Assembly: GCA_016712025.1 (NCBI GenBank)
Contig: JADJRW010000009.1
Span: 16,066-80,065 of the forward strand
Direction of reading: 5' to 3'
DNA length: 64,000 nucleotides
Source: Flavobacteriales bacterium
GTDB lineage: Bacteria > Bacteroidota > Bacteroidia > Flavobacteriales_F > PHOS-HE28
The position numbers were made by a program, and so were the translations under genes. This document shows, in pieces, positions 1 through 64,000 of the stretch (within the stretch, counting starts at the first letter, position 1; each line of letters opens with the position of its first letter). The notes under the pieces were generated by a model. That model saw only the letters and a list, made by a program, of their open reading frames with translations. It had not been told where the DNA came from and searched no databases.

Positions 1-10
1 ACAGGATCCC

Positions 11-1446
11 GTGCCGGGCAGCGATGTGCATACCACCATCGACATCAACCTACAGGACGTGGCCGACGCCGCGCTTGAAGCGCAGTTGCGAAAACATGGC
101 GCGCACCACGGTTGTGTGGTGGTGATGGAAGTGGCCACCGGATACATCAAGGCCATAAGCAACCTCACGCGGCGCGGCGACAGCGTGTACGTGGAGGATC
201 TCAACTACGCCATCGGCCTCGCCTGCGAACCGGGCTCCACGTTCAAGACCGCCTCGCGCTGATGGTGGCCCTGGAGGATGGCAAGGTGAAAGTGACCGAC
301 ACGGTCGACACGAAGAAGGGCCAGGTGCGCTTCCACGATCGGGTCATGAAGGATTCGCACGAAGGCGGATACGGCAGGATCACCGTGCAGCGCTCATTGG
401 AGTTGAGCAGCAATACCGGCGTGTCGCAGGTGATCAACACCGCTTACCGTACCGAACCCAAGCGCTTCGTGGATGGACTTCGCAAACTCGGACTCGACCG
501 TCCGCTCGGCGTGCGCTTGCCGGGTGAAGGTTCACCGGTGATGCGCAACCCGGGCGACCAGGGTTGGAGCGGCGTGAGCCTGCCTTGGATGAGCATCGGT
601 TATGAGGTGAGCATGACGCCCATGCAGATCCTCGCCTTCTACAACGCCATCGCCAACGGTGGCCGCATGATGCAACCGCAGTTCGCGACGAAGGTGACGC
701 GCGCAGGAAAGGAAGTGGAGCACTTCGAACCAGTGGTGCTCAATGAGCGCATCTGTTCTCCCACCACGCTCGATCAAGTGCATGCCATGCTCGTTGGTGT
801 GGTGGACAGCGGCACCGCGGTGAACCTGAAGGCCGCGCATTTCAAGATCGCGGGCAAGACCGGTACGGCGCAGATCGCGCAGGAGAAGTCCGGATACAAG
901 TTGAGCGGTACGAGTTATCAGGCCTCGTTCGTGGGGTACTTCCCTGCCGATGCACCGCGCTATTCGGCGATCGTGGTGGTGAGCTCCCCGAGCATGAGCG
1001 GCTACTATGGTAACGTGGTGGCCGGTCCCATTTTCCGGGAGATCGCGGACAAGATCCACAGCAACCGCTTGGAGATGCAGACCGGTCTGGCGGAAGTGGT
1101 GCCCAGTTCAGCGCGCACACCGGTCACCTACAGCGGCCACGCAGGCGATCTGCGCACCGCGCTCGCTGGCTTGGGCGTGAAGAGCGAACAGATCGGCGAA
1201 GGAGAATGGGTGAGCACCACGGCGGGTGATAGTTCCGTGGTATTGAAACCACGCGGCCTTCCCGGTGACGCCCTGCGCCTCGTGCCCAACGTGCTCGGCA
1301 TGGGCCTGAAGGACGCGCTCTACATCCTGGAGAACCGGGGCTTGCATGTGCGCGTGCTCGGTGCGGGTATGGTACGCCGCCAGTCCATCAGCCCAGGGCA
1401 ACGCTACACGACCGGTAGCACCATCATCCTCGATCTCACCACATGA
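11..1446 (+). CDS. ftsI: Peptidoglycan D,D-transpeptidase FtsI (PBP3), 5'-partial (runs off window start); apparent 1-nt frameshift near 250-262
   Basis: Frame of ORF 11..262 ends ...GSTFK (SxxK active-site motif) then TASR*. Frame of ORF 112..1446 continues LALMVALEDG..., with SSN (SxN) and KTGTA (KTG) motifs and PBP transpeptidase-like sequence. The two frames splice into one normal PBP. Position immediately upstream of murE in the dcw order. Confidence 0.85.
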
Positions 1447-2906
1447 AGCTGCTCAAGGACCTGCTCTACAGGGCACGCCTCGAACAGGTGGTCGGATCCA
1501 CACACACCGCTATCGAGAAGCTCTGCTTCGACAGCCGTGAGGTGGTCCCCTTCACGGCGTTCGTGGCTGTGAAAGGCACCCGCAGCGATGGGCACGATCA
1601 CATCGTCACGGCGGTGGAACGCGGTGCCACGGCGATCATCTGCGAGCATCTTCCGGAAGAGCAGAAGGAGGGTGTGACCTATGTGCGCGTGGTGAACAGC
1701 GCCCAAGCGTTGGCACTGATGTCCGCGAACTTCTTCGACCATCCTTCCCGCGAACTGAAACTGATCGGTATCACCGGCACCAATGGCAAAACGAGCGTCG
1801 CCACACTGCTCTATCGCCTTTGCCGCACCCTCGGTATCAAAGCCGGTTTGATCAGCACGGTGGAGATCCGCATCGGACAACGCACGGTTCCGTCCACGCA
1901 CACCACGCCCGATGCTGTTCGCCTGAACGAACTGCTCTCCGAGATGGTGGCGGAGAAGTGTACGCACTGCTTCATGGAAGTGAGCAGCCACAGCGTGGTA
2001 CAGGAGCGTATCACAGGGCTGCATTTCAGGGTCGGGGTGTTCACCAACATCACGCACGATCATCTGGACTACCACGGCACCTTCGCGGCCTACATCGAAG
2101 CGAAGAAGCGCTTCTTCGATCAGCTTGGCCGCAATGCCCTGGCCCTGGTGAACGCGGACGATGTGAACAGCGCCGTGATGGTGCAGAACACCAAGGCCAC
2201 CAAGCGCTCCTTCGCGGTGCAGGGTCTGGCGGACCACCGCGCACGCATCATCGAGAACCAACTCACCGGCCTGCATCTCAATATCGATGGCCGCGATGTG
2301 TACACGCGCCTGGTCGGGGCGTTCAATGCGAGCAACTTGCTCGCGGTCTATGCTACAGCGGTGCATCTCGGTTTGCAGCCGGTGGATGTGCTCACAGCGC
2401 TCAGCGATCTCGAACCGCCGCGGGGCCGCTTCCAAGTGGTGCGTGGCCCGAGCGGTGTGCTCGGCATCGTGGACTATGCGCATACCCCGGACGCGCTGAA
2501 GAACGTCCTGAGCACCATCAATGAAGTATGTGGCGATGATGAGCAGGTGATCACCGTGGTGGGTTGTGGCGGTGATCGCGATCGCGCCAAGCGTCCCGTG
2601 ATGGCCCGCCTCGCGGTGGAGCTCAGCCACCGTGTCGTACTCACCAGCGACAATCCGCGCAGCGAGGATCCCATGGCCATCCTGCAAGAGATGCGCGGCG
2701 GTGTTGCCGCGGTTGACGCGGACCGCGCATTCGTGAACGCCGATCGGCGCGAAGCCATCCGCCAGGCCGTGTCCATGGCACGCCCCGGCGATGTGGTGCT
2801 CGTAGCGGGCAAAGGCCACGAGACCTATCAGGAGATCTCCGGGGTGAAGCACCCTTTCGATGATGCCGCTGTGCTGAAGGAAACGCTTGAACTGATGCAC
2901 AAGTAA
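1443..2906 (+). CDS. murE: UDP-N-acetylmuramoyl-L-alanyl-D-glutamate--2,6-diaminopimelate ligase
   Basis: 487-aa ORF with Mur ligase P-loop ([10 protein letters not shown]), DNPR motif ([11 protein letters not shown]) and dcw position between ftsI and mraY. Start ATG overlaps the ftsI stop (ATGA). Confidence 0.93.
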
Positions 2907-4153
2907 TGCTGTACCACCTGTTCAAAGCGATGGACTTCGCGCTGCCCGGATCGGGGGCGTTCAACTTCATCTCCTTCCGCGCGGCGATGGCGGTGTTCGC
3001 CTCGCTCATCATCAGCTTTTGGTTCGGCAAAGGCATCATCAAGCTCCTGCGCCGCATGCAGGTTGGCGAGACGGTGCGCGACCTGGGCTTGGATGGGCAA
3101 CTGAGCAAGCAAGGCACGCCAACGATGGGTGGCCTCATCATCCTCAGCGCGATCCTTATCCCCACGCTGCTCTTCGCGAAGCTGAACAACATCTACATCC
3201 TGCTGATGCTCGTGGCCACGGTGTGGCTCGGGACCATCGGCTTCATCGACGACTACATCAAGGTCTTCAAGAAGGACAAGCGTGGTCTGGCCGGCAAGTT
3301 CAAGGTGGTGGGGCAGGTGGGTATCGGCATCATCGTGGGTGCGGTGGTGTATTTCCATCCGTCCATCCGTACCAAGGTGGAGGTACCGCAGGTGCTCGCT
3401 GAGCAACTGGATCCGGCCGCCCTCAGCACCTTCATCGAAGAGGATGGTACAGCACACTTCCTGCTGGACCGCAAGAGCCCGAACACCACCATTCCCTTCG
3501 TCAAGGGCAATGAGTTCAACTACTCCTCCATCCTTGGTCTCTTCGGCCGCGAGGCGCGCAACTATACCTGGTTGCTCTACATCCTCATCGTCATCTTCAT
3601 CATCACCGCCGTGAGCAATGGCGCGAACATCACCGACGGCCTTGATGGATTGGCTACTGGCACGTCCGCGATCATGGTGCTCGCCCTCGGCGTGCTCGCC
3701 TATGTGAGCGGCAACATCATCTTCTCGGAATACCTCGACATCATGTACATCCCCGACAGCGGGGAACTCGCCGTGTTCATCGGTGCGATGCTGGGCGCAT
3801 GCATCGGCTTCCTCTGGTACAATGCCTACCCTGCGCAGGTCTTCATGGGCGATACCGGAAGCCTCGCGTTGGGCGGCATCATCGCCACGCTGGCCATTCT
3901 CGTGCGCAAGGAGCTGTTGATCCCTGTGCTCTGTGGCGTGTTCCTCGTGGAGAATTTGAGCGTGGTGATGCAGGTGTCGTGGTTCAAGTACACGCGCCGC
4001 AAGTATGGCGAAGGCCGCAGGATCTTCCTGATGTCGCCGCTGCACCACCACTTCCAAAAGGCCGGCGTACACGAGAGCAAGATCGTGAGCCGCTTCTGGA
4101 TCGTCGGCATCATGCTCGCCGTACTCAGCATCGTAACCCTCAAGCTGCGATGA
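2906..4153 (+). CDS. mraY: Phospho-N-acetylmuramoyl-pentapeptide transferase
   Basis: 415-aa polytopic membrane protein with MraY signatures (NxxNxxDGxDGL: [13 protein letters not shown]; C-terminal HHHF). 1-nt overlap with the murE stop. Confidence 0.94.
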
Positions 4154-5496
4154 GGAAGCTGGTGATCCTCGGTGCGCAGGAGAGCGGCGTGGGCGCGGCG
4201 TTGCTCGCCAAGAAGCTTGGCATACCCGTGTTCGTGAGCGATGGCGGAAGCATCAAGCCGAATTACCGCGAAACACTCACCGCGAACGACATTGAATTCG
4301 AAGAGGGCGGCCACACCGCCATGAAGGTGTTGGAGGCCGATGAAGTGGTGAAGAGCCCTGGCATTCCGGATACCGCTACGCTGGTGGCCGCCGCCATCGA
4401 TCGCGGCATCCCGGTGATCAGCGAGATCGAACTCGCCGCGCGCCACACCACCGCACCCATCGTGGCGATCACCGGCAGCAACGGCAAGACCACCACCACC
4501 TTGCTCACCCACCACATCCTGCGCAAGGCCGGGCTCGACGCCGGGCTCGGTGGGAATGTGGGCCGGAGTTTCGCGGCCCTGCTCGCGGAGCGCGACCATG
4601 CGCTGTACGTGCTCGAGTTGAGCAGCTTCCAACTGGACGGCATCCGCGCCTTCCGCCCGCATATCGCGGTGCTGCTCAATATCACGCCGGACCACCTGGA
4701 CCGGTACCAGTACAACATGGACCACTATGCGGCGAGCAAGTTCCGCATCGCCATGAACCAGACCGCTGCGGACCATTTCATCCACAGCGATGACGACCCC
4801 GAGGTACGTCGCGGGCTTGCCGAGCATACCGTGCGCGCCAAGCGCTGGCCGATCAGCATCGAACACCAAGTGCCCGAAGGAGGCTTCCTCCGCGACGGCC
4901 ATCTCCATATCAACGCTTCCACCCACCCGGACCCAACCCCCCTTCGCATGAGCCTGATCGAACTAGCGCTACAAGGCAAGCACAACGCTTACAACTCCAT
5001 GGCCGCGGGCATCGCCGCCCGTATCCTCGAAGTGCGCAAGGAAAGCGTGCGTGAGAGCCTCAGCGATTTCCAGAACGTGGAGCATCGCCTTGAGCGCATC
5101 GGCCTGGTGAACGGTGTCGAGTTCATAAACGATTCCAAAGCCACGAACGTGAACAGCGCGTGGTACGCGTTGGAAACGATGGACAAACCGGTGATCTGGA
5201 TCGCCGGTGGCGTGGACAAGGGCAACGACTACACCGCGCTCATGGACCTGGTGAAGAACAAGGTGAAGGCCATCGTTTGCCTCGGGAAGGACAACGAGAA
5301 ACTGCGCAAGGTCTTCGAAACCAAAGTGCCGCACATGGTAGAGGTGGAGAGCGCCGAACGCGCGGTGAACGCCGCGTACGAACTGAGCGAGCCGGGTGAC
5401 GTGGTCCTGCTCAGCCCTGCCTGCGCCAGCTTCGATCTGTTCGAGAACTACGAGGAACGGGGTCGCAGATTCAAAACCGCTGTAAAGGCACTCTGA
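4150..5496 (+). CDS. murD: UDP-N-acetylmuramoylalanine--D-glutamate ligase
   Basis: The ORF track extends to 3799, but the conserved MurD N-terminus ([24 protein letters not shown]) begins at ATG 4150, overlapping the mraY stop. P-loop [11 protein letters not shown] and C-terminal Mur ligase domain present. Confidence 0.92.
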
Positions 5497-5528
5497 TCCA
5501 GAACGCACCGATCCATATCCCACGGACC

Positions 5529-6041
5529 ATGGACAACGAAACACTGCACCGCCTTACCGCAGCGCGCAACGCCGCCGATCTGGTGCGTGCCCGCAGCCGC
5601 TCGCTCGACGAACTGGTGAGCGCACCGCACCGCCTTGAGTTCACCGGCACGTTGCGCGGCGTGGAGTACATCAATGATTCGAAGGCCACCTACCTCGATG
5701 CCTCCCTGGCCGCGATCGCCGCCATCGAGAAGCCCGTGGTGTGGATCACCGGTGCGCTGCCGGAGGATGCACGGCAGGAGGGCGTGCGTTCCTTTCTGCA
5801 CGAACACTTGAGCGCGTTGGTGCTCTTCGGTACGGAAGGCGTGGATCGTGTGGAGGAACTGCGCCCGTGGATGGAACAGGTGTACCATGCCGCCGAACTG
5901 CGCACCGCTGTTTTCCTCGCGCATGAACTGGCACGTAGTGGCGACGTGGTGCTCTTCAGTCCGGCGTGCCCAAGTGGCGACGGCTTCGCCAACTACGAGG
6001 AACGTGGACACGCTTTCAAACGCATGGTACGCGACCTCTGA
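5529..6041 (+). CDS. Stand-alone Mur ligase C-terminal domain protein, diverged paralog of the MurD C-terminal domain (170 aa)
   Basis: By-eye alignment to the murD C-terminus encoded just upstream: HRLE, GVE(F/Y)INDSKAT, KPV(I/V)WI(A/T)G, GDVVL(L/F)SPAC(A/P)S, F(E/A)NYEERG(R/H)xFK all conserved. Approximately 35-40% identity over ~140 aa. No N-terminal or central ATPase domain. 32-bp spacer after murD, and the ftsW start follows 15 bp after its stop. Confidence 0.7.
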   Translation: MDNETLHRLTAARNAADLVRARSRSLDELVSAPHRLEFTGTLRGVEYINDSKATYLDASLAAIAAIEKPVVWITGALPEDARQEGVRSFLHEHLSALVLFGTEGVDRVEELRPWMEQVYHAAELRTAVFLAHELARSGDVVLFSPACPSGDGFANYEERGHAFKRMVRDL

Positions 6042-6055
6042 TCACAATTGATGCG

Positions 6056-7240
6056 ATGAACCGCCTCTTCCAAGAACACCTCCGCGGGGACAGGACCATC
6101 TGGATGGTGGCCCTGCTGCTTGGCATGGTCAGCTTGCTGGCCGTGTACAGCTCCATCGCATCGCTGGCGTTCAAGCGCGAAGGCGGAAGCACCTTGCATT
6201 TCCTCTTCAAGCACGGCATGATGCTCGCCACCGGTGGGGTGATCATGTACTATGCGCACCGGTTGAAGTTCGGGGTGTACTCCAAGCTGTCCCAACTTCT
6301 GTTCGGCGTTACGGTGGGCCTGTTGGTGCTCACGCTCGTGTTGGGCACGAACCTGAACGATGCCAGCCGCTGGCTGAGGATCCCCATCATCGGCCAGAGC
6401 TTCCAGACGAGCGATCTCGCCAAGGTGGTCCTCATCGTTTTTCTAGCGCGCGTACTTGGCAAACGACATGAGGAGCCTTGGACGTTCCGCGATGTCATGT
6501 TGAAACTCATGCTCCCCATCGGCGCTATTTGCGGCACCATCCTTCCCGCCAACTTCAGCACGGCCGCGATCCTCTTCCTGGTGTGCATGGTGGTGCTCTT
6601 CATCGGTGGCGTTCCGCTGAAATGGATCGGCTCAGTGGTGCTGTTGGCGGCGGGCGCCTTCGCGTTGTTGATCGCGGCGAACGAGCTGGGCGACCTCGGT
6701 GTGCTGCCGCGCGTGGAGACCTGGCAAGCGCGGCTCGAGAACCACGGTAGCGACGATAGCGATGCGAACTACCAAGTGGAGCACGCCAAGATCGCGATCG
6801 CCAGCGGTGGACTCCTGCCGAACGGTCCGGGTAGTGGCACTTCGCGGAACTTCCTTCCGCATCCTTACTCGGATATGATCTATGCCTTCATCATCGAAGA
6901 GTACGGTAGCATCCTCGGCGGCCTCGGGCTCTTGCTGCTCTATCTGATCCTGATGGGGCGTGCGGTCCGCATCGCATCGAAGTGCCCGAAGATGTTCGGC
7001 TCGCTCGTGGCGGTGGGTCTCAGCCTCAGCCTCGTGCTACAGGCGATGATCAATATGGCCGTGGCCGTCAATCTCGTTCCCGTCACTGGCCAGCCCCTTC
7101 CGCTCGTAAGTATGGGCGGCACCTCCATCTGGTTCACCTGTTTGATGATCGGCATCGTGCTCAGTGTGAGCCGAAGCGTGTACGACGAAGCCCAAGTAGA
7201 TGTCCAACCCAAAACCAGAACCGCAACAGCGGCCGCTTAA
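6056..7240 (+). CDS. ftsW: Cell division peptidoglycan polymerase FtsW (SEDS family)
   Basis: Multi-TM SEDS protein (FtsW/RodA-like loops) between murD and murG. Start moved to the internal ATG (MNRLFQEH...) because the ORF-track upstream extension overlaps the preceding gene. Confidence 0.88.
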   Translation: MNRLFQEHLRGDRTIWMVALLLGMVSLLAVYSSIASLAFKREGGSTLHFLFKHGMMLATGGVIMYYAHRLKFGVYSKLSQLLFGVTVGLLVLTLVLGTNLNDASRWLRIPIIGQSFQTSDLAKVVLIVFLARVLGKRHEEPWTFRDVMLKLMLPIGAICGTILPANFSTAAILFLVCMVVLFIGGVPLKWIGSVVLLAAGAFALLIAANELGDLGVLPRVETWQARLENHGSDDSDANYQVEHAKIAIASGGLLPNGPGSGTSRNFLPHPYSDMIYAFIIEEYGSILGGLGLLLLYLILMGRAVRIASKCPKMFGSLVAVGLSLSLVLQAMINMAVAVNLVPVTGQPLPLVSMGGTSIWFTCLMIGIVLSVSRSVYDEAQVDVQPKTRTATAAA

Positions 7241-8363
7241 GCTGATGATCAGCGGAGGTGGCACCGGCGGCCACATCTTCCCAGCGATCGCCATTGCGAA
7301 CGCTGTGCGCGAGCGCGAGCCCGACGCCGATGTGCTCTTCGTGGGTGCGCTCGGGAAGATGGAGATGGACAAAGTACCCGCCGCAGGATACCGTATCGAA
7401 GGGTTGCCGATTTGCGGGTTCCAGCGCGGTTCGATCATGAAGAACCTCGCGTTGCCCTGGCGGCTGTTGCGCAGCATGATGAAGGCGCGAAGTCTCGTGC
7501 GCACATTCCAGCCGCATGTGGCCGTGGGCGTCGGTGGTTATGCGAGCGGTCCGCTGCTCGCGGCCGCACAGCGCATGGGCGTGCCCACCTTGATACAGGA
7601 GCAGAACAGCTTCCCCGGAAAAACGAACATCTACCTCGCCAAGCGAGTGGATCGCATCTGCGTGGCCTACGATGGCATGGAGCGCTGGTTCCCCAAGGAG
7701 AAGTTGCACCGCACCGGAAATCCGGTACGATCGGAAGTGGTCCGTATCGAAGGCAAGCGCGGCATCGGCATGGAGCATTTCGGCCTGAAGGAAGGGTCTC
7801 CAGTGCTGTTCATCACCGGTGGAAGTCTTGGTGCGCGTGGTATCAACAAAGGGATCCTGAAGGCGCTTCCGCAGTTGAAGGCAGAAGGCATCCAAGTGAT
7901 CTGGCAGACCGGTTCGCCTTTCCTCGCGCAAGCGCTTGAAGCGGCAAGTTCGCTCGGGTACGACGCATGCGTGGTCACGGAGTTCGTGGACCGCATGGAC
8001 CTGGCCTATGCCGTGGCCGATCTGGTGGTGGCCCGCGCTGGGGCGATAAGTGTGAGCGAACTCTGCTTGGTGCAGCTCCCTGCGATCCTCGTTCCGCTGC
8101 CCACCGCTGCGGAGGACCACCAGACCATGAACGCACGTGCGCTCACCGATCGCGGTGCTGCGGTGCTCGTGCGCGACGATCGCACCGAGCAGGACCTGGG
8201 CGCGGTCATTCTCAAACTGATCACCGATCCAGAAGCGCTGCAAGGCTTGCGTCTGCGCATAGCTGGTATGGGCCGCCCGGACGCGGCTCAGGCCATCGCC
8301 GAAGAAACGATCCGGTTGGCACGATCCATTCCCTCGCAGCGGGTAGCTGTGGAAGCGGCATGA
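7200..8363 (+). CDS. murG: UDP-N-acetylglucosamine--N-acetylmuramyl-(pentapeptide) pyrophosphoryl-undecaprenol N-acetylglucosamine transferase
   Basis: GT28 signatures (ISGGGTGGHIFPAIAIA; C-terminal GxxxEL...H motif) and dcw position. Start ambiguous: 7200 overlaps the ftsW end by 41 nt, or the internal Met at ~7245. Confidence 0.9.
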   Translation: MSNPKPEPQQRPLKLMISGGGTGGHIFPAIAIANAVREREPDADVLFVGALGKMEMDKVPAAGYRIEGLPICGFQRGSIMKNLALPWRLLRSMMKARSLVRTFQPHVAVGVGGYASGPLLAAAQRMGVPTLIQEQNSFPGKTNIYLAKRVDRICVAYDGMERWFPKEKLHRTGNPVRSEVVRIEGKRGIGMEHFGLKEGSPVLFITGGSLGARGINKGILKALPQLKAEGIQVIWQTGSPFLAQALEAASSLGYDACVVTEFVDRMDLAYAVADLVVARAGAISVSELCLVQLPAILVPLPTAAEDHQTMNARALTDRGAAVLVRDDRTEQDLGAVILKLITDPEALQGLRLRIAGMGRPDAAQAIAEETIRLARSIPSQRVAVEAA

Positions 8364-9727
8364 GCATCCGTCCACATAGCCTGTTCTTCGTCGGTATCGG
8401 CGGCATCGGCATGAGCGGTCTCGCGCGCTACTTCCGCCAGCAAGGGGCACGCGTCGCCGGATATGATCGCACGCCCTCGGCACTCACCGATCAACTGCGC
8501 GCCGAAGGCATTGATGTGCAGTTCGACGAGGATCCGGAACTCATCCCCGTCGATCTGCGCCAAGCCGCGAAGGAAGTGCTCGTGGTGCGCACGCCTGCTG
8601 TGCCTGCCTCCAGCCCACTGCTCGCGTTTTGGAACGAGCAAGGCGCACGCATGCTCAAGCGCAGTGAAGTGCTAGGTATGATCACCGAGGACCGCCGAAC
8701 GATCGCCGTGGCAGGCACGCATGGCAAGACCACGGTGAGCACCATGGTCGCGCATCTGCTGCGCCACGGTGGCAAACGCGTCAACGCCTTCCTCGGCGGC
8801 ATCAGCGCCAACTACGGCACCAACGTGCTGCTCGACGCGCAGGCCGAACTGAACGTGGTCGAAGCCGATGAGTACGATCGCAGCTTCTTGCGCTTGCATC
8901 CGTCGGAAGCGATCATCACCGCGATGGATCCCGATCACCTGGACATCTACGGAACGCCCGAGGCGATGGTGGCCTCCTACAACGAGTTCGCCGCGCTCTG
9001 CACCGGACGCATCCTCGTACACGAACGCGCATCCGCCGCACTGCTGCAGGGACAGCGCACGAGCTATGCGATCGGCGGTAAAAGCGTTCCGCGCGCGGAA
9101 GAGGTTCGCGTGGAGAATGGCGCCTACCACTTCGATCTCGTCACCGAGCGCGGTACACTGCGCGACCTGCGCCTCGGGATGCCCGGACGGCACAATGTGG
9201 AGAACGCCACCGCCGCCGCGGCCATGGCCCAATACATCGGCGTGGACGATGCGCGCTTGCGCGAAGGGCTCGCTTCGTTCACAGGTGTGGAACGCCGTTT
9301 CCAAACGATCGTGAGCAACACGCACATGGTCTATGTGGATGACTACGCGCACCATCCAGCCGAACTGGAAGCCACGATCCGTTCCGCGCGTGAACTCTAT
9401 CCCGATCGCCACCTCACCGGCATCTTCCAGCCGCACCTCTTCACCCGCACGCGCGACTTCGCGCCGGGTTTCGCCAACAGCCTGGCGCTGCTCGATACGC
9501 TCTACCTGCTCGACATCTATCCGGCACGCGAGGAACCCATCCCGGGGATCACCTCAGAATGGCTGCTCCAGCAAGTACCGATGCAGGACAAGCACCTGCT
9601 CGCGCGCGAAGAAGTGCTGCGCCGCATCGTGGAGGCGCGCATCGAAGTGCTCCTCACGCTGGGTGCCGGGGATATCGATCGCCTCGTACCCCGCATCGCT
9701 GAACTGCTTCAACACCAAGCCGCATGA
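8360..9727 (+). CDS. murC: UDP-N-acetylmuramate--L-alanine ligase
   Basis: The conserved MurC N-terminus MSIRPHSLFFVGIGGIGMSGLARY begins at ATG 8360 (ATGA overlap with the murG stop). The ORF-track 5' extension to 7967 is a stop-free artefact. P-loop AGTHGKTT. Confidence 0.92.
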   Translation: MSIRPHSLFFVGIGGIGMSGLARYFRQQGARVAGYDRTPSALTDQLRAEGIDVQFDEDPELIPVDLRQAAKEVLVVRTPAVPASSPLLAFWNEQGARMLKRSEVLGMITEDRRTIAVAGTHGKTTVSTMVAHLLRHGGKRVNAFLGGISANYGTNVLLDAQAELNVVEADEYDRSFLRLHPSEAIITAMDPDHLDIYGTPEAMVASYNEFAALCTGRILVHERASAALLQGQRTSYAIGGKSVPRAEEVRVENGAYHFDLVTERGTLRDLRLGMPGRHNVENATAAAAMAQYIGVDDARLREGLASFTGVERRFQTIVSNTHMVYVDDYAHHPAELEATIRSARELYPDRHLTGIFQPHLFTRTRDFAPGFANSLALLDTLYLLDIYPAREEPIPGITSEWLLQQVPMQDKHLLAREEVLRRIVEARIEVLLTLGAGDIDRLVPRIAELLQHQAA

Positions 9728-10527
9728 AGAACCCGCGCAAACTCCTCCGCCCTGCGCTCATGGCCGCTGTCGCGGTGCTTCTGGTCGGTGCGCTCGGCTT
9801 CGTGGAACGCACGGCGGACCGCCGGCCGGTGCAGGATCTGGCCATTGAAGTGCGCGGCATGGACGGAGCCCGGTTCATTACCGAGCAGCAGGTGCGCGAG
9901 GAAGTGTTGAGCATGGGCGGTGCGGTGATCGGCGTGCCCCTCGCCGAGATGGACATCCGCGCCATTGAAGACCACCTGCGCGCCATTCCTAGTGTTTCGC
10001 GCGCGGAGGCCTATCACACGTTGGATGGCGTGCTGCATGTGCGCGTGGACCAGCGGGCGCCCGTGTTGCGCGTCTTCGATCGCGATGGAAGCACCTACTA
10101 CATCGATGCGGAAGGACATACCATGCCGGTGAGCAGCGCCCACACCCCGCGTGTGCCGGTGGCCCTCGGTGCGCTGCACATGCCCGGCGCTTCCACCAAC
10201 GTGCTCAGCGTATTGGACGGCGATAGCCTGATGCGTCTTTCGCGCTTGAACGAAGTGTTCCGTATCGCCACCTTCATCCGCGCCGACCCCTTCCGCGATG
10301 CACTGATCGATCAGATCGTGGCCACACCGGACGGCGAGTACGAGCTGATCCCACGCGTCGGCGCGCAACGTGTGCGCATCGGCGATGGCACCGCCCTCGA
10401 AGAACGTTTCGCCAAGCTGCGCCTCTTCTACCAGGAAGGCATCAAGCAGACCGACTGGCGCCGCTATTCCACCATCGACCTCCGCTTCGACGCGCAGGTC
10501 GTCTGCACCCAACGAACAACGCCCTGA
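9724..10527 (+). CDS. ftsQ: Cell division protein FtsQ (POTRA-containing)
   Basis: 267 aa with an N-terminal TM (LMAAVAVLLVGALGF), then a POTRA-like region. ATGA overlap with murC. Located between murC and ftsA. Confidence 0.8.
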   Translation: MKNPRKLLRPALMAAVAVLLVGALGFVERTADRRPVQDLAIEVRGMDGARFITEQQVREEVLSMGGAVIGVPLAEMDIRAIEDHLRAIPSVSRAEAYHTLDGVLHVRVDQRAPVLRVFDRDGSTYYIDAEGHTMPVSSAHTPRVPVALGALHMPGASTNVLSVLDGDSLMRLSRLNEVFRIATFIRADPFRDALIDQIVATPDGEYELIPRVGAQRVRIGDGTALEERFAKLRLFYQEGIKQTDWRRYSTIDLRFDAQVVCTQRTTP

Positions 10528-10541
10528 TAAACGAAGCACAC

Positions 10542-11831
10542 ATGGAGAACCAAGAGATCGTGGCCGGCCTCGACATCGGCACCACCAAGATCGCCTGCAT
10601 CGTCGGGCGCAAGAACGAACAAGGCAAGATCGAGATCCTCGGCATGGGCAAGAGCCGGTCCGAAGGCGTGAGCCGGGGCATGGTGGCCAACATCCAGAAG
10701 ACCGTCGAATCCATCAAGGCCGCGGTGAAGGAGGCCGAGGCCCAGGCGAACGTGGAGATCGGCACGGTGAACGTGGGCATCGCCGGCCAGCACATCCGCA
10801 GCATGCACCACCGTGGCATGATCACCCGCCAGAGCCTGGAGGAGGAGATCCGCCAGTTGGACATCGACCTGCTGATCGATGATATGTACAAGCTGGTGAT
10901 GCCCCCGGGCGAAGAGATCATCCATGTGCTGCCGCAGGAGTACATCGTGGACGGTGAGCAGGGCATCCGCGACCCGATCGGCATGAGCGGTGTGCGCATG
11001 GAGGCCAACTTCCACATCATCAGCGGCCAGGTAACCGCCGCGCGGAACATCAACAAGTGCGTGCATCGCGCCGAACTCGATGTCACCGAGCTGATCCTGG
11101 AACCGCTCGCCAGCGCCGATGCCGTGCTGAGCGCCGAGGAGAAGGAGGCCGGTGTGGTGCTCGTGGATATCGGCGGTGGTACTACGGACCTCGCCATCTT
11201 CTACGACAGCATCATCCGCCATACCGCGGTGATCCCTTTCGGCGGCAACGTGATCACCGAGGACATCCGCCAGGGCTGTGGTGTGATGCGCGAACAGGCC
11301 GAACTGCTCAAAGTGAAGTTCGGTAGCGCCCTCGCTGCGGAGAACAAGGAGAACGAAGTGGTCTGTATCCCGGGACTGCGTGGTCGCGAGCCGAAGGAGA
11401 TCAGCTTGCGTACGCTTTCGGAGATCATCCAGAGCCGCATGGAGGAGATCCTGGAGCACGTCCACTTCGAGATCCGCAACAGCGGCATGGAGAAGCAGAT
11501 GATCGCGGGTGTGGTGCTCACCGGCGGTGGTGCGCAATTGAAACACCTGCGCCAACTGGTGGAATACATGACCGGCATGAGCGCGCGTATCGGTTATCCG
11601 AACGAGCACCTCGCTAAGAGCAATGTGGACCAAGTGACCAGCCCGCTCTTCGCCACCGGCGTGGGCCTTGTGCTGAAAGGCTTCGACTACCTCGACCGTC
11701 GTCGACCCAAGCAGGTACAGGAGAACACCGCGATCCGCGTGAAAGGCCATTCCCAAACCTCCCGCGTCGGGGGCTTCTTCGATAAGGTGCTGAAAGGCGC
11801 CTCGGAACTGCTCAACGACGACGACAACTGA
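10542..11831 (+). CDS. ftsA: Cell division protein FtsA (actin-like ATPase)
   Basis: 429 aa; actin-fold motifs (LDIGTTKI, VDIGGGTTD). Position directly upstream of ftsZ. Confidence 0.93.
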   Translation: MENQEIVAGLDIGTTKIACIVGRKNEQGKIEILGMGKSRSEGVSRGMVANIQKTVESIKAAVKEAEAQANVEIGTVNVGIAGQHIRSMHHRGMITRQSLEEEIRQLDIDLLIDDMYKLVMPPGEEIIHVLPQEYIVDGEQGIRDPIGMSGVRMEANFHIISGQVTAARNINKCVHRAELDVTELILEPLASADAVLSAEEKEAGVVLVDIGGGTTDLAIFYDSIIRHTAVIPFGGNVITEDIRQGCGVMREQAELLKVKFGSALAAENKENEVVCIPGLRGREPKEISLRTLSEIIQSRMEEILEHVHFEIRNSGMEKQMIAGVVLTGGGAQLKHLRQLVEYMTGMSARIGYPNEHLAKSNVDQVTSPLFATGVGLVLKGFDYLDRRRPKQVQENTAIRVKGHSQTSRVGGFFDKVLKGASELLNDDDN

Positions 11832-11863
11832 CCCTTCCCTTCCACTTTCCAAAACCTACTGTC

Positions 11864-13465
11864 ATGAAATTCGATCTTCCCAAGGAACTGTCGTCGATCA
11901 TCAAAGTGATCGGCGTGGGGGGCGGCGGCAGCAATGCCGTGAACCACATGTACGCCCAAGGCATCAAGGGCGTTGACTTCATCATCTGCAACACCGACAA
12001 GCAGGCGCTGGACATCAGTCCGGTGCCCGTGAAAGTGCAGCTCGGGCCCGAGCTCACCGACGGCCTCGGTGCGGGCTCCGTGCCCGATCGCGGCAAAGAC
12101 GCCGCGCAGGAGAACATCGATGAGGTACGCCAACTCCTCAGCACGCGCACCAAGATGGTCTTCATCACCGCCGGTATGGGCGGTGGCACCGGCACCGGCG
12201 CCGGTCCCGTGATCGCCAGCATCGCACGCGAGCTCGGCATCCTCACCGTCGGCATTGTTACCATGCCCTTCCAGTGGGAAGGCCGTAAGCGGAAGCAACA
12301 GGCCATGGCCGGGATCGAGGATTTACGCCGTTCGGTGGATACTTTGTTGGTGATCAACAACGATCGCCTGCGTGACCTCTATGGCAACCTGAGCCTGGAC
12401 AACGCTTTCGGATACGCGGACAACGTGCTCACCACAGCCGCGCGCGGGATCGCCGAGATCATCACCGTGACCGGTAAGGTGAACGTGGACTTCGAGGACG
12501 TGAAGACCGTGATGACCAACAGCGGCGCTGCCGTGATGGGCATGGCCGAAGCCGAAGGGGAGGAGCGTGCCTTGCGTGCCGCGCAGGAAGCGCTGGCTTC
12601 ACCGTTGCTGAACGACAACGATATCAAGGGCGCCAAGTTCGTGCTGCTCAACATCACCCACGGCACGCAAGAAGTGCTGATGGACGAGATCACGGAGATC
12701 ACCGACCACATCCAGGATGCCGCCGGCAGCAGCGCCGATGTGATCTGGGGCTATTGCAAGGATGAATCGCTCGGCGCGAAAGTGCGTGTTACAGTGATCG
12801 CCACCGGTTTCCAAGTGAATCCGGACACCGGTCTGATCGGTACCGCACCCGAGGCGCGCAAGGTGATCCCGCTCGATGCCGACGTGCCCACGATGATCAT
12901 GCAGCCGATCGTGAACCCGGTCGCCGTGACGCCGAAGCAGTCCGCTCCGATAGCGCCTCCAGTTCCCAGCGAGCAGCCCATGGAGCCGTATTTGAAGCCC
13001 GCTGCCCCCGTGGTGAACGAGGCGCCATCCACACCTCCTGTGGTCGCACCCTTCCGTCCGGAGCGCCCTGTGGAGTTCGAGGTGGTTAACAAGCAGCCCG
13101 CCGCGCCGGTGAGCGATGACAAGAAGGTGCATTCACTGTACGATGATGCGCCCCCTGCCACCGTCAACACGACTAGCGCCGACAACTCCGCGCAACGCCT
13201 TCCACCGGCCGAACACCAAGCCCGTGTGGAGGAGCGCCTTTCGCGTATGCGTGATCTCACCTTGCGCCTGCGTTCACCGAACGGCATCAACGACCTGGAA
13301 CGCGAACCCGCGTACATACGCAAGCGCGTTACCCTCACCGAAGGACCGCGCAGCACGGACAGTACCGTGAGCCGTTACACGCTGAGCGAGGACCAGGACG
13401 AGAGCGGAGAACGCCGTGTGGAACTGAAGAAGAACAATCCGTTCTTGCACGACAACGTGGATTGA
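11864..13465 (+). CDS. ftsZ: Cell division GTPase FtsZ
   Basis: Tubulin signature GGGTGTG and the T7 loop region. Long Pro/Ala-rich linker followed by a conserved C-terminal peptide (533 aa). A long FtsZ like this is typical for Bacteroidota. Confidence 0.95.
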   Translation: MKFDLPKELSSIIKVIGVGGGGSNAVNHMYAQGIKGVDFIICNTDKQALDISPVPVKVQLGPELTDGLGAGSVPDRGKDAAQENIDEVRQLLSTRTKMVFITAGMGGGTGTGAGPVIASIARELGILTVGIVTMPFQWEGRKRKQQAMAGIEDLRRSVDTLLVINNDRLRDLYGNLSLDNAFGYADNVLTTAARGIAEIITVTGKVNVDFEDVKTVMTNSGAAVMGMAEAEGEERALRAAQEALASPLLNDNDIKGAKFVLLNITHGTQEVLMDEITEITDHIQDAAGSSADVIWGYCKDESLGAKVRVTVIATGFQVNPDTGLIGTAPEARKVIPLDADVPTMIMQPIVNPVAVTPKQSAPIAPPVPSEQPMEPYLKPAAPVVNEAPSTPPVVAPFRPERPVEFEVVNKQPAAPVSDDKKVHSLYDDAPPATVNTTSADNSAQRLPPAEHQARVEERLSRMRDLTLRLRSPNGINDLEREPAYIRKRVTLTEGPRSTDSTVSRYTLSEDQDESGERRVELKKNNPFLHDNVD

Positions 13466-13520
13466 GCCACTTCGATCACGCTTTCGCGGGAAAGCGCTCG
13501 AAGACGAGTAGAAGATCGCG

Positions 13521-13554
13521 GGCGGGCAGGGTAACTTGCCCGCCTCTTTCATTC
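13521..13554 (+). terminator. Putative rho-independent terminator after ftsZ
   Basis: GC stem GGCGGGCA / TGCCCGCC with an 8-nt loop, followed by TCTTTCATT, 56 nt after the ftsZ stop. Confidence 0.45.
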
Positions 13555-13564
13555 CCCCATCGCC

Positions 13565-14010
13565 ATGGATCTCAAGGAACGTATCGACGCGGACATCAAG
13601 ACCGCGATGTTGGCCCGCGACAAAGACCGCTTGAACGCGCTGCGCGCGATCAAAAGCGCCATCCTGTTGGAATTGACCAAGGAAGGTGGTCAGGCCCAAG
13701 TTTCGGAGGAAGCGGGCGCCAAGCTCCTGCAGAAGTTGCACAAGCAACGCGCCGAGGCCGCCGCGATCTTCAACCAACAGGGAAGGGCCGATCTCGCTGC
13801 AGAGGACGAAGCACAAGCCAAGGTGATCGAGGCCTACCTGCCCGCGCGCATGAGCGACGCCGATGTGGAAGCGGCGGTGAAAGCCATCATCGTCAGCACG
13901 GGGGCCAGCGGCATGAAGGACATGGGCCGTGTGATGGGCGAAGCGAACAAGCAACTGGCCGGCAAGGCCGATGGCGGTGCCATCGCGGCGATGGTGAAGC
14001 GGTTGTTGGG
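13565..14010 (+). CDS. yqeY: GatB/YqeY domain protein; 3' end uncertain because the reading frame runs into the G/C homopolymer tract
   Basis: N-terminal ~147 aa (MDLKERIDADIKTAMLARDKDRLNALRAIKSA...AIAAMVKRLLGG) matches the YqeY/GatB-Yqey family, which is normally ~148 aa. The ORF-track continuation to 14533 is Gly/Pro/Arg nonsense derived from poly-G/poly-C. Confidence 0.7.
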
Positions 14011-15010
14011 GGGGGCCCCCCGCCTGCGGGGGGGGCGGGCCGGGGGGTTTTGCCCGGCCCGCCGGGGTTGCCCTCGGGGGGGGGGGGGGGGGGCCCGCCC
14101 GGGGCCCGCCCGGCGGGCGAAACGGGCGGGGGACCCCCCGGGGGGGGGGGGCGCCCCGCGCCCGGCGCCGGGGTCGGGGGGGTGGCGCGCCCCGCCAAGG
14201 GCGGCCGGGGCTTCAGGGGGGATCGTTCCAACAAGCCGCCCGAACGAACCCCGGCGCCCGGGGAGGGGGGGGGGCGCCCCGGGGGGACCCCGCCGCGCCG
14301 CGGCCGCCCCGCGCGCAGGGGTTGCAACGCCCCCGCAACACACGGCGGGGGAACCCGACCACAGGGTTGGGGCAGCGAGACAACACCCGCACGCCGCCGG
14401 CCGGGGGCAGGGAAAAAAATATTTCAATGGAGTTGCCCCCGCGCAAACACCGCCCCCGGCGACCCGAAGCCCGGGCCCGTTTGGGCCCCCGGGGGGGGGG
14501 GGGGGGCCCCCCCCTTACCGACCGCTAGGGTGAACTACCGCACTCGCGCGGGGCGCGGGGCGGGGGGGGTGCGGGGCGGCGCCGCCGCGCCGCCCCCCCA
14601 CGGGGGGGGGGGGGCTTGGGGCCGGGGTCGCGCTCGAACGAGACCCCGCGTGTAGGGGGCAGGCGGGCCGGGCCACCCCGCACGGGGGGGGGGCCGGCCC
14701 GCCCACATTGCGCGGGGCCGGCCCGGGGGCCGGAACTCCGCCGTGGTGGGGGCCCGGGGCGTGGGCGCGAGGACCACCGCGGGCGGCCGCCCCCCGAGAC
14801 GCGCGGGGGCGGGGCCACCGCCCCACACCGCGGGGGGGAGAGGGGGGCACCCCGGCCGGCCTCGATGTGTTTGTGGCCGGGGGCGGGGTTGGGGGGGGCG
14901 GAAAGCGGCGGGGGCTCCTCCCCGGCGCGGAAAGGACGGCCCGCCCGGGCCGGCGGAGGGGGTCGGGGCGGCCCGCGCGGGGGGGGGCGGGGGGGGGCGG
15001 TGGGGGTGTA
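13995..15010. other. ~1-kb tract of >90% G+C dominated by G and C homopolymers (runs of up to ~20); probably a non-biological assembly or base-calling artefact
   Basis: Seen directly, for example gggggggggggggggcccgcccggggcccgcc and gggggggggggggggcccccccc. All six frames give only Gly/Pro/Arg/Ala strings. It ends abruptly at ~15010 where normal sequence resumes. Confidence 0.6.
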
Positions 15011-15314
15011 TAGACGGATCGTGAAAATCACTCGTGGTCATAGCCGAACGAAGCTTCCACTGATCGGCGTTGCGGTTCTGAACGACAACCCCGATAATTC
15101 AGGTCGCGAGAACCTTCGCCCCCGCCGAGACCTGCTCGCGATCGTTGTAGAAGGCGACCAAGACCTTAGGTACCAGCGGTGATGCGCCAGGTCACTGCCC
15201 AACTGGGCGGAGACCCATCCGCCAGCGGTGCTTCGGCGTTCCGTCCGGCTTGCGAACTGGCGAGGCACGGACAGCGCGACATCCGTTCCCACGTGACCCA
15301 GGACGGGGGGGGCC

Positions 15315-16070
15315 TCACAACCGAGCCAGGCTGTCCATCAGCTCCTGCTTCTTGCGGCGGCTCACGGCGACGTTGGTGCCGTCGCTCATGATCACCTCGC
15401 CGCCTTCGCCGCGGATGTACTTCTTCACGTGCTTCACGTTGATGAGGTAGCTGTGGTGTACGCGCACGAACTGCTCGGGATCGAGGATATCCTCGAACTC
15501 CTTCAATGTGCGGCTGATCACCAGGCGCTTCTTGTCCTTCTGGTGGACCACCGTGTAGTTGCTGTCGCTCTCGCAGTACATCACCTCGTCCACATCCACC
15601 ATCTCCAAGCCGTCGGCCACGGGCAGTGCGATGCGGCGCTCGGCGGCAGCGGGCCGGGTCAGGTTCTTCAGCAGCGCCATGAACTGATCGGGGGTCTGCG
15701 GGGTGCGCATCTCCGCGCGTACCTTGTTGATGGCGCCCGCGAGTTCATCGGGGTCCACCGGCTTCAACAGATAGTCCAACGCGCTGAAGCGGATGGCCTT
15801 CACGGCGTAGCCTTCGTGGGCGGTGGTGAAGATGACGTGCGGGCGGTCCGGGCCGATGGCCTGCAATAGATCGAAGCCGGTCTGCTTGCCCATCTCGATA
15901 TCCAGGAAGAGGATCTTGGGCTTCACCTTGCTCAACAGTTCGATGCCCTCGGGCACGTTGTTGGCCATGCCCAACAGCGGCACGTCCGGATGCTTGCGTT
16001 CGAGGATGCCGCTGAGGGCATCGCGACAGTGTTGTTCGTCGTCAACGATCACGGCGGTGAGCTCGCTCAT
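15315..16070 (-). CDS. Two-component response regulator, receiver + LytTR DNA-binding domain
   Basis: Receiver motifs (VIVDDE...LFLDIEM...K) and a C-terminal LytTR domain (RVHHSYLINVKHVKKY, 'SDGTNVAVSRR'). Start set at MSELTAVIVDDE (internal to the ORF-track call). Confidence 0.88.
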   Translation of the reverse strand: MSELTAVIVDDEQHCRDALSGILERKHPDVPLLGMANNVPEGIELLSKVKPKILFLDIEMGKQTGFDLLQAIGPDRPHVIFTTAHEGYAVKAIRFSALDYLLKPVDPDELAGAINKVRAEMRTPQTPDQFMALLKNLTRPAAAERRIALPVADGLEMVDVDEVMYCESDSNYTVVHQKDKKRLVISRTLKEFEDILDPEQFVRVHHSYLINVKHVKKYIRGEGGEVIMSDGTNVAVSRRKKQELMDSLARL

Positions 16071-16171
16071 GGTGGGGTGGGTGGTAAACGAGGCGAAAAG
16101 ATAGGCGCCACGGCAAAGCAAAATGACAAAGGCCCCTCCCAGGGCCTCTGCCGTTCCTCCCAAACCTACCC

Positions 16172-16780
16172 TTAGTTCTTGGCTTCGGCCTCCTGCTCGG
16201 CGCGCTTCTGCTCGGTCCAGGCGGCCAGTTCCATCGTGGGATCCACGAAGGCGGCCACCTCTTTGCGCGCGCGCTTCACCGGGGCTTGGGCCAGTGCTTC
16301 CTCCACCGGGGCTTGCTTGCTCTCCAGGCGGGCGGTGTGCAGGTGCTCGTAGCCGAAATCATTGTCCTTGGTGTTGAAGGCGATCTTGCCCACCGGGCCA
16401 TCGTACTGTTGCTCGCCCTCGGCAGGTTGCGCCAGCAGGCTTACCTGGAAGTGGAAGAGGAAGTCCTTTTTCGCCTCTGCGTTCTTCGGAAGGCGGGCGT
16501 CGAACACCAGTTCCTTGGCGATGGTGCCGGGGAGCTCGAACCGCAGGCGGTACTCATGGCCCAAGGGCAGTTCCATTTGGAATTGGGCCAGGCCCTTATC
16601 CATGCGGTTGAAGGCGGCGCCGTCCTGGAGCACAGTGACCGACGCGCCTTCGAGCGGGTTGCTGCTGAGCACCTTGCCCTCGATGCGGAGCACATGGCTG
16701 GTCTCGTTGGCGGAAGCGGTGATCGCGATGGAAGCGATGGCGGCTTGGGCGGTGAGGCGGAGGAAGGTGAGGGCTTTCAT
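16172..16780 (-). CDS. Small secreted protein, CarboxypepD_reg-like (prealbumin-like) fold predicted; paralog 3 of a three-member family in this window
   Basis: Signal peptide MKALTFLRLTAQAAIASIAITASA. The core GKVLSSNPLEGASVTVLQDG...GHEYRLRFELPG resembles carboxypeptidase-regulatory-like domains. Same architecture as the ORFs at 26794..27303 and 28654..29163. Confidence 0.6.
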   Translation of the reverse strand: MKALTFLRLTAQAAIASIAITASANETSHVLRIEGKVLSSNPLEGASVTVLQDGAAFNRMDKGLAQFQMELPLGHEYRLRFELPGTIAKELVFDARLPKNAEAKKDFLFHFQVSLLAQPAEGEQQYDGPVGKIAFNTKDNDFGYEHLHTARLESKQAPVEEALAQAPVKRARKEVAAFVDPTMELAAWTEQKRAEQEAEAKN

Positions 16781-16821
16781 TTTGGTGGGAGATTCGGAGG
16801 GCGTTGTTCGTCTTTCGCGAC

Positions 16822-16924
16822 CCAAAACAACGTCGGGAGTGGGGGTAGGGGTGAGCGCGGGCAGCGGGGAGGGAGTAGGTGGCGGTGTATGGGGTCAGGG
16901 GTAGCAGGCAGGAGCAGGTGCAGG
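16822..16924 (-). promoter_or_regulatory. Putative LytTR-box promoter of the secreted-protein gene: direct-repeat box plus a Bacteroidota-type -7-like element
   Basis: In gene sense, CCGCCACCTACT (plus strand AGTAGGTGGCGG, ~16874-16885) with a weaker partner (AGCAGGTGCAGG ~16913-16924). TTGTTTTG (plus CAAAACAA ~16823-16830) lies 43 nt upstream of the ATG. Coordinates approximate. Confidence 0.45.
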
Positions 16925-17083
16925 AGGCGCCCAACGTGCAATGCGGGGCGAGTGGGTTGGTACGGCACGGAAGAGAACGATGTGATGTTTGGCCTCGGCT
17001 GGGGACCCAGTGAGGCTGTGTCTCCTGAAATGGAAGAACCCCACGATCCGGGGACCGCAGGGCTCTTTCAGAGAAGCGCGTTG

Positions 17084-17356
17084 TTATTCGGTGACGAAGT
17101 TGCCTTCTGGGGTGATCCAGATCCGGGTCATGTCCGCATCCGTGCGTATCGCGGGTTCCGTGGTAGTGGTGCCCGACGGTGGGTCGCTATCGGCTCCATC
17201 GGTGCTGGCGACAGGCGTGGTCGCGCTCAGTTCATTGTTCTCGGTCTCTTCCGTCGCGGGGGCGGTGCCTTGAGGTGCGACCAATGCATCCTTGGTGCAG
17301 GAAGCGGTGAGCAGCAGGAACATGTAGAGGGCGGCGAAGGTGGTGTAGGCTTTCAT
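17084..17356 (-). CDS. Small acidic Thr/Ser/Pro-rich lipoprotein (90 aa)
   Basis: Lipoprotein signal MKAYTTFAALYMFLLLTASC (lipobox LTAS|C). Low-complexity mature part. Sits between the TPR kinase and the secreted-protein gene on the same strand. Confidence 0.55.
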   Translation of the reverse strand: MKAYTTFAALYMFLLLTASCTKDALVAPQGTAPATEETENNELSATTPVASTDGADSDPPSGTTTTEPAIRTDADMTRIWITPEGNFVTE

Positions 17357-17397
17357 GGCAGTTGATTTTTTTGTGGTCATCGTTGTTGATGATGGGC

Positions 17398-17469
17398 CAA
17401 AGCAAATGCCGTGTACCGAAGGGACCATTCGCCGTCGAGCAAGTGGGGGTTGGAGGGAGCAGGTGGGGG
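17398..17469 (-). promoter_or_regulatory. Putative LytTR-box promoter of the lipoprotein gene
   Basis: Plus-strand AGCAAGTGGGGG (~17438-17449) and AGCAGGTGGGGG (~17458-17469), 20 bp start-to-start. TTGCTTTG in gene sense (plus CAAAGCAA ~17398-17405) lies 42 nt upstream of the ATG. Box-to-(-7) spacing is the same as at two paralog promoters. Confidence 0.5.
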
Positions 17470-17591
17470 AACTCGCGTTCTTGGGAGTATGCCCGGACTG
17501 GCCACAGGCTCAAGCTATCCGCGTTGAAGACGAGATCTTCGTTAGGTCTTATAGACTTGCATTGAAGCTAGCGGCTTGCAGCCAGCGCGTT

Positions 17592-19546
17592 CTAGTGCGC
17601 GTGCATCAATGGCATCTCCACTTCCACCCGCGTGCCTTGCGGAACATCTACGTAGCGGAAGCCTGCGGTGCCGCCGTGCTGTTTCTGAACGAGATCCAAA
17701 CGGGAACGTGTGATCGCGGTGCCGAGACTGGTTTTTTTCGTTGGCGTATCACCCGGTGGCTGTGCCGCCGGTTCCTTCTTGGCGTTGCGCCCAACACCAT
17801 TATCCTCTATGATCCATACCAGCTGCTTGCCGCGTGCTTCTACTTTCAAACTGATGTGCCCTTTGCCCTCCTTGCCCGCAATGCCATGCCAGATGGCGTT
17901 CTCCACGAAGGGTTGCACCACCAGCGGGGGCACCACCACCTCTTCCGGATCGAGCGCATCGTCCACCGTGATGGTGAAATCGAATTTCTCCTGCATGCGC
18001 TTGCGCTCCAGATCCATGTAGCCGCGCAGCGTTTCCAAGTCGTCCTTCAAGGGGACCTCGCTGTGGCGGCTGTTCTCCAGCACGCTGCGCATCACCCGGG
18101 CGAACTTGGTGAGGTAGCTGCTGGCGCTGTCCTGATCGTTCTTCTGCACATAGGCGTTGATGGAGTTGAGCGCGTTGAAGATGAAGTGCGGGTTCATCTG
18201 GCTGCGCAAGGCGCGTGTTTCTAATTGCGCGGCATCCTTCTCGAAACGCTCCCGCCTACGCCGTCTGTCGCTAATGAAGAAGAAGGTGCCACCACCCATC
18301 ACGAGGATGGCCCCGCCCATCAGCGCCAAAGCGTTGTTACGGTTACGATCCGCCCGTAAACGCTGGATCGTTCGGTCCTTCTCCAATTGAGCGACCTCAT
18401 TGGCATGGGCCAGGCTATCCGCGAGCTGTTGCTTGTCATATTCGGCACCTGCGGTGATGAGGACCACTTCCGCCTTGCCTTGGGTGGCCTCTAGGGAATC
18501 GCGGCCGATCATCAGCGTATCGAAGTAACTGAGCGCCTCCTTGTACCGCTTTGCCTTCCGCAAGGCCTCGACAAGTTCATCCAATACGCCAACGGCCACA
18601 TCCAGGTTGCTGATCTCCTGTGCGATCCGCAAGGCGTTCTTGTGATCAGCCACCGCGTTCTCCCAATCGTTCAGACGCCCATGGTATCGGCCCAGATCGG
18701 AGTAGTACCTGGATATCCGCTCCTTGTCGCCCAGCTTTTGGGCGAGGACGAACATGCGTTCAAGGCACTTGAACGCCTTGGCATTGTCGCCGATCTTCTG
18801 ATATAGTTCGGCCTTCTGCGACAGCACGCGCAACGTGCGGTAATCGCTGTGGGCCAAGGCCAGGAGGTCCTCGTTGATCGTCAAATGCCGCAACGCGAGC
18901 GTATCATTTCCCGCTATCTGATGCGCCGCAGCGATGTTCTCATGGGCGAAGGCCAGTCCCAGGGTGTCGTGGGTCGCCTCTGTACGACTGCGCGCTTGTT
19001 CATACCACCTCATCGCCTCCCCGGCGCGTCCGAATATCAGGTACGCATTGCCGATCCATGTGGTCGCGCGGTTCGCGTTCTCGTGGTGGCCATCCTTGGA
19101 GGCCGCGGCCAGGCTCTCTTTGAAGGCCATGACGCAGCGCGTGGAGTCTTTCAGGTTGAGATAGAGGTAGCCCAGTTCGAAGTACGCTTCCGACGCTATG
19201 CCGTCATCCCCGGCCTTAGTCGCATGTTTGATGCTCTGGTTCAGGTGAACGATCGCCTCCGGGTAGTTGCTCAGCGGAGAGCTGTATACATAGCCGATGT
19301 CCACTTCCATTTGCGCCATGCCCGCGACCCATCCAAGACGCTCCGCTAGGGCCAGCGCCTTCTGGAAATGGTCCAAGGCAGTGAACGGTTCGTTGTTCCA
19401 CAGTTCCCGGCCCAAGGACCCCAGCAGGTTGACCTTGTTCGTGTCCTCCCCGCGCATTGACCAGCGCCTGCTTCAGGCTGTCGATCTGCCCCTGGCAGAA
19501 AAGTACTGAAGAGGAGGAGGACCGAAGGCAACAGGGATCGCTTCAT
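17592..19546 (-). CDS. Sensor histidine kinase, periplasmic TPR repeats + single TM + LytS-type His_kinase + HATPase (one apparent frameshift near 19450)
   Basis: Signal peptide MKRSLLPSVLLLFSTFLPG in ORF 19346..19546, then a frame change into ORF 17592..19457. TPR-like repeats, TM ALALMGGAILVMGGGTFFFI, MNPHFIFNALNSINAY (PF06580-like) and a C-terminal ATPase (IEDNGVG). Confidence 0.8.
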
Positions 19547-19584
19547 TCAGGCGGCATTGGACCGACGGACGGGAATATAGATCG

Positions 19585-21819
19585 CTATCCCGCCCCGTCG
19601 ATAGGCAGGCTCAGTTCCACCCGCGTTCCTTGCGGCAGATCGATGTACTTGAAGCCTGCGGGTTTGCCCTTCTGTTTCTGGACCAGGTCCAGCCTTGCCT
19701 TGGTGATCGTGGTGGCAAGTGAGGTCTTCTTCTGTGTTGTCTCTTGGCTCGTGACCTTTGGTGCATGGCGGCCCACGCCGTCATCCTCGATGGCCATCAC
19801 CAGTTCACTCCCGCGCCTTTGTACGCTGAGGGTGATGTGCCCCTTCTCCTCCTTCCCCGCCATACCGTGCCAGATGGCGTTTTCCACGAACGGTTGTATG
19901 ACCAAGGGGGGTACATGTACCTCTTCCTGATCGATGGTGGGATCCACTAGAATGGTGTAGTCGAACTTCTCGCCGCTCCGTGCGCGCTCCAGGTGCAAGT
20001 AGTTGTCCAGCGCTTCCAGGTCGTCCTTCAGCGGCACCTCGCTTTGACGGCTGTTCTCCAGTACAAGTCGCATCAACCGGGCAAAGCGGGACAAGAAAGC
20101 TGCGGCCTTGTCAGGCTCGTTCTTCTGCACAAACGCGTTGATGGAATTCAGCGCGTTGAAGATGAAGTGGGGGTTCATCTGGCTGCGCAGCGCTTGTGTT
20201 TCCAGGTGTGCGGCTTCCTTCTCGAAGCGTTCTTTCCGCCGCTTGCGGTCCAACCAGAAGAAGACGCCACTGGCGATCAGGACCAGCGCCCCGACGATGA
20301 GCAGCAGTCGGCTTCGGGTCTTTTCCTGCGCCGCTTCCAACCGGGCCACTTCTGCGCCCAAACGTTCGCGCTCCACTGCTTGCGCGCTCTCTATGCTGTC
20401 CGCCAGCATCTGGGCTTGGAAATCCGTTTCGATCTGCCGCTTCATCAGCCCCATGCGGAACTGCTCGCGGCCTAGCGAGTCGGAGGTGGTTTGGTAGAGT
20501 TCGTGCATCCGCAGCGCGGCGCGCGTGTCGTTGCGTTGTTTGTACACCTCGTAGAGCAAAAGGCTGGCACGGTTCACCAGTGAGAGATCGTTGCGTGCCC
20601 TGCCCCGGTTTAAGGCCCGCTCGCCGTAGCGCAGTGCTTCCGCGAAAGCGCCCTGCGCGAAGGACAGTTCGCCGAGGTCCACGGTGGGGTCCACATCCTC
20701 GAGCCCTTCTTGTTCGGCGAGGGCGTCGCTGGCCTTCAGAAAGAGCAGCGCACTATCCGTCCTGGTCAACGCGATCCAACAGAGCCCGATATCGCGCAGC
20801 AGTTCGGCCCGGCGCAGCACTACCGCACCGCTCGTTCCTCCGGGCAGGGCAACACCCGGCATGCTGCCGCCCACCAGGGCCAGCCCTTGGCGATGGTGCG
20901 ACAAGGCGGTCGCGTACTCCTTTGTGCGCATACGGAACCGGCCCATGCGGTCGTGGAACCTGGCGATGTCCGCAGCGACACCGCGGTCCTCGGCACGCTT
21001 CAGCCCGTCGGTGATCAGTTGCAATACCTGCTTGTCCTGCGCGGTGATGTCGTAAGTGGTGATGAGCAGGTCGATCGCGCTCATGGCGCCACTGGCGTCG
21101 CCCACTTCTTCGAAGCCTTTGTAAGCGCTTTGCGCATGGTCGAAGGCAGCTTCCAGGCCGATCCGTGCGGCGTGACGCGCGAGGGCCATTTGGGTGTAGG
21201 CCTCATTGCGCCTGTCGCCCATGGCTTGGTCCATTTTCAGCAGGCGCTGGCAGGCGAGGATGGCTCCGCGATGGTCGCCGAAACGGGTGCGGAGTTGTTC
21301 TTCCTGCCACAGCATCTGGCGCATACCGGCGGAATCCTTCAGCGCCGCGAGGGCCTTCGATCCCGCTTCCATGGTGGCGATCGCGCTATCCTGCCGACCT
21401 TCCTTCCAATGTGATTCAGCCAGCCAGTAACGCACATCCGAGCTGCGCATCCCCATACCCGTCGGGGCGATGGCCAGCGCGGCACGATAGGAAGCGCGGG
21501 CGCGGGACCCAGCGTTCTCCGAACCATACAAGAACGCCTCGCGGATGTGCAGTTCCATCAGCAGGCTGTCCGCTACTCGTTGCTCTGGTCCCAAGCCTGC
21601 CTTCAGGGCCTCGACCTCGGCGATCATGGTGGCCACTGCTTTATGGGCCTGGCCTAGAGGAACCGAACCGTTCGAAAGTGTGCTTGCCCGGGCAAGCAGT
21701 GCTTTCAGGTCCGCGCTGGCGGCCGAAGCCGTGGCCGGAGCAACCCAGGTGATCAGGCAAGCCGCAGCCCAGAGCGCCGCGCCATGGCCACCGATCTTGC
21801 AACGCATCGTACCCCGCAT
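19585..21819 (-). CDS. Sensor histidine kinase, periplasmic TPR repeats + TM + LytS-type His_kinase + HATPase
   Basis: Signal peptide (MRCKIGGHGAALWAAACLITWVAPATASA), long TPR region, TM LLLIVGALVLIASGVFFWL, MNPHFIFNALNSINAF and an ATPase domain. Stop is 38 bp upstream of the next kinase. Confidence 0.82.
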   Translation of the reverse strand: MRGTMRCKIGGHGAALWAAACLITWVAPATASAASADLKALLARASTLSNGSVPLGQAHKAVATMIAEVEALKAGLGPEQRVADSLLMELHIREAFLYGSENAGSRARASYRAALAIAPTGMGMRSSDVRYWLAESHWKEGRQDSAIATMEAGSKALAALKDSAGMRQMLWQEEQLRTRFGDHRGAILACQRLLKMDQAMGDRRNEAYTQMALARHAARIGLEAAFDHAQSAYKGFEEVGDASGAMSAIDLLITTYDITAQDKQVLQLITDGLKRAEDRGVAADIARFHDRMGRFRMRTKEYATALSHHRQGLALVGGSMPGVALPGGTSGAVVLRRAELLRDIGLCWIALTRTDSALLFLKASDALAEQEGLEDVDPTVDLGELSFAQGAFAEALRYGERALNRGRARNDLSLVNRASLLLYEVYKQRNDTRAALRMHELYQTTSDSLGREQFRMGLMKRQIETDFQAQMLADSIESAQAVERERLGAEVARLEAAQEKTRSRLLLIVGALVLIASGVFFWLDRKRRKERFEKEAAHLETQALRSQMNPHFIFNALNSINAFVQKNEPDKAAAFLSRFARLMRLVLENSRQSEVPLKDDLEALDNYLHLERARSGEKFDYTILVDPTIDQEEVHVPPLVIQPFVENAIWHGMAGKEEKGHITLSVQRRGSELVMAIEDDGVGRHAPKVTSQETTQKKTSLATTITKARLDLVQKQKGKPAGFKYIDLPQGTRVELSLPIDGAG

Positions 21820-22002
21820 GCGGCGAAGGTCGGGCGGAACCACCCCTGGTCCGTGCTCGGCACGGCTAACGACTTTGCGGGATGGATCGACCAACTACCC
21901 GGCCGGATCGTTTAGCTTGGCGTCCCTCTTACCAAGGAGTTTCGAGCTGGAACGGCGGTGACCGGGAGATCTCGGGATGGAACAATGATCGATCGGACCC
22001 TC

Positions 22003-23119
22003 ATGCGGACCATGCATACCGATAGCGTACTTCACCGCCACGGCGCTTGCGCGTGGCCTGGCGCGATGCTGTTTCTCGCGCTCCTTTCCGGACCCGCCGC
22101 TCGGGCACAACAGACCCTGGTCCGTGCGGACGGATCACAACTGAGCGGTCAAGTCCAGCGGATATCCGCCGATCATGTGGATTTCTCCGTGGCGGGTGGC
22201 CGCTCGGCCGGTACCACCAGCGTGCCTTGTGGCGAGGTGATTTGCATCGTTGACGGATCGCTTCGCGTGCATACCCGCCCCTGCGGCGGCAATGCGGGCG
22301 ATCTTGCGGGGAACGAGCCGACCTGCAACGCCTTGCTGCGGAATGACAACCAAGTGCTCAAAGGCACCATCACCCGGTGGGCCGATGATCGCTTCACCAT
22401 CCGCACAGGGCGTGGCGATGTGAACGTACCGCGCAGCGATGTGGCAGGAGTGCTTTCGCCGGGGCATGTGGAGTTCTCGCTCTCACCCGATCGGCTCAAG
22501 GCGCTCATGGCGAACGGCTCCGTGCTGAACGCCCTGAACGATGCGAGCAAATGCCCGCCCGTTGTCGAACCGCGCACCGTGCAGTATTCCGAGAAGTGGG
22601 TCGCGCCCAAGTTCGAACGCGCGGCCAGCGAGACCGCTTCAGAGGACCTCGACTTCGTGCGCTTCAAGGATGTGGCCCTCGAGAAGACCAAGCGCCTCAG
22701 CGGCTACATCGAGCAGATCACCAACAAGGAGCTCAGCAGCATTGTGAAGGACAAGGCGGTGGACCAAGCCATCGGGCTCTTCGAGCGGGCGGACAACATC
22801 GTGCATGTCTCCAACGCCACCACCGGCATTCAGAAGGAACACCTCATCACGCGCTATCTCGGCAGTCACCTGCGCATGCTGAACTACGACCTGGTGAAGA
22901 TCGAATGGGCCGACATCCAGTACGCCAGTGATTTTGAACTGCAGATGGACGGCAGCTATACCGCGGTGGTCTCGATCCAACAGCGCTTCACCGGCCGTAA
23001 CGAACAAGAACGTGCAGATCAAGCTGCGCACCTACCAGAAGGTGCAGGAGGGCCGCACCACGGTGCTCTGGGATGTGTTCCTCGGCGATATCGGCGTGGT
23101 TTCCACCAAGGCGGAATGA
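22003..23119 (+). CDS. Secreted hypothetical protein (~370 aa), one apparent frameshift near 23005
   Basis: Signal peptide ...WPGAMLFLALLSGPAARAQQ. The C-terminus in ORF 22928..23119 ends with a stop overlapping the next ATG (ATGA). The ORF-track fusion with the next gene results from the frameshift. Confidence 0.55.
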
Positions 23120-23889
23120 TGCGCACCCTCGCGATATTCTTCGCGCTCGCCTGTGCCGCGGTGGTGGTCGCGCAGACACCCGACCAGCAGTACGAACTGT
23201 GCGTGAAGCAGTTCGATGAGTTCCGCGATCGATTCAATGGCGTTTATAAAGGGACCGTGCCTCCCGGCGTGGATCCTCCGTCGCGGGAAGTGTTGCTGCA
23301 CAGCGTGCTCAGCGCCGAGGTCGCGGAGGTCGATCAGGATGCGTTCGTGCAGGCTATGCTTACCGCCGAACCGTCGGTCGCGCTGGAACTGGATGGCGTA
23401 CCCTGGCTCGCCCGCGTTACCTGCCGCACATGGACCAATGGCGATACCACGGATATCGCTTTTTGGCTGGTGCGCGAAAAGGTGGGCGCGGCCCGGAAGT
23501 GGTCGATCCTGAGCAGCGATCTCGCCCGCATCAATACGAACACGCAACTCTACATCGACTCCAAGAGCCATGAGTACGGCTTCATCGATCTGCTCCGCGT
23601 GGACGATGGTGGGCATCCCGGGGTCTATCCTTACATCGGCCCGCCGGGGATCGCCGGGTTGTTCGAATTGCAGGACGCGTTGCTGCGGTCGGAACTGCAA
23701 GTGGTCGGCATCAAGCGGATCGAAATGCATCTTCTGCAACTTCCAGGATGGTTCCTCCTGGTGGAATACCGCCCCACCCCGGTCCGTGCCAAAGACTTCA
23801 CACCCTCCGGCTGGAACATCACCAAACTCGTGCGCATGCAGGATGGCGATAAAACCGCCTACCTCTGGCACCAAGTGCTTGGTTTGTGA
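23116..23889 (+). CDS. Secreted hypothetical protein (257 aa)
   Basis: Signal peptide MMRTLAIFFALACAAVVVAQ. In frame and translationally coupled with the neighbours. Confidence 0.6.
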   Translation: MMRTLAIFFALACAAVVVAQTPDQQYELCVKQFDEFRDRFNGVYKGTVPPGVDPPSREVLLHSVLSAEVAEVDQDAFVQAMLTAEPSVALELDGVPWLARVTCRTWTNGDTTDIAFWLVREKVGAARKWSILSSDLARINTNTQLYIDSKSHEYGFIDLLRVDDGGHPGVYPYIGPPGIAGLFELQDALLRSELQVVGIKRIEMHLLQLPGWFLLVEYRPTPVRAKDFTPSGWNITKLVRMQDGDKTAYLWHQVLGL

Positions 23890-23893
23890 TCCC

Positions 23894-26718
23894 ATGTCCC
23901 TCCGTCGCGCGCTACCGATCCTCTTCGTTATGGCCACAACAGTGGTCAGCGCATTGCCGGGGGATAGCCTCACCGTACGCGACAAGGGCTTGATCAACGC
24001 GTTGGCGGAAAGCACCTTCAAGCGGTATATCCTGCTGCTCGACAACATCGCCGGCATGGAAGCCAGCGATGATGAAAGCACCCTCCTCGTGCATGAGCTC
24101 ATCACCGGCGCATGCACCGGTCGCGACCGCATGTTCCTGCGGCCCGATGTGCGCATCGAGGACAATGTGGATCCCACGAACGGATCACAGACCGCGGGCA
24201 AGGACCGCCCTGTTGAAGAATACGCCAACGATCTGCTCCTCTACTTCCAGAGCAACGATCCACTGCGCACCGCGCTGGAGGCGAAGCTGCTGAAGATGCG
24301 CGAGCCGGATGTTTCAGAGACCGCCTTCACTCAGATCCTCTACGAAATGCGCTTCCTCGGGCGGCACAGCCAGTCCACCGAGCCCTACACCATCCATCGC
24401 CGTGTGCTGGAGTTCGTGGCCGAACCACGGGCGGGGGGCGGCTGGGACGTGGTGATCGCTTCGGACAATTTCTTCGACCCCTCGGCCACCTTCGCCGAGA
24501 CGCTCCTGGAGCAGGATATGGATTCCCTCGCTCGCGCCGGGCGAAAGGACATCAAGCAGCTCACGGCGGCAGCGGCCGAGTACCGCAGCGCGTTCGAGCA
24601 GGAGCAGCACAGGGAAGAGCAACAACGCGCCGAACGGCGCCAGGCCTTCGAGACCGCCATGACGGCCGCGCGCGACCAGTTGACCAACGGCGAATTCGAA
24701 GGAGCGACGAACCTCCTGGAGCAAGCGCGTTCCATCGACCCCCTGGCTGTGGAACCGCTCGTATTGTTGAACGAGACCCGCCGCGCCATGGAGCGTAAGC
24801 GCCTGAAGGATGAGGCGGACTTCGCCTCGGCATGCGAACAAGGCGCGGCTCTCAATGGCATGCGGGCCTACGAACGTGCGAAGTTGTCCTATGAGCGCGC
24901 ACTGCTGATCAAGCCCGGGAGTACCGAGGTGAAAGCACTGGTCGACGGCCTGAGCGCGATCCTGGTGAAGAAGAAGGACAGGGAGAAGTTCCTCGCGCTA
25001 GGCGATCAGGACAAGGCCCTGTCACAGGTGCAAGCATCGCTGAAGGAACCCGGCCGGGGCGGCGATGTGGAGTTGATGGTGCTCGAAGCGCGTGTGCTGG
25101 TCGCCAAAGAGCTCAGTGGCCAGGCCGTGCCGCTGCTCAATACCGTGCTGCGACGCGAACCCCGCTATCTCGATGCCCTGGCACTGCGGGCGTCCATACT
25201 GGAAAAGAGCAACGTGGCCGATCAACAGGCCGCCGTGGCGGACTACTACACGCTGATGCTCCATGATCCCTGGCAGCCCGCCTACCATCATCGCCTCGCA
25301 CGCCTGTTGTGCAACGTCCAGGGGAAATGTGATGAGGCCATGGAAGTTTTGGAGCAGGCGAAGACCAAGGCGCCCAATGATCCCGAGACACGCTACCAGA
25401 TGGGTGTATTGCTGGCGTATCGCGCGCGCCATGCGGACGCGCTCGTGCGGTTCGATGAGGCGCTCGCCATGGACAGTGCCTCTGCGCCTTGCCACCTCGC
25501 CCGCGGCCTCAGCCTCTTGGAAATGGACCGTGTTGCCGAAGGGGAAGGGGCTGTTCTCACCGCCCAGCGCACAGGGCTCTCTCCCCAGGAACGCACCGGG
25601 ATGACCCTGCTCGCGCAACAGCACCTGTCCAAAGCGAAGGAACTGCAAGGCCTCAACGCGTTCGCGGAGGCCGACCATCAGTTCCTGCTGGCATGCGTCC
25701 TGGATCCCGAGCAGAGCGAGAACCGTTTGCTCAAGGCGCGCAACCTGATGCGCTTCGAGCAGTACACCGCCGCCATCACCGATCTGGACCGCTACATCGA
25801 GAAGGCCGTTACACCCTTCGTCGGTTTCCTGGAGCGCGGCAATTGCCACTTGGGTGCGGGCAACTACGATCTCGCGCTCAAGGATTTCGAGACCATCCTG
25901 AGCAACAATGTGGAGAGCATGCGCCAACCCGCCATGCTCGGCAAGGCCCGCGCCTATTTCGCCAAGGGCTGATCCGGCGAACGCGGAATCACTGCTGAAG
26001 GGCGTGCTGAAAACCGAGAAACGCAACGGCGAGGTCCTCGCCATGATGACCAAGATCTGTCTTGCCGCCGGGCGGTTGATGAGCGACGGGGTTCGGGGAA
26101 CAGGCGGCCGATGCCGACAAAGCGAACCATGCGTACGTCTTCGATCTCGGTCTGGCCTACCAGGCACTGCTGAACGACAATGCCGCTGTGCGCTGTTTCG
26201 AGAAAGCGATCACCCTGGGTGCCGATCGCGCCGATGCCAAGAAGCAGGTGGGCCGTTCGGCCATGCTCGTGAACAATTTGAAAGAGGCCCTTCCCGCCTT
26301 CGATGAATCCTTGCGCATCCGCGACGATGTGGAATGTGGCCGCTGGCGCGCGGACTGCCTGCGCGAGACCGGCAAGTACCAAGAGGCGCTCGAACAACTG
26401 AACCTGGTATTCGACCGCAACGAGGCGATGAAGCGGGATGTGAGCATCCATGTCGACCTCGCGATGCTCTATGTGCTCAACGATCGGCTTCCCCTGGCCA
26501 AGGACTATATCGCCGAGGCCGAGGCGTTGGATCCTTTGTACCGTCGCACCCAGATCACGAAAGGCGCCTACCTCTATCGCGCAGGGCAGCAGGAAGACGC
26601 GGTAAGGTTGCTCCGCAGTTTGGTGAACAGCGGCGAAGTGAAGGAGGATGACCTGCGCAAAATGCCCGTGTTGAAAGAAGTGCTCGCTACGAAGGCGTAC
26701 CGCGAGTCGGGTCGCTGA
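23894..26718 (+). CDS. Large TPR-repeat protein with signal peptide (~940 aa), two apparent frameshifts near 25965 and 26095
   Basis: The ORF-track 5' extension to 23570 overlaps the previous gene in another frame. MSLRRALPILFVMATTVVSA is a signal peptide. Many TPR-like repeats. The sequence continues across frames 23894..25972, then ~25966..26095 (DPANAESLLKGVLKTEKRNGEVLAMM...), then ..26718 (ADADKANHAYVFDLGLAYQALL...). Confidence 0.65.
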
Positions 26719-26743
26719 TCGCGGACGCGGAAAAAAAGCGAAA

Positions 26744-26772
26744 GGCCGATCGCGGTGATCGGCCCATTTGCC
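26744..26772. terminator. Putative bidirectional hairpin terminator between convergent genes
   Basis: GGCCGATC-GCGGT-GATCGGCC perfect 8-bp stem, preceded by AAAAAAAGCGAAA and followed by CATTTG. Lies between the TPR gene (+) and the small secreted-protein gene (-). Confidence 0.4.
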
Positions 26773-26793
26773 TTGGAGTGATCGGCTGCTGTT

Positions 26794-27303
26794 TCACATC
26801 GGCACCGCGCAGCTCATGTTCCCGGAGGCGATCAACAGATCGGGATCCAGGTCGATGATGCGCGTCTCACCCGTGGTGGCATCGAACATCACCTGGCCCA
26901 TCGGTTTGTCATAGCAGAGTTGCAGGTCGGTGGGCTGGGGTTCCAGCGTGAGGTCGAGTTCCACGCGGGCGGTGCGCTCGATCACGCCTTCCTTGCTTGG
27001 TGCATTGTGCGTGTCGATCAGCATCGTCTTGCTGATGTAGCCGGGACGGTCGAGCGTGAGCGTCACTTGATCGTTCACGGGGATGAAGAACTCGAACTTG
27101 CCATTGGGGCGGAGCGCGACTTCCATTGTCTCGGTGCCATCGGTCACTTGCATGTGGACGTTCTCCATATCGGCGGAGGCGACCAGCAGGCGGCCTTCGA
27201 AGGCAACGAAGGCCTGGGCATTGGCAGCGACTGTGATCGTAAGACCGGCGACGATCATTGCGGCTTGCAACAGAGTGCGCTTGATGTGGGGCTGGAGGTT
27301 CAT
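26794..27303 (-). CDS. Small secreted protein, CarboxypepD_reg-like; paralog 1
   Basis: MNLQPHIKRTLLQAAMIVAGLTITVAANAQA signal peptide. ~45% identical to the ORF at 28654..29163 by eye (AFEGR..., HMxVTDGTETM, DTHNAPS, RTxxV). Start at the internal Met of the ORF-track call. Confidence 0.65.
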   Translation of the reverse strand: MNLQPHIKRTLLQAAMIVAGLTITVAANAQAFVAFEGRLLVASADMENVHMQVTDGTETMEVALRPNGKFEFFIPVNDQVTLTLDRPGYISKTMLIDTHNAPSKEGVIERTARVELDLTLEPQPTDLQLCYDKPMGQVMFDATTGETRIIDLDPDLLIASGNMSCAVPM

Positions 27304-27357
27304 GGTAGTGGGGGGTGTTTGGGTTTGGTTGAGGTTGGTTGTTTCTGTTCGACGGGT

Positions 27358-27430
27358 CAAAACTGCCATGACCAGCCCCGCTGGCATAGCGGCGCCGAGC
27401 AAGTGGCGGGGGTGAGGAAGCAAGTGGCGG
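27358..27430 (-). promoter_or_regulatory. Putative LytTR-box promoter: two perfect 12-bp direct repeats AGCAAGTGGCGG spaced 21 bp, plus a -7-like element
   Basis: Plus-strand AGCAAGTGGCGG at ~27398-27409 and again at ~27419-27430. CAGTTTTG in gene sense (plus CAAAACTG 27358-27365) lies 55 nt upstream of the ATG. Confidence 0.55.
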
Positions 27431-27502
27431 AGGAGGGATAGCCTATCTTGTGGAGGCGCCGACTACCTTATCCCAACAGGTCATCCAGGAAGCCGAAAGA
27501 AC

Positions 27503-28456
27503 ATGCTCAGGGCACGCTTTCTATTCCTCACAAGTCTTGTCCTCGCCACAATGGCGACGGCGCAGAACCTTGTGCCCAATCCGAGCTTCGAGGATACGGT
27601 GGATTGTGAAACGCCGACCCAATGCCAACTGCTCAAGGCTACGCACTGGCGCAACCCGAACACCGCCACCCCCGATGTGTGGGATGCCGACCTGGTGCGT
27701 GAGTGTGGTTTTCCTATGGATTCCACGGAGATCTTCGGATATCAGGCACCTTTCCATGGATCACGATGCAGTGGGTTATATTTTTGGTTCGGACCGGGAA
27801 GCTCAGATACGAGGGAGTACCTCATGATACAGTTGACATCTTCCCTCACCTCGGGGTCTGCCTATCGGGTGGGTCTGAATTATTCCCGTCGTGATGACTT
27901 TAAATGGGCCACGGACCACATTGGTGTGTGGTTGGGAACGGATAGCGTGTTCGAGAACACACCGAACTGGCTGAGCCTCACCCCCCAGGTGCGCTTGTAC
28001 GACCCGAACAGCCCCTACCTCAGCGAGGCGGACCTTTGGGTGGAATTGGCCGATACCTTATTCGCCCAAGGCGGAGAGCATTGGATGATCATCGGGAATT
28101 TCGATGTGGCCGATTCGGTCAATGGCATCCAAGTGATACCGGTGGGCTGGTCCTATGCCTATTACTACATCGACCAAGTCAGCCTGGTGCACTTGGGGGA
28201 GGTGCAGGCATTGCCGGAACCATTGTTGCAGGTTCAGTTGATCGCAGGATCTCTTCAGATACAGCTTCCTTTCGGCTTTCAAGCGCAAGAGATCACTGTA
28301 CGAGATGTTTCTGGAAGATCGGTTCTCACTCAACCGATCCGGTCTGCATCGAGCCCAATACAAGTGGACCTGGAAGATCTCTCTGCGGGCATTTACGTGC
28401 TTACGGCGGTTGGAGGAGCATGCGGAACATCGGTTCGGTTCGTCAAGGAGGAATAG
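27503..28456 (+). CDS. T9SS C-terminal-domain secreted protein (317 aa); gene body noticeably lower in G+C than its surroundings
   Basis: Signal peptide MLRARFLFLTSLVLATMATAQNLVPNPSFE. C-terminal ~80 aa has the T9SS type-A sorting-domain pattern (...GIYVLTAVGGACGTSVRFVKEE). The 27700-28450 stretch is visibly AT-richer (~50% GC by eye). Confidence 0.65.
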   Translation: MLRARFLFLTSLVLATMATAQNLVPNPSFEDTVDCETPTQCQLLKATHWRNPNTATPDVWDADLVRECGFPMDSTEIFGYQAPFHGSRCSGLYFWFGPGSSDTREYLMIQLTSSLTSGSAYRVGLNYSRRDDFKWATDHIGVWLGTDSVFENTPNWLSLTPQVRLYDPNSPYLSEADLWVELADTLFAQGGEHWMIIGNFDVADSVNGIQVIPVGWSYAYYYIDQVSLVHLGEVQALPEPLLQVQLIAGSLQIQLPFGFQAQEITVRDVSGRSVLTQPIRSASSPIQVDLEDLSAGIYVLTAVGGACGTSVRFVKEE

Positions 28457-28653
28457 TGCCTCGAGCGAGAACTCGAAGCCCGAACTCCGGCGCGAGCTTC
28501 ATTGTGCAACAGAAAGGGGTCGCGGAAATGCGGCGGAAACCACCCCTCATTCCCCTCCTTATGTGCTCGGGCGAGCGATCACCCTCAGGAGGCGAGGTCA
28601 ATGCAGAAAGCCGCCCCGGTCCCCCGAAGCGGCTCTTCCGATCGACGTTCTCT

Positions 28654-29163
28654 TTACTGCATCGCGCTCGCTTGCGTGTCGACGGCGATCTTCTCCTGCG
28701 GCATGTTCAATATCACCGTGGTGAGGCGGCCATCGCAGTCCACGAAAGCCACCGCGCCCACTGGCCCGGCATAGGCGAGTAGCTGGCCTTCCGGCTGGCG
28801 CTCCAGTTCCAGATCGAAACCTACTTTCTCGGTGCGGGCGAAGACGCCTTCGGTGCTGGGCGCGTTGTGCGTATCGAGCAACACCTCCTTGGTGAGGTAG
28901 CCGGGACTGGCGATGTGTAACGTTACCTTTTCGTCCACGGGCACGAAGAACTTGTAGTTGCCGGTGCGGCCCAGCTCTACGTCCATGGTTTCGGTGCCAT
29001 CGGTCACCGTCATGTGTACCGGGTGCAGGGCGTTTTCCTGGAGGATCACGCGGCCCTCGAAGGCGACGTAGGCCTGGGCGTTGGCCAGTGTGCAGAGGGA
29101 GATCCCGGCGACGATCAAGCCGGCTTGGAAGAGGGTGCGGGTGATGTGGGGCTGGAGGTTCAT
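28654..29163 (-). CDS. Small secreted protein, CarboxypepD_reg-like; paralog 2
   Basis: MNLQPHITRTLFQAGLIVAGISLCTLANAQA signal peptide. Paralog of 26794..27303. Located directly downstream of the decayed TPR kinase on the same strand. Confidence 0.65.
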   Translation of the reverse strand: MNLQPHITRTLFQAGLIVAGISLCTLANAQAYVAFEGRVILQENALHPVHMTVTDGTETMDVELGRTGNYKFFVPVDEKVTLHIASPGYLTKEVLLDTHNAPSTEGVFARTEKVGFDLELERQPEGQLLAYAGPVGAVAFVDCDGRLTTVILNMPQEKIAVDTQASAMQ

Positions 29164-29205
29164 GGCAATGGGGTTTGTTAGGTGCGTTGTTGTCGTTGGC
29201 TGGGA

Positions 29206-29278
29206 CAAAACTCATCGTACCCGAAGCCGGCGCGTAGCCTGGATGAGCAAGTGGCGGGTGGGGGGAAGTAATTGGTGG
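29206..29278 (-). promoter_or_regulatory. Putative LytTR-box promoter of paralog 2
   Basis: Plus-strand AGCAAGTGGCGG (~29246-29257) and degenerate AGTAATTGGTGG (~29267-29278), 21 bp apart. GAGTTTTG in gene sense (plus CAAAACTC 29206-29213) lies 43 nt upstream of the ATG. Box-to-(-7) spacing identical to 27358..27430. Confidence 0.5.
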
Positions 29279-29403
29279 GAACGGAGATCCCAGCCGCAAG
29301 GCACTAGCCTCAAGCCACAAGCTTCATGCGGCGTCGAAGACGACATGAGGTCGTCAGGTCTGGTAGAGCTTGTGGCTAGTGGCTTGAGGCCCTCGCCCCG
29401 GCG

Positions 29404-31608
29404 CTAATTCGCGTACATCAGCGGCATATCCACCTCCACCCGGGTGCCCTGCGCGAGATCCACGTATTTGAAGCCGGCCTTTCCACCGTGCTGCTTCTGC
29501 ACCAGGTCCAAACGTGCGCGTGTGATCGTGGTTCCCAACGAGGTCTTCTTCACCCCGGTCACTGGAGTTCCTTCCGGCAAGGGTGCCTTCTTCGCATGTC
29601 GCCCTGCACCATTGTCCTCGATGATCCACACGAGTTGCTTCTCCCGCGCTTCCACTTTCAAGCGGATTTGGCCTTGCCCTTCCTTCCCCGCCATGCCATG
29701 CCAGATGGCATTCTCTACGAAAGGCTGCACTACGAGCGGAGGTACCATCACCTCTTCCGGATCGAGCCCCGGATCTACCTCCACGGTGAAATCGAACTTC
29801 TTGTCCATGCGCATGCGCTCCAGGTCCATGTAGCCGCGAAGGGCTTCCAGATCTTCGGAGAGGGACACTTCCGCATGGCGGCTGTTCTCCAGCACGCTGC
29901 GCATCACGCGGGCGAATTTCCCCAAGTAACTGCTGGCGCTGTCCTGGTCGTTGCGTTGCACGAACGCGTTGATCGAGTTGAGCGCATTGAATATGAAGTG
30001 CGGGTTCATCTGGCTTCGCAATGCCTGCGTCTCAAATGTGGCCGCTTCCTTCTCAAAGCGTTCCTGCCGCCGCTTCCTGTCGGATACGAACCAGGCCCCC
30101 GCCCCGCTGAGCAAGAGCAGCGCCCCGCCACCGGTGGCCCAGGCGCGGTTGCTGTTCTGGTCCGCACGCATCGATTCGATCGTACGTTCTCGCTTTCCAG
30201 CACCATGCGCTCGCCGGCATAGCGCAGGCTGTCCGCCATTTGCTGTTTGCCGAAGGTGTAGAGCAGGTCGCGTTGGGTGAGCTCTCGCGTGCTCTTTCTC
30301 GGTGGCCATGCTGTCGCGTGTCACCACATGGAATTCCTCGAGATAGCGCAATGCGGTCAGACCATCGCCCCGCGCCTTGTGGGCCAGATAGAGGCATTCG
30401 CAGTTTTCACCGCGTTCGGTCAACGCGGCCGCCTCGCCAGCGCGAACCGCGCCGTGCAATGCGCGATCGCTTCACGCGGCAGGACCTCGGTCCAGAGCCA
30501 CGCGGCCCAAGAGGGCCAGGGTCTCGGCCTCCGTGGGCGCATCCTTGAGTTCACTCCCCAGGGTGAGCGCCTCGTCGCAATGAGCCATCGGCATCGGCGG
30601 TCGGCCCGTCTCGCGATATGCACGGGCCGGCAGTTCACAGTGTGCGGCACATCAGGTCTTTCGCATCGAACTCGCGTTCCAAACCGATGCGCTCCAACCA
30701 AGTGGATCGCGCTATCTGGCTGGTCCATCTCCAATAGCGCGCTGCCGATGCTCCGGCCAGAGGTCATCATGCCTTGACGATAGCCGACCTTGGTGTAGAA
30801 ACCGTACGCACGTCGCAACAAGGGCCGGGGAGTCATCCGTCTTCACCGAGCGCGTCCTTAAGGTCCGCTCACGGTGGTGAGCGAGGTCGCGATGCCGCGG
30901 TCGTTCTTCAGATCTTCCATGATGGCGAGGCACTTGTAGGCGAAGTCGATCGCGGGGCCGATCTGGCCCATGCGCTCGTCACGTTGGCGCGATTCCCCAT
31001 AGCTCGCGGCCACCATTGCGGCCATGCCGAGGGTCGCCGCGAGCTCTGCCGCCTTGGCGTAGTTACGAGCGCGCTGTCGTTCTGCCCCTGGATCCTGGTG
31101 CAACGGCCGATGCCTGCCGAACCCTCTTCATCGTTCGCCAGGTGGTGCATCGCGGATGCGCTGGTCCAAGGCTCCATCGCCTCTTCCATAAGGCCAGGGT
31201 TCTTGTGGCCAACTGCCCATGCTGCTGGATGATGCCCACGCTCCCCGGCATCTGGCGGCCAGCCTCCAGTGCCGAAAGAATCCCTGGCGGTGGTACAGCG
31301 TGTGCAGGGCGGTAGCGGTGGAGCGCTTCATCAATGTTCCGGGCCTCGCATCGGCTATAGCGCCAAAGTGCGATGCGCCAGGGTGTCGTTCTGCTCACGG
31401 CCTGGCGCAACAGGTCATCGCACAGCACGCGCGCCGAATCGGAGTTCTCGTAGCGTGTTTCGTCGACGATCTCGTGCAGGAGCAGGAGCCGCTCGTGGTC
31501 GTCCTGTCCCGGCGTGCGGTAGACCTGCCAGAGCGAATCGAGGTACGGGCTATCGGAGGTCTGGGTGGCAGACAGGAAGGAGAAGGACAAGAAGCAGGAG
31601 GCTAGCAC
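29404..31608 (-). pseudogene. Third TPR-sensor LytS-type histidine kinase, broken into at least 5 reading frames (decayed gene or locally very poor sequence)
   Basis: C-terminal kinase half is intact in ORF 29404..30459 (TM, MNPHFIFNALNSINAF, ATPase). The N-terminal signal peptide and TPR region are scattered over ORFs 30420..30836, 30858..31103 and 31063..31608 (MLASCFLSFSFLSATQ...) in different frames. Confidence 0.55.
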
Positions 31609-31670
31609 AGGAACTTAGGGCACGTTTGGAATGGGCGAGGCAGTGTTCGCCTACCGCCAAGGTAGCTCCG

Positions 31671-32369
31671 CTACCCCACCTGCAACTTGAACCCTACCCC
31701 ATGCACGTTCACGATCTGCACGCGCGGGTCGTTCTTCAGGTACTTGCGCAGGCGGCTGATGAAGACATCGAGGCTGCGGCCCAGGAAGTAGGTGTCATCA
31801 CCCCAGACCATGTTGAGCACCAGCTCCCGCGGCAGCACCTGGTCCTGGTGCAGGCAGAGCAGCCGGAGCACATCAGCTTCTTTTCGCGTGAGCTTCCGCT
31901 CTTCGGTGGGATGCTTCAGCACGAGGTCGCGCTGATCGAAGGTGTAGTCGCCCAGTTCGAACACATCGCGTTTGCGCTTGTCATCACCCTTGCCCTGCGT
32001 GCGGCGTAGGATGGCATCGATGCGCAGGGCGAGCTCTTCGTGACTGAAGGGTTTCGTGAGGTAGTCATCACCCCCGGCCTTGAACCCGGTGATGCGGTCC
32101 TCGGTCTGGCTCTTGGCGGTGAGGAAGACGATGGGCACTTGCTCGTTCACCGAACGGATGTCCTCCGCCAGGCTGAAGCCGTCCTTGTGCGGCATCATCA
32201 CGTCCAGCACGCAGAGGTCGTAGCTGTGCTCGTTGAAGTACTTCAACCCTTCCTTGCCATCGCGGCACAGGTGTACCGCATAGCCTTTGCGCTTTAGCGC
32301 GTCCTGGATCACGAAGCCCAGGTTCTGGTCGTCCTCCACCAGCAGGATGTTCGCTTTGGTATCGCTCAT
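31671..32369 (-). CDS. OmpR-family response regulator (receiver + winged-helix)
   Basis: Receiver motifs (ILLVEDD, DLCVLDVMMP, K) and a C-terminal trans_reg_C domain (READVLRLLCLHQDQVLPRELVLNMVWGDDTYF...VHGVGFKL). Confidence 0.88.
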   Translation of the reverse strand: MSDTKANILLVEDDQNLGFVIQDALKRKGYAVHLCRDGKEGLKYFNEHSYDLCVLDVMMPHKDGFSLAEDIRSVNEQVPIVFLTAKSQTEDRITGFKAGGDDYLTKPFSHEELALRIDAILRRTQGKGDDKRKRDVFELGDYTFDQRDLVLKHPTEERKLTRKEADVLRLLCLHQDQVLPRELVLNMVWGDDTYFLGRSLDVFISRLRKYLKNDPRVQIVNVHGVGFKLQVG

Positions 32370-32414
32370 GCTTAGTGCGCCGAAGCCCGGCGTAGGCGTG
32401 ATCGTGGTGTTCGT

Positions 32415-33734
32415 CTAAGCCAACGGAAGTTCTAAAATGAAAGTGCTGCCATGCCCGGGTTCGCTGTGTACAGTGATCCGACCGCCGTGGGCCTCGGCGA
32501 TCTGCCGCACATAGTGCAGGCCCAGACCGAAGCCCTTCACATCATGCACATTGCCGGTGTGTACCCGGTAGAAGCGCTCGAAGATGTGCCGCTGATCCTG
32601 CCTGCCGATGCCGATGCCATGGTCGCGCACTTGGATGTGCAGCCATCGCCCATCGTTCTTTGTTCCCAGTTCGATCGTCGGCGCCGCCGGACTGTACTTC
32701 ACAGCGTTGTCCACCAGGTTGTGAAGAGCGTTGCTGAGATGGACCCGGTCGCCGGATACAACGGCATCGCTGGCTTGGAGGTCGGAGCGGAGTTCACCAT
32801 CCCGCTCTTTCAACACCAGATCGAACGAGCGCGATACCTCACCGATGAGGGTGTGCATGTCCACCCGATCGCGCTTCATGCGTGCATTGCCGTCCTCCAG
32901 CGTGGTGAGTTGGAGCACGCGTTCCACCTGGGCGCGCAGGCGTTCGTTCTCCGAGCGGATGATGCCCGCATAAGTGCGCAGACGTTCCGGTTCATGCACG
33001 ATGGCGGGATCACCGAGTACCTCACTGCTCAATGCGATGGTGCTGATCGGCGTCTTCAACTCGTGCGTCATGTTGCCGATGAAGTCGTTCTTCATCTCGC
33101 TCAGTCGTTTCTGCCGTGCGATGGTCCACACGCTGTAGGCGAAGAAAATGAACACGATCAGAGTGACGATCGCCGGGTAGATCCAGGTACTGCGGCTGGC
33201 CGGTGCCGGCGACCAAAGCGCGCTGCTGCGTCGCGGGAAGTAGACCCCGAAGTAGTGGCCGTCCTTGTCCAGTTTCTGCAGGTCGGTGTGGGTGCTGTCC
33301 GTGGTCACGGAATCCATGCCCACATAGTTGCCATAGACAATGCTATCGGTGAAGCAATCGTAGATGCCGTACTCGAAATCCTCCTGGATCCCGCGCCGCT
33401 GGAACTCCTTCATCAGCAAGGCCTCGAGCAGGTAGGGGTGGAGCGTGTCGTTGATGGTGACGGCGAAGTAGTTGGGCCGCTCCTCGACCACCGCATCGAA
33501 CAGGTCGGAGGGGTCCTTGTTGATCGACAGGATCTGCTCAGTTACGTCCGTGAGGGCGATGGTGACCCGATCGCTGAATTGTTTGTCCAGTTGTACCTGC
33601 TGCTGGCGCTGCAGTGTGAGCTGGTCGTTCTGTAGGCGGAAGGCGCGGTCCAGCCACAGCATCTGCGTGAGCACCACCCCGATCACGCTCAGCGTGGCGA
33701 GCAGCACCAGGGTTCCGAGACCGCGCCGTTTCAT
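32415..33734 (-). CDS. Sensor histidine kinase (HisKA + HATPase), partner of the OmpR-family regulator
   Basis: Two TMs, H-box (MTHELKTPISTI), N, G1 (DHGIGIG) and G2 boxes. 46-bp gap to the downstream regulator. Start at MKRRGLGTLVLLATL. Confidence 0.85.
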   Translation of the reverse strand: MKRRGLGTLVLLATLSVIGVVLTQMLWLDRAFRLQNDQLTLQRQQQVQLDKQFSDRVTIALTDVTEQILSINKDPSDLFDAVVEERPNYFAVTINDTLHPYLLEALLMKEFQRRGIQEDFEYGIYDCFTDSIVYGNYVGMDSVTTDSTHTDLQKLDKDGHYFGVYFPRRSSALWSPAPASRSTWIYPAIVTLIVFIFFAYSVWTIARQKRLSEMKNDFIGNMTHELKTPISTIALSSEVLGDPAIVHEPERLRTYAGIIRSENERLRAQVERVLQLTTLEDGNARMKRDRVDMHTLIGEVSRSFDLVLKERDGELRSDLQASDAVVSGDRVHLSNALHNLVDNAVKYSPAAPTIELGTKNDGRWLHIQVRDHGIGIGRQDQRHIFERFYRVHTGNVHDVKGFGLGLHYVRQIAEAHGGRITVHSEPGHGSTFILELPLA

Positions 33735-33746
33735 GGTCCAGGTAAT

Positions 33747-33900
33747 AGAGGCTATCTCAAAAATACCCTTTGGGCTCCGCAAGGGTCTTCCGCGCCCATG
33801 CTTCGTTGTGAGAGCCCGGGGCGCCCAGCCTGCTCGGTTCTCACGCCTCGCCGAAACAGATCCCTCTTGCGCGCTTCCAAAGCATTTTGAGATAGCCTCT
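33747..33900. repeat. 16-bp perfect inverted repeat (AGAGGCTATCTCAAAA / TTTTGAGATAGCCTCT) with a 122-bp spacer in the divergent intergenic region
   Basis: Seen directly at ~33747-33762 and ~33885-33900. The left arm overlaps a perfect Bacteroidota -7 consensus (TATTTTTG in the sense of the kinase gene), 24 nt before its ATG. The right arm is ~66 nt upstream of the glycosyltransferase start. Confidence 0.5.
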
Positions 33901-33965
33901 GGGCAATGTTACAGGTTCACGATCTTGGCGGCCGCTGCGTTAACGATCCTTTGGATCGGCCGCCT

Positions 33966-35358
33966 ATGTCCCTCCTGCACTATCGTTTCCTTCTTTTCGT
34001 TCTGGCCGCTGTTGTAGCGGCCGGTATGGGTCTGGACCTCAGGGAGGTGGACGCCGCGCAGTACGCGGCCATGGCGAGGAGATGCTGGAACGCAAGGACT
34101 ACCTGCACCTGTACCACCGCGGCAGGATTACCTGGACAAGCCTCCGTTGCTTTTCTGGCTGTCCGCGCTGAGCTACCATGTCTTCGGGGTCAGCAATTGG
34201 AGCTACAAACTGCCCTCCGTATTGGCCGCGTCCTGGGGTCTTTACGCCCTTTACCGGTTCGTGCGCCTGCATCGTGATGAGGCACGCCCGTTGGGCCTGT
34301 CTTCGGACTAGTAGCGCCGCCTTCCTTCTCATGACCAACGACGTGCGGAGCGACACCTTGCTCACCGCCCGGTGATCAGCGCGGTGTGGACGGGCTCGGC
34401 GTACCTCGAGGAACGGAGATGGTGGTCGTTGATCGCCTTCGGGGTCGCTTTGTCCGCTGGCTTGCTGGCCAAGGGGCCCATCGGGGCGGTGGCGCCCATA
34501 CTGGCATTGGGCGGTGATGTCGCCTTGCGCGGGCGGTGGGGGAAGCTGTGGGACGCACGCTTGCTGCTCGTGCCCGTCCTGGTCCTCCTGCTCCTCCTCC
34601 CCATGTTCCTGGGCCGCTACGAGCAGCATGGTTGGCATGGTGTGCGCTTCTTCCTATGGGAACAGAGCTTCGGTCGTATCACCGGTGAGAACCGCTGGAA
34701 GGATGACAGCACCCCGTTCTTCTTCCTGCACGAGTTACCCTGGCTCATGCTGCCATGGACGCTCTTCCTGGTCGTGGGTCTTTGGCGATTTCCAGGTTTG
34801 GGCAACGCTGTGGAACGCATTGCGAGGAACGCATCTCGCTCTGGCGGGTGCCGTTGCCGTATTCGTGGCGGTGTCCTTCTCGCACTTCAAGTTGCCGCAT
34901 TATATCTACGTCACCCTGCCCTGGTTCGCGGTGCTGGCGGCGAACGGCCTGAGGACCCGCCGCCTTGGCTGGTCCGCGCGCATGGGGCGCTCTTGGCGCT
35001 CCTTGGTGCGGGCGTCGGGTTCGTTGTCCTGTATTGTTTTCCATCCAACACCGGCATGGTGACGCTGATCGCCTTGGTGATCACGTGCGGTTACGCCATC
35101 CGAACCACATGGCAGGGAAGGGGATCATGGGTCGCGGCGACGGGCGCGTTGTTCATCGCATGCGCACTGACGATCAATGTGTGGATCCATCCCGCCGTTC
35201 TTCAATACCAGGCCAATGCCTTCGCTGGCCGTTGGGCAGTCGAGCACGGCGTTCCGGAGGATCGCTTCTTCGGCCTGCAAGTGGCGGGTACCGCGCTCGT
35301 CTCTACGCCGGGCACCCGGTCCGTTGGTTGTCCAATTTGGAGGAAGCTGCGGGAGTAG
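33966..35358 (+). pseudogene. Glycosyltransferase family 39/83 (ArnT/PMT-like membrane glycosyltransferase), at least 3 frameshifts
   Basis: Characteristic N-terminal segment is split across frames: ...DAAQYAAMAR | EMLERKDYLHLYHRGR | DYLDKPPLLFWLSALSYHVFGVSNWSYKLPSVLAASWGLYALYRF. A polytopic membrane C-terminal part follows in ORF 34372..35358. Confidence 0.55.
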
Positions 35359-35790
35359 CGCCTGGCGGTGATTTACACTGATGCCGCCCATGCCGAACCC
35401 TTCGGGAGGCGGGGTTCGTTCCGAAGGACAGCTTGGCGCTCCAGGATCACCGCGTGCAACTGCTCAGCCCGGAGTTCCTCCTACCGAGCACTCGTTCCAA
35501 GGTGCTTGGGTCCCGCTTGATCTTGGTCTACTAGCAGACCTCTGCTCACCCGCTCACATTTTTTTTCGGGACCTCCGAACAAGAGTTCGAGCAGTCTGTT
35601 CAGTCCTGTACAACTTTCCCTAAACAACCGTCCAGCGGCGGCATCAACCAACCATCCCATGCAGACGTTCCCTCCCGGACAACCAGGCCTCTTTATGAGG
35701 TTGTTGCGAACCATGTCACTCATGGTCGCCTTGGTTTTCCCAGTCCCGCAATGACAATCCTATTGCCCTTCCGACGGAGGTTCGGGCAAT

Positions 35791-36210
35791 GTGTTCAACG
35801 TACAGCGCGTGCAGTTCGCTGGTATCGACAACAGTAGTGGCGACAACAATGGCTACGCCGACTTCACGTCGATCAGCGCAACGGTTCAAGCAGGTGATGC
35901 CTATTCGATCACTTTGGACGGGGCGGGGGTCTTCTTCCTTCCGAAGCGCTTCCGCGCCTGGATGGACTGGGATCAGAACGGAGTGTTCTCCGCTTCCGAG
36001 CTCGTATTCCAAGCAAATGGCTTTGGCCAGCAAAGCGGAACGGTCACAGTTCCAGCAGGGGCGAACCTGGGGTCCACGCGTATGCGTGTGAACACCAGTT
36101 CACTCACCTACCAAGGCGCCTGCGCCAATTACAGTCTGGGTGAAGTCGAGGATTACACGGTCATGGTCATCGGTCAATGCCAGGCCAGTGCGGGCGCACT
36201 CAGCCAGTAA
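35791..36210 (+). CDS. GEVED-domain segment, probable N-terminal portion of the large repeat surface protein (separated from it by a frameshift-ridden, degenerate stretch)
   Basis: NYSLGEVEDYTVMV motif and surrounding GEVED-domain-like sequence. A signal-peptide-like stretch (MRLLRTMSLMVALVFPVP) lies ~100 nt upstream in another frame. Confidence 0.5.
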   Translation: MFNVQRVQFAGIDNSSGDNNGYADFTSISATVQAGDAYSITLDGAGVFFLPKRFRAWMDWDQNGVFSASELVFQANGFGQQSGTVTVPAGANLGSTRMRVNTSSLTYQGACANYSLGEVEDYTVMVIGQCQASAGALSQ

Positions 36211-36479
36211 AGCCACTGATCTGGCTATACGGGCATTGAAGCTTTCATTCAAGCAACTGTTACCGCTCAGCCTGTAGTTCCCTCCAGGATACGAAGTCGT
36301 CTATGTGCTTACGCAAGGCCCAGGACTTGTCATTCAGAACGCTGGTGCCGACCCGCAGTTCTCTGTGGGTGTTGGAGATTACACCATCCACACCTGCACA
36401 TGACCTTTGATGGCAAGGGCTGAGCAACGACAACGACAACACAGTTACGCTGCGCGCAGAACGCGGGCGCCCCGAGCTT

Positions 36480-39400
36480 AGACCGAAGAGGACTCTAATC
36501 CACACCCGTTACGACCAACACGCTGGACCTGTCCATCGTGGAATTGGGCGTGACCACGGGCTTTGATGTGAACGGATTGCTGGTGCAAGGCGGTGGCGCG
36601 ATCTGCGCCGCCTTGGATGTAGCCGGTGCTCAGTTCAGTGTCACGGACCCGAACGCAGGCACCCTGAGCGGTGGCGCGGATGTGTGCGGCACCAACGGTG
36701 CAGCTACACTAACGGCCACTGCCAACGGCGACGCGAACGTACCAGCGGGATACAGCACGGTGTACGTGCTGACGCAAGGTGCGGGCCTGACGATCGTGAA
36801 CGCAGGAGCGGCCCCGAGCTTCGATGTGACCGAAGATGGACTCTCACGATCCACACCCTGGTGTACGATGCCAACACGCTGGACCTGTCCATCGTGGAGT
36901 TGGGTGTTACCACGGGCTTTGATGTGAACGGATTGCTGGTGCAAGGCGGCGGCGCGATCTGCGCGAGCCTGGATGTGGCCGGTGCCCAGTTCAACGTGAG
37001 CAGCCCGAGCGCAGGCACCCTGAGCGGTGGCGCGGATGTGTGCGGCACCAACGGTGTGGCCACACTCACCGCCACTGCCAACGGCGACGCGAACGTACCA
37101 GCGGGATACAGCACGGTGTACGTGCTGACGCAAGGTGCGGGCCTGACGATCGTGAACGCAGGAGCGGCCCCGAGCTTCGACGTGACCGAAGATGGACTCT
37201 ACACGATCCACACCCTGGTGTACGACCCCAACACGCTGGACCTGTCCATCGTGGAGTTGGGCGTGACCACGGGCTTTGATGTGAACGGATTGCTGGTGCA
37301 AGGCGGCGGCGCGATCTGCGCGAGCCTGGATGTGGCCGGTGCCCAGTTCAACGTGAGCAGCCCGAGCGCAGGCACCCTGAGCGGTGGTGCGGATGTGTGC
37401 GGCACCGATACGACCACCCTCACTGCCACTGCCAACGGCGACGCGAACGTGCCAGCGGGATACAGCACGGTGTACGTGCTGACGCAAGGTGCGGGCCTGA
37501 CGATCGTGAACGCAGGAGCGGCCCCGAGCTTCGATGTGACCGAGGATGGACTCTACACGATCCACACCCTGGTGTACGATCCCAACACGCTGGATCTGTC
37601 CATCGTGGAATTGGGCGTGACCACGGGCTTTGATGTGAACGGATTGCTGGTACAAGGCGGCGGCGCGATCTGCGCGAGCCTGGATGTGGCCGGTGCCCAG
37701 TTCAACGTGAGCAGCCCGAGCGCAGGCACCCTGAGCGGTGGCGCGGATGTGTGCGGCACCAATGGTGTGGCTACGCTAACGGCCACTGCCAACGGCGACG
37801 CGAACGTACCAGCGGGATACAGCACGGTTTACGTGCTGACGCAAGGTGCGGGCCTGACGATCGTGAACGCAGGAGCGGCCCCGAGCTTCGATGTGACCGA
37901 AGATGGACTCTACACGATCCACACCCTGGTGTACGATGCCAACACGCTGGATCTGTCCATCGTGGAATTGGGCGTGACCACGGGCTTTGATGTGAACGGA
38001 TTGCTGGTGCAAGGCGGCGGCGCGATCTGCGCGAGCCTGGATGTGGCCGGTGCCCAGTTCAACGTGAGCAGCCCGAGCGCAGGCACCCTGAGCGCGGATG
38101 ACGACGAAGTATGCTTCGAAGAAGGTACGGTCACTATCTCAGCCACCCCGAATGGTGATGCAGTTGTACCGGCGGGCTATAGCACGGTATACGTGCTGAC
38201 GCAAGGTGCGGGCCTGACGATCGTGAACGCAGGCGCGACTCCGAGTTTTGAGATCAGCGCGATCGGTGACTACACCATCCATACGTTGGTATACGACCCG
38301 AATACGCTGGACCTGTCCATCGTGGAGTTGGGCGTGACCACGGGCTTCGATGTGAACGGATTGCTGGTGCAAGGCGGTGGCACGATCTGCGCGAGCCTGG
38401 ATGTGGCCGGTGCGTCCGTAACGGCGGTGGAATGTCCGCTGAATTGTGATGCACTTGCAGGCACCCTGAGCGGTGGTGCGGATGTGTGCGGCACCAATGG
38501 TGTGGCCACACTCACTGCCACTGCCAACGGCGACGCGAACGTACCAGCGGGATACAGCACGGTGTACGTGCTGACGCAAGGTGCGGGCCTGACGATCGTG
38601 AACGCAGGAGCGGCCCCGAGCTTCGACGTGACCGAAGATGGACTCTACACGATCCACACCCTGGTGTACGATCCCAACACGCTGGATCTCACCATCGTGG
38701 AGTTCGGCGTGACCACGGGCTTTGATGTGAACGGATTGCTGGTGCAAGGTGGCGGCGCGATCTGCGCGAGCCTGGATGTGGCCGGTGCCCAGTACAACGT
38801 GAGCAGCCCTGGTGCGGGAACACTGTCCGCCGAGGCTTCGGAAGTCTGCCTGATCGATGGTGTGGCCACATTGACCGCCGCTGCCAATGGCGACGCGAAC
38901 GTACCAGCGGGTTACAGCACGGTCTACGTGCTGACGCAAGGTGCGGGCCTGACGATCGTGAACGCCGGAGCGGCCCCGAGCTTCGACGTGACCGAAGACG
39001 GACTCTATACCATCCACACCCTGGTGTACGACCCCAACACGCTGGACCTGTCCATCGTGGAGTTGGGCGTGACCACGGGCTTTGATGTGAACGGGCTGCT
39101 GGTGCAAGGCGGCGGCGCGATCTGCGCGAGCCTGGATGTGGCCGGCGCCCCGATCAATGTGATCGAGTGCAACACGGATTGCATCGCCGATGCGGGTACG
39201 ATCGCGGCTGAAGACTTCATCGTCTGTCGTTCGGGCGGTAACGCGACCCTTACCGGTATCCCCGGGGGCAATGCAGTGGTTCCGGCCGGCTACCAGACCG
39301 TGTACGTCCTGACCCGTGGTTTCGGTCTCACCATCGTCCAAGCGGGTGCGACACCTGTGTTCAACGTGCAACAACTCGGTCTGTACCGAATTCACACCCT

Positions 39401-39560
39401 GATCTATGATCCCGCGACGCTGGATCTATCGATCGTGCAGTTCGGCACAACCACCGGTTTCGATGTGAACGCCCTTTTGATACAGGGTGGAGGCACGATC
39501 TGCGCCAGCTTGGATGTGACCGGTGCCCCGCACCTGGTGGTTGGTCCCTTCCTGTGCTCC
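36480..39560 (+). repeat. Tandem array of ~8.5 near-identical 357-bp (119-aa) coding repeats
   Basis: The string gtgaccgaagatggactctacacgatccacaccctggtgtacga and its flanks recur with a period of 357 nt. One copy has a 3-nt deletion (354) and one a 1-nt deletion (356, the frameshift at ~36845). Two copies carry short Cys-rich insertions (~38400 and ~39150). Most copies are >95% identical at the DNA level. Confidence 0.9.
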
Positions 39561-39929
39561 CTCCTCAACGGCATCTTCGGTGCCGGTCAGCAGAGCACCG
39601 ATGCCCTGGTGTTGCAGGATGGTACCGAGATCGACGCCGAGATGCTGAAGGCTATCGAAATGGACATGCCTGCCTCGGTAACCGCTGTTTGGCCGAACCC
39701 TGTGCGTGATGTGCTGAATGTGGAATTGACCGTGCTGTCTGAAACCCAGTTGGGACTCTCCGTCACCAACAGTCTCGGACAGGAAGTCGCACCGCGCATC
39801 GGTATCAATGCTGGTGTGGGTGTTAGCAGAACTACGATCGATGTCGCCGCACTTCCGGTCGGCACCTATTTCCTGCGGCTCTCCGCTGGCGATGGCGTGA
39901 CCACTGAGAGGTTTGTGAAGGTGGATTGA
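36684..39929 (+). CDS. Large tandem-repeat cell-surface protein with T9SS C-terminal sorting domain (intact 3' part of a longer, 5'-disrupted gene)
   Basis: 1081-aa ORF made of 119-aa repeats (...LTATANGDANVPAGYSTVYVLTQGAGLTIVNAGAAPSFDVTEDGLYTIHTLVYDPNTLDLSIVELGVTTGFDVNGLLVQGGG...). It ends with a T9SS CTD-like ~80 aa (VWPNPVRDVLNVELTVL...GTYFLRLSAGDGVTTERFVKVD). Confidence 0.8.
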   Translation: MRHQRCSYTNGHCQRRRERTSGIQHGVRADARCGPDDRERRSGPELRCDRRWTLTIHTLVYDANTLDLSIVELGVTTGFDVNGLLVQGGGAICASLDVAGAQFNVSSPSAGTLSGGADVCGTNGVATLTATANGDANVPAGYSTVYVLTQGAGLTIVNAGAAPSFDVTEDGLYTIHTLVYDPNTLDLSIVELGVTTGFDVNGLLVQGGGAICASLDVAGAQFNVSSPSAGTLSGGADVCGTDTTTLTATANGDANVPAGYSTVYVLTQGAGLTIVNAGAAPSFDVTEDGLYTIHTLVYDPNTLDLSIVELGVTTGFDVNGLLVQGGGAICASLDVAGAQFNVSSPSAGTLSGGADVCGTNGVATLTATANGDANVPAGYSTVYVLTQGAGLTIVNAGAAPSFDVTEDGLYTIHTLVYDANTLDLSIVELGVTTGFDVNGLLVQGGGAICASLDVAGAQFNVSSPSAGTLSADDDEVCFEEGTVTISATPNGDAVVPAGYSTVYVLTQGAGLTIVNAGATPSFEISAIGDYTIHTLVYDPNTLDLSIVELGVTTGFDVNGLLVQGGGTICASLDVAGASVTAVECPLNCDALAGTLSGGADVCGTNGVATLTATANGDANVPAGYSTVYVLTQGAGLTIVNAGAAPSFDVTEDGLYTIHTLVYDPNTLDLTIVEFGVTTGFDVNGLLVQGGGAICASLDVAGAQYNVSSPGAGTLSAEASEVCLIDGVATLTAAANGDANVPAGYSTVYVLTQGAGLTIVNAGAAPSFDVTEDGLYTIHTLVYDPNTLDLSIVELGVTTGFDVNGLLVQGGGAICASLDVAGAPINVIECNTDCIADAGTIAAEDFIVCRSGGNATLTGIPGGNAVVPAGYQTVYVLTRGFGLTIVQAGATPVFNVQQLGLYRIHTLIYDPATLDLSIVQFGTTTGFDVNALLIQGGGTICASLDVTGAPHLVVGPFLCSLLNGIFGAGQQSTDALVLQDGTEIDAEMLKAIEMDMPASVTAVWPNPVRDVLNVELTVLSETQLGLSVTNSLGQEVAPRIGINAGVGVSRTTIDVAALPVGTYFLRLSAGDGVTTERFVKVD

Positions 39930-40095
39930 TCCAAGACGTCCGGTGAGGCGGGGCTCGGGAAGCGCGGACGAAAGTCCAAGCGACCTGGGCCTCGCCATTT
40001 TCGGGATGTTCATTTCGCGGAGTTCTGACGATCGCGTGACGACCGAGGTGGTGCGCGTGACCTGCTTTGCGATCTCAAAGACATAGATCCACACC

Positions 40096-41323
40096 ATGCG
40101 CCTCGCTACACTTTTCGCCAGCGGTCTTCTTGCCGGCGTCCTTCATGCACAAACCACGGTAACGGTCACCACGGGCCCGGCCAATTCCGAACAGACCTGG
40201 TACAGTCTCGCCGATGGCGTAGTTGGCTCGGCAGCGCTGGCCGAGTGGGACCTGGCCTTCGAGATACAGGGATTCACCGCGAGTATCCTCACCAACGGTG
40301 CGAAAGGCATCGTGCTGTACAAAGCCCCATACGCCATAGGCGACTTGGGCCGCGCTGGATACGAACGGCATGGGCACCACCTGGACCACCTCATACAACA
40401 GCGATAGCGATTGGAGCAGCGGCGCTTTCAACCAGGGCCTCACCACGGATGAGTTCGATCTGGGCTGGGGCGTGTACAATATGATCACCCACGCCGTAGC
40501 GGGCGATAGCCTGTTCGTGATCAAGCTCGCCAACGGGGCGTTCAAGAAGATCCGTATCGACGCGCTCGCCACCGGCAGCTACTCCTTCGCCTGGGCCGAT
40601 GTGGATGGCGCCAACGAACAGACCGCCTCGGTCGCCAAGGCTGCCTATGCCGACAAGAATTTCGCCTACTACAGCCTAGAGAACAATGTTGCGCTCGACC
40701 GTGAACCCGTCAACAACACCTGGGATCTGCTCTTCACCAAGTACACCACGTTCATCCCAACGGCATACGGCGTTTCCGGAGTGCTCACCAACAAGTACAT
40801 CACCTCGCTCCGCGTGGATGGCGTCGATCCCAGCCTCGCTGATTGGACCACCGCGCCGTTCGATAGCGTGATCAACACGATCGGCTACGACTGGAAGACC
40901 TTCAACATGCAGACCTTCCAGTACGAGTATGATCAGGACCTCACCTTCTTCGTGCAGGACCGAACGGGTTCCATCTGGAAGCTTCTCTTCACGGAGTACG
41001 GCGGAAGCGCCACCGGTGATATGACCTTCACCCAGGAGCTGGTGAGCGCCGCTTCCGTGGAAGAACGTGCCACGAACGGCCAAGCCGTGGTGTTCCCGAA
41101 CCCCGCCACCGACGCGGTGAATGTGTTGTTCGACATACCGGCAACGGATGCTGTGCTCACGATCCATGATGTCGCTGGCAGCCTGGCGCGCACTGAGCGT
41201 TTCGCGGGCATCACGCCCATGTCCACCCGGATACTTGATATCTCCGGCTTGCGCACTGGGGTGTATTCCCTGCGCTTGGAACACGCTTCCGGAGCGGTAT
41301 ACTCCCGCTTGGTGGTGCGCTAG
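40096..41323 (+). CDS. HmuY-like (heme-binding-like) protein with T9SS C-terminal domain; one apparent frameshift near 40360
   Basis: Signal peptide MRLATLFASGLLAGVLHAQ. WDLAFE and WDLLFTKY motifs are shared with the downstream paralog at 43729..44703. The C-terminal VVFPNPATDAVNVLF...GVYSLRLEHASGAVYSRLVV is T9SS-CTD-like. Located immediately upstream of a TonB-dependent receptor. Confidence 0.5.
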
Positions 41324-41470
41324 GTTCAGGGCACCCTGCAACGGTCCTCTCATCAAGTGGTGGGAGGACCGTTGTCATTCGGGGCGACCGATCTACCCTG
41401 CCATGACAGAAGGCCCACGCGCAGCAAGGACCTTTGAGCACGGGATCCGGCCCTGGCCGACCTTACAGCA

Positions 41471-43732
41471 ATGCGCGGCGTCGCCCTTTTTCTTCTCTTC
41501 CTCGTGCCCTGCACTTCGCTGAGAGCGCAGGTTTTTGTTCAGGTATCCGACGCTGTTGACGGGGCACCGGTCCCGTTCGCGGGGATCGAGCTTCTTTCCG
41601 CGGATAGTGCGCGCCTGGCGGCAGTGGCCACCGACCAACAGGGACACGCAAGGCTTTCGGCGGAAGCGGCTAGTTCGCAATGAGGTTGATGCGCGTCACC
41701 GCCCTGGGGTTCGCATCGCGCGTGCTACCCATCGCGCCTGAACGTATGCGGGTGGCCTTGCAGCGCGATCAACGCTTGCTGCGCGAGTTGGTCGTCACCG
41801 GACAGTATGCGCCTACCTCCACCGATCAGGGCCGTTCACAAAGTGCGCGTCATCGATGAACGCCGCCTGAAAGCCCTCGCCGCCAATGACCTGAGCGATG
41901 CGCTGCGCAACGAGTTGAACATCCGTCTTTCGCAGGATAACATCCTCGGCTCATCCGTGAGCATGCAAGGCTTGAGCGGGGCGAACGTGAAGGTGCTCGT
42001 GGACGGTGTGCCAGTGATCGGCCGCCTGGACGGTGACCTGGATCTGGCGCAGATCGGCCTCAACGGGATCGCCCGCATCGAAGTGGTGGAAGGGCCGCTC
42101 AGTGTGAGCTATGGCAGCAACGCGCTGGCGGGCACCATCAACCTGATCACCAAGCGCAATGCGGGTTCGGCACCCACTGTGAAGTTCTCGGCCTACGCCG
42201 AACAGATCGGCCGCCTCAACCTCTGGGGCACCTTCGCGCAACGCTGGGGCCGCCACCATTTGAACGTGAACTTGGGCCGCGACTTCTTCAACGGCTGGAA
42301 CCCGACCGATCAAGGCATCCCCGACTTAGGTCCCTCACCTGCCGACACCACCCGCTTCCAGCAATGGAAGCCGCGCGAGCAATACACCGGCCGCATCAAC
42401 TACCGCTGGAACGGTGCGCGTTGGCAGTTGGGGTACAAGGGCGAGTACGCCGATGACGTGATCACCAACAGGGGCATGCCGCGCGAGCCCTATCGCGAAA
42501 CCGCCTTCGATGAACGCTACCACACGGTGCGGTTGGACAACGCCCTTTTCGCCGATCGCTTTTGGGAAGATGGACGCAAGCTGACCCTGCTCGCTGCGCA
42601 CAACCGCTACACCCGCACGCGCAATACTTGGCTCCGTGACCTCACCTCCCTCGATGGGGAATTGGTGCCATCCGAAAGCATGCAGGACACCTCGTTCTTC
42701 ACGCTTTCCAATGTGCGCGCGGTCTATGCCAGTGCCGGGGACAGTGCCCGCCTGCGTTATGAACTGGGCACCGACCTGAACTACGAGACCGGTTCCGGTG
42801 GCCGCATCGAGGCTGGCGATCAAGTGATCGGCGACTACGCGCTTTACACGAGCCTGGAGTATCGTCCTGTGGAGAAACTCACGCTTCGCCCGGCGCTGCG
42901 CTATGCGTACAACACGGTCTATGGAGCACCGCTGTTGCCTTCGCTCAACCTGCGTTGGCAGTTGGCGAAGAGCGTGGTGGCCCGTGCCAGCTTCGCGCAA
43001 GGGTTCCGCGCACCGTCGCTCAAGGAGCTGTACTTGTTCTTCGTGGACGTTAACCACAACGTTCAGGGGAACACGGAGTTACGCGCCGAGCGGTCCAACA
43101 ACTACAGCCTCTCCTTTACCTGGACCAACGCCAGGGAGCGGGGCGCATGGCGCGCTGAGATCAGTGGCTTCTACAACGATGTGCAGGACCTGATCACATT
43201 GGCCCAAGTGGACGCATCACTTTACACCTATACCAACATCGGCACCTACCACACCGCCGGAGGCACTGCGGGTTTGGGTTGGGAGGATGCGCGGTGGTCG
43301 TTCACCGCAGGTGGCAACCTCACGGGCCGCAGCGATGACCTCGCGCAACAGCAACAACAGAAGTATCTCTGGGCGCATGAAGCGCGCGCTTCGGCGCAAT
43401 ACACCTGGGCCAAGGGTGGGCTCACCGCGCAAGTGTTCTACAAGTATCAAGGGGAGGTGGCGAACTACATCACATGGAGCGATGGTTCCGTGGGTCGCGG
43501 GGCGATCGCGGCCTACAGCATGGCCGACGCATCCGTCACGAAGTCGTTGTGGAAGGAGCGCCTCGGGATAACGCTCGGATGCAAGAACCTCTTCGACGTC
43601 AAGAACGTGACCACCACCGCTTCGGATGAAGGCGGCGCGCATGCCAGCGGAGGGAGCAGCGTGCCTATGATGACCGGACGGATCTGGTTCGTGGGGTTGA
43701 ACGTCGAACTAACGGGAGGGAAGGAGCGATGA
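41471..43732 (+). CDS. TonB-dependent outer-membrane receptor (HmuR-like by context), two apparent frameshifts near 41670 and 41805
   Basis: Signal peptide + CarboxypepD_reg-like N-terminus (MRGVALFLLFLVPCTSLRAQVFVQVSDAVDGAPVPFAGIEL) in ORF 41471..41683. Middle piece ...RELVVTGQYAPTSTDQ in another frame. Plug and barrel in ORF 41807..43732, with a C-terminal aromatic-ending barrel. Confidence 0.75.
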
Positions 43733-44703
43733 ACAGAGGCCTCCAGATCATGATGGTGCGGATGGCGCTCGCCGGAACGCTCTCCTCGTGCTTGAAGGAA
43801 GAGCTACCCGTGCCCGCGAGGCCGCGCGGCGATGTGACCGAAGTGGAGACTTGCATGGGCCCCGGCTACCAGGACCAGGTGTGGGTGGACCTGGGCACGC
43901 GTTCCGTGCGGAGCACGAATTTGAAGACCGCGTGGGACCTCGCTTTTGAAAGTGATCCGGCGGGTTGGCATGTTCTGCTGAACGGCTCCCGCTTGCTCAC
44001 CGTGTGGAACTGTGGCCAGCAGGACATCGCCCTCAACACGGATACCGCAGGCATGTACGCCGCGCGCCGGATCGATGCGCCGAGCGGTGCGCTCGATAGT
44101 ACCGCGATCGGCGATCCGCGTGCCACCCAGGATGTGTTCGTGGTCGATCTCGGATTCAACAACCTGGGTCAAAGCCTCGGTTTACGGAAGATCCAGTTCC
44201 TTGAAGTGACCACCGAGCGTTACCTCTTCCGCACTGCCGCGTTGGACGGCAGCGGCCTGCTGGAGCGCGAGGTGGTAAAGGACCCACAACGCACCTGCAC
44301 TATGTTCAGTTTCGCGACGGGCACCATCAGCATTGAACCGGCGGCGGGCACTTGGGACCTCGTCTTCACCCAGTACACGCACCAGTTCACCGACCCGTTC
44401 ATTCCCTATCTCGTTACCGGTGTGCTCACACCGCCCGGTGTACGTGTGAGCCGCATCCCCGCCGCGGATTTCGCTTCGATCGTGCTCACGGATACGCTGG
44501 CCCATCCCTTCAGCGCGCAGCGCAATGCCATCGGGTACGACTGGAAGTTCTATTCCTTCGATGATGGCACCTACGTGGTCGATCCTTCGCTCGCGTATAT
44601 CGTGCACGATGCCGAAGGCTTCTTCCACAAGTTGCACTTCATCGATTTCTACAGTGCCTTGGGCGTGGCGGGCTGCCCGCGGTGGGAAGTGGCAGGGCTC
44701 TGA
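43729..44703 (+). CDS. HmuY-like lipoprotein
   Basis: Lipobox ALAGTLSS|C. Motifs WDLAFE, WDLVFTQY and IGYDWKFYSF parallel 40096..41323. ATGA-coupled to the receptor gene. Confidence 0.5.
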   Translation: MNRGLQIMMVRMALAGTLSSCLKEELPVPARPRGDVTEVETCMGPGYQDQVWVDLGTRSVRSTNLKTAWDLAFESDPAGWHVLLNGSRLLTVWNCGQQDIALNTDTAGMYAARRIDAPSGALDSTAIGDPRATQDVFVVDLGFNNLGQSLGLRKIQFLEVTTERYLFRTAALDGSGLLEREVVKDPQRTCTMFSFATGTISIEPAAGTWDLVFTQYTHQFTDPFIPYLVTGVLTPPGVRVSRIPAADFASIVLTDTLAHPFSAQRNAIGYDWKFYSFDDGTYVVDPSLAYIVHDAEGFFHKLHFIDFYSALGVAGCPRWEVAGL

Positions 44704-44707
44704 AAGT

Positions 44708-47191
44708 CTACATATCCATTTCACCTCCGTTCTGCTCCCTCTGCCCTTGCCTTCTGCGGAACAGGGAGCTGTTCTGCTCGCCGAATTTCCAGGTGAGGGT
44801 AAAGCGCACGAACCGCATCTCCCGCCTGCGGAAGCTCTCTTGCGACAGGTAGTCGGTCTCCACGGTATTGCCCCACTTGCGGGTGAAGAACACATCGTTC
44901 ACCGAGAGCACCGCGCCGAATTTTTTCGTGAAGTCCTTCGACATGGAGAGGTCCATGCCGTATTGCGGGATGCTGCGCCCTTGCGCCTGGATCCTTGCGC
45001 TCTCGTATTCCGCGTTCACCTGCACGCCCCAATCCTTGGGCAGCCGGTAGTTCACCAGCACTTTGGCGTTCCAGTTGGTGCCGGCGTTGCGGTCCCCCCC
45101 ATCGGCGGCGGCCAGTGCCACGTCCGTGTATTGCACCGTGCCGCTCAGGGTGAGCTGCAAGCCGATCACCGGTTCAAGCTTGATCACGTTCTCCCAGCCG
45201 CTGGAAACGCTGTAGCGCCCGTTCACGAAGGTGCTCAACAGGATGCTCGTGTCGCTGGCCAGGGGAGTGCTGTAGCTGGTGATCGCTCCTTCCGTGTACC
45301 GGCCGAAAACGCTCGTGAGCCACGTGGCCTTGCCATTGAAGAAGGGCAGCAAGTGGTTCACCTCCGCCAAATTGCTCAGTTCCGGTGCCAATGCGGGATT
45401 GCCGATACGCACGTTCCGGCTGTCGCTGAACATGATCACCGGCATGACCTGCCAGAAGCGCGGTCGGCTGATCTTGCGCGAGAAGTTGATCTGTACTTCG
45501 CGCTGGCTATCCTCCCAACGCCGCACGAGATAGATCGCCGGGAAGAGCGCCTTCAACAGGTTGTCCGCGCCATCCGGGTAGCGATAGTCGAATTCCTGGT
45601 CCTTGTTGAGGATCTGGGTGATGAACATGGTCTGCTCGAAACGCAGGCCGGCCTGCAGGCTCCAGCGCTCGGTGAGTTTCCGCGACCAGTTCACGTAGGC
45701 CGCGTTCGTCATATCCGTGATCTTGTAGTCGTTTGTGAGCGCACTGTCCTGTATATCCTCCCCGAACAGTGGGGTGGTGACATACACGTCCAGCCATGTG
45801 CGGTCCAGGCGGAAATTGCTCTTCAGCCCGTATTCCCACTTCGTGCGCGGGCTCACCGGATCCACAAAGTCCAGCTGCCAGGTGATCTGGTCGTAGTAGG
45901 ACCCACCGAGGTTGTCTTGTACGCGCGGGGTGGAGGGGTCCGGTGCGCCATCGGCCAGGGAACTAAGCATAGCGAAGGTGGACCTGCTTTCACGGTCCCA
46001 CCGGTTGTAGGTCAGGTCCGTGCTCCATTCCTTTCCCTCCTTCGGTGCCTTGTGGCGGAACATCAGCTGCGATGTCAGGCTCTGGGTGTGGCTTTTCGAG
46101 ATGTTGTACTGGGAGCCTTGGGAAAGGGTGCTCCCTTCGGCATCGCGCGAGGTGTACTGCTGTAGATCATCGCCCTTCATATCATGGATGCGGAAGCCCT
46201 GTGAAAGGCTCAATGTGCTGCGATTGCTCACCTGCCAGTCCACACCCGCGCGCCCGCCGTGCATCAGTCTGCCCGCTTCGCTCGCGGTGGCCTGATCGAA
46301 GAAGCCCGTGGTGATACCCTGGCTCAGATCGGTGCGGGCGGTGCTGCCGTCGGTCACATTATTCCCTGTGTTGAAATTGTAGCTGGCGTTCAGGCCCCAG
46401 CGACCATCCTTCAAATTGAAGTTCAGCCCGGCCTGATAGCGGTCGTTGGTGCCTGCGCCCCCCTGCACCTGGCCACTATATCCGGGCTTGGTGCTCTTCT
46501 TCAATATCACATTGATGATGCCCCCGGTGGTATTGGCATCGAAGATCACGGAAGGGTTGGTGATCACCTCGACACGTTCGATCTCTTCTGCGGGGATCTG
46601 TTCCAGGCTCAGGGAGGAGGGGCGGCCATCCACCAGGATCTGGGGGCTTGCGCCGCGCATCTGCACGTTGCCTTCCACGTCCACGCTGAGGCCAGGTACG
46701 TTCTTCATCACATCCACACCGGTGCCACCGCGCGTACTCAGGTCCTTGTCCACATGGAACACTCTACGATCCACCTGGAGCACGTTTGTGCTGCGGTCCT
46801 TCACCACATCCACCTGTTGCAAGAGGTCAGCATCGGTCTCCAGCAAGATGTTCCCAAGGTCCATTTCGGGCCTCTCCCGTGTGATGGCGACCGGCCGCTC
46901 CAGTACCTTATAGCCGAGGAAGCTCACGGGAACGCGGTAGCGCCCCAAGCGCAATTGATCGAGGACGAAATCACCGTTGGGCCGCACCATGGTACCGGTG
47001 ATTACGCTGTCCTGCTCCTGCGCATAGAGCGTTACCGTGGCGAACTCAGCCGGTTTTCGCGAAGCTGCGTCCAGTACTTTGCCAGAGACCTTCCCGTTGG
47101 CTGGCCCACCGCCAGGCCGCTGGCCCACCGCGTGCATGTTGGTCGAGAGCGCTACCCCTAAGAGGAACACTGTTGCTAAGCGGGCGCGCAT
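44708..47191 (-). CDS. Outer-membrane beta-barrel protein of the TonB-dependent-receptor-like / CarboxypepD_reg-N-terminal family
   Basis: Signal peptide MRARLATVFLLGVALSTNMHAVGQ, then a CarboxypepD_reg-like domain (GKVSGKVLDAASRKPAEFATVTLY...GYKV), plug-like and long barrel segments. C-terminal ...FTLTWKFG. Confidence 0.7.
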   Translation of the reverse strand: MRARLATVFLLGVALSTNMHAVGQRPGGGPANGKVSGKVLDAASRKPAEFATVTLYAQEQDSVITGTMVRPNGDFVLDQLRLGRYRVPVSFLGYKVLERPVAITRERPEMDLGNILLETDADLLQQVDVVKDRSTNVLQVDRRVFHVDKDLSTRGGTGVDVMKNVPGLSVDVEGNVQMRGASPQILVDGRPSSLSLEQIPAEEIERVEVITNPSVIFDANTTGGIINVILKKSTKPGYSGQVQGGAGTNDRYQAGLNFNLKDGRWGLNASYNFNTGNNVTDGSTARTDLSQGITTGFFDQATASEAGRLMHGGRAGVDWQVSNRSTLSLSQGFRIHDMKGDDLQQYTSRDAEGSTLSQGSQYNISKSHTQSLTSQLMFRHKAPKEGKEWSTDLTYNRWDRESRSTFAMLSSLADGAPDPSTPRVQDNLGGSYYDQITWQLDFVDPVSPRTKWEYGLKSNFRLDRTWLDVYVTTPLFGEDIQDSALTNDYKITDMTNAAYVNWSRKLTERWSLQAGLRFEQTMFITQILNKDQEFDYRYPDGADNLLKALFPAIYLVRRWEDSQREVQINFSRKISRPRFWQVMPVIMFSDSRNVRIGNPALAPELSNLAEVNHLLPFFNGKATWLTSVFGRYTEGAITSYSTPLASDTSILLSTFVNGRYSVSSGWENVIKLEPVIGLQLTLSGTVQYTDVALAAADGGDRNAGTNWNAKVLVNYRLPKDWGVQVNAEYESARIQAQGRSIPQYGMDLSMSKDFTKKFGAVLSVNDVFFTRKWGNTVETDYLSQESFRRREMRFVRFTLTWKFGEQNSSLFRRRQGQREQNGGEMDM

Positions 47192-47305
47192 GGTGCGCAA
47201 AAGTACCTGCACAGGTGAGGGGGGCATGGTGTTACGACCGCAATGGTCGTGTGCCGTTCGTTCGATCAACATCTTTTCACATACCAGCACCCGCGCAGGT
47301 GGAAT

Positions 47306-47340
47306 GAAAAAGCCCCTCCGCCGTTGGGCGGAAGGGCTCT
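47306..47340 (-). terminator. Rho-independent terminator downstream of the RRM-protein gene
   Basis: In gene sense: AGCCCTTCCGCC-CAAC-GGCGGAGGGGCT followed by TTTTTCATT. 17-50 nt after the stop. Confidence 0.6.
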
Positions 47341-47356
47341 TGATCTTGCGTAAGGT

Positions 47357-47761
47357 CTAGTACTCGTCGCGACGTGATCCGCCGCCGCCGCCGCGATCGC
47401 TGCGGTAGCCACCACGATCACCACCGCGGTCTCCACCACCGCCGCTGCCACCACGGTATCCACCGCGGTCTCCACCACCGCTGCGGCCACCACCGCCGAA
47501 GCTTGGACGGTCACCTTCGGTGCGAGGACGTGCCTCGTTCACCACCAGGTCACGCCCGTGGAAATTCTTTCCGTTGGTGCCTTCGATGGCAGCACGTCCG
47601 GCATCATCGTTGGCCATTTCCACGAACCCGAAGCCTCGGCTGCGGTTGGTGGCTTTGTCCATGATGATCTTCGCGGATGTCACTTCTCCGAACGGGGAAA
47701 AAAGCTCGTGGAGATCCTGGTCCTTCACTGAGTAAGGCACGTTGGCGACGTAAATGTTCAT
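47357..47761 (-). CDS. RNA-binding protein with a single RRM and Gly/Arg-rich C-terminal tail (134 aa)
   Basis: RNP-1 (RGFGFVEM) and RNP-2 (IYVANV) motifs, then an RGG/GGDRGGYRG tail. The ORF-track upstream extension to 48070 is unlikely to be translated (long leader instead). Confidence 0.85.
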   Translation of the reverse strand: MNIYVANVPYSVKDQDLHELFSPFGEVTSAKIIMDKATNRSRGFGFVEMANDDAGRAAIEGTNGKNFHGRDLVVNEARPRTEGDRPSFGGGGRSGGGDRGGYRGGSGGGGDRGGDRGGYRSDRGGGGGSRRDEY

Positions 47762-48123
47762 GAGTTCTACTGACTGGGTTTCGTTGGTCTTTGCCTGTAC
47801 CCCCGTGGTCTCGCCAAAGCACAGGGGGGCCGTTGGGCGCAGCGAATGTAGACAGTTTTCGGATCCCGGCAAGCCGGGCAAGGGCGCGGCCAAGGCCGCC
47901 TGCGCGCGGCTCGGGTACGTCGCTGATAGCGAATGGGGCTCGGCGGAGCATCCCACTTCGGCAACATGGCTTAGGGAGGTGTAGGGTTGGTGGTAGTCGC
48001 CTAACCGTTCGTCACAGGTGCCGCTGACCCCCACATATCTCTTTCGTGTGGTTGTTGGGATGAAGAACATTGCGGTTTTTTGTTGCCGATGTTCTTCCCG
48101 TTCCGACGTCGATACTCTTGTGC

Positions 48124-49371
48124 ATGGACAGAGCCATTGATACCCGCCCTACGCGCCGCAAGCGATTGATCGCCATGGGCTGCGTTGGGGGCATCGCCCT
48201 CATCGCCATCGCGTTCTGGAGCAGTTCGTTCGCGACCAGTCGGGTGCGCGTGGAGGAAGCCAAGGTGCAGATCGGCAGGGTGGAGAAGGGCATGTTCCGC
48301 GAGTTCATTCCCGTGACCGGAACCGTGCAGCCGATCCAAACGGTCTTCCTCGATGCGCCGGAAGGAGGTACCGTGAAGAAGCGCTTTGTGGAAGACGGCC
48401 ACATGGTGAAGGAAGGCGAACCGATCATCGAGCTGAGCAATCCGCAGTTGCACATGGACGCGATCAACCGCGAAGCACAACTGCTCGACCAGCAGAACAA
48501 CCTGCGCAACACGCGGCTGGCGATGGACCAGCAGACCACGCGCCTGAAGGATGAACAGCTGAACTTGGAGAAGGACCTGAAACGGCTGGAGCGCGACCAG
48601 AAGATCGATGACCGCTTGGTGAAGGACTCCTTGCTCGCGCAGAACACCTACCTCGGCAACAGCGAGAACCTCCAATACATGCGTGAGAAGCGCAAGCTCG
48701 TCGCCGCGAACGTGCGCAGCGATTCCTTGTTCCGCCTGAGCCAAGTGGGATCGATCACCAACAACCTGCTCCTCATCGATCAGAACCTCGCCTTCCTGAG
48801 GGAGAACCTGCAGAACCTGGTGATCAAGGCACCGATCGATGGACAACTCAGTGGACTGAACGTTGAACTGGGACAGACCAAGCAACGCGGCGAACGCATC
48901 GCGCAGATCGACGTGCTCGATGGTTTCAAGGTGCGCGCGCGCATCCCGGAGCACTATGTGAGCCGCATCAGCATCGGCTTGCACGGAACGTTCACGCACG
49001 CCGGCAAGGAACACGCGATCGAGATCTTCAAGGTCTATCCCGAAGTGAGCAACGGCGAGTTCGATGTGGACCTGCGTTTCGTGGAAGCCGCACCGGTCGG
49101 CATCCGCCGCGGACAGACCTTCCAAGTGCGACTGCAACTGAGCGAGGACATGGAGGCGGTGATGCTGCCGCGCGGTCCGTTCTTCCAGGATACCGGCGGG
49201 CAATGGGTGTACGTGATCGATGCCGAAGGCACCGCCACCAAGCGCACGGTGAAGCTCGGCCGCCAGAACCCCGACATGTACGAAGTGCTCGAAGGGCTGC
49301 AACCCGGTGATCGGGTTGTGACCAGCCGGTACGCCGCTTTCAATGACGCTGACGAACTCATCATCCAGTAG
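48124..49371 (+). CDS. HlyD-family periplasmic adaptor (membrane-fusion protein) of an ABC exporter
   Basis: N-terminal TM, a long coiled-coil (QLHMDAINREAQLLDQQNNLRNTRLAMDQQ...) and beta-barrel/lipoyl-like segments. Directly upstream of an ABC ATPase and FtsX permeases. Confidence 0.8.
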   Translation: MDRAIDTRPTRRKRLIAMGCVGGIALIAIAFWSSSFATSRVRVEEAKVQIGRVEKGMFREFIPVTGTVQPIQTVFLDAPEGGTVKKRFVEDGHMVKEGEPIIELSNPQLHMDAINREAQLLDQQNNLRNTRLAMDQQTTRLKDEQLNLEKDLKRLERDQKIDDRLVKDSLLAQNTYLGNSENLQYMREKRKLVAANVRSDSLFRLSQVGSITNNLLLIDQNLAFLRENLQNLVIKAPIDGQLSGLNVELGQTKQRGERIAQIDVLDGFKVRARIPEHYVSRISIGLHGTFTHAGKEHAIEIFKVYPEVSNGEFDVDLRFVEAAPVGIRRGQTFQVRLQLSEDMEAVMLPRGPFFQDTGGQWVYVIDAEGTATKRTVKLGRQNPDMYEVLEGLQPGDRVVTSRYAAFNDADELIIQ

Positions 49372-49396
49372 TACGGGCCCCGCCAAACACACCACC

Positions 49397-50093
49397 ATGA
49401 GCCTCCTGAAAACCCAGAACCTCTCCAAAGTCTACCGCACGGACACGGTGGAAACCACCGCGCTGAACGCAGTCGACATCTCGATCGGCCAAGGCGAGTT
49501 CGTCGCGATCATGGGCCCGAGCGGCTGCGGCAAGTCAACGCTGTTGAACATCATCGGCCTGCTCGACTCGCCCAGCAGTGGCAGCTACTTCGTGAGCGGC
49601 GAGGACGTGAGCGGCTACAACGAGCGCAAGCGCGCCGAGGTCCGCAAGAACACCATCGGCTTCGTGTTCCAGAGCTTCAACCTGATCGATGAACTGACCG
49701 TTGCGGAGAACATCGAGTTGCCATTGATCTACACGGGCCTCGGGAAGACCGAGCGCAAGCAGCGCACACTCGCTGCCATGGAGCGCATGAACATAGAGCA
49801 CCGCGCGAAGCACTTTCCGCAGCAGCTCAGTGGTGGCCAGCAGCAACGTGTGGCCATCGCCCGCGCCGTGGTGAACAACCCCAAGCTCATCCTCGCGGAT
49901 GAACCGACCGGGCAACCTGGACAGCGCCATGGGCGAAGAGGTGATGAACCTGCTGACCGAGTTGAACAAAGCCGGCACCACGATCATCATCGTAACGCAC
50001 AGCCTGCGCGATGCGGGATACGCGCAGCGCACGATCAAGCTGCTGGACGGGAAGGTGGTGGCGGGGGATGTTCCGGCGAGCGCGTTGCTCTGA
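49397..50093 (+). CDS. ABC transporter ATP-binding protein (MacB/LolD-like), one apparent frameshift near 49910
   Basis: Walker [10 protein letters not shown], signature [14 protein letters not shown], Walker B ILADEPTG. Then a switch to the frame of ORF 49899..50093 ([14 protein letters not shown]...IIIVTHS). Confidence 0.85.
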
Positions 50094-50105
50094 TCCCGCG
50101 TCCAC

Positions 50106-52542
50106 ATGTTCCAGAATTATCTCCTCATCGCCTGGCGCACCCTCAAGCGCGACAAGCTCTTCGCGGCCCTGAACATCATCGGGCTCGCCATCGGCATCGT
50201 GGCATGCATGCTCATCTACATCTATGTGCAGGATGAACTGAGCTTCGATGCGCACCATGCGAAGGCCGACCGCATCTACCGCGTACAAGCGCACTACAAG
50301 TTCGGCGACACCCAGGACGATTTCGGGATCACGCCCTTCCCGATCATGGAGGCGCTGCTGAAGGAATACCCCGACATCGAGAGCGGTGTTTCGCTTTACC
50401 AGCTCGGGCAGACGACGCTTGAATACGAAGGCAAGCCATACATCGCGGAGGACGGCTACAACGCCGACACCAGTTTCTTCCGCGCCTTCGATTTCACCTT
50501 CGTGAAGGGCGACATCACGGCGCTCGACGAGCCGGACAACATCGTCATCATGCAAGAGATGGCCACGCGCATGTTCGGCGATGAAGAGCCCATCGGCAAG
50601 ATGGTCCACGCGCAACACGCGCACACTGAAGGTGGCCGGCGTGATCGATGAGAAGGCGGAGAACACGCACATCCCGATGGGTGTGTTCATGAGCCGGCTC
50701 GGCATGCCGCCGCAGGCGAAGGAGCAGCTCGGACAGAGCTGGGGCAACAACAGCAGCTTCAATTACCTGGTGCTTGGGCCGGGTGTGAACGAGAAGGACT
50801 TCCAGAGCAAGATGGACGCGTTCGTCACCAAGTACATCATCCCGGCCTGGGGCGGACAGGATTTCCATGGCGAGATCAGCTTCAACCTGGAGCCGCTGCG
50901 CGAAGTACACTTCAACAACGACCTCATCTACGACACGCCGAAGAAGGGCAACAAGGCCTACGTCACGCTCTTCGCCATCGTGGCGGTGCTCATCCTCGCC
51001 ATCGCGTGCATCAACTACATCAACATGAGCACGGCCGATGCCACGCGCCGCGCCAAGGAGGTGGCGCTGCGGAAGGTGAGCGGCGCGCAACGCGGCCAGT
51101 TGGTGGCACAGTTCATCGGCGGCAGCGTGATGATCGCCATCATCGGCATCCTGGTCGCGCTCGTCCTCTTGTGGCTCTGCCTGCCTGCGTTCAACACGAT
51201 CACGGAGAAGGAGATCGGCATGGGCTACCTGTTGCGCGGCAGCTTCTTCGCCGTGGTCATGCTCATCGTGCTGCTCATCGGTGTTGTCGCCGGCAGCTAT
51301 CCGGCCTTCTTCCTCTCGCGCTTCTCACCGCAACTGCTGCTGAAGGAAGGCGTGGCCAGCGGGGCAGGGAAGGGGCGTGTGCGCAAGGTGCTCATGGGCG
51401 CGCAGTTCGCCATCGCGCTCTTCATGGTCGTGGGAACGCTCGCCGTCTTCGCACAACTGCACTGGTTGCGTACCAGCGACATGGGCTTCCGCAAAGAGAA
51501 CCTGCTCAGCATCACCATGCCGCAACCGCGCGGCGAGGATACCCTCGCGTGGGATGCGCTGCGTCCCGTGAAGCTGGAGATGATGCGCGAGAACTTCGTC
51601 ACCGGTGCCTCCTTCGCGCAGAGCCTGCCCGGCCAGAGCGGCGGCCGTTGGGTGCTTCAGGTGAACACGCCCGAAGGTCGCATCGACAAGCCGATGCCCA
51701 CGCTCAACGTGGATGCCGACTTCCCCGAACTGCTCGGCCTGGAACTGGCGGCGGGCCGCTACTTCGACCCCAAGATCCCCAGCGACGCGGAGACCGCCGT
51801 GGTCGTGAACGAGAGCGCGGTGAAGGCCTTCGGCTGGAAGGACCCGCTCGCCGAGAAGATCTACATACCTGGCGATGCGCAGGCCTCTCCACCCCAGCCC
51901 GATCAGGAACTGATGGTGATCGGCGTGGTCAAGGATTTCCACTACGCCAGTATGCACTCGCCCATAGAGCCGTTGTGCATGTTCCAAAGCAGCCAGCGCT
52001 ACGGCGTGCAGAATCTGGTGCTGCGTCTTGCGCCCGGTGATGTGGGCGCGCAGCTCGCCACCTTGCGGAAGCGCTGGAGCACCCTGCGGCCGAACGACGA
52101 TTGGGACGCGATCTTCCTCACCGACAGCATCGCGCAACTCTACCAGGCCGAGGATAAACTCTTCCGCGTGTTCTCCGCATTCGCCGTGCTCACCATCCTG
52201 CTCACCATCATGGGCCTCTATGGCCTCGCCTATTTCACCGCGAAGCAACGCACGCGTGAGATCGGCATCCGCCGTGTGATGGGCGCTCCGCTCTTCGACA
52301 TCGTGCGCCGCATGAACCGCGAATTCGTGGTGCTGCTCGGCCTCGCGTTGCTCGTCGCCTTTCCGCTGGCGTTCTATGCCATCGGTCGCTGGCTGGAGAC
52401 CTTCGCGTACCACACGGACATCTCGCCGGTGCTCTACGCGGCGGCGTTGTTGCTCACGCTCTTCGTCACCGTGCTCACGGTAAGTGTGCAGGCCTATAGG
52501 GCCGCAATGGCGGATCCGGTGAAGGCGTTGCGATACGAATAA
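50106..52542 (+). CDS. ABC transporter permease, FtsX/MacB family (~810 aa), one apparent frameshift near 50600
   Basis: MacB_PCD-like periplasmic domains and two FtsX 4-TM modules (…RKVSGAQRGQLVAQFIGGS… and …RRVMGAPLFDIVRRMNREF…), split between ORFs 50106..50651 and 50581..52542. Confidence 0.8.
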
Positions 52543-52544
52543 CC

Positions 52545-54954
52545 ATGCTGAAGAACATCCTCCTCACCTCGTTGCGCAACCTCGCGCGCAACAAGCTCTA
52601 CACGCTCATCAACCTGCTGGGCCTGGCCACGGGCATCGCGTGCTTCGTGCTCATCGGTCTGTACGTCGATCATGAGCGCAGCTTCGATCGCTTCGTTCCC
52701 AAGGCCGATCAAGTCTACCGCGTGGTGGGCGAGATCGAGATGGAAGGGCAGGGCGAGCACAGCAGCAGCATGGTCTTCGGCCTCGGGCCAACGCTGTCCT
52801 CGGACCATCCGGAACTGATCGAGCGCTATTGCCGCTGGTTCGATTTCCAAGCCCCACAGCACTCCTTGAAGGTGGGCGACAGCCTCAGCACGGACAAGCT
52901 CTTCACCGAGACCGGTCTCTACCTGGTGGACAGCACGGTGTTCGACATCTTCAACTACCCGCTGCTGGTGGGCGATCCGAAGACCGCACTGACGAAGCCC
53001 GGTAGCATCGTGCTCTCGCAGGCGCTCGCGAAGAAGTACTTCGGCAATGCCGACCCGATGGGCCAGATGATGAAATGGGACAACGCCATGGACGTGCAGG
53101 TCACCGGCATCCTGGGCGAGATCCCACGCAACTCGCACATCAACTTCGAAGGGCTGGTCTCCTTCAACACCATTACGCAGTTCTGGCAGAACATCGAGAA
53201 GAACAACTGGGTGTGGAACCCGTGCTGGACCTACGTGCGACTGAAGGATGGCATCAGCGCAGCGGAAGTGAACAGGATCTTCCCCGACTTCATCCAGAAG
53301 TACTACCCCGACTTCCTGAAAGACCAGATCGGCCATGAGCTGCAGCCGTTGCTGGACATCCACCTCACCTCGAAGCTCGACTTCGAGATGCACCAGAACG
53401 GCGATGCGGGCAGCGTGAACATCCTCTGGGTGATCGGCTTCTTCATCATCCTGCTGGCCAGCGTGAACTTCATGAACCTCGCCACGGCACGCAGCGCCTA
53501 TCGGGCGCGTGAAGTGGGCGTGCGGAAGTCGGCGGGTGCCACGCGCGGGCAGTTGATCGGGCAGTTCCTGTTGGAGAGCGTGCTGATGAGTTTGATCGCG
53601 GCGGTGATCGCGTTGGTGCTGATCCAGTTGTTGATGCCGGCCTTCAACGAACTCGCTGGCGAGGTGATCGCACTGCCGCGGATGTTGGTGCCGGGTGTGT
53701 TGGGCATCGCCGTGATCGTCGGGCTGTTGAGCGGGATCTATCCCGCCTTCTTCCTTTCCTCCTTCCAACCGGTCGTCGTGTTGAAAGGCAACACCGGTGG
53801 CACCTCGCGCGGGCAAGCGTTGCGGAAGTCGCTCGTGGTGGTGCAGTTCGCCATCGCGCTGGTGCTGATCATCGGTACCGTGTTCGTGAAGAAGCAACAC
53901 GACCACCTCCGCACGGTGGATCTCGGATTCAACAAGGAACAGGTGCTGCTGATCCCCGTGCGCGCACCCATGGCCGATGTGTACAACGCCGTCTTCCCCG
54001 GAGCTGAAGAACATCAGCGGTGTGAAGAGCGTGTCGTGGGCGAACGACATCATCGGCAAGAAGCACAACACGCACGAGTTCAATTGGGGCACGATGGAGC
54101 AGGGCAAGTGGACCTACCTGCCCGCACTGTACGTGACACCTGATTTCAAGGATGTGATGGACATCGAACTATTGGCCGGGCGCTGGTTCTCGCGCGAATT
54201 TTCAGGCGATGATTCGCTGAGCGTGATCGTGAACGAGACGTTCGCGCGGCAGACGCACCCGGATGATCCCGCCAAAGCGATCGGCGACCGGATGGACACG
54301 CCGCACGGCGATGAACGGGTGATCGGCGTAACGAAGGACTTCTCCTTCGACCCGCTGTTCAAGGCCGTCCAGCCCTTCGTCTTCGACATGTGCCAGCCGG
54401 ACGACACCCACCAATGGATCCAATACCTATACCTGCGTTTGGAATCAGGCGATCCCGCACCAGTGATCGCTGCGGCGAAGGAGAAGTGGAACGCACGCAC
54501 CACGGACTTCCCCTTCGAGTACCAGTTCCTGGATGAGCAGCTCGACGGGCAGTACGAAGCACAGGGCCGCCTGGCGAAACTGATCGGCATCTTCTCGTTG
54601 CTCGCGGTGTTCATCGCGTGCCTGGGTTTGTTCGCGCTCGCCTCATGGACCGCCGAGAAGCGCACGCGCGAGATCGGCATCCGGAAAGTGATGGGTGCGG
54701 ATACCGTGCGCATCACCTACCTCGTCACCCGCGATTTCCTGCTGTTGGTGTTCGTCGGCGCGGTCGTGGCCATGCCGCTGGCCTGGTTCGGCGTGGGCCG
54801 CTGGCTGGAGAACTTCGCGTTCCGCACGGCGATCGAACCGCTGGTGTTCATTCTCGCGGCGCTGGTGGTGTTGATGATCGCGACGTTCACCGTGAGCTTC
54901 CGGGCGGTGCGCGCGGCCCAGACGGATCCGGTGCGGGCCCTTCGTCACGAATAA
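52545..54954 (+). CDS. ABC transporter permease, FtsX/MacB family (~800 aa), one apparent frameshift near 53995
   Basis: Same architecture as the preceding permease (…RKSAGATRGQLIGQFLLES… and …RKVMGADTVRITYLVTRDF…), split between ORFs 52545..54143 and 53977..54954. Confidence 0.8.
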
Positions 54955-54965
54955 CACAACTGAGA

Positions 54966-55475
54966 ATGGACCGCAGACACTTCCTATCCACCACCGCGCT
55001 CGGCCTTCCGCTGATCGGCAGCGGTGCGCTCTTCACACAGGACATGGCGAAGCCTCCCAAGCCAGCGCAATTGCCGGCAGAGCTCGTGAAGGCCTTCGTA
55101 TCCGCGGGCCACAACAACTTGCCGGAGGTGCAACGCATGCTGAAGGTGCAGCCGGGATTGCTGAACGCCTGCTGGGACCTCGGCGGCGGCGACTTCGAAA
55201 CGGCGCTGGAAGGAGCTGGGCACGTGGGTGATCGCGAGATCGCGGAGTACCTCATCGGTCAAGGTGCGCGCGCGAACATCTTCGTGCTCACCATGCTCGG
55301 GCACACGGCGGTCGTGAAGGGCCTACTGTCGCTCCATCCGCATCTGCTTCGTTCGAAAGGCCCACATGGCTTTACACTTTTACACCACGCGCAACGCGGT
55401 GGCGAACCTGCGACGGAGTTGCTGGATCACATCAAGGGGCTTGGGCTCACGGAGACGAAGCTGGCGCTGCCGTGA
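54966..55475 (+). CDS. Tat-signal ankyrin-repeat protein (169 aa)
   Basis: Twin-arginine motif MDRRHFLSTTALGLPLIGSGALF. Ankyrin-like repeats (GDFETALEGAGHVGDREIAEYLIGQGARANI...GHTAVVKGLL...GFTLLHHAQRGG). The ORF-track extension to 54618 overlaps the permease. Confidence 0.7.
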   Translation: MDRRHFLSTTALGLPLIGSGALFTQDMAKPPKPAQLPAELVKAFVSAGHNNLPEVQRMLKVQPGLLNACWDLGGGDFETALEGAGHVGDREIAEYLIGQGARANIFVLTMLGHTAVVKGLLSLHPHLLRSKGPHGFTLLHHAQRGGEPATELLDHIKGLGLTETKLALP

Positions 55476-55492
55476 GCCAAGTGGCGGTTGTA

Positions 55493-57196
55493 CTATCTCG
55501 CCACACCCACGCCCTCCTTCTCCAACTCCCCCACGATCCTCGCCGCATTCGCGTTCTTCGGATCCATTGAAAGCGCGCGTTTGTAGTTGATCAACGCCAT
55601 CTCCTTGTTGCCCATCTTCAAGCATGCTTCCGCATAACTGTCATAAACATTGGCGCTTTCGCCATGGAGTATCATGTTCACAAAGAAGACATCCTGCCCT
55701 TGCTTCAGCTGGCCGTCGTTCATGAGTTCGTAACCGAGGAAGTTCAGGCGCTCCTCGCTCACCATTTCGTCCGCCTGGTTGGCGGCCTTCAGGTCAGCAT
55801 AGGCTTTTGCCGCCTCGTCGCGCTTACCTCGCATGATCAGCTCGAAGGGGATGTGTTCATCCTCCTTCATACGCCGCAGGGTGGAGAAGTCCTTGGCGTC
55901 GATGGCATCCATCACCTGCACGGTCATTTCGCCGGTAGAGTCTTTTGCGAACCTCCGGTATCGCTCGTCCAAGCGGCTCACGAACACATTGTCGCCGATG
56001 TGCACAAGTTCGCCAGCCTCCTGGCGCAACGGTTGACGGATCAGCTTGCCACCACGCCGCGTGATGGTGACCAGATCATCGCTGCCCACGCGGTAGCGGC
56101 CGGTGAATGCATCCAGCGCCGTGCTATCCAACGGTTGGGCTTTCCGCACGGGTACGAACTCTGGCCAGTCGTAGGCGCGTGCGATCGAGCGCACCACCTC
56201 GCCCATGAAGTCGGGCTCATTCGCGTTGATGAGGATCACCGCGCCCTTTCCGTTCTCGACATGTCCGACGATCCAACCACAGAAGCCCTCGTTCCAGCCA
56301 CCGTGATCGAAGTAGCGCTCGCCCTTCTTGTCCTCGATGGTAAGGCCCACGGCAGCGTGCGGCTCCACGAAGGGCTCCACCATCTGCATGGCCGTGGCGC
56401 GGCTCAACACCTTGCCGCTATCACTGGTGATGGTCTTCTGCAGGTCGATGACGAAGTGCGCGAGGTCGGTGGCGGTGGTCCAGAGGCCATCGGGCGAGAG
56501 TTCGGGGTACACGTGCCACTTGCCCTTCACAGCCGACCGGTCGGGCAGGTATCCCGTCGCGGCATTGTGGTTCCATGCTTCCGGCAGCGGCTGCTGGTAG
56601 GTACTGCGCGACATGCCAAGGGGATCCAGGACGAGATCGTGCATGTGTTGCGGGATGCTTCCGCCCTTCGCGTCGAGGATGAGTTGCGACACGACGCAAT
56701 AGCCACCACCCGAGTAGCGCCATGAGCTGCCAGGAGTCTGGTCCACGACGATCGCGGGGGAGTTCGACGGTGCTTCGCCGTTCAGGATGTTCAGCAGCGA
56801 TGGAAGCGGTTCGCCCACCGCGTAACCTTCGAACCCGTGCACGGTGGTCCCGGCCACGTGGCCCAGCAACCGTTTCAGCGTGACCTTCTCCGTTGCGGTG
56901 AACGCGTTCTCAGGGAGCTTCCACGACGTGAGCGTGGCGTTCACGTCCTCATCGAGCTTCACTGCGCCCAACTCCGCGAGTTTCAGCACGGCCATGGTGA
57001 ACACCGGTTTGCTGATGGACGCGGCCTGGAACAAGGTGCTGTCCGTTACAGGGCGCATGCTGGTGGTGTCCATCACGCCGTAGCTCTTCGTCCATGCGAT
57101 CTTGAAGTCATCGATCACAGCGATGCTCATGCCTGGAACACCGAAGTGCTTCATGCGTTCTTCGATCGTCCAGGTGCTGTCGCCTTCGATCACCAA
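55493..57196 (-). CDS. Serine hydrolase of the beta-lactamase/transpeptidase fold (class-C-like) with C-terminal TPR-like extension; N-terminus or signal peptide not resolved
   Basis: SxxK motif (FQAASISKPV), YxN-like and HxG-like regions. C-terminal ~120 aa is TPR-like. The ORF-track start is a TTG. The upstream 330 bp contain no clean signal peptide in frame, so there may be a frameshift. Confidence 0.7.
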   Translation of the reverse strand: MVIEGDSTWTIEERMKHFGVPGMSIAVIDDFKIAWTKSYGVMDTTSMRPVTDSTLFQAASISKPVFTMAVLKLAELGAVKLDEDVNATLTSWKLPENAFTATEKVTLKRLLGHVAGTTVHGFEGYAVGEPLPSLLNILNGEAPSNSPAIVVDQTPGSSWRYSGGGYCVVSQLILDAKGGSIPQHMHDLVLDPLGMSRSTYQQPLPEAWNHNAATGYLPDRSAVKGKWHVYPELSPDGLWTTATDLAHFVIDLQKTITSDSGKVLSRATAMQMVEPFVEPHAAVGLTIEDKKGERYFDHGGWNEGFCGWIVGHVENGKGAVILINANEPDFMGEVVRSIARAYDWPEFVPVRKAQPLDSTALDAFTGRYRVGSDDLVTITRRGGKLIRQPLRQEAGELVHIGDNVFVSRLDERYRRFAKDSTGEMTVQVMDAIDAKDFSTLRRMKEDEHIPFELIMRGKRDEAAKAYADLKAANQADEMVSEERLNFLGYELMNDGQLKQGQDVFFVNMILHGESANVYDSYAEACLKMGNKEMALINYKRALSMDPKNANAARIVGELEKEGVGVAR

Positions 57197-57527
57197 CGGC
57201 GTACAGAGGCCGGTTTCCGCGTGGCGGATGAGGAACGCATTCGGATCCTCGGTGCGCGTGGGGTGCTGCAGGCCGAGAACAGCAGGGTGGCTATGAAAGA
57301 GGTTGGTGGCGCATGAGATGATGTGGATGCCGCGAAGGTGGGCCGGATCGGGCTCCGAACCACGGCAGCTCGAGGCGATGGTGCGCTATCAGGGCTTGTC
57401 GCGCCCCGCGAAGCGCTCCTTGCCCACGAAGAAACCGATCGCCCGCGCCACGTTCTTCTAGATCACCTCCTCGCTTTTCATGGCGGCGAAGGTTGCGCCG
57501 ATCCAGCCGTGAATGACCGCGCTACCC

Positions 57528-58031
57528 CTACGGCAACGGCCAGTCGAAGCGGTACACCAATGCCTCCGCGAAATTCTCCGCCCGTCCATCCTTCCAATAG
57601 CGGCCACCGTTCTTCTCGATCACCCGTTGGCTGGCGGTGTTGCCACGTGCGATCTTGGAAGCGATGTAGTGAAGCTGGTGCTTGATGAACGCAAGATCCA
57701 GCATCGCGCGCACCGCTTCGCTCGCAAAGCCCTGGTCCCAATGTTCGCGCAACAGGCGGTAACCCATCAGCACTTCGCCATCGGCATAGCGCCGCAGGCT
57801 GCAACGGCCGATCCAAACGCCCTCCTTGCTCTCGATCGCCCAACGGCCGATGCCGCGCGGCAGTTGGCGTGGGATGTCCAGGATCCAATGGCGTGCGGCA
57901 TGCACGTCCGCAAAGGGCTCATCATGCACATAACGCAACACTTCGGGATCGCTGTTGAGAAGCAGGATCATCTCCGCATCGCGCTCTTCCAAACCGCGTA
58001 GCACAAGTCGATCCGTGGTGGTGTCGATCAT
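57528..58031 (-). CDS. GNAT-family N-acetyltransferase (RimJ/RimL-like)
   Basis: 167 aa. Motif A region (VWIGRCSLRRY...QGFASEAVRAMLDLAF) and C-terminal ...ASQRVIEKNGG. Confidence 0.8.
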   Translation of the reverse strand: MIDTTTDRLVLRGLEERDAEMILLLNSDPEVLRYVHDEPFADVHAARHWILDIPRQLPRGIGRWAIESKEGVWIGRCSLRRYADGEVLMGYRLLREHWDQGFASEAVRAMLDLAFIKHQLHYIASKIARGNTASQRVIEKNGGRYWKDGRAENFAEALVYRFDWPLP

Positions 58032-58034
58032 GTC

Positions 58035-58715
58035 CTACCGGAACAGCTCGATCACTTCCCCTTGCTCAGGAATGATGAACCGGCAATTGGTGCAGGGCGC
58101 CTTTACGTCCACGCCCGCGAATTCGTCCTTGGTATGGTGGTACATGATCACCGTGCGCGCCCCGATGGTGCGACCGCTCTTGTTGATTGCGGTGATCAGC
58201 CAGGGCGTTACGAAGGCCACATCGATACCCTGCGTATCGAGCAGCGGTTTCGGATCCTCGGTGTCGCCGGTGAAGTAGAGCCTGCGCCCGTTCGCGGCCA
58301 CGAGGTAGGAGTTGTGCGGCAGGTCAGCGTGCGGTGTGGGCAGTGGATACACGTAGATCCCGCGTGCCTCCAGTTTGGCCAGCACTGCTGCGCGATCCGC
58401 TTCGGGTTGATCGGCGGCGATCAGCTCCAACTTGCTCGCGCTGAAGAGGGCATGGTCGAAATGATCCCGATGCGCATGCGTGATCAGCGCGGTGCCCTTG
58501 GCCGTGTTGAAGCCTTCCGGCAGTGCGTAGCTGCTATAGCCTGAATAGCCGCTCTCATAGGGGAAGTCCGAGTAGATGGTCCAGTCCGTGAGGTCGATCC
58601 GGAACGCACAATTTCCCAGGAAGGTGGCCTTGGTCGGTTGCGCCATCACGGACGGATGGACTAGGCACAGCGCAAAAAGGGTAAGCAGATGGAAGGTCTT
58701 AGGAAGGCGTCGCAT
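58035..58715 (-). CDS. Secreted MBL-fold metallo-hydrolase
   Basis: Signal peptide MRRLPKTFHLLTLFALCLVHPSVMA. HxHxDH motif (THAHRDHF). Downstream His/Asp ligand positions. Confidence 0.8.
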   Translation of the reverse strand: MRRLPKTFHLLTLFALCLVHPSVMAQPTKATFLGNCAFRIDLTDWTIYSDFPYESGYSGYSSYALPEGFNTAKGTALITHAHRDHFDHALFSASKLELIAADQPEADRAAVLAKLEARGIYVYPLPTPHADLPHNSYLVAANGRRLYFTGDTEDPKPLLDTQGIDVAFVTPWLITAINKSGRTIGARTVIMYHHTKDEFAGVDVKAPCTNCRFIIPEQGEVIELFR

Positions 58716-58807
58716 GCCGCGAAGTTCGCCGATCGGCGAAACCGGAAAGCGAGCGGCGGCGACCCTGGTCCCAAAACCAGCATCGCCGCCGAGGCCTTGG
58801 CAACCGC

Positions 58808-59866
58808 CTATCGCGCTATCACGAAGGTGGAACGCTGACGGTGCTCCGCCGCGATCGCCACCAAATGATACACGCCGGGTGCGAGTGCCGTTGTGTTCAG
58901 GTCCATGCGCATCGCGCCCACGACGCGTTCGATGATCACGGTGCGACCCAAGGCGTCAACCACTTGGAGTTCCTCGGTGGCGCTGTTCAGCAGTTCCACG
59001 GTCAATCGGTCGCTCGCGGGGTTCGGGTAAAGGCCCTGCACCAATTGTTGCTGCACCGGGCGCAGTCCGTTCGAGAGGCAGCCGGAAGGGAGGAGTGAAC
59101 ACGCGCTTTCGTCGTTCGCGAAGATCAATTCCACCACGTTCATATCCACCGCGTTGGTGCCACCGGAATTGGGCGGCTCACCGGCGCTCAGGTAATACAG
59201 ATTGATGTCCCCGAAGCCGACGATACCCCCGCTATTGCCAGGCAATTGAGCAGGTTGGAAAATGAAACCAAAATTCGTGCATACCGTGTAGTCCGGCGTG
59301 GATCCGTTAAGGTTGCCGGTGGCTACCAGTCGGTTTCCCGGTGGAACCCCGTCCATACACTTGTATGCGTTGCCCTGGATGTTGATGCAATCCTCTGGCG
59401 AGTTGGACTCCCATCCCACCACGTTCGGCGTGCCGGAGATGGCGATAAAGGGCTCCACGTTCGGTGTGATGCTCAGTCCGGTGTACGCGCTCACCATGGT
59501 GGCGGCCGCGAGCGAGGCGATCTCGCAGCAACTCACTTCGTACTGCAGAAGCACCTTGCCTCCGTTGGACAGGAACACCTGCACTTGGGCGTTAAGGCTG
59601 CTGCGGTCCTGGTTGCCATAGAAGCACAACCAGTGGAATCCGTTCACCGGATCCTCGCATGCGGTCACGAAGTTCGCGGGCAGCGTGGTGGCACCCATCG
59701 CGGACTCTACCACGGTATGGCCCAGGCTCTGTATCGCCGTGATCAGTTCGGGATCCGCCGAGTTGTACCCCGTGGAATTCATGATGTACACCCGGTCGGC
59801 GTGTACGTATTGCACACCGGCCAAGGCCAGTGCGGAGAGAAACAGACGCGCGTATCGTTTTGTCAT
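58808..59866 (-). CDS. Cys-rich secreted protein with T9SS C-terminal sorting domain (paralog a)
   Basis: Signal peptide MTKRYARLFLSALALAGVQYVHA. C-terminal LYPNPASDRLTVELLNSATEELQVVDALGRTV...GVYHLVAIAAEHRQRSTFVIAR is a T9SS CTD. ~45% identical to the next gene. Confidence 0.65.
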   Translation of the reverse strand: MTKRYARLFLSALALAGVQYVHADRVYIMNSTGYNSADPELITAIQSLGHTVVESAMGATTLPANFVTACEDPVNGFHWLCFYGNQDRSSLNAQVQVFLSNGGKVLLQYEVSCCEIASLAAATMVSAYTGLSITPNVEPFIAISGTPNVVGWESNSPEDCINIQGNAYKCMDGVPPGNRLVATGNLNGSTPDYTVCTNFGFIFQPAQLPGNSGGIVGFGDINLYYLSAGEPPNSGGTNAVDMNVVELIFANDESACSLLPSGCLSNGLRPVQQQLVQGLYPNPASDRLTVELLNSATEELQVVDALGRTVIIERVVGAMRMDLNTTALAPGVYHLVAIAAEHRQRSTFVIAR

Positions 59867-59990
59867 GGTCGCAAGTGTTGAGTTGTGCAACCAAGTTAGC
59901 AGGTTGCGTTCCATATGCCGACCATGCTATAACGAAGGTTATAGGCGCCGGGGCTGAGGTGGCCCCGTCCCCGATGGGTCACGCCCAACG

Positions 59991-61037
59991 TCAACGCGCG
60001 ACCACGAAAGAGGTGCGTTCGCGAACGGAACTGCCTATGGCCAGCACCTGGTAGGCTCCGGGCGCGAGCTGGCCGATGTCCACCGTGATCCGAGCAGTGG
60101 CACCGGACCGCTCGCTCTTCACGAGGCGTCCCATTGCGTCGAGGATGTCGATCCGTTCCACATTCGCCGCTTGCAGTTCGATGGTGAGTTGTTCGTTCGC
60201 GGGGTTCGGGTAGACCGTTCCGATCAGCGGTGTGTTCCGATCTCTCAGGCCGTTGGAGCCCGAAAGACAACCCACAGGAAGCAGTGAACAACCGCTGGTG
60301 GGCGTAGGGAAGACCAAGGACACCACCGCCATATCCACGGGCTGTGTGCCGAGGTTGTTCGGTGGTTCGCCCGCGTTCTGGTACCAGAGGTTCACATCAC
60401 CGAAGCCGATGATCCCTCCGCTTCCGTTGGGCAGGTCGCCTGGGCTGAACACAAAGCCGAACACCGGGCAGGTGGTATGATCGAGCGAACCACCGTTCAA
60501 CGTGGCCGTGGCCAGGAGCTGGTTCGCAACGGGGACACCGTCCATGCATCTGTAGGCGTTACCCGCCACTTGCAAGCAACCCTCCACGGAATTGGCTTCC
60601 CAAGCCGGGTTCCCGCCGAGGGCGATGTAGGAGGCCGGGTTTTCTATGATGGGTTGGCCGGTGAGCGCGTTCGCGATGCTGGCGCTGCTCAGTGCGGAGG
60701 CAGTGCAACAATCCACTTCCCATTGCAGGTAGATCTTGCCGCCTAGGTCGAGGTAGATCTGGAGGTCCGGCAAAAGGGCCACGCGGTTCTCCACGCCGAA
60801 GAAGCAGAGCCAGTCATACCCGTTCACCGGATCCACGCAGGTGGTGGTGAACCCCACCGGCAACGAGGTCGCGTTGTTCGGGGCCACGTCCACGGTGTGG
60901 CCCAGGCTCTGAATGGCGGTGACCAATTCCGGATCGCATTGGTTGAAGCCTGTGCCGGGCATGACGTAGATCCGTTCCGCAGTGACGGTCGCAGCGGTGA
61001 AGCACAGGGTGAGCAAGAGCGCGTAACGAGTCAGCAT
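59991..61037 (-). CDS. Cys-rich secreted protein with T9SS C-terminal sorting domain (paralog b)
   Basis: Signal peptide MLTRYALLLTLCFTAATVTA. Conserved blocks are shared with paralog a (DPEL(I/V)TAIQSLGHTV, WLCF(Y/F)G, CMDGVP, GG(I)(V/I)GFGD(I/V)NL(Y/W)Y, GEPPN). T9SS CTD present. Confidence 0.65.
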   Translation of the reverse strand: MLTRYALLLTLCFTAATVTAERIYVMPGTGFNQCDPELVTAIQSLGHTVDVAPNNATSLPVGFTTTCVDPVNGYDWLCFFGVENRVALLPDLQIYLDLGGKIYLQWEVDCCTASALSSASIANALTGQPIIENPASYIALGGNPAWEANSVEGCLQVAGNAYRCMDGVPVANQLLATATLNGGSLDHTTCPVFGFVFSPGDLPNGSGGIIGFGDVNLWYQNAGEPPNNLGTQPVDMAVVSLVFPTPTSGCSLLPVGCLSGSNGLRDRNTPLIGTVYPNPANEQLTIELQAANVERIDILDAMGRLVKSERSGATARITVDIGQLAPGAYQVLAIGSSVRERTSFVVAR

Positions 61038-61089
61038 GGGGGGGCAGGTCGGTACAAGATAGCCCAAGTGCCTTTCACCACCACGCCCG

Positions 61090-62540
61090 TTATGGAACGA
61101 GCAGCACTTTGCCGACGGCCAGCGTTCCATCACTGCCGCGCAACGTTACCACATACGTCCCGGGAGCGGTTCCGGGAAGGTCTATCCGTGCATGCGCGCA
61201 ATTGATCGCGCTCCGATGCACGCAGCGGCCGTTCATATCCAGCAGGCGCACTTCCGCCTGTCCATCGCTCATGGGTCTGTCTATCACAATGCCATGACCT
61301 GAAGGGTCCGCGACCACGCTGAGCATCGCTTCAACGGGCGCTTCAATTCCGGTCGCGAATTGTGGGGACCATGCGTAGATCACCACGCCGCCGAAATTGG
61401 AGTAGTACGGCTGACCAAGGAGCACGCTGTTGTTGAGGTAGCATGATACGACCAGGCCGCCGTGCGCGTCCACACCCCAGGCGACCGCCGTATCGTTCGG
61501 CACGATATGCCCACCTGCGAGCGCGGGCAGCATCGGGTCGGTGATGTTGTAGATGAGCAGTTCGCTGTCCGCGCCGCTCACGAAGAGTAGGCTGTCGCCC
61601 ATGGCGGTGACCAGTTCATTGGTGTGCCCGTCGCTGCCCAGCCAGGAGAGCCCGAAGCAGTTCCAAGGGTTCAGCCAGGCGACCTGGGTGATGTTCGTCG
61701 GATCACTGATGTCCACCACTTCCAACCCGCAATAGTCATAGGAGATGTAGGCCTTGGTGCCGACGAGCGTGATGTTGTTGTAGGCGTTCGGGGTGAAGAG
61801 CGGTGGGTGATCGGGATTGATGTACTGGCCGATCTGGGACATGCTGCCGGGTGTCGAGATGTCGATGGCGCGCAGGGCACCGGCATCGTAACACAGGTAA
61901 AGCACGTCGCCGTCGATGGCCATGCCGCGTGCGTTGGGCAGGTAGTTCACAATGCCCGGCCAGGTGGGGTCCGGTTGGAAGGAGCCGATCTCCTGGATAT
62001 TACCCGGATCGAACACGTTCAGGGCGATCACGCCATCGGTCATTCCGCCGAGGTAGGCGATGCCGCCGTCGATCAACACGATGGCACTGCCGGCGGTATA
62101 GGCCGGGCCGCCGTTCCATATATCGAGCACCACGGGCTGCGTGGGATCGCTCACCTCCACGATGGCAAGGCCGGTGGTCTGTGTGCTATCATCGAAACCA
62201 CCGAGCGCGACATAGAGCAAGGGGCCCACTTGTTCCACGTTCATCGCGTTCAGACCGTCGAGTTCGCCGAGGGTCAGCGTGTCCACGGGGATCGGCTGGG
62301 AGGGATCGCTGATGTCCAGTTCCACGAGCCCCGAGGTTCCAGCAGGCCATGTGGATGTAGGGTCGGTCCAACCGGTCGATCCGGCAGGGAGAAGGTGCTG
62401 CTGGAATAGTTGCCCAGCAAGTAAGGGTGTTGGTAGCGACCGACCTCTGTGAGCATGACAGTGTCGATCGCTTGGGCGCACATGAGCCGCGTGCCGACAA
62501 GAACGATGAGCGAAGCGATCGCCCGTCCAGGGATGATCAT
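61090..62540 (-). CDS. Beta-propeller (LVIVD-repeat-like) secreted protein with T9SS C-terminal domain, one apparent frameshift near 62400
   Basis: Signal peptide MIIPGRAIASLIVLVGTRLMCAQA is in ORF 62274..62675. Repeated D(I/L)S(D/T)P..P blocks typical of LVIVD repeats. C-terminal RLLDMNGRCVHRS...GTYVVTLRGSDGTLAVGKVLLVP is a T9SS CTD. Confidence 0.6.
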
Positions 62541-62581
62541 GCGGAGGCTTTCCCGAAAGGTAGCGCGACGCCCGGTCCCGC

Positions 62582-64000
62582 TCACTCCACCACCACCGGT
62601 TCGTCCTTGGGATGCTTCACGCTGTAGCTGAAGCCCAATTTCTTGGTGCCCTTCGGTTCGATGGACAGCTTCCACACGAGCGCACCCGTCTGTTCGTTCA
62701 CCGAGGCGCCTCCCGCATCCTCCAGCTTCACTTCCACTTCGCTGCGCGGGCTCAAGGGATATTGATCGCGCACTTCAAGATCGATCGCAGTGGCTTTCGT
62801 ATTGCGCACGGTGAGGTCCCAGCCGCGCGTCACGGTGCGCTTGCCGCCCAAGATGGTCTTATCGTCCGAGCCCTTGCGACGCACGCGTTCCACCACGACA
62901 CCCTTGTCACGTCCCAGGCTGATATCCAAGGTATCCTGCGGACGGCTCAGGTCCAGAAAGCTCTGGCCCACGTAGGTGCCTTCGAAGAACACGTTCGCCT
63001 GGCCCGGCAGCAGGTTCAGATCTTCCCAGCCGGTGGTGCGTGCATAGAGGAAGGCGTCCTTGTCCAGCTTCGGTGTGCAGTAGTGCTTGTAGCTGGCGGG
63101 TACCGTATGGGTCTTCACACCCACCATGTGGGCCATGCCGTCCGCAGGCACGCTGAAGGGTGCATCGATGGCGAACTCGACGGTGGTGGTGCGATACACC
63201 ACGGTATTGCTCACCTCGATCGAAGCGTCCATGTCCTCGCGGTTGTCGTAGGCGCCACCCATTTCCATGGAAGAGGGCGCTGCCGCTTTCATTGCGTCTT
63301 GCTCGCCGCGCGTTCGGCTCGCCCGCCCGATGGTCTCTAGCAGGATCGGTTGTTCGAGCACCCAGGCCTGGAGCTGCGGCATCACGCCGCCTTGTGTGGG
63401 GTTGCCGCTGCTGAGGGCGAGATCCACCTTCGTCCAGTCTTCACCGGTGTTGTTCAGCACCTGCGCCTTCATCAAGAGTTCGATGGGCTGGCCGGTGCCT
63501 TTGGCGCGCAGATCGTAAGCGGGGCTCCAACCAGCGCTGCGCACGAAATAGCCCAGGGTGAAGGTGGCGCCCACCTCGGCCTCGCTCGCGATCTCCACCA
63601 CGATCTCACTCGTAGGGCGCGGTGCTTGGGCCTGGAGCTGACCGAGCTGTTGGCGCAGTTTGTCCGCCTCCTCGCCGATGGCCGTGAGCTTCTCTTGTTG
63701 GGCGAGCCAGTTCGTCTTGGTCACCTTCAACCGCTCGCGCACATAGTCGTTCACGGCGGTGAGCTGTGCGGCGGTGAGGCCGTTCTGTTGTCCACCGATG
63801 CTGGAGTTCTTGCCCAACAACTGCTCTTCGTTCACCCACACATCCTGCATCGCCTTCTCGTAGGCCCAATCCTTTTCGAGCTTCTTCACACGCGCTTGCA
63901 TGTCTTCGATCTCCTTCTTCTTCGGGCTTTCGGTGAGGTAGTTGATCCGGTGGTTCACGCTCAGGATCGTGTAGCCGCCCTTGCCCGTGACCTGGATGCT
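62582..64000 (-). CDS. Conserved hypothetical protein (possibly DUF4139/DUF4140 'mucoidy-inhibitor-like' family), 5' end beyond window
   Basis: 458-aa ORF running to the window edge. N-terminal coiled-coil-like region then a beta-rich domain. The family assignment is from memory only and unverified. Confidence 0.4.
   Translation of the reverse strand, partial: SIQVTGKGGYTILSVNHRINYLTESPKKKEIEDMQARVKKLEKDWAYEKAMQDVWVNEEQLLGKNSSIGGQQNGLTAAQLTAVNDYVRERLKVTKTNWLAQQEKLTAIGEEADKLRQQLGQLQAQAPRPTSEIVVEIASEAEVGATFTLGYFVRSAGWSPAYDLRAKGTGQPIELLMKAQVLNNTGEDWTKVDLALSSGNPTQGGVMPQLQAWVLEQPILLETIGRASRTRGEQDAMKAAAPSSMEMGGAYDNREDMDASIEVSNTVVYRTTTVEFAIDAPFSVPADGMAHMVGVKTHTVPASYKHYCTPKLDKDAFLYARTTGWEDLNLLPGQANVFFEGTYVGQSFLDLSRPQDTLDISLGRDKGVVVERVRRKGSDDKTILGGKRTVTRGWDLTVRNTKATAIDLEVRDQYPLSPRSEVEVKLEDAGGASVNEQTGALVWKLSIEPKGTKKLGFSYSVKHPKDEPVVVE

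Follow-up and report, generated by a model that had tools for sequence, protein, structure and literature searches.

The GEVED domain was defined in the fibrillar adhesin CshA, in which the stalk domains begin 12-17 residues after the motif; it is counted as a stalk domain or as a partner domain (PMC10952558). CshA-type fibrillar adhesins (Barringer et al. 2023, PMC10952558) share with the protein described here a GEVED domain, a spacer of about a dozen residues, a long series of tandem Ig-like domains and a surface anchor, as well as an architecture that arises through domain shuffling. The first unit of the present protein begins about 12-17 residues after its GEVED motif. The protein differs from the CshA type, however, in having no NR2-like adhesive domain upstream of GEVED, in being anchored by a T9SS sorting domain rather than LPXTG, and in a stalk unit that belongs to an undescribed family; some of its orthologs also lack GEVED.

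A second point of comparison is the tandem-repeat T9SS cargo represented by HagA of Porphyromonas gingivalis and by SprB and RemA of Flavobacterium, which likewise combine a Sec signal peptide (putative in the present protein) with an extended repetitive region and, at the C-terminus, a sorting domain. The long DNA repeats of HagA are nearly identical; SprB and RemA carry type B sorting domains and have a role in gliding. The repeat unit of the present protein is unrelated to these proteins in sequence, only the sorting domain finding matches in Pfam and NCBIfam, and nothing ties the gene to gliding. The downstream neighbours recall HmuY/HmuR-type loci, such as the Hfp system of Flavobacterium psychrophilum (PMC9331221), in that a HmuY-like gene and a TonB-dependent receptor gene lie directly downstream of the repeat gene, in a conserved arrangement. 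Described loci of this type lack such a repeat protein, whereas here it is present, the HmuY-like protein itself has a T9SS sorting domain and any functional link is putative.

The window, that is, the whole 64 kb stretch of DNA analysed, comes from a Flavobacteriales bacterium. Its positions 35695-39929 (+ strand) form a single gene, whose product is a long surface protein built from repeats: in order, a putative signal peptide, a GEVED module, nine units of ~119 aa, a linker and the sorting domain of type A T9SS cargo. The gene, its parts and its neighbours are as follows.

33906..35530, + strand: PMT_2/GT39-type glycosyltransferase gene, the upstream neighbour, split over three frames in the window
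35695..35754, + strand: signal-peptide-like start MRLLRTMSLMVALVFPVPQ, with ATG at 35695 and an in-frame TGA at 35752-35754
35755..36177, + strand: globular module at the N-terminus, with the GEVED motif GEVEDYTVMVIGQ at its end (PF20009)
36178..36391, + strand: unit D1, N-terminal half (CQASAGALS ... PPGYEVVYVLTQGPGLVIQNAGADPQFSVGVGDYTIHT), interrupted by two stops and three or more frame changes
36392..36510, + strand: garbled stretch of 119 bp that is colinear with a complete 357-bp period but has many deletions
36511..36654, + strand: unit D1, C-terminal half TLDLSIVELGVTTGFDVNGLLVQGGGAICAALDVAGAQFSVTDPN, with the D1-specific signature ICAALDVAGAQFSVTDP
36655..37010, + strand: unit D2, frameshifted by the loss of 1 bp at ~36845 (GGACTCT-CACG)
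37011-37367, + strand: unit D3, homogenised block (nucleotide identity to D4 and D5)
37368-37721, + strand: unit D4, homogenised block (nucleotide identity to D3 and D5)
37722-38078, + strand: unit D5, homogenised block (nucleotide identity to D3 and D4)
38079..38456, + strand: unit D6, divergent (75-77% vs D3-D5), with the Cys linker VTAVECPLNCDAL at its end
38457..38813, + strand: unit D7, homogenised class (95-96% vs D3-D5)
38814..39191, + strand: unit D8 (85-88% vs D3-D7), with the Cys linker PINVIECNTDCIAD at its end
39192..39560, + strand: unit D9, divergent terminal unit (YRIHTLIY ... APHLVVGPFLCS; 62-63% vs other units)
39561..39686, + strand: non-repeat linker between array and sorting domain, delimited from the translation; no family match in the domain search
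39687..39929, + strand: type A T9SS C-terminal sorting domain and stop codon (PF18962, TIGR04183)
40096..41323, + strand: gene for a HmuY-like protein with its own T9SS sorting domain (PF14064 and PF18962), the downstream neighbour; net +1 frameshift at 40344-40354
41471..43732, + strand: TonB-dependent receptor gene, frameshifted twice in the N-terminal region (at 41666-41674, and by a surplus G at 41829)

The explanation that we consider likely as a whole is that of a single gene for a fibrillar T9SS cargo protein, with a partly homogenised repeat array and consensus errors in its 5′ part. The first-pass annotation had proposed a large T9SS-sorted protein with an upstream GEVED domain, and had correctly placed the signal-like start, the GEVED segment, the Cys-containing stretches and the sorting domain; the three models concerned all score above their cut-offs. 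The sorting domain matches PF18962 (E 1.6e-9, 38.4 bits, cut-off 27) over residues 1002-1077 of the 1081-aa ORF and TIGR04183 (E 1e-10, 41.5 bits, cut-off 23), and these matches reach residue 1079 of 1081; a C-terminal sorting domain above the curated threshold makes the protein a predicted type A T9SS cargo. The GEVED module matches PF20009 (E 3.3e-21, 76.3 bits, cut-off 24.4) over residues 66-136 of its translation, contains GEVEDY and is 84-88% identical to its counterpart at the related loci L001, L004 and L005. In L005, an Illumina-assembled relative 94% identical to the window, the signal peptide (MSLLRTMSLMVAVVFATSANA|QSYC) is stop-free and lies in one frame with GEVED, D1, D2 and D3, whereas the signal-like start in the window is closed by TGA. 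In the intact homologs P0088 and P0115, of 1265 and 891 aa, a signal peptide and GEVED are followed by eight and five units, respectively, and by a sorting domain; their arrays also end in a distinctive last unit like D9. Two separate genes, one for a GEVED protein and one for a repeat protein, which the earlier annotation had named as an outcome that would speak against it, were rejected, with a single frame found in P0088, in P0115 and, from the signal peptide to D3, in L005.

The ~119-aa unit has no match in Pfam, NCBIfam or the PDB entries, and a profile search with it of all PDB sequences gave no match at E ≤ 1; the earlier remark that it resembled no recognised domain family thus holds for these libraries. 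The family is specific to Bacteroidota. At a 50% identity threshold it forms at least 763 clusters; genomes that represent species contain 548 confirmed stretches, and the 150 representative proteins with the best scores have between 2 and 24 copies each. Searched with one unit, homologs at first appeared only as fragments of 65-209 aa; an exhaustive profile search then recovered full-length members. A family of small proteins was rejected, the fragments being frameshifted or contig-end pieces.

An AlphaFold2 model of one unit, a structure prediction that the first-pass annotation had suggested, was confident (pLDDT 93.2, pTM 0.85) and consists of a β-sandwich and a short helix; as modelled, the unit would be a PKD/Ig-like sandwich to which a helical element is added at the C-terminus. 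The nearest PDB neighbours found with Foldseek are PKD domains (2e7m, 4u6t), FN3 and Ig domains, but the resemblance is loose: TM-scores are only 0.3-0.4 (0.55 when normalised to a PKD target) and no match has E < 0.001. PKD, FN3 and bacterial Ig-like stalk domains share with the unit its β-sandwich core of ~85 residues; unlike them, the unit has an additional C-terminal element of ~40 residues with a helix, a conserved Cys pair and the motif TTGFDVNGLLxQGGGxICAxLDVxGA. His77, Asp117 and Cys113 are conserved at 94-100% over 733 units. The Pfam families PKD and Ig_SIBA-E_2nd gave faint, sub-threshold matches, the score of the latter being summed over copies; no single stretch exceeds the gathering score and the unit is not a member of the PKD or Ig-like Pfam families. 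The gene is fairly ordinary; its domain is described in no curated database.

Tandem Repeats Finder delimited the array to 36515-39162, with a period of 357/360, 7.4 copies, 87% matches and a score of 3945; no other tandem array in the window scored above 137. The motif anchors of the nine units lie at 36281, 36742, 37098, 37452, 37809, 38169, 38544, 38904 and 39282, and the unit period is 354-378 nt, every period being divisible by 3. Earlier, about 8.5 copies with a 357-nt period had been counted, a fair description since there are eight complete units and one broken first unit. When identities are computed in domain phase, D2, D3, D4, D5 and D7 are 95-97% identical to one another at the DNA level, while D8 (85-88%), D6 (75-77%) and D9 (62-63%) are less similar. 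The claim that most copies are more than 95% identical therefore applies to five of the nine units, the others standing at 62-88%. Pairs among D3-D5 (95.8-96.9% nucleotide identity) differ by 8-10 synonymous-only codon differences against 1-4 amino-acid differences, and D2 is 97.2% identical to D3 once one base is restored at its deletion. The stretch 38000-38499, which includes D6, is 97% identical to locus L003, so D6 has a positional counterpart there; D8 is also conserved in L003. The Cys stretches VTAVECPLNCDAL (38412-38456) and PINVIECNTDCIAD (39147-39191), previously regarded as insertions, were rejected as such: one or two Cys occur in 77% of the inter-unit linkers of family members (n = 333), Cys linkers are thus usual, and it is the Cys-free linkers that represent the derived state.

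The array is probably old, its inner units D2-D5 and D7 having been homogenised or re-duplicated within the lineage through unequal recombination or gene conversion, while the edge units together with D6, D8 and D9 would evolve as positional orthologs that remain stable. Where orthologs have old, diverged units, these number 8-10, with unit identity down to 62-70%. The number of units differs among relatives, as had been anticipated: counts of 9, 10, 12 and 12-13 were obtained, from relatives that are 77-94% identical (species, not strains) and all from error-prone assemblies. This variation (9-13 units) is confined to the homogenised block. Short-read assemblers break on the array, in line with the earlier warning about identical repeats: the L005 contig ends and the L003 contig begins within it, and matches from Winogradskyella, Lacinutrix and Bizionia are cut at contig ends.

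The true array might differ from nine units, either through collapse or mis-joining or because the population is mixed in copy number, in which case the real gene would have at least ten units; we regard this as unlikely, and it is compatible with the single-gene, partly homogenised explanation rather than a replacement for it. A deletion-riddled remnant of exactly one repeat period lies within D1, the closest long-read relatives have 12 to 13 units at irregular spacings (100, 298, 445, 508 and 539 nt), and the nearest relative's short-read contigs stop within the array. Against this, the spacing from D2 to D9 is regular (354-378 nt), the ORF is unbroken for 3.1 kb and the D6-D9 spacing of 360/375/360/378 is shared with four other assemblies. 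The remnant itself, the garbled stretch 36392..36510, aligns with gaps to one period with a score of 114, compared with 62 ± 5.6 for 200 shuffles, and may be what is left of a tenth unit; caution about the true copy number and the 5′ junction, as voiced in the first-pass annotation, was therefore justified. The stretch is absent at the corresponding position in L005, L001 and L002, and exact-pattern scans of JGI metagenome contigs for it and for D1 found nothing. Nor did three proteins of the window give a hit when looked up by exact sequence.

The same annotation had described the 5′ region as decayed. In-frame stops, at least three frame changes and the garbled 119 bp are indeed present in 36178-36654, but biological decay is not borne out: there are no extra substitutions, the changes are mostly deletions that cross gene boundaries, and the short-read relative lacks them. 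Compared with L005, the window has no indels in 2174 aligned bases at 31640-33813, whereas 33814-36395 has 39 missing and 9 extra bases, clustered and crossing intergenic DNA and two genes. Three of the single missing bases, at 35740, 35752 and 35754, fall within 15 bp and produce the TGA. D1 is intact and in frame in L005 and L001, where it carries the same signature ICAALDVAGAQFSVTDP, and a single frame covers D6-D9 plus the sorting domain in L003 (93-99% identity). Frame switches in the repeat gene number 3-7 at the long-read (‘tig’) MAG loci L001, L002, L004 and L033, one each in L026 and L072, and none in L006, L020, L021, L024, L030 and L043, which have 8-10 units. Low quality across the whole window was rejected, the MraY, MurD, MurG and MurC genes being complete and 31640-33813 free of indels; the noise is patchy.

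Judged against relatives that are only 86-94% identical, the apparent decay most likely represents sequencing or assembly errors. The stops, frameshifts and garbled unit, together with the frameshifts of the PMT_2, HmuY-like and TonB-receptor genes, would then be deletion-biased consensus errors, and the garbled unit possibly marks a spot where reads disagreed on copy number. No homopolymer signature was found among the missing bases: 9 of the 39 lie in homopolymers against a background of 45%, unlike classic nanopore errors. This lack of concentration in homopolymers also suits a true pseudogene, in which small deletions would have inactivated the 5′ third of the gene and the PMT_2, HmuY-like and TonB-receptor genes, leaving a 1081-aa remnant ORF without a signal peptide. 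The disruptions are present in the window sequence as given, deletion bias is known in bacterial pseudogenes, and the remaining 3.1 kb of the repeat gene is clean, with no frameshift in 36846-39929 despite noisy patches on both sides. A pseudogene is nevertheless improbable. Identity by substitutions is 95.5% in the indel-rich patch and 94.4% in the indel-free flank, so that divergence is not in excess despite 48 indel bases against 115 mismatches; the indels are tightly clustered, also in intergenic DNA; four adjacent genes of differing function are affected while the two-component genes in between have none; and the genes are intact in every short-read-assembled relative. The combination that would define a pseudogene, frame disruption with excess substitutions, reproduced independently, does not appear to occur here. 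The 5′ decay is best treated as a false lead; annotation pipelines would otherwise call four pseudogenes at this locus.

If it follows the established route of type A T9SS cargo, the repeat protein would cross the inner membrane via Sec; the T9SS would recognise its C-terminal domain, cleave it off and anchor the protein on the cell's outer surface. There, the Ig-like units may line up as a fibril measuring tens of nanometres, tipped by the N-terminal module, which would place the protein with the fibrillar adhesins or surface fibrils; a tandem stalk-like array (nine β-sandwich units) and a surface anchor (the T9SS domain), as in fibrillar adhesins, are both present. By analogy with these proteins, it is most likely a putative surface fibril or adhesin; nothing was found in support of the S-layer-like role suggested earlier. 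A stalk presenting a tip may not be the right picture, and function may reside in the units themselves, because the repeat protein has no dedicated adhesive domain, its distal part containing only the GEVED module, and several orthologs have units but no GEVED module.

In the neighbourhood, the PMT_2 gene lies upstream of the repeat gene in 17 loci; L005 and L001 have intact copies of 548 and 528 aa, the latter with a match to PF13231. The HmuY-like gene lies downstream in 19 other loci and is intact in L003 (408 aa); the TonB-dependent receptor is intact (751 aa) in L001 and L003. The order PMT_2, repeat gene, T9SS-sorted HmuY-like gene, TonB-dependent receptor is kept in 19 other loci at neighbour identities down to 45-55%. 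HmuY linkage of the whole domain family was rejected, the neighbours at ten other family loci being heterogeneous; it is limited to the ortholog group of the window gene.

Tandem NEAT domains of Gram-positive bacteria and the HagA repeats of Porphyromonas offer analogues for a different function, in which the units, instead of forming a passive stalk or spacer, would be ligand-capturing modules of the adjacent HmuY-like/TonB-receptor uptake system and take haem or haem protein at the surface. The conserved gene order, the retention of units in orthologs without GEVED and the conserved His77, Asp117 and Cys113 all agree with this. The HmuY-like HfpY/HfpR system of F. psychrophilum also appears to need further T9SS factors for haemoglobin use (PMC9331221), which counts in its favour. 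Such capture is quite improbable, however: there was no NEAT structure among the top 50 Foldseek matches of the unit, which therefore does not qualify as a NEAT-like repeat, nor any other haem-binding fold among its PDB neighbours or sequence match to solved structures; the HmuY cassette is missing from L037 and L042, which do have PMT_2, GEVED and units; elsewhere, members of the family are flanked by unrelated genes; and gene order kept within one bacterial order can reflect mere shared descent. Very improbable is the further proposal that the units, PMT_2, the T9SS-sorted HmuY-like protein and the TonB receptor together form an undescribed Flavobacteriales surface system, in which a haem or metal substrate is caught on a multivalent fibril and passed to the receptor.

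If true, that surface system would correspond, in Bacteroidota, to the tandem-NEAT Isd proteins, and the conserved HmuY-like/TonB-receptor neighbourhood is a testable hint to function. The array is a clean example of repeat dynamics: it is ancient, its inner units are homogenised in some lineages and its edges are stable. The uncurated but confidently foldable Bacteroidota family from which it is built merits a Pfam entry, which would improve the annotation of T9SS cargo.

The repeat gene occupies 35695–39929 on the forward strand of the window and is a single gene with a type IX secretion system (T9SS) sorting signal. Tandem Repeats Finder detects one dominant array in the 64-kb window, at 36515–39162 (period 357/360, 7.4 copies, 87% matches, score 3945), and no other array there scores above 137. 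Nine units of about 119 aa (D1–D9, 5′ to 3′) are defined by the motif anchors PAGYxxVYVLT, YTIHTLVY and TTGFDVN; anchor spacings in the TTGFDVN region are 356, 357, 354, 357, 360, 375, 360 and 378 nt. The longest ORF (36684–39929, 1081 aa) is the 3′ part of the gene only, and its first ~50 codons are repeat sequence read out of frame.

Features of the repeat gene
35695–35754, +, signal-peptide-like start, closed by TGA at 35752
35755–36177, +, GEVED module (PF20009, E 3.3e-21)
36178–36654, +, unit D1, interrupted
36655–39560, +, units D2 to D9
39561–39686, +, 42-aa linker
39687–39929, +, type A T9SS sorting domain (PF18962, E 1.6e-9; TIGR04183, E 1e-10) and stop codon

The array and the PF20009 and PF18962/TIGR04183 matches confirm the T9SS-sorted repeat protein with GEVED described in the first-pass annotation. 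The interpretation given there is right in part; the 'decayed' 5′ region is better explained as an assembly artefact. Four orthologous loci serve for comparison: L001, L002 and L004, from MAGs deposited as 'Flavobacteriales bacterium', and that of the short-read MAG Go_SlAct_bin_145, whose contigs end inside the array from both sides (L005 upstream, L003 downstream). The contig of L004 is named in the 'tig' manner of a long-read assembly, and L001 and L002 share its frame-switch pattern. Window 31563–36395 is 93.8% identical to L005, where the 5′ part is read in one frame as MSLLRTMSLMVAVVFATSANAQSYCPS ... GEVEDYTVMVMGQCQASAGALQPVKPLICYTG ... D1, D2 and D3, to the contig end. L003, 93–99% identical to the window here, is read in one frame across D6–D9, the sorting domain and the HmuY-like gene, intact at 408 aa.

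Alignment of the window to L005
31640–33813: 2174 aligned bases; 0 missing and 0 extra in the window; substitution identity 94.4%
33814–36395: 2573 aligned bases; 39 missing and 9 extra in the window; substitution identity 95.5%

The indels span one intergenic region and two genes and are tightly clustered: ten 1-bp losses lie within a 75-bp intergenic segment, and another three, within 15 bp, produce the TGA at 35752. Real decay would be expected to raise substitutions too, and none are raised, which favours error. Among 20 syntenic loci, L006, L020, L021, L024, L030 and L043 carry the repeat gene in one frame; frame switches number 3–7 in the long-read MAG loci L001, L002, L004 and L033, and one each in L026 and L072. 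MraY, MurD, MurG and MurC are complete, so quality elsewhere in the window is not poor overall. As a caveat to the error reading, homopolymer enrichment of the missing bases was not found (9/39). On these alignments the 5′ disruptions are most likely sequencing or assembly error; a true pseudogene is improbable, given indels clustered across genes and intergenic DNA, substitution identity that is no lower, and single-frame relatives. At 33814–35530, the intergenic region and the upstream glycosyltransferase gene (PMT_2, GT39-type) are in three frames via clustered 1–3-bp losses; PMT_2 is intact at 528–548 aa in L001 and L005 (548 aa in L005). A TPR/histidine-kinase gene at 28598–31608 (−) appears as shorter ORFs (240, 351 and 181 aa), where L001 has one 738-aa product; alignment of 29001–31399 to L005 has 69 gap openings, and a further noisy patch is likely there.

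Relatives have 18 bp between 'YTIHT' and 'TLDLS' of D1, against 119 bp in the window (36392–36510). Despite many internal deletions, a gap-tolerant alignment matches this stretch in colinear order to the full length of one 357-bp period (score 114 versus 62 ± 5.6 for shuffles); it may be a tenth unit whose bases were badly called, or debris of a consensus built from reads differing in copy number. The earlier caution on the 5′ junction and on how many copies there really are still applies.

Units were compared after cutting in domain phase (AGTLS ... SSPS), with one base restored in D2. D2, D3, D4, D5 and D7 are 95–97% identical to one another in DNA, and identity to them is 85–88% for D8, 75–77% for D6 and 62–63% for D9; the >95% first reported thus applies to five of the nine units. 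Pairs among the five carry 8–11 synonymous-only codon differences versus 1–7 amino-acid differences, an excess indicating selected protein-coding copies of some age rather than brand-new duplicates. The window holds 9 units and L002 10; for L004 (12) and L001 (12–13), irregular spacings of 100, 445, 508 and 539 nt (L001 7159–7259; L004 6798–8201) and 4–7 internal frame switches make the copy number uncertain too. The last four spacings (360/375/360/378) are common to the window, L003 and L004; L002 has 375/361/377 and L001 ends 360/378. Shared 3′ spacings with differing totals place all copy-number variation within the homogenised block. The D6–D9 stretch is 93–99% identical to L003, yet D6, D8 and D9 are only 62–88% like other window units, which marks them as stable positional orthologs. 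The more distant orthologs L043, L030, L021 and L024 have 8–10 units, merely 62–78% identical to one another, and inner units reach 95–100% identity again in L037 and L006; the array is therefore ancient and of roughly constant length. Its inner units were homogenised or re-expanded in a lineage-specific manner, and unit-number variation between strains or within the population is plausible.

The Cys 'insertions' noted in the first pass are instead usual family linkers. Among 333 inter-unit linkers of family members, 57% have two Cys and 20% one (1–2 Cys in 77%), typically as ...ECxxxCxAxAGTL. Judged by these sequences, ECPLNCDAL and ECNTDCIAD of the window represent the common, probably ancestral, state, and the homogenised units, with Cys-free QFNVSSPS linkers, the derived one.

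The unit belongs to a large unnamed and uncurated domain family. In Pfam and NCBIfam it has no match above threshold, in agreement with the earlier failure to recognise a family, and only the sorting domain and GEVED are matched; among all PDB sequences, a profile search found no match at E ≤ 1. Searched exhaustively with a profile, 1.84 billion cluster representatives yielded 763 proteins with the unit at E ≤ 1e-3 (448 at E ≤ 1e-30), with 2 to 24 copies per protein (median 5) in the 150 best-scoring. Species-representative genomes, when scanned, yielded 548 stretches that were confirmed; of the 80 best, nearly all come from Flavobacteriales, Saprospiraceae and other Bacteroidota, including Bizionia echini. 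Public sources give members no name other than 'T9SS type A sorting domain-containing protein' or 'hypothetical protein'. All matches are from Bacteroidota but L022 (CAXPZW010000011.1), six units with a GEVED-like N-terminus in a MAG labelled Luminiphilus sp. (Gammaproteobacteria), a binning contaminant or transfer. The ENA protein P0067, probably from a short contig that is chimeric, joins a shikimate-kinase-like N-terminus (PF01202) to one half of a repeat unit and a tail of unrelated sequence.

The most conserved positions in 733 units are AG10–11, Cys21, Pro40, Phe66, His77 (96%), Cys113 (100%), Asp117 (94%) and Gly120. An AlphaFold2 model built from a 44-sequence alignment of diverse units is confident (pLDDT 93.2, pTM 0.85) and has seven strands, a short helix (residues 103–109) and a final strand. 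Foldseek against the PDB gave no match at E ≤ 1e-3, its closest structures being PKD, FN3 and Ig domains (TM 0.3–0.4). Model and neighbours point to a PKD/Ig-like sandwich whose C-terminal element is particular to the family.

The repeat gene lies in a conserved locus: two-component system, PMT_2, repeat gene, T9SS-sorted HmuY-like protein, TonB-dependent receptor and second HmuY-like protein (43729–44703). The full order is kept in L001 and L004 and is noisier in L002. The core order, PMT_2 (where the flank allows)/repeat gene/HmuY-like/TonB-dependent receptor, recurs in 19 other loci, with neighbour identity down to 45–55%; the HmuY cassette is missing from L037 and L042, and family members elsewhere have unrelated neighbours. 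The first HmuY-like gene (40096–41323), with its own sorting domain, has a net +1 frameshift at 40344–40354 relative to intact L003. The receptor (41471–43732) is split in its N-terminal part by frameshifts at 41666–41674 and 41829, the latter an extra G in a G-run; it is intact (751 aa) in L001 and L003. Just after the cell-wall/division cluster (MraY, MurD, MurG and MurC at 2.9–9.7 kb), a G-rich, low-complexity stretch (14000–15200) has 73% G+C versus ~61% elsewhere, its translation in one frame being rich in Gly, Pro and Arg.

According to established T9SS biology, the repeat protein would be exported by Sec, its sorting domain recognised and removed, and the protein attached to the cell surface, its N-terminus at the far end of a chain made up of nine or ten Ig-like domains. 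In the PMT_2 ... HmuY-like locus, the orthologs L020, L021, L024, L026, L030 and L043 lack GEVED, the first unit following PMT_2 by ~250 bp, which weakens the idea of an array merely presenting GEVED. HmuY-like/receptor pairs in Flavobacteriia are haem uptake systems, and those of F. psychrophilum appear to need additional T9SS factors (PMC9331221). An unlikely reading, based on gene order and conserved residues, is that the units themselves would capture a ligand for the adjacent HmuY-like/receptor system; the Foldseek search of the PDB with the unit model found no NEAT-like fold. By analogy with GEVED-containing fibrillar adhesins (PMC10952558), the repeat protein would be a surface fibril or adhesin. 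Its biology is that of an ordinary, though unnamed, family of T9SS repeat proteins.
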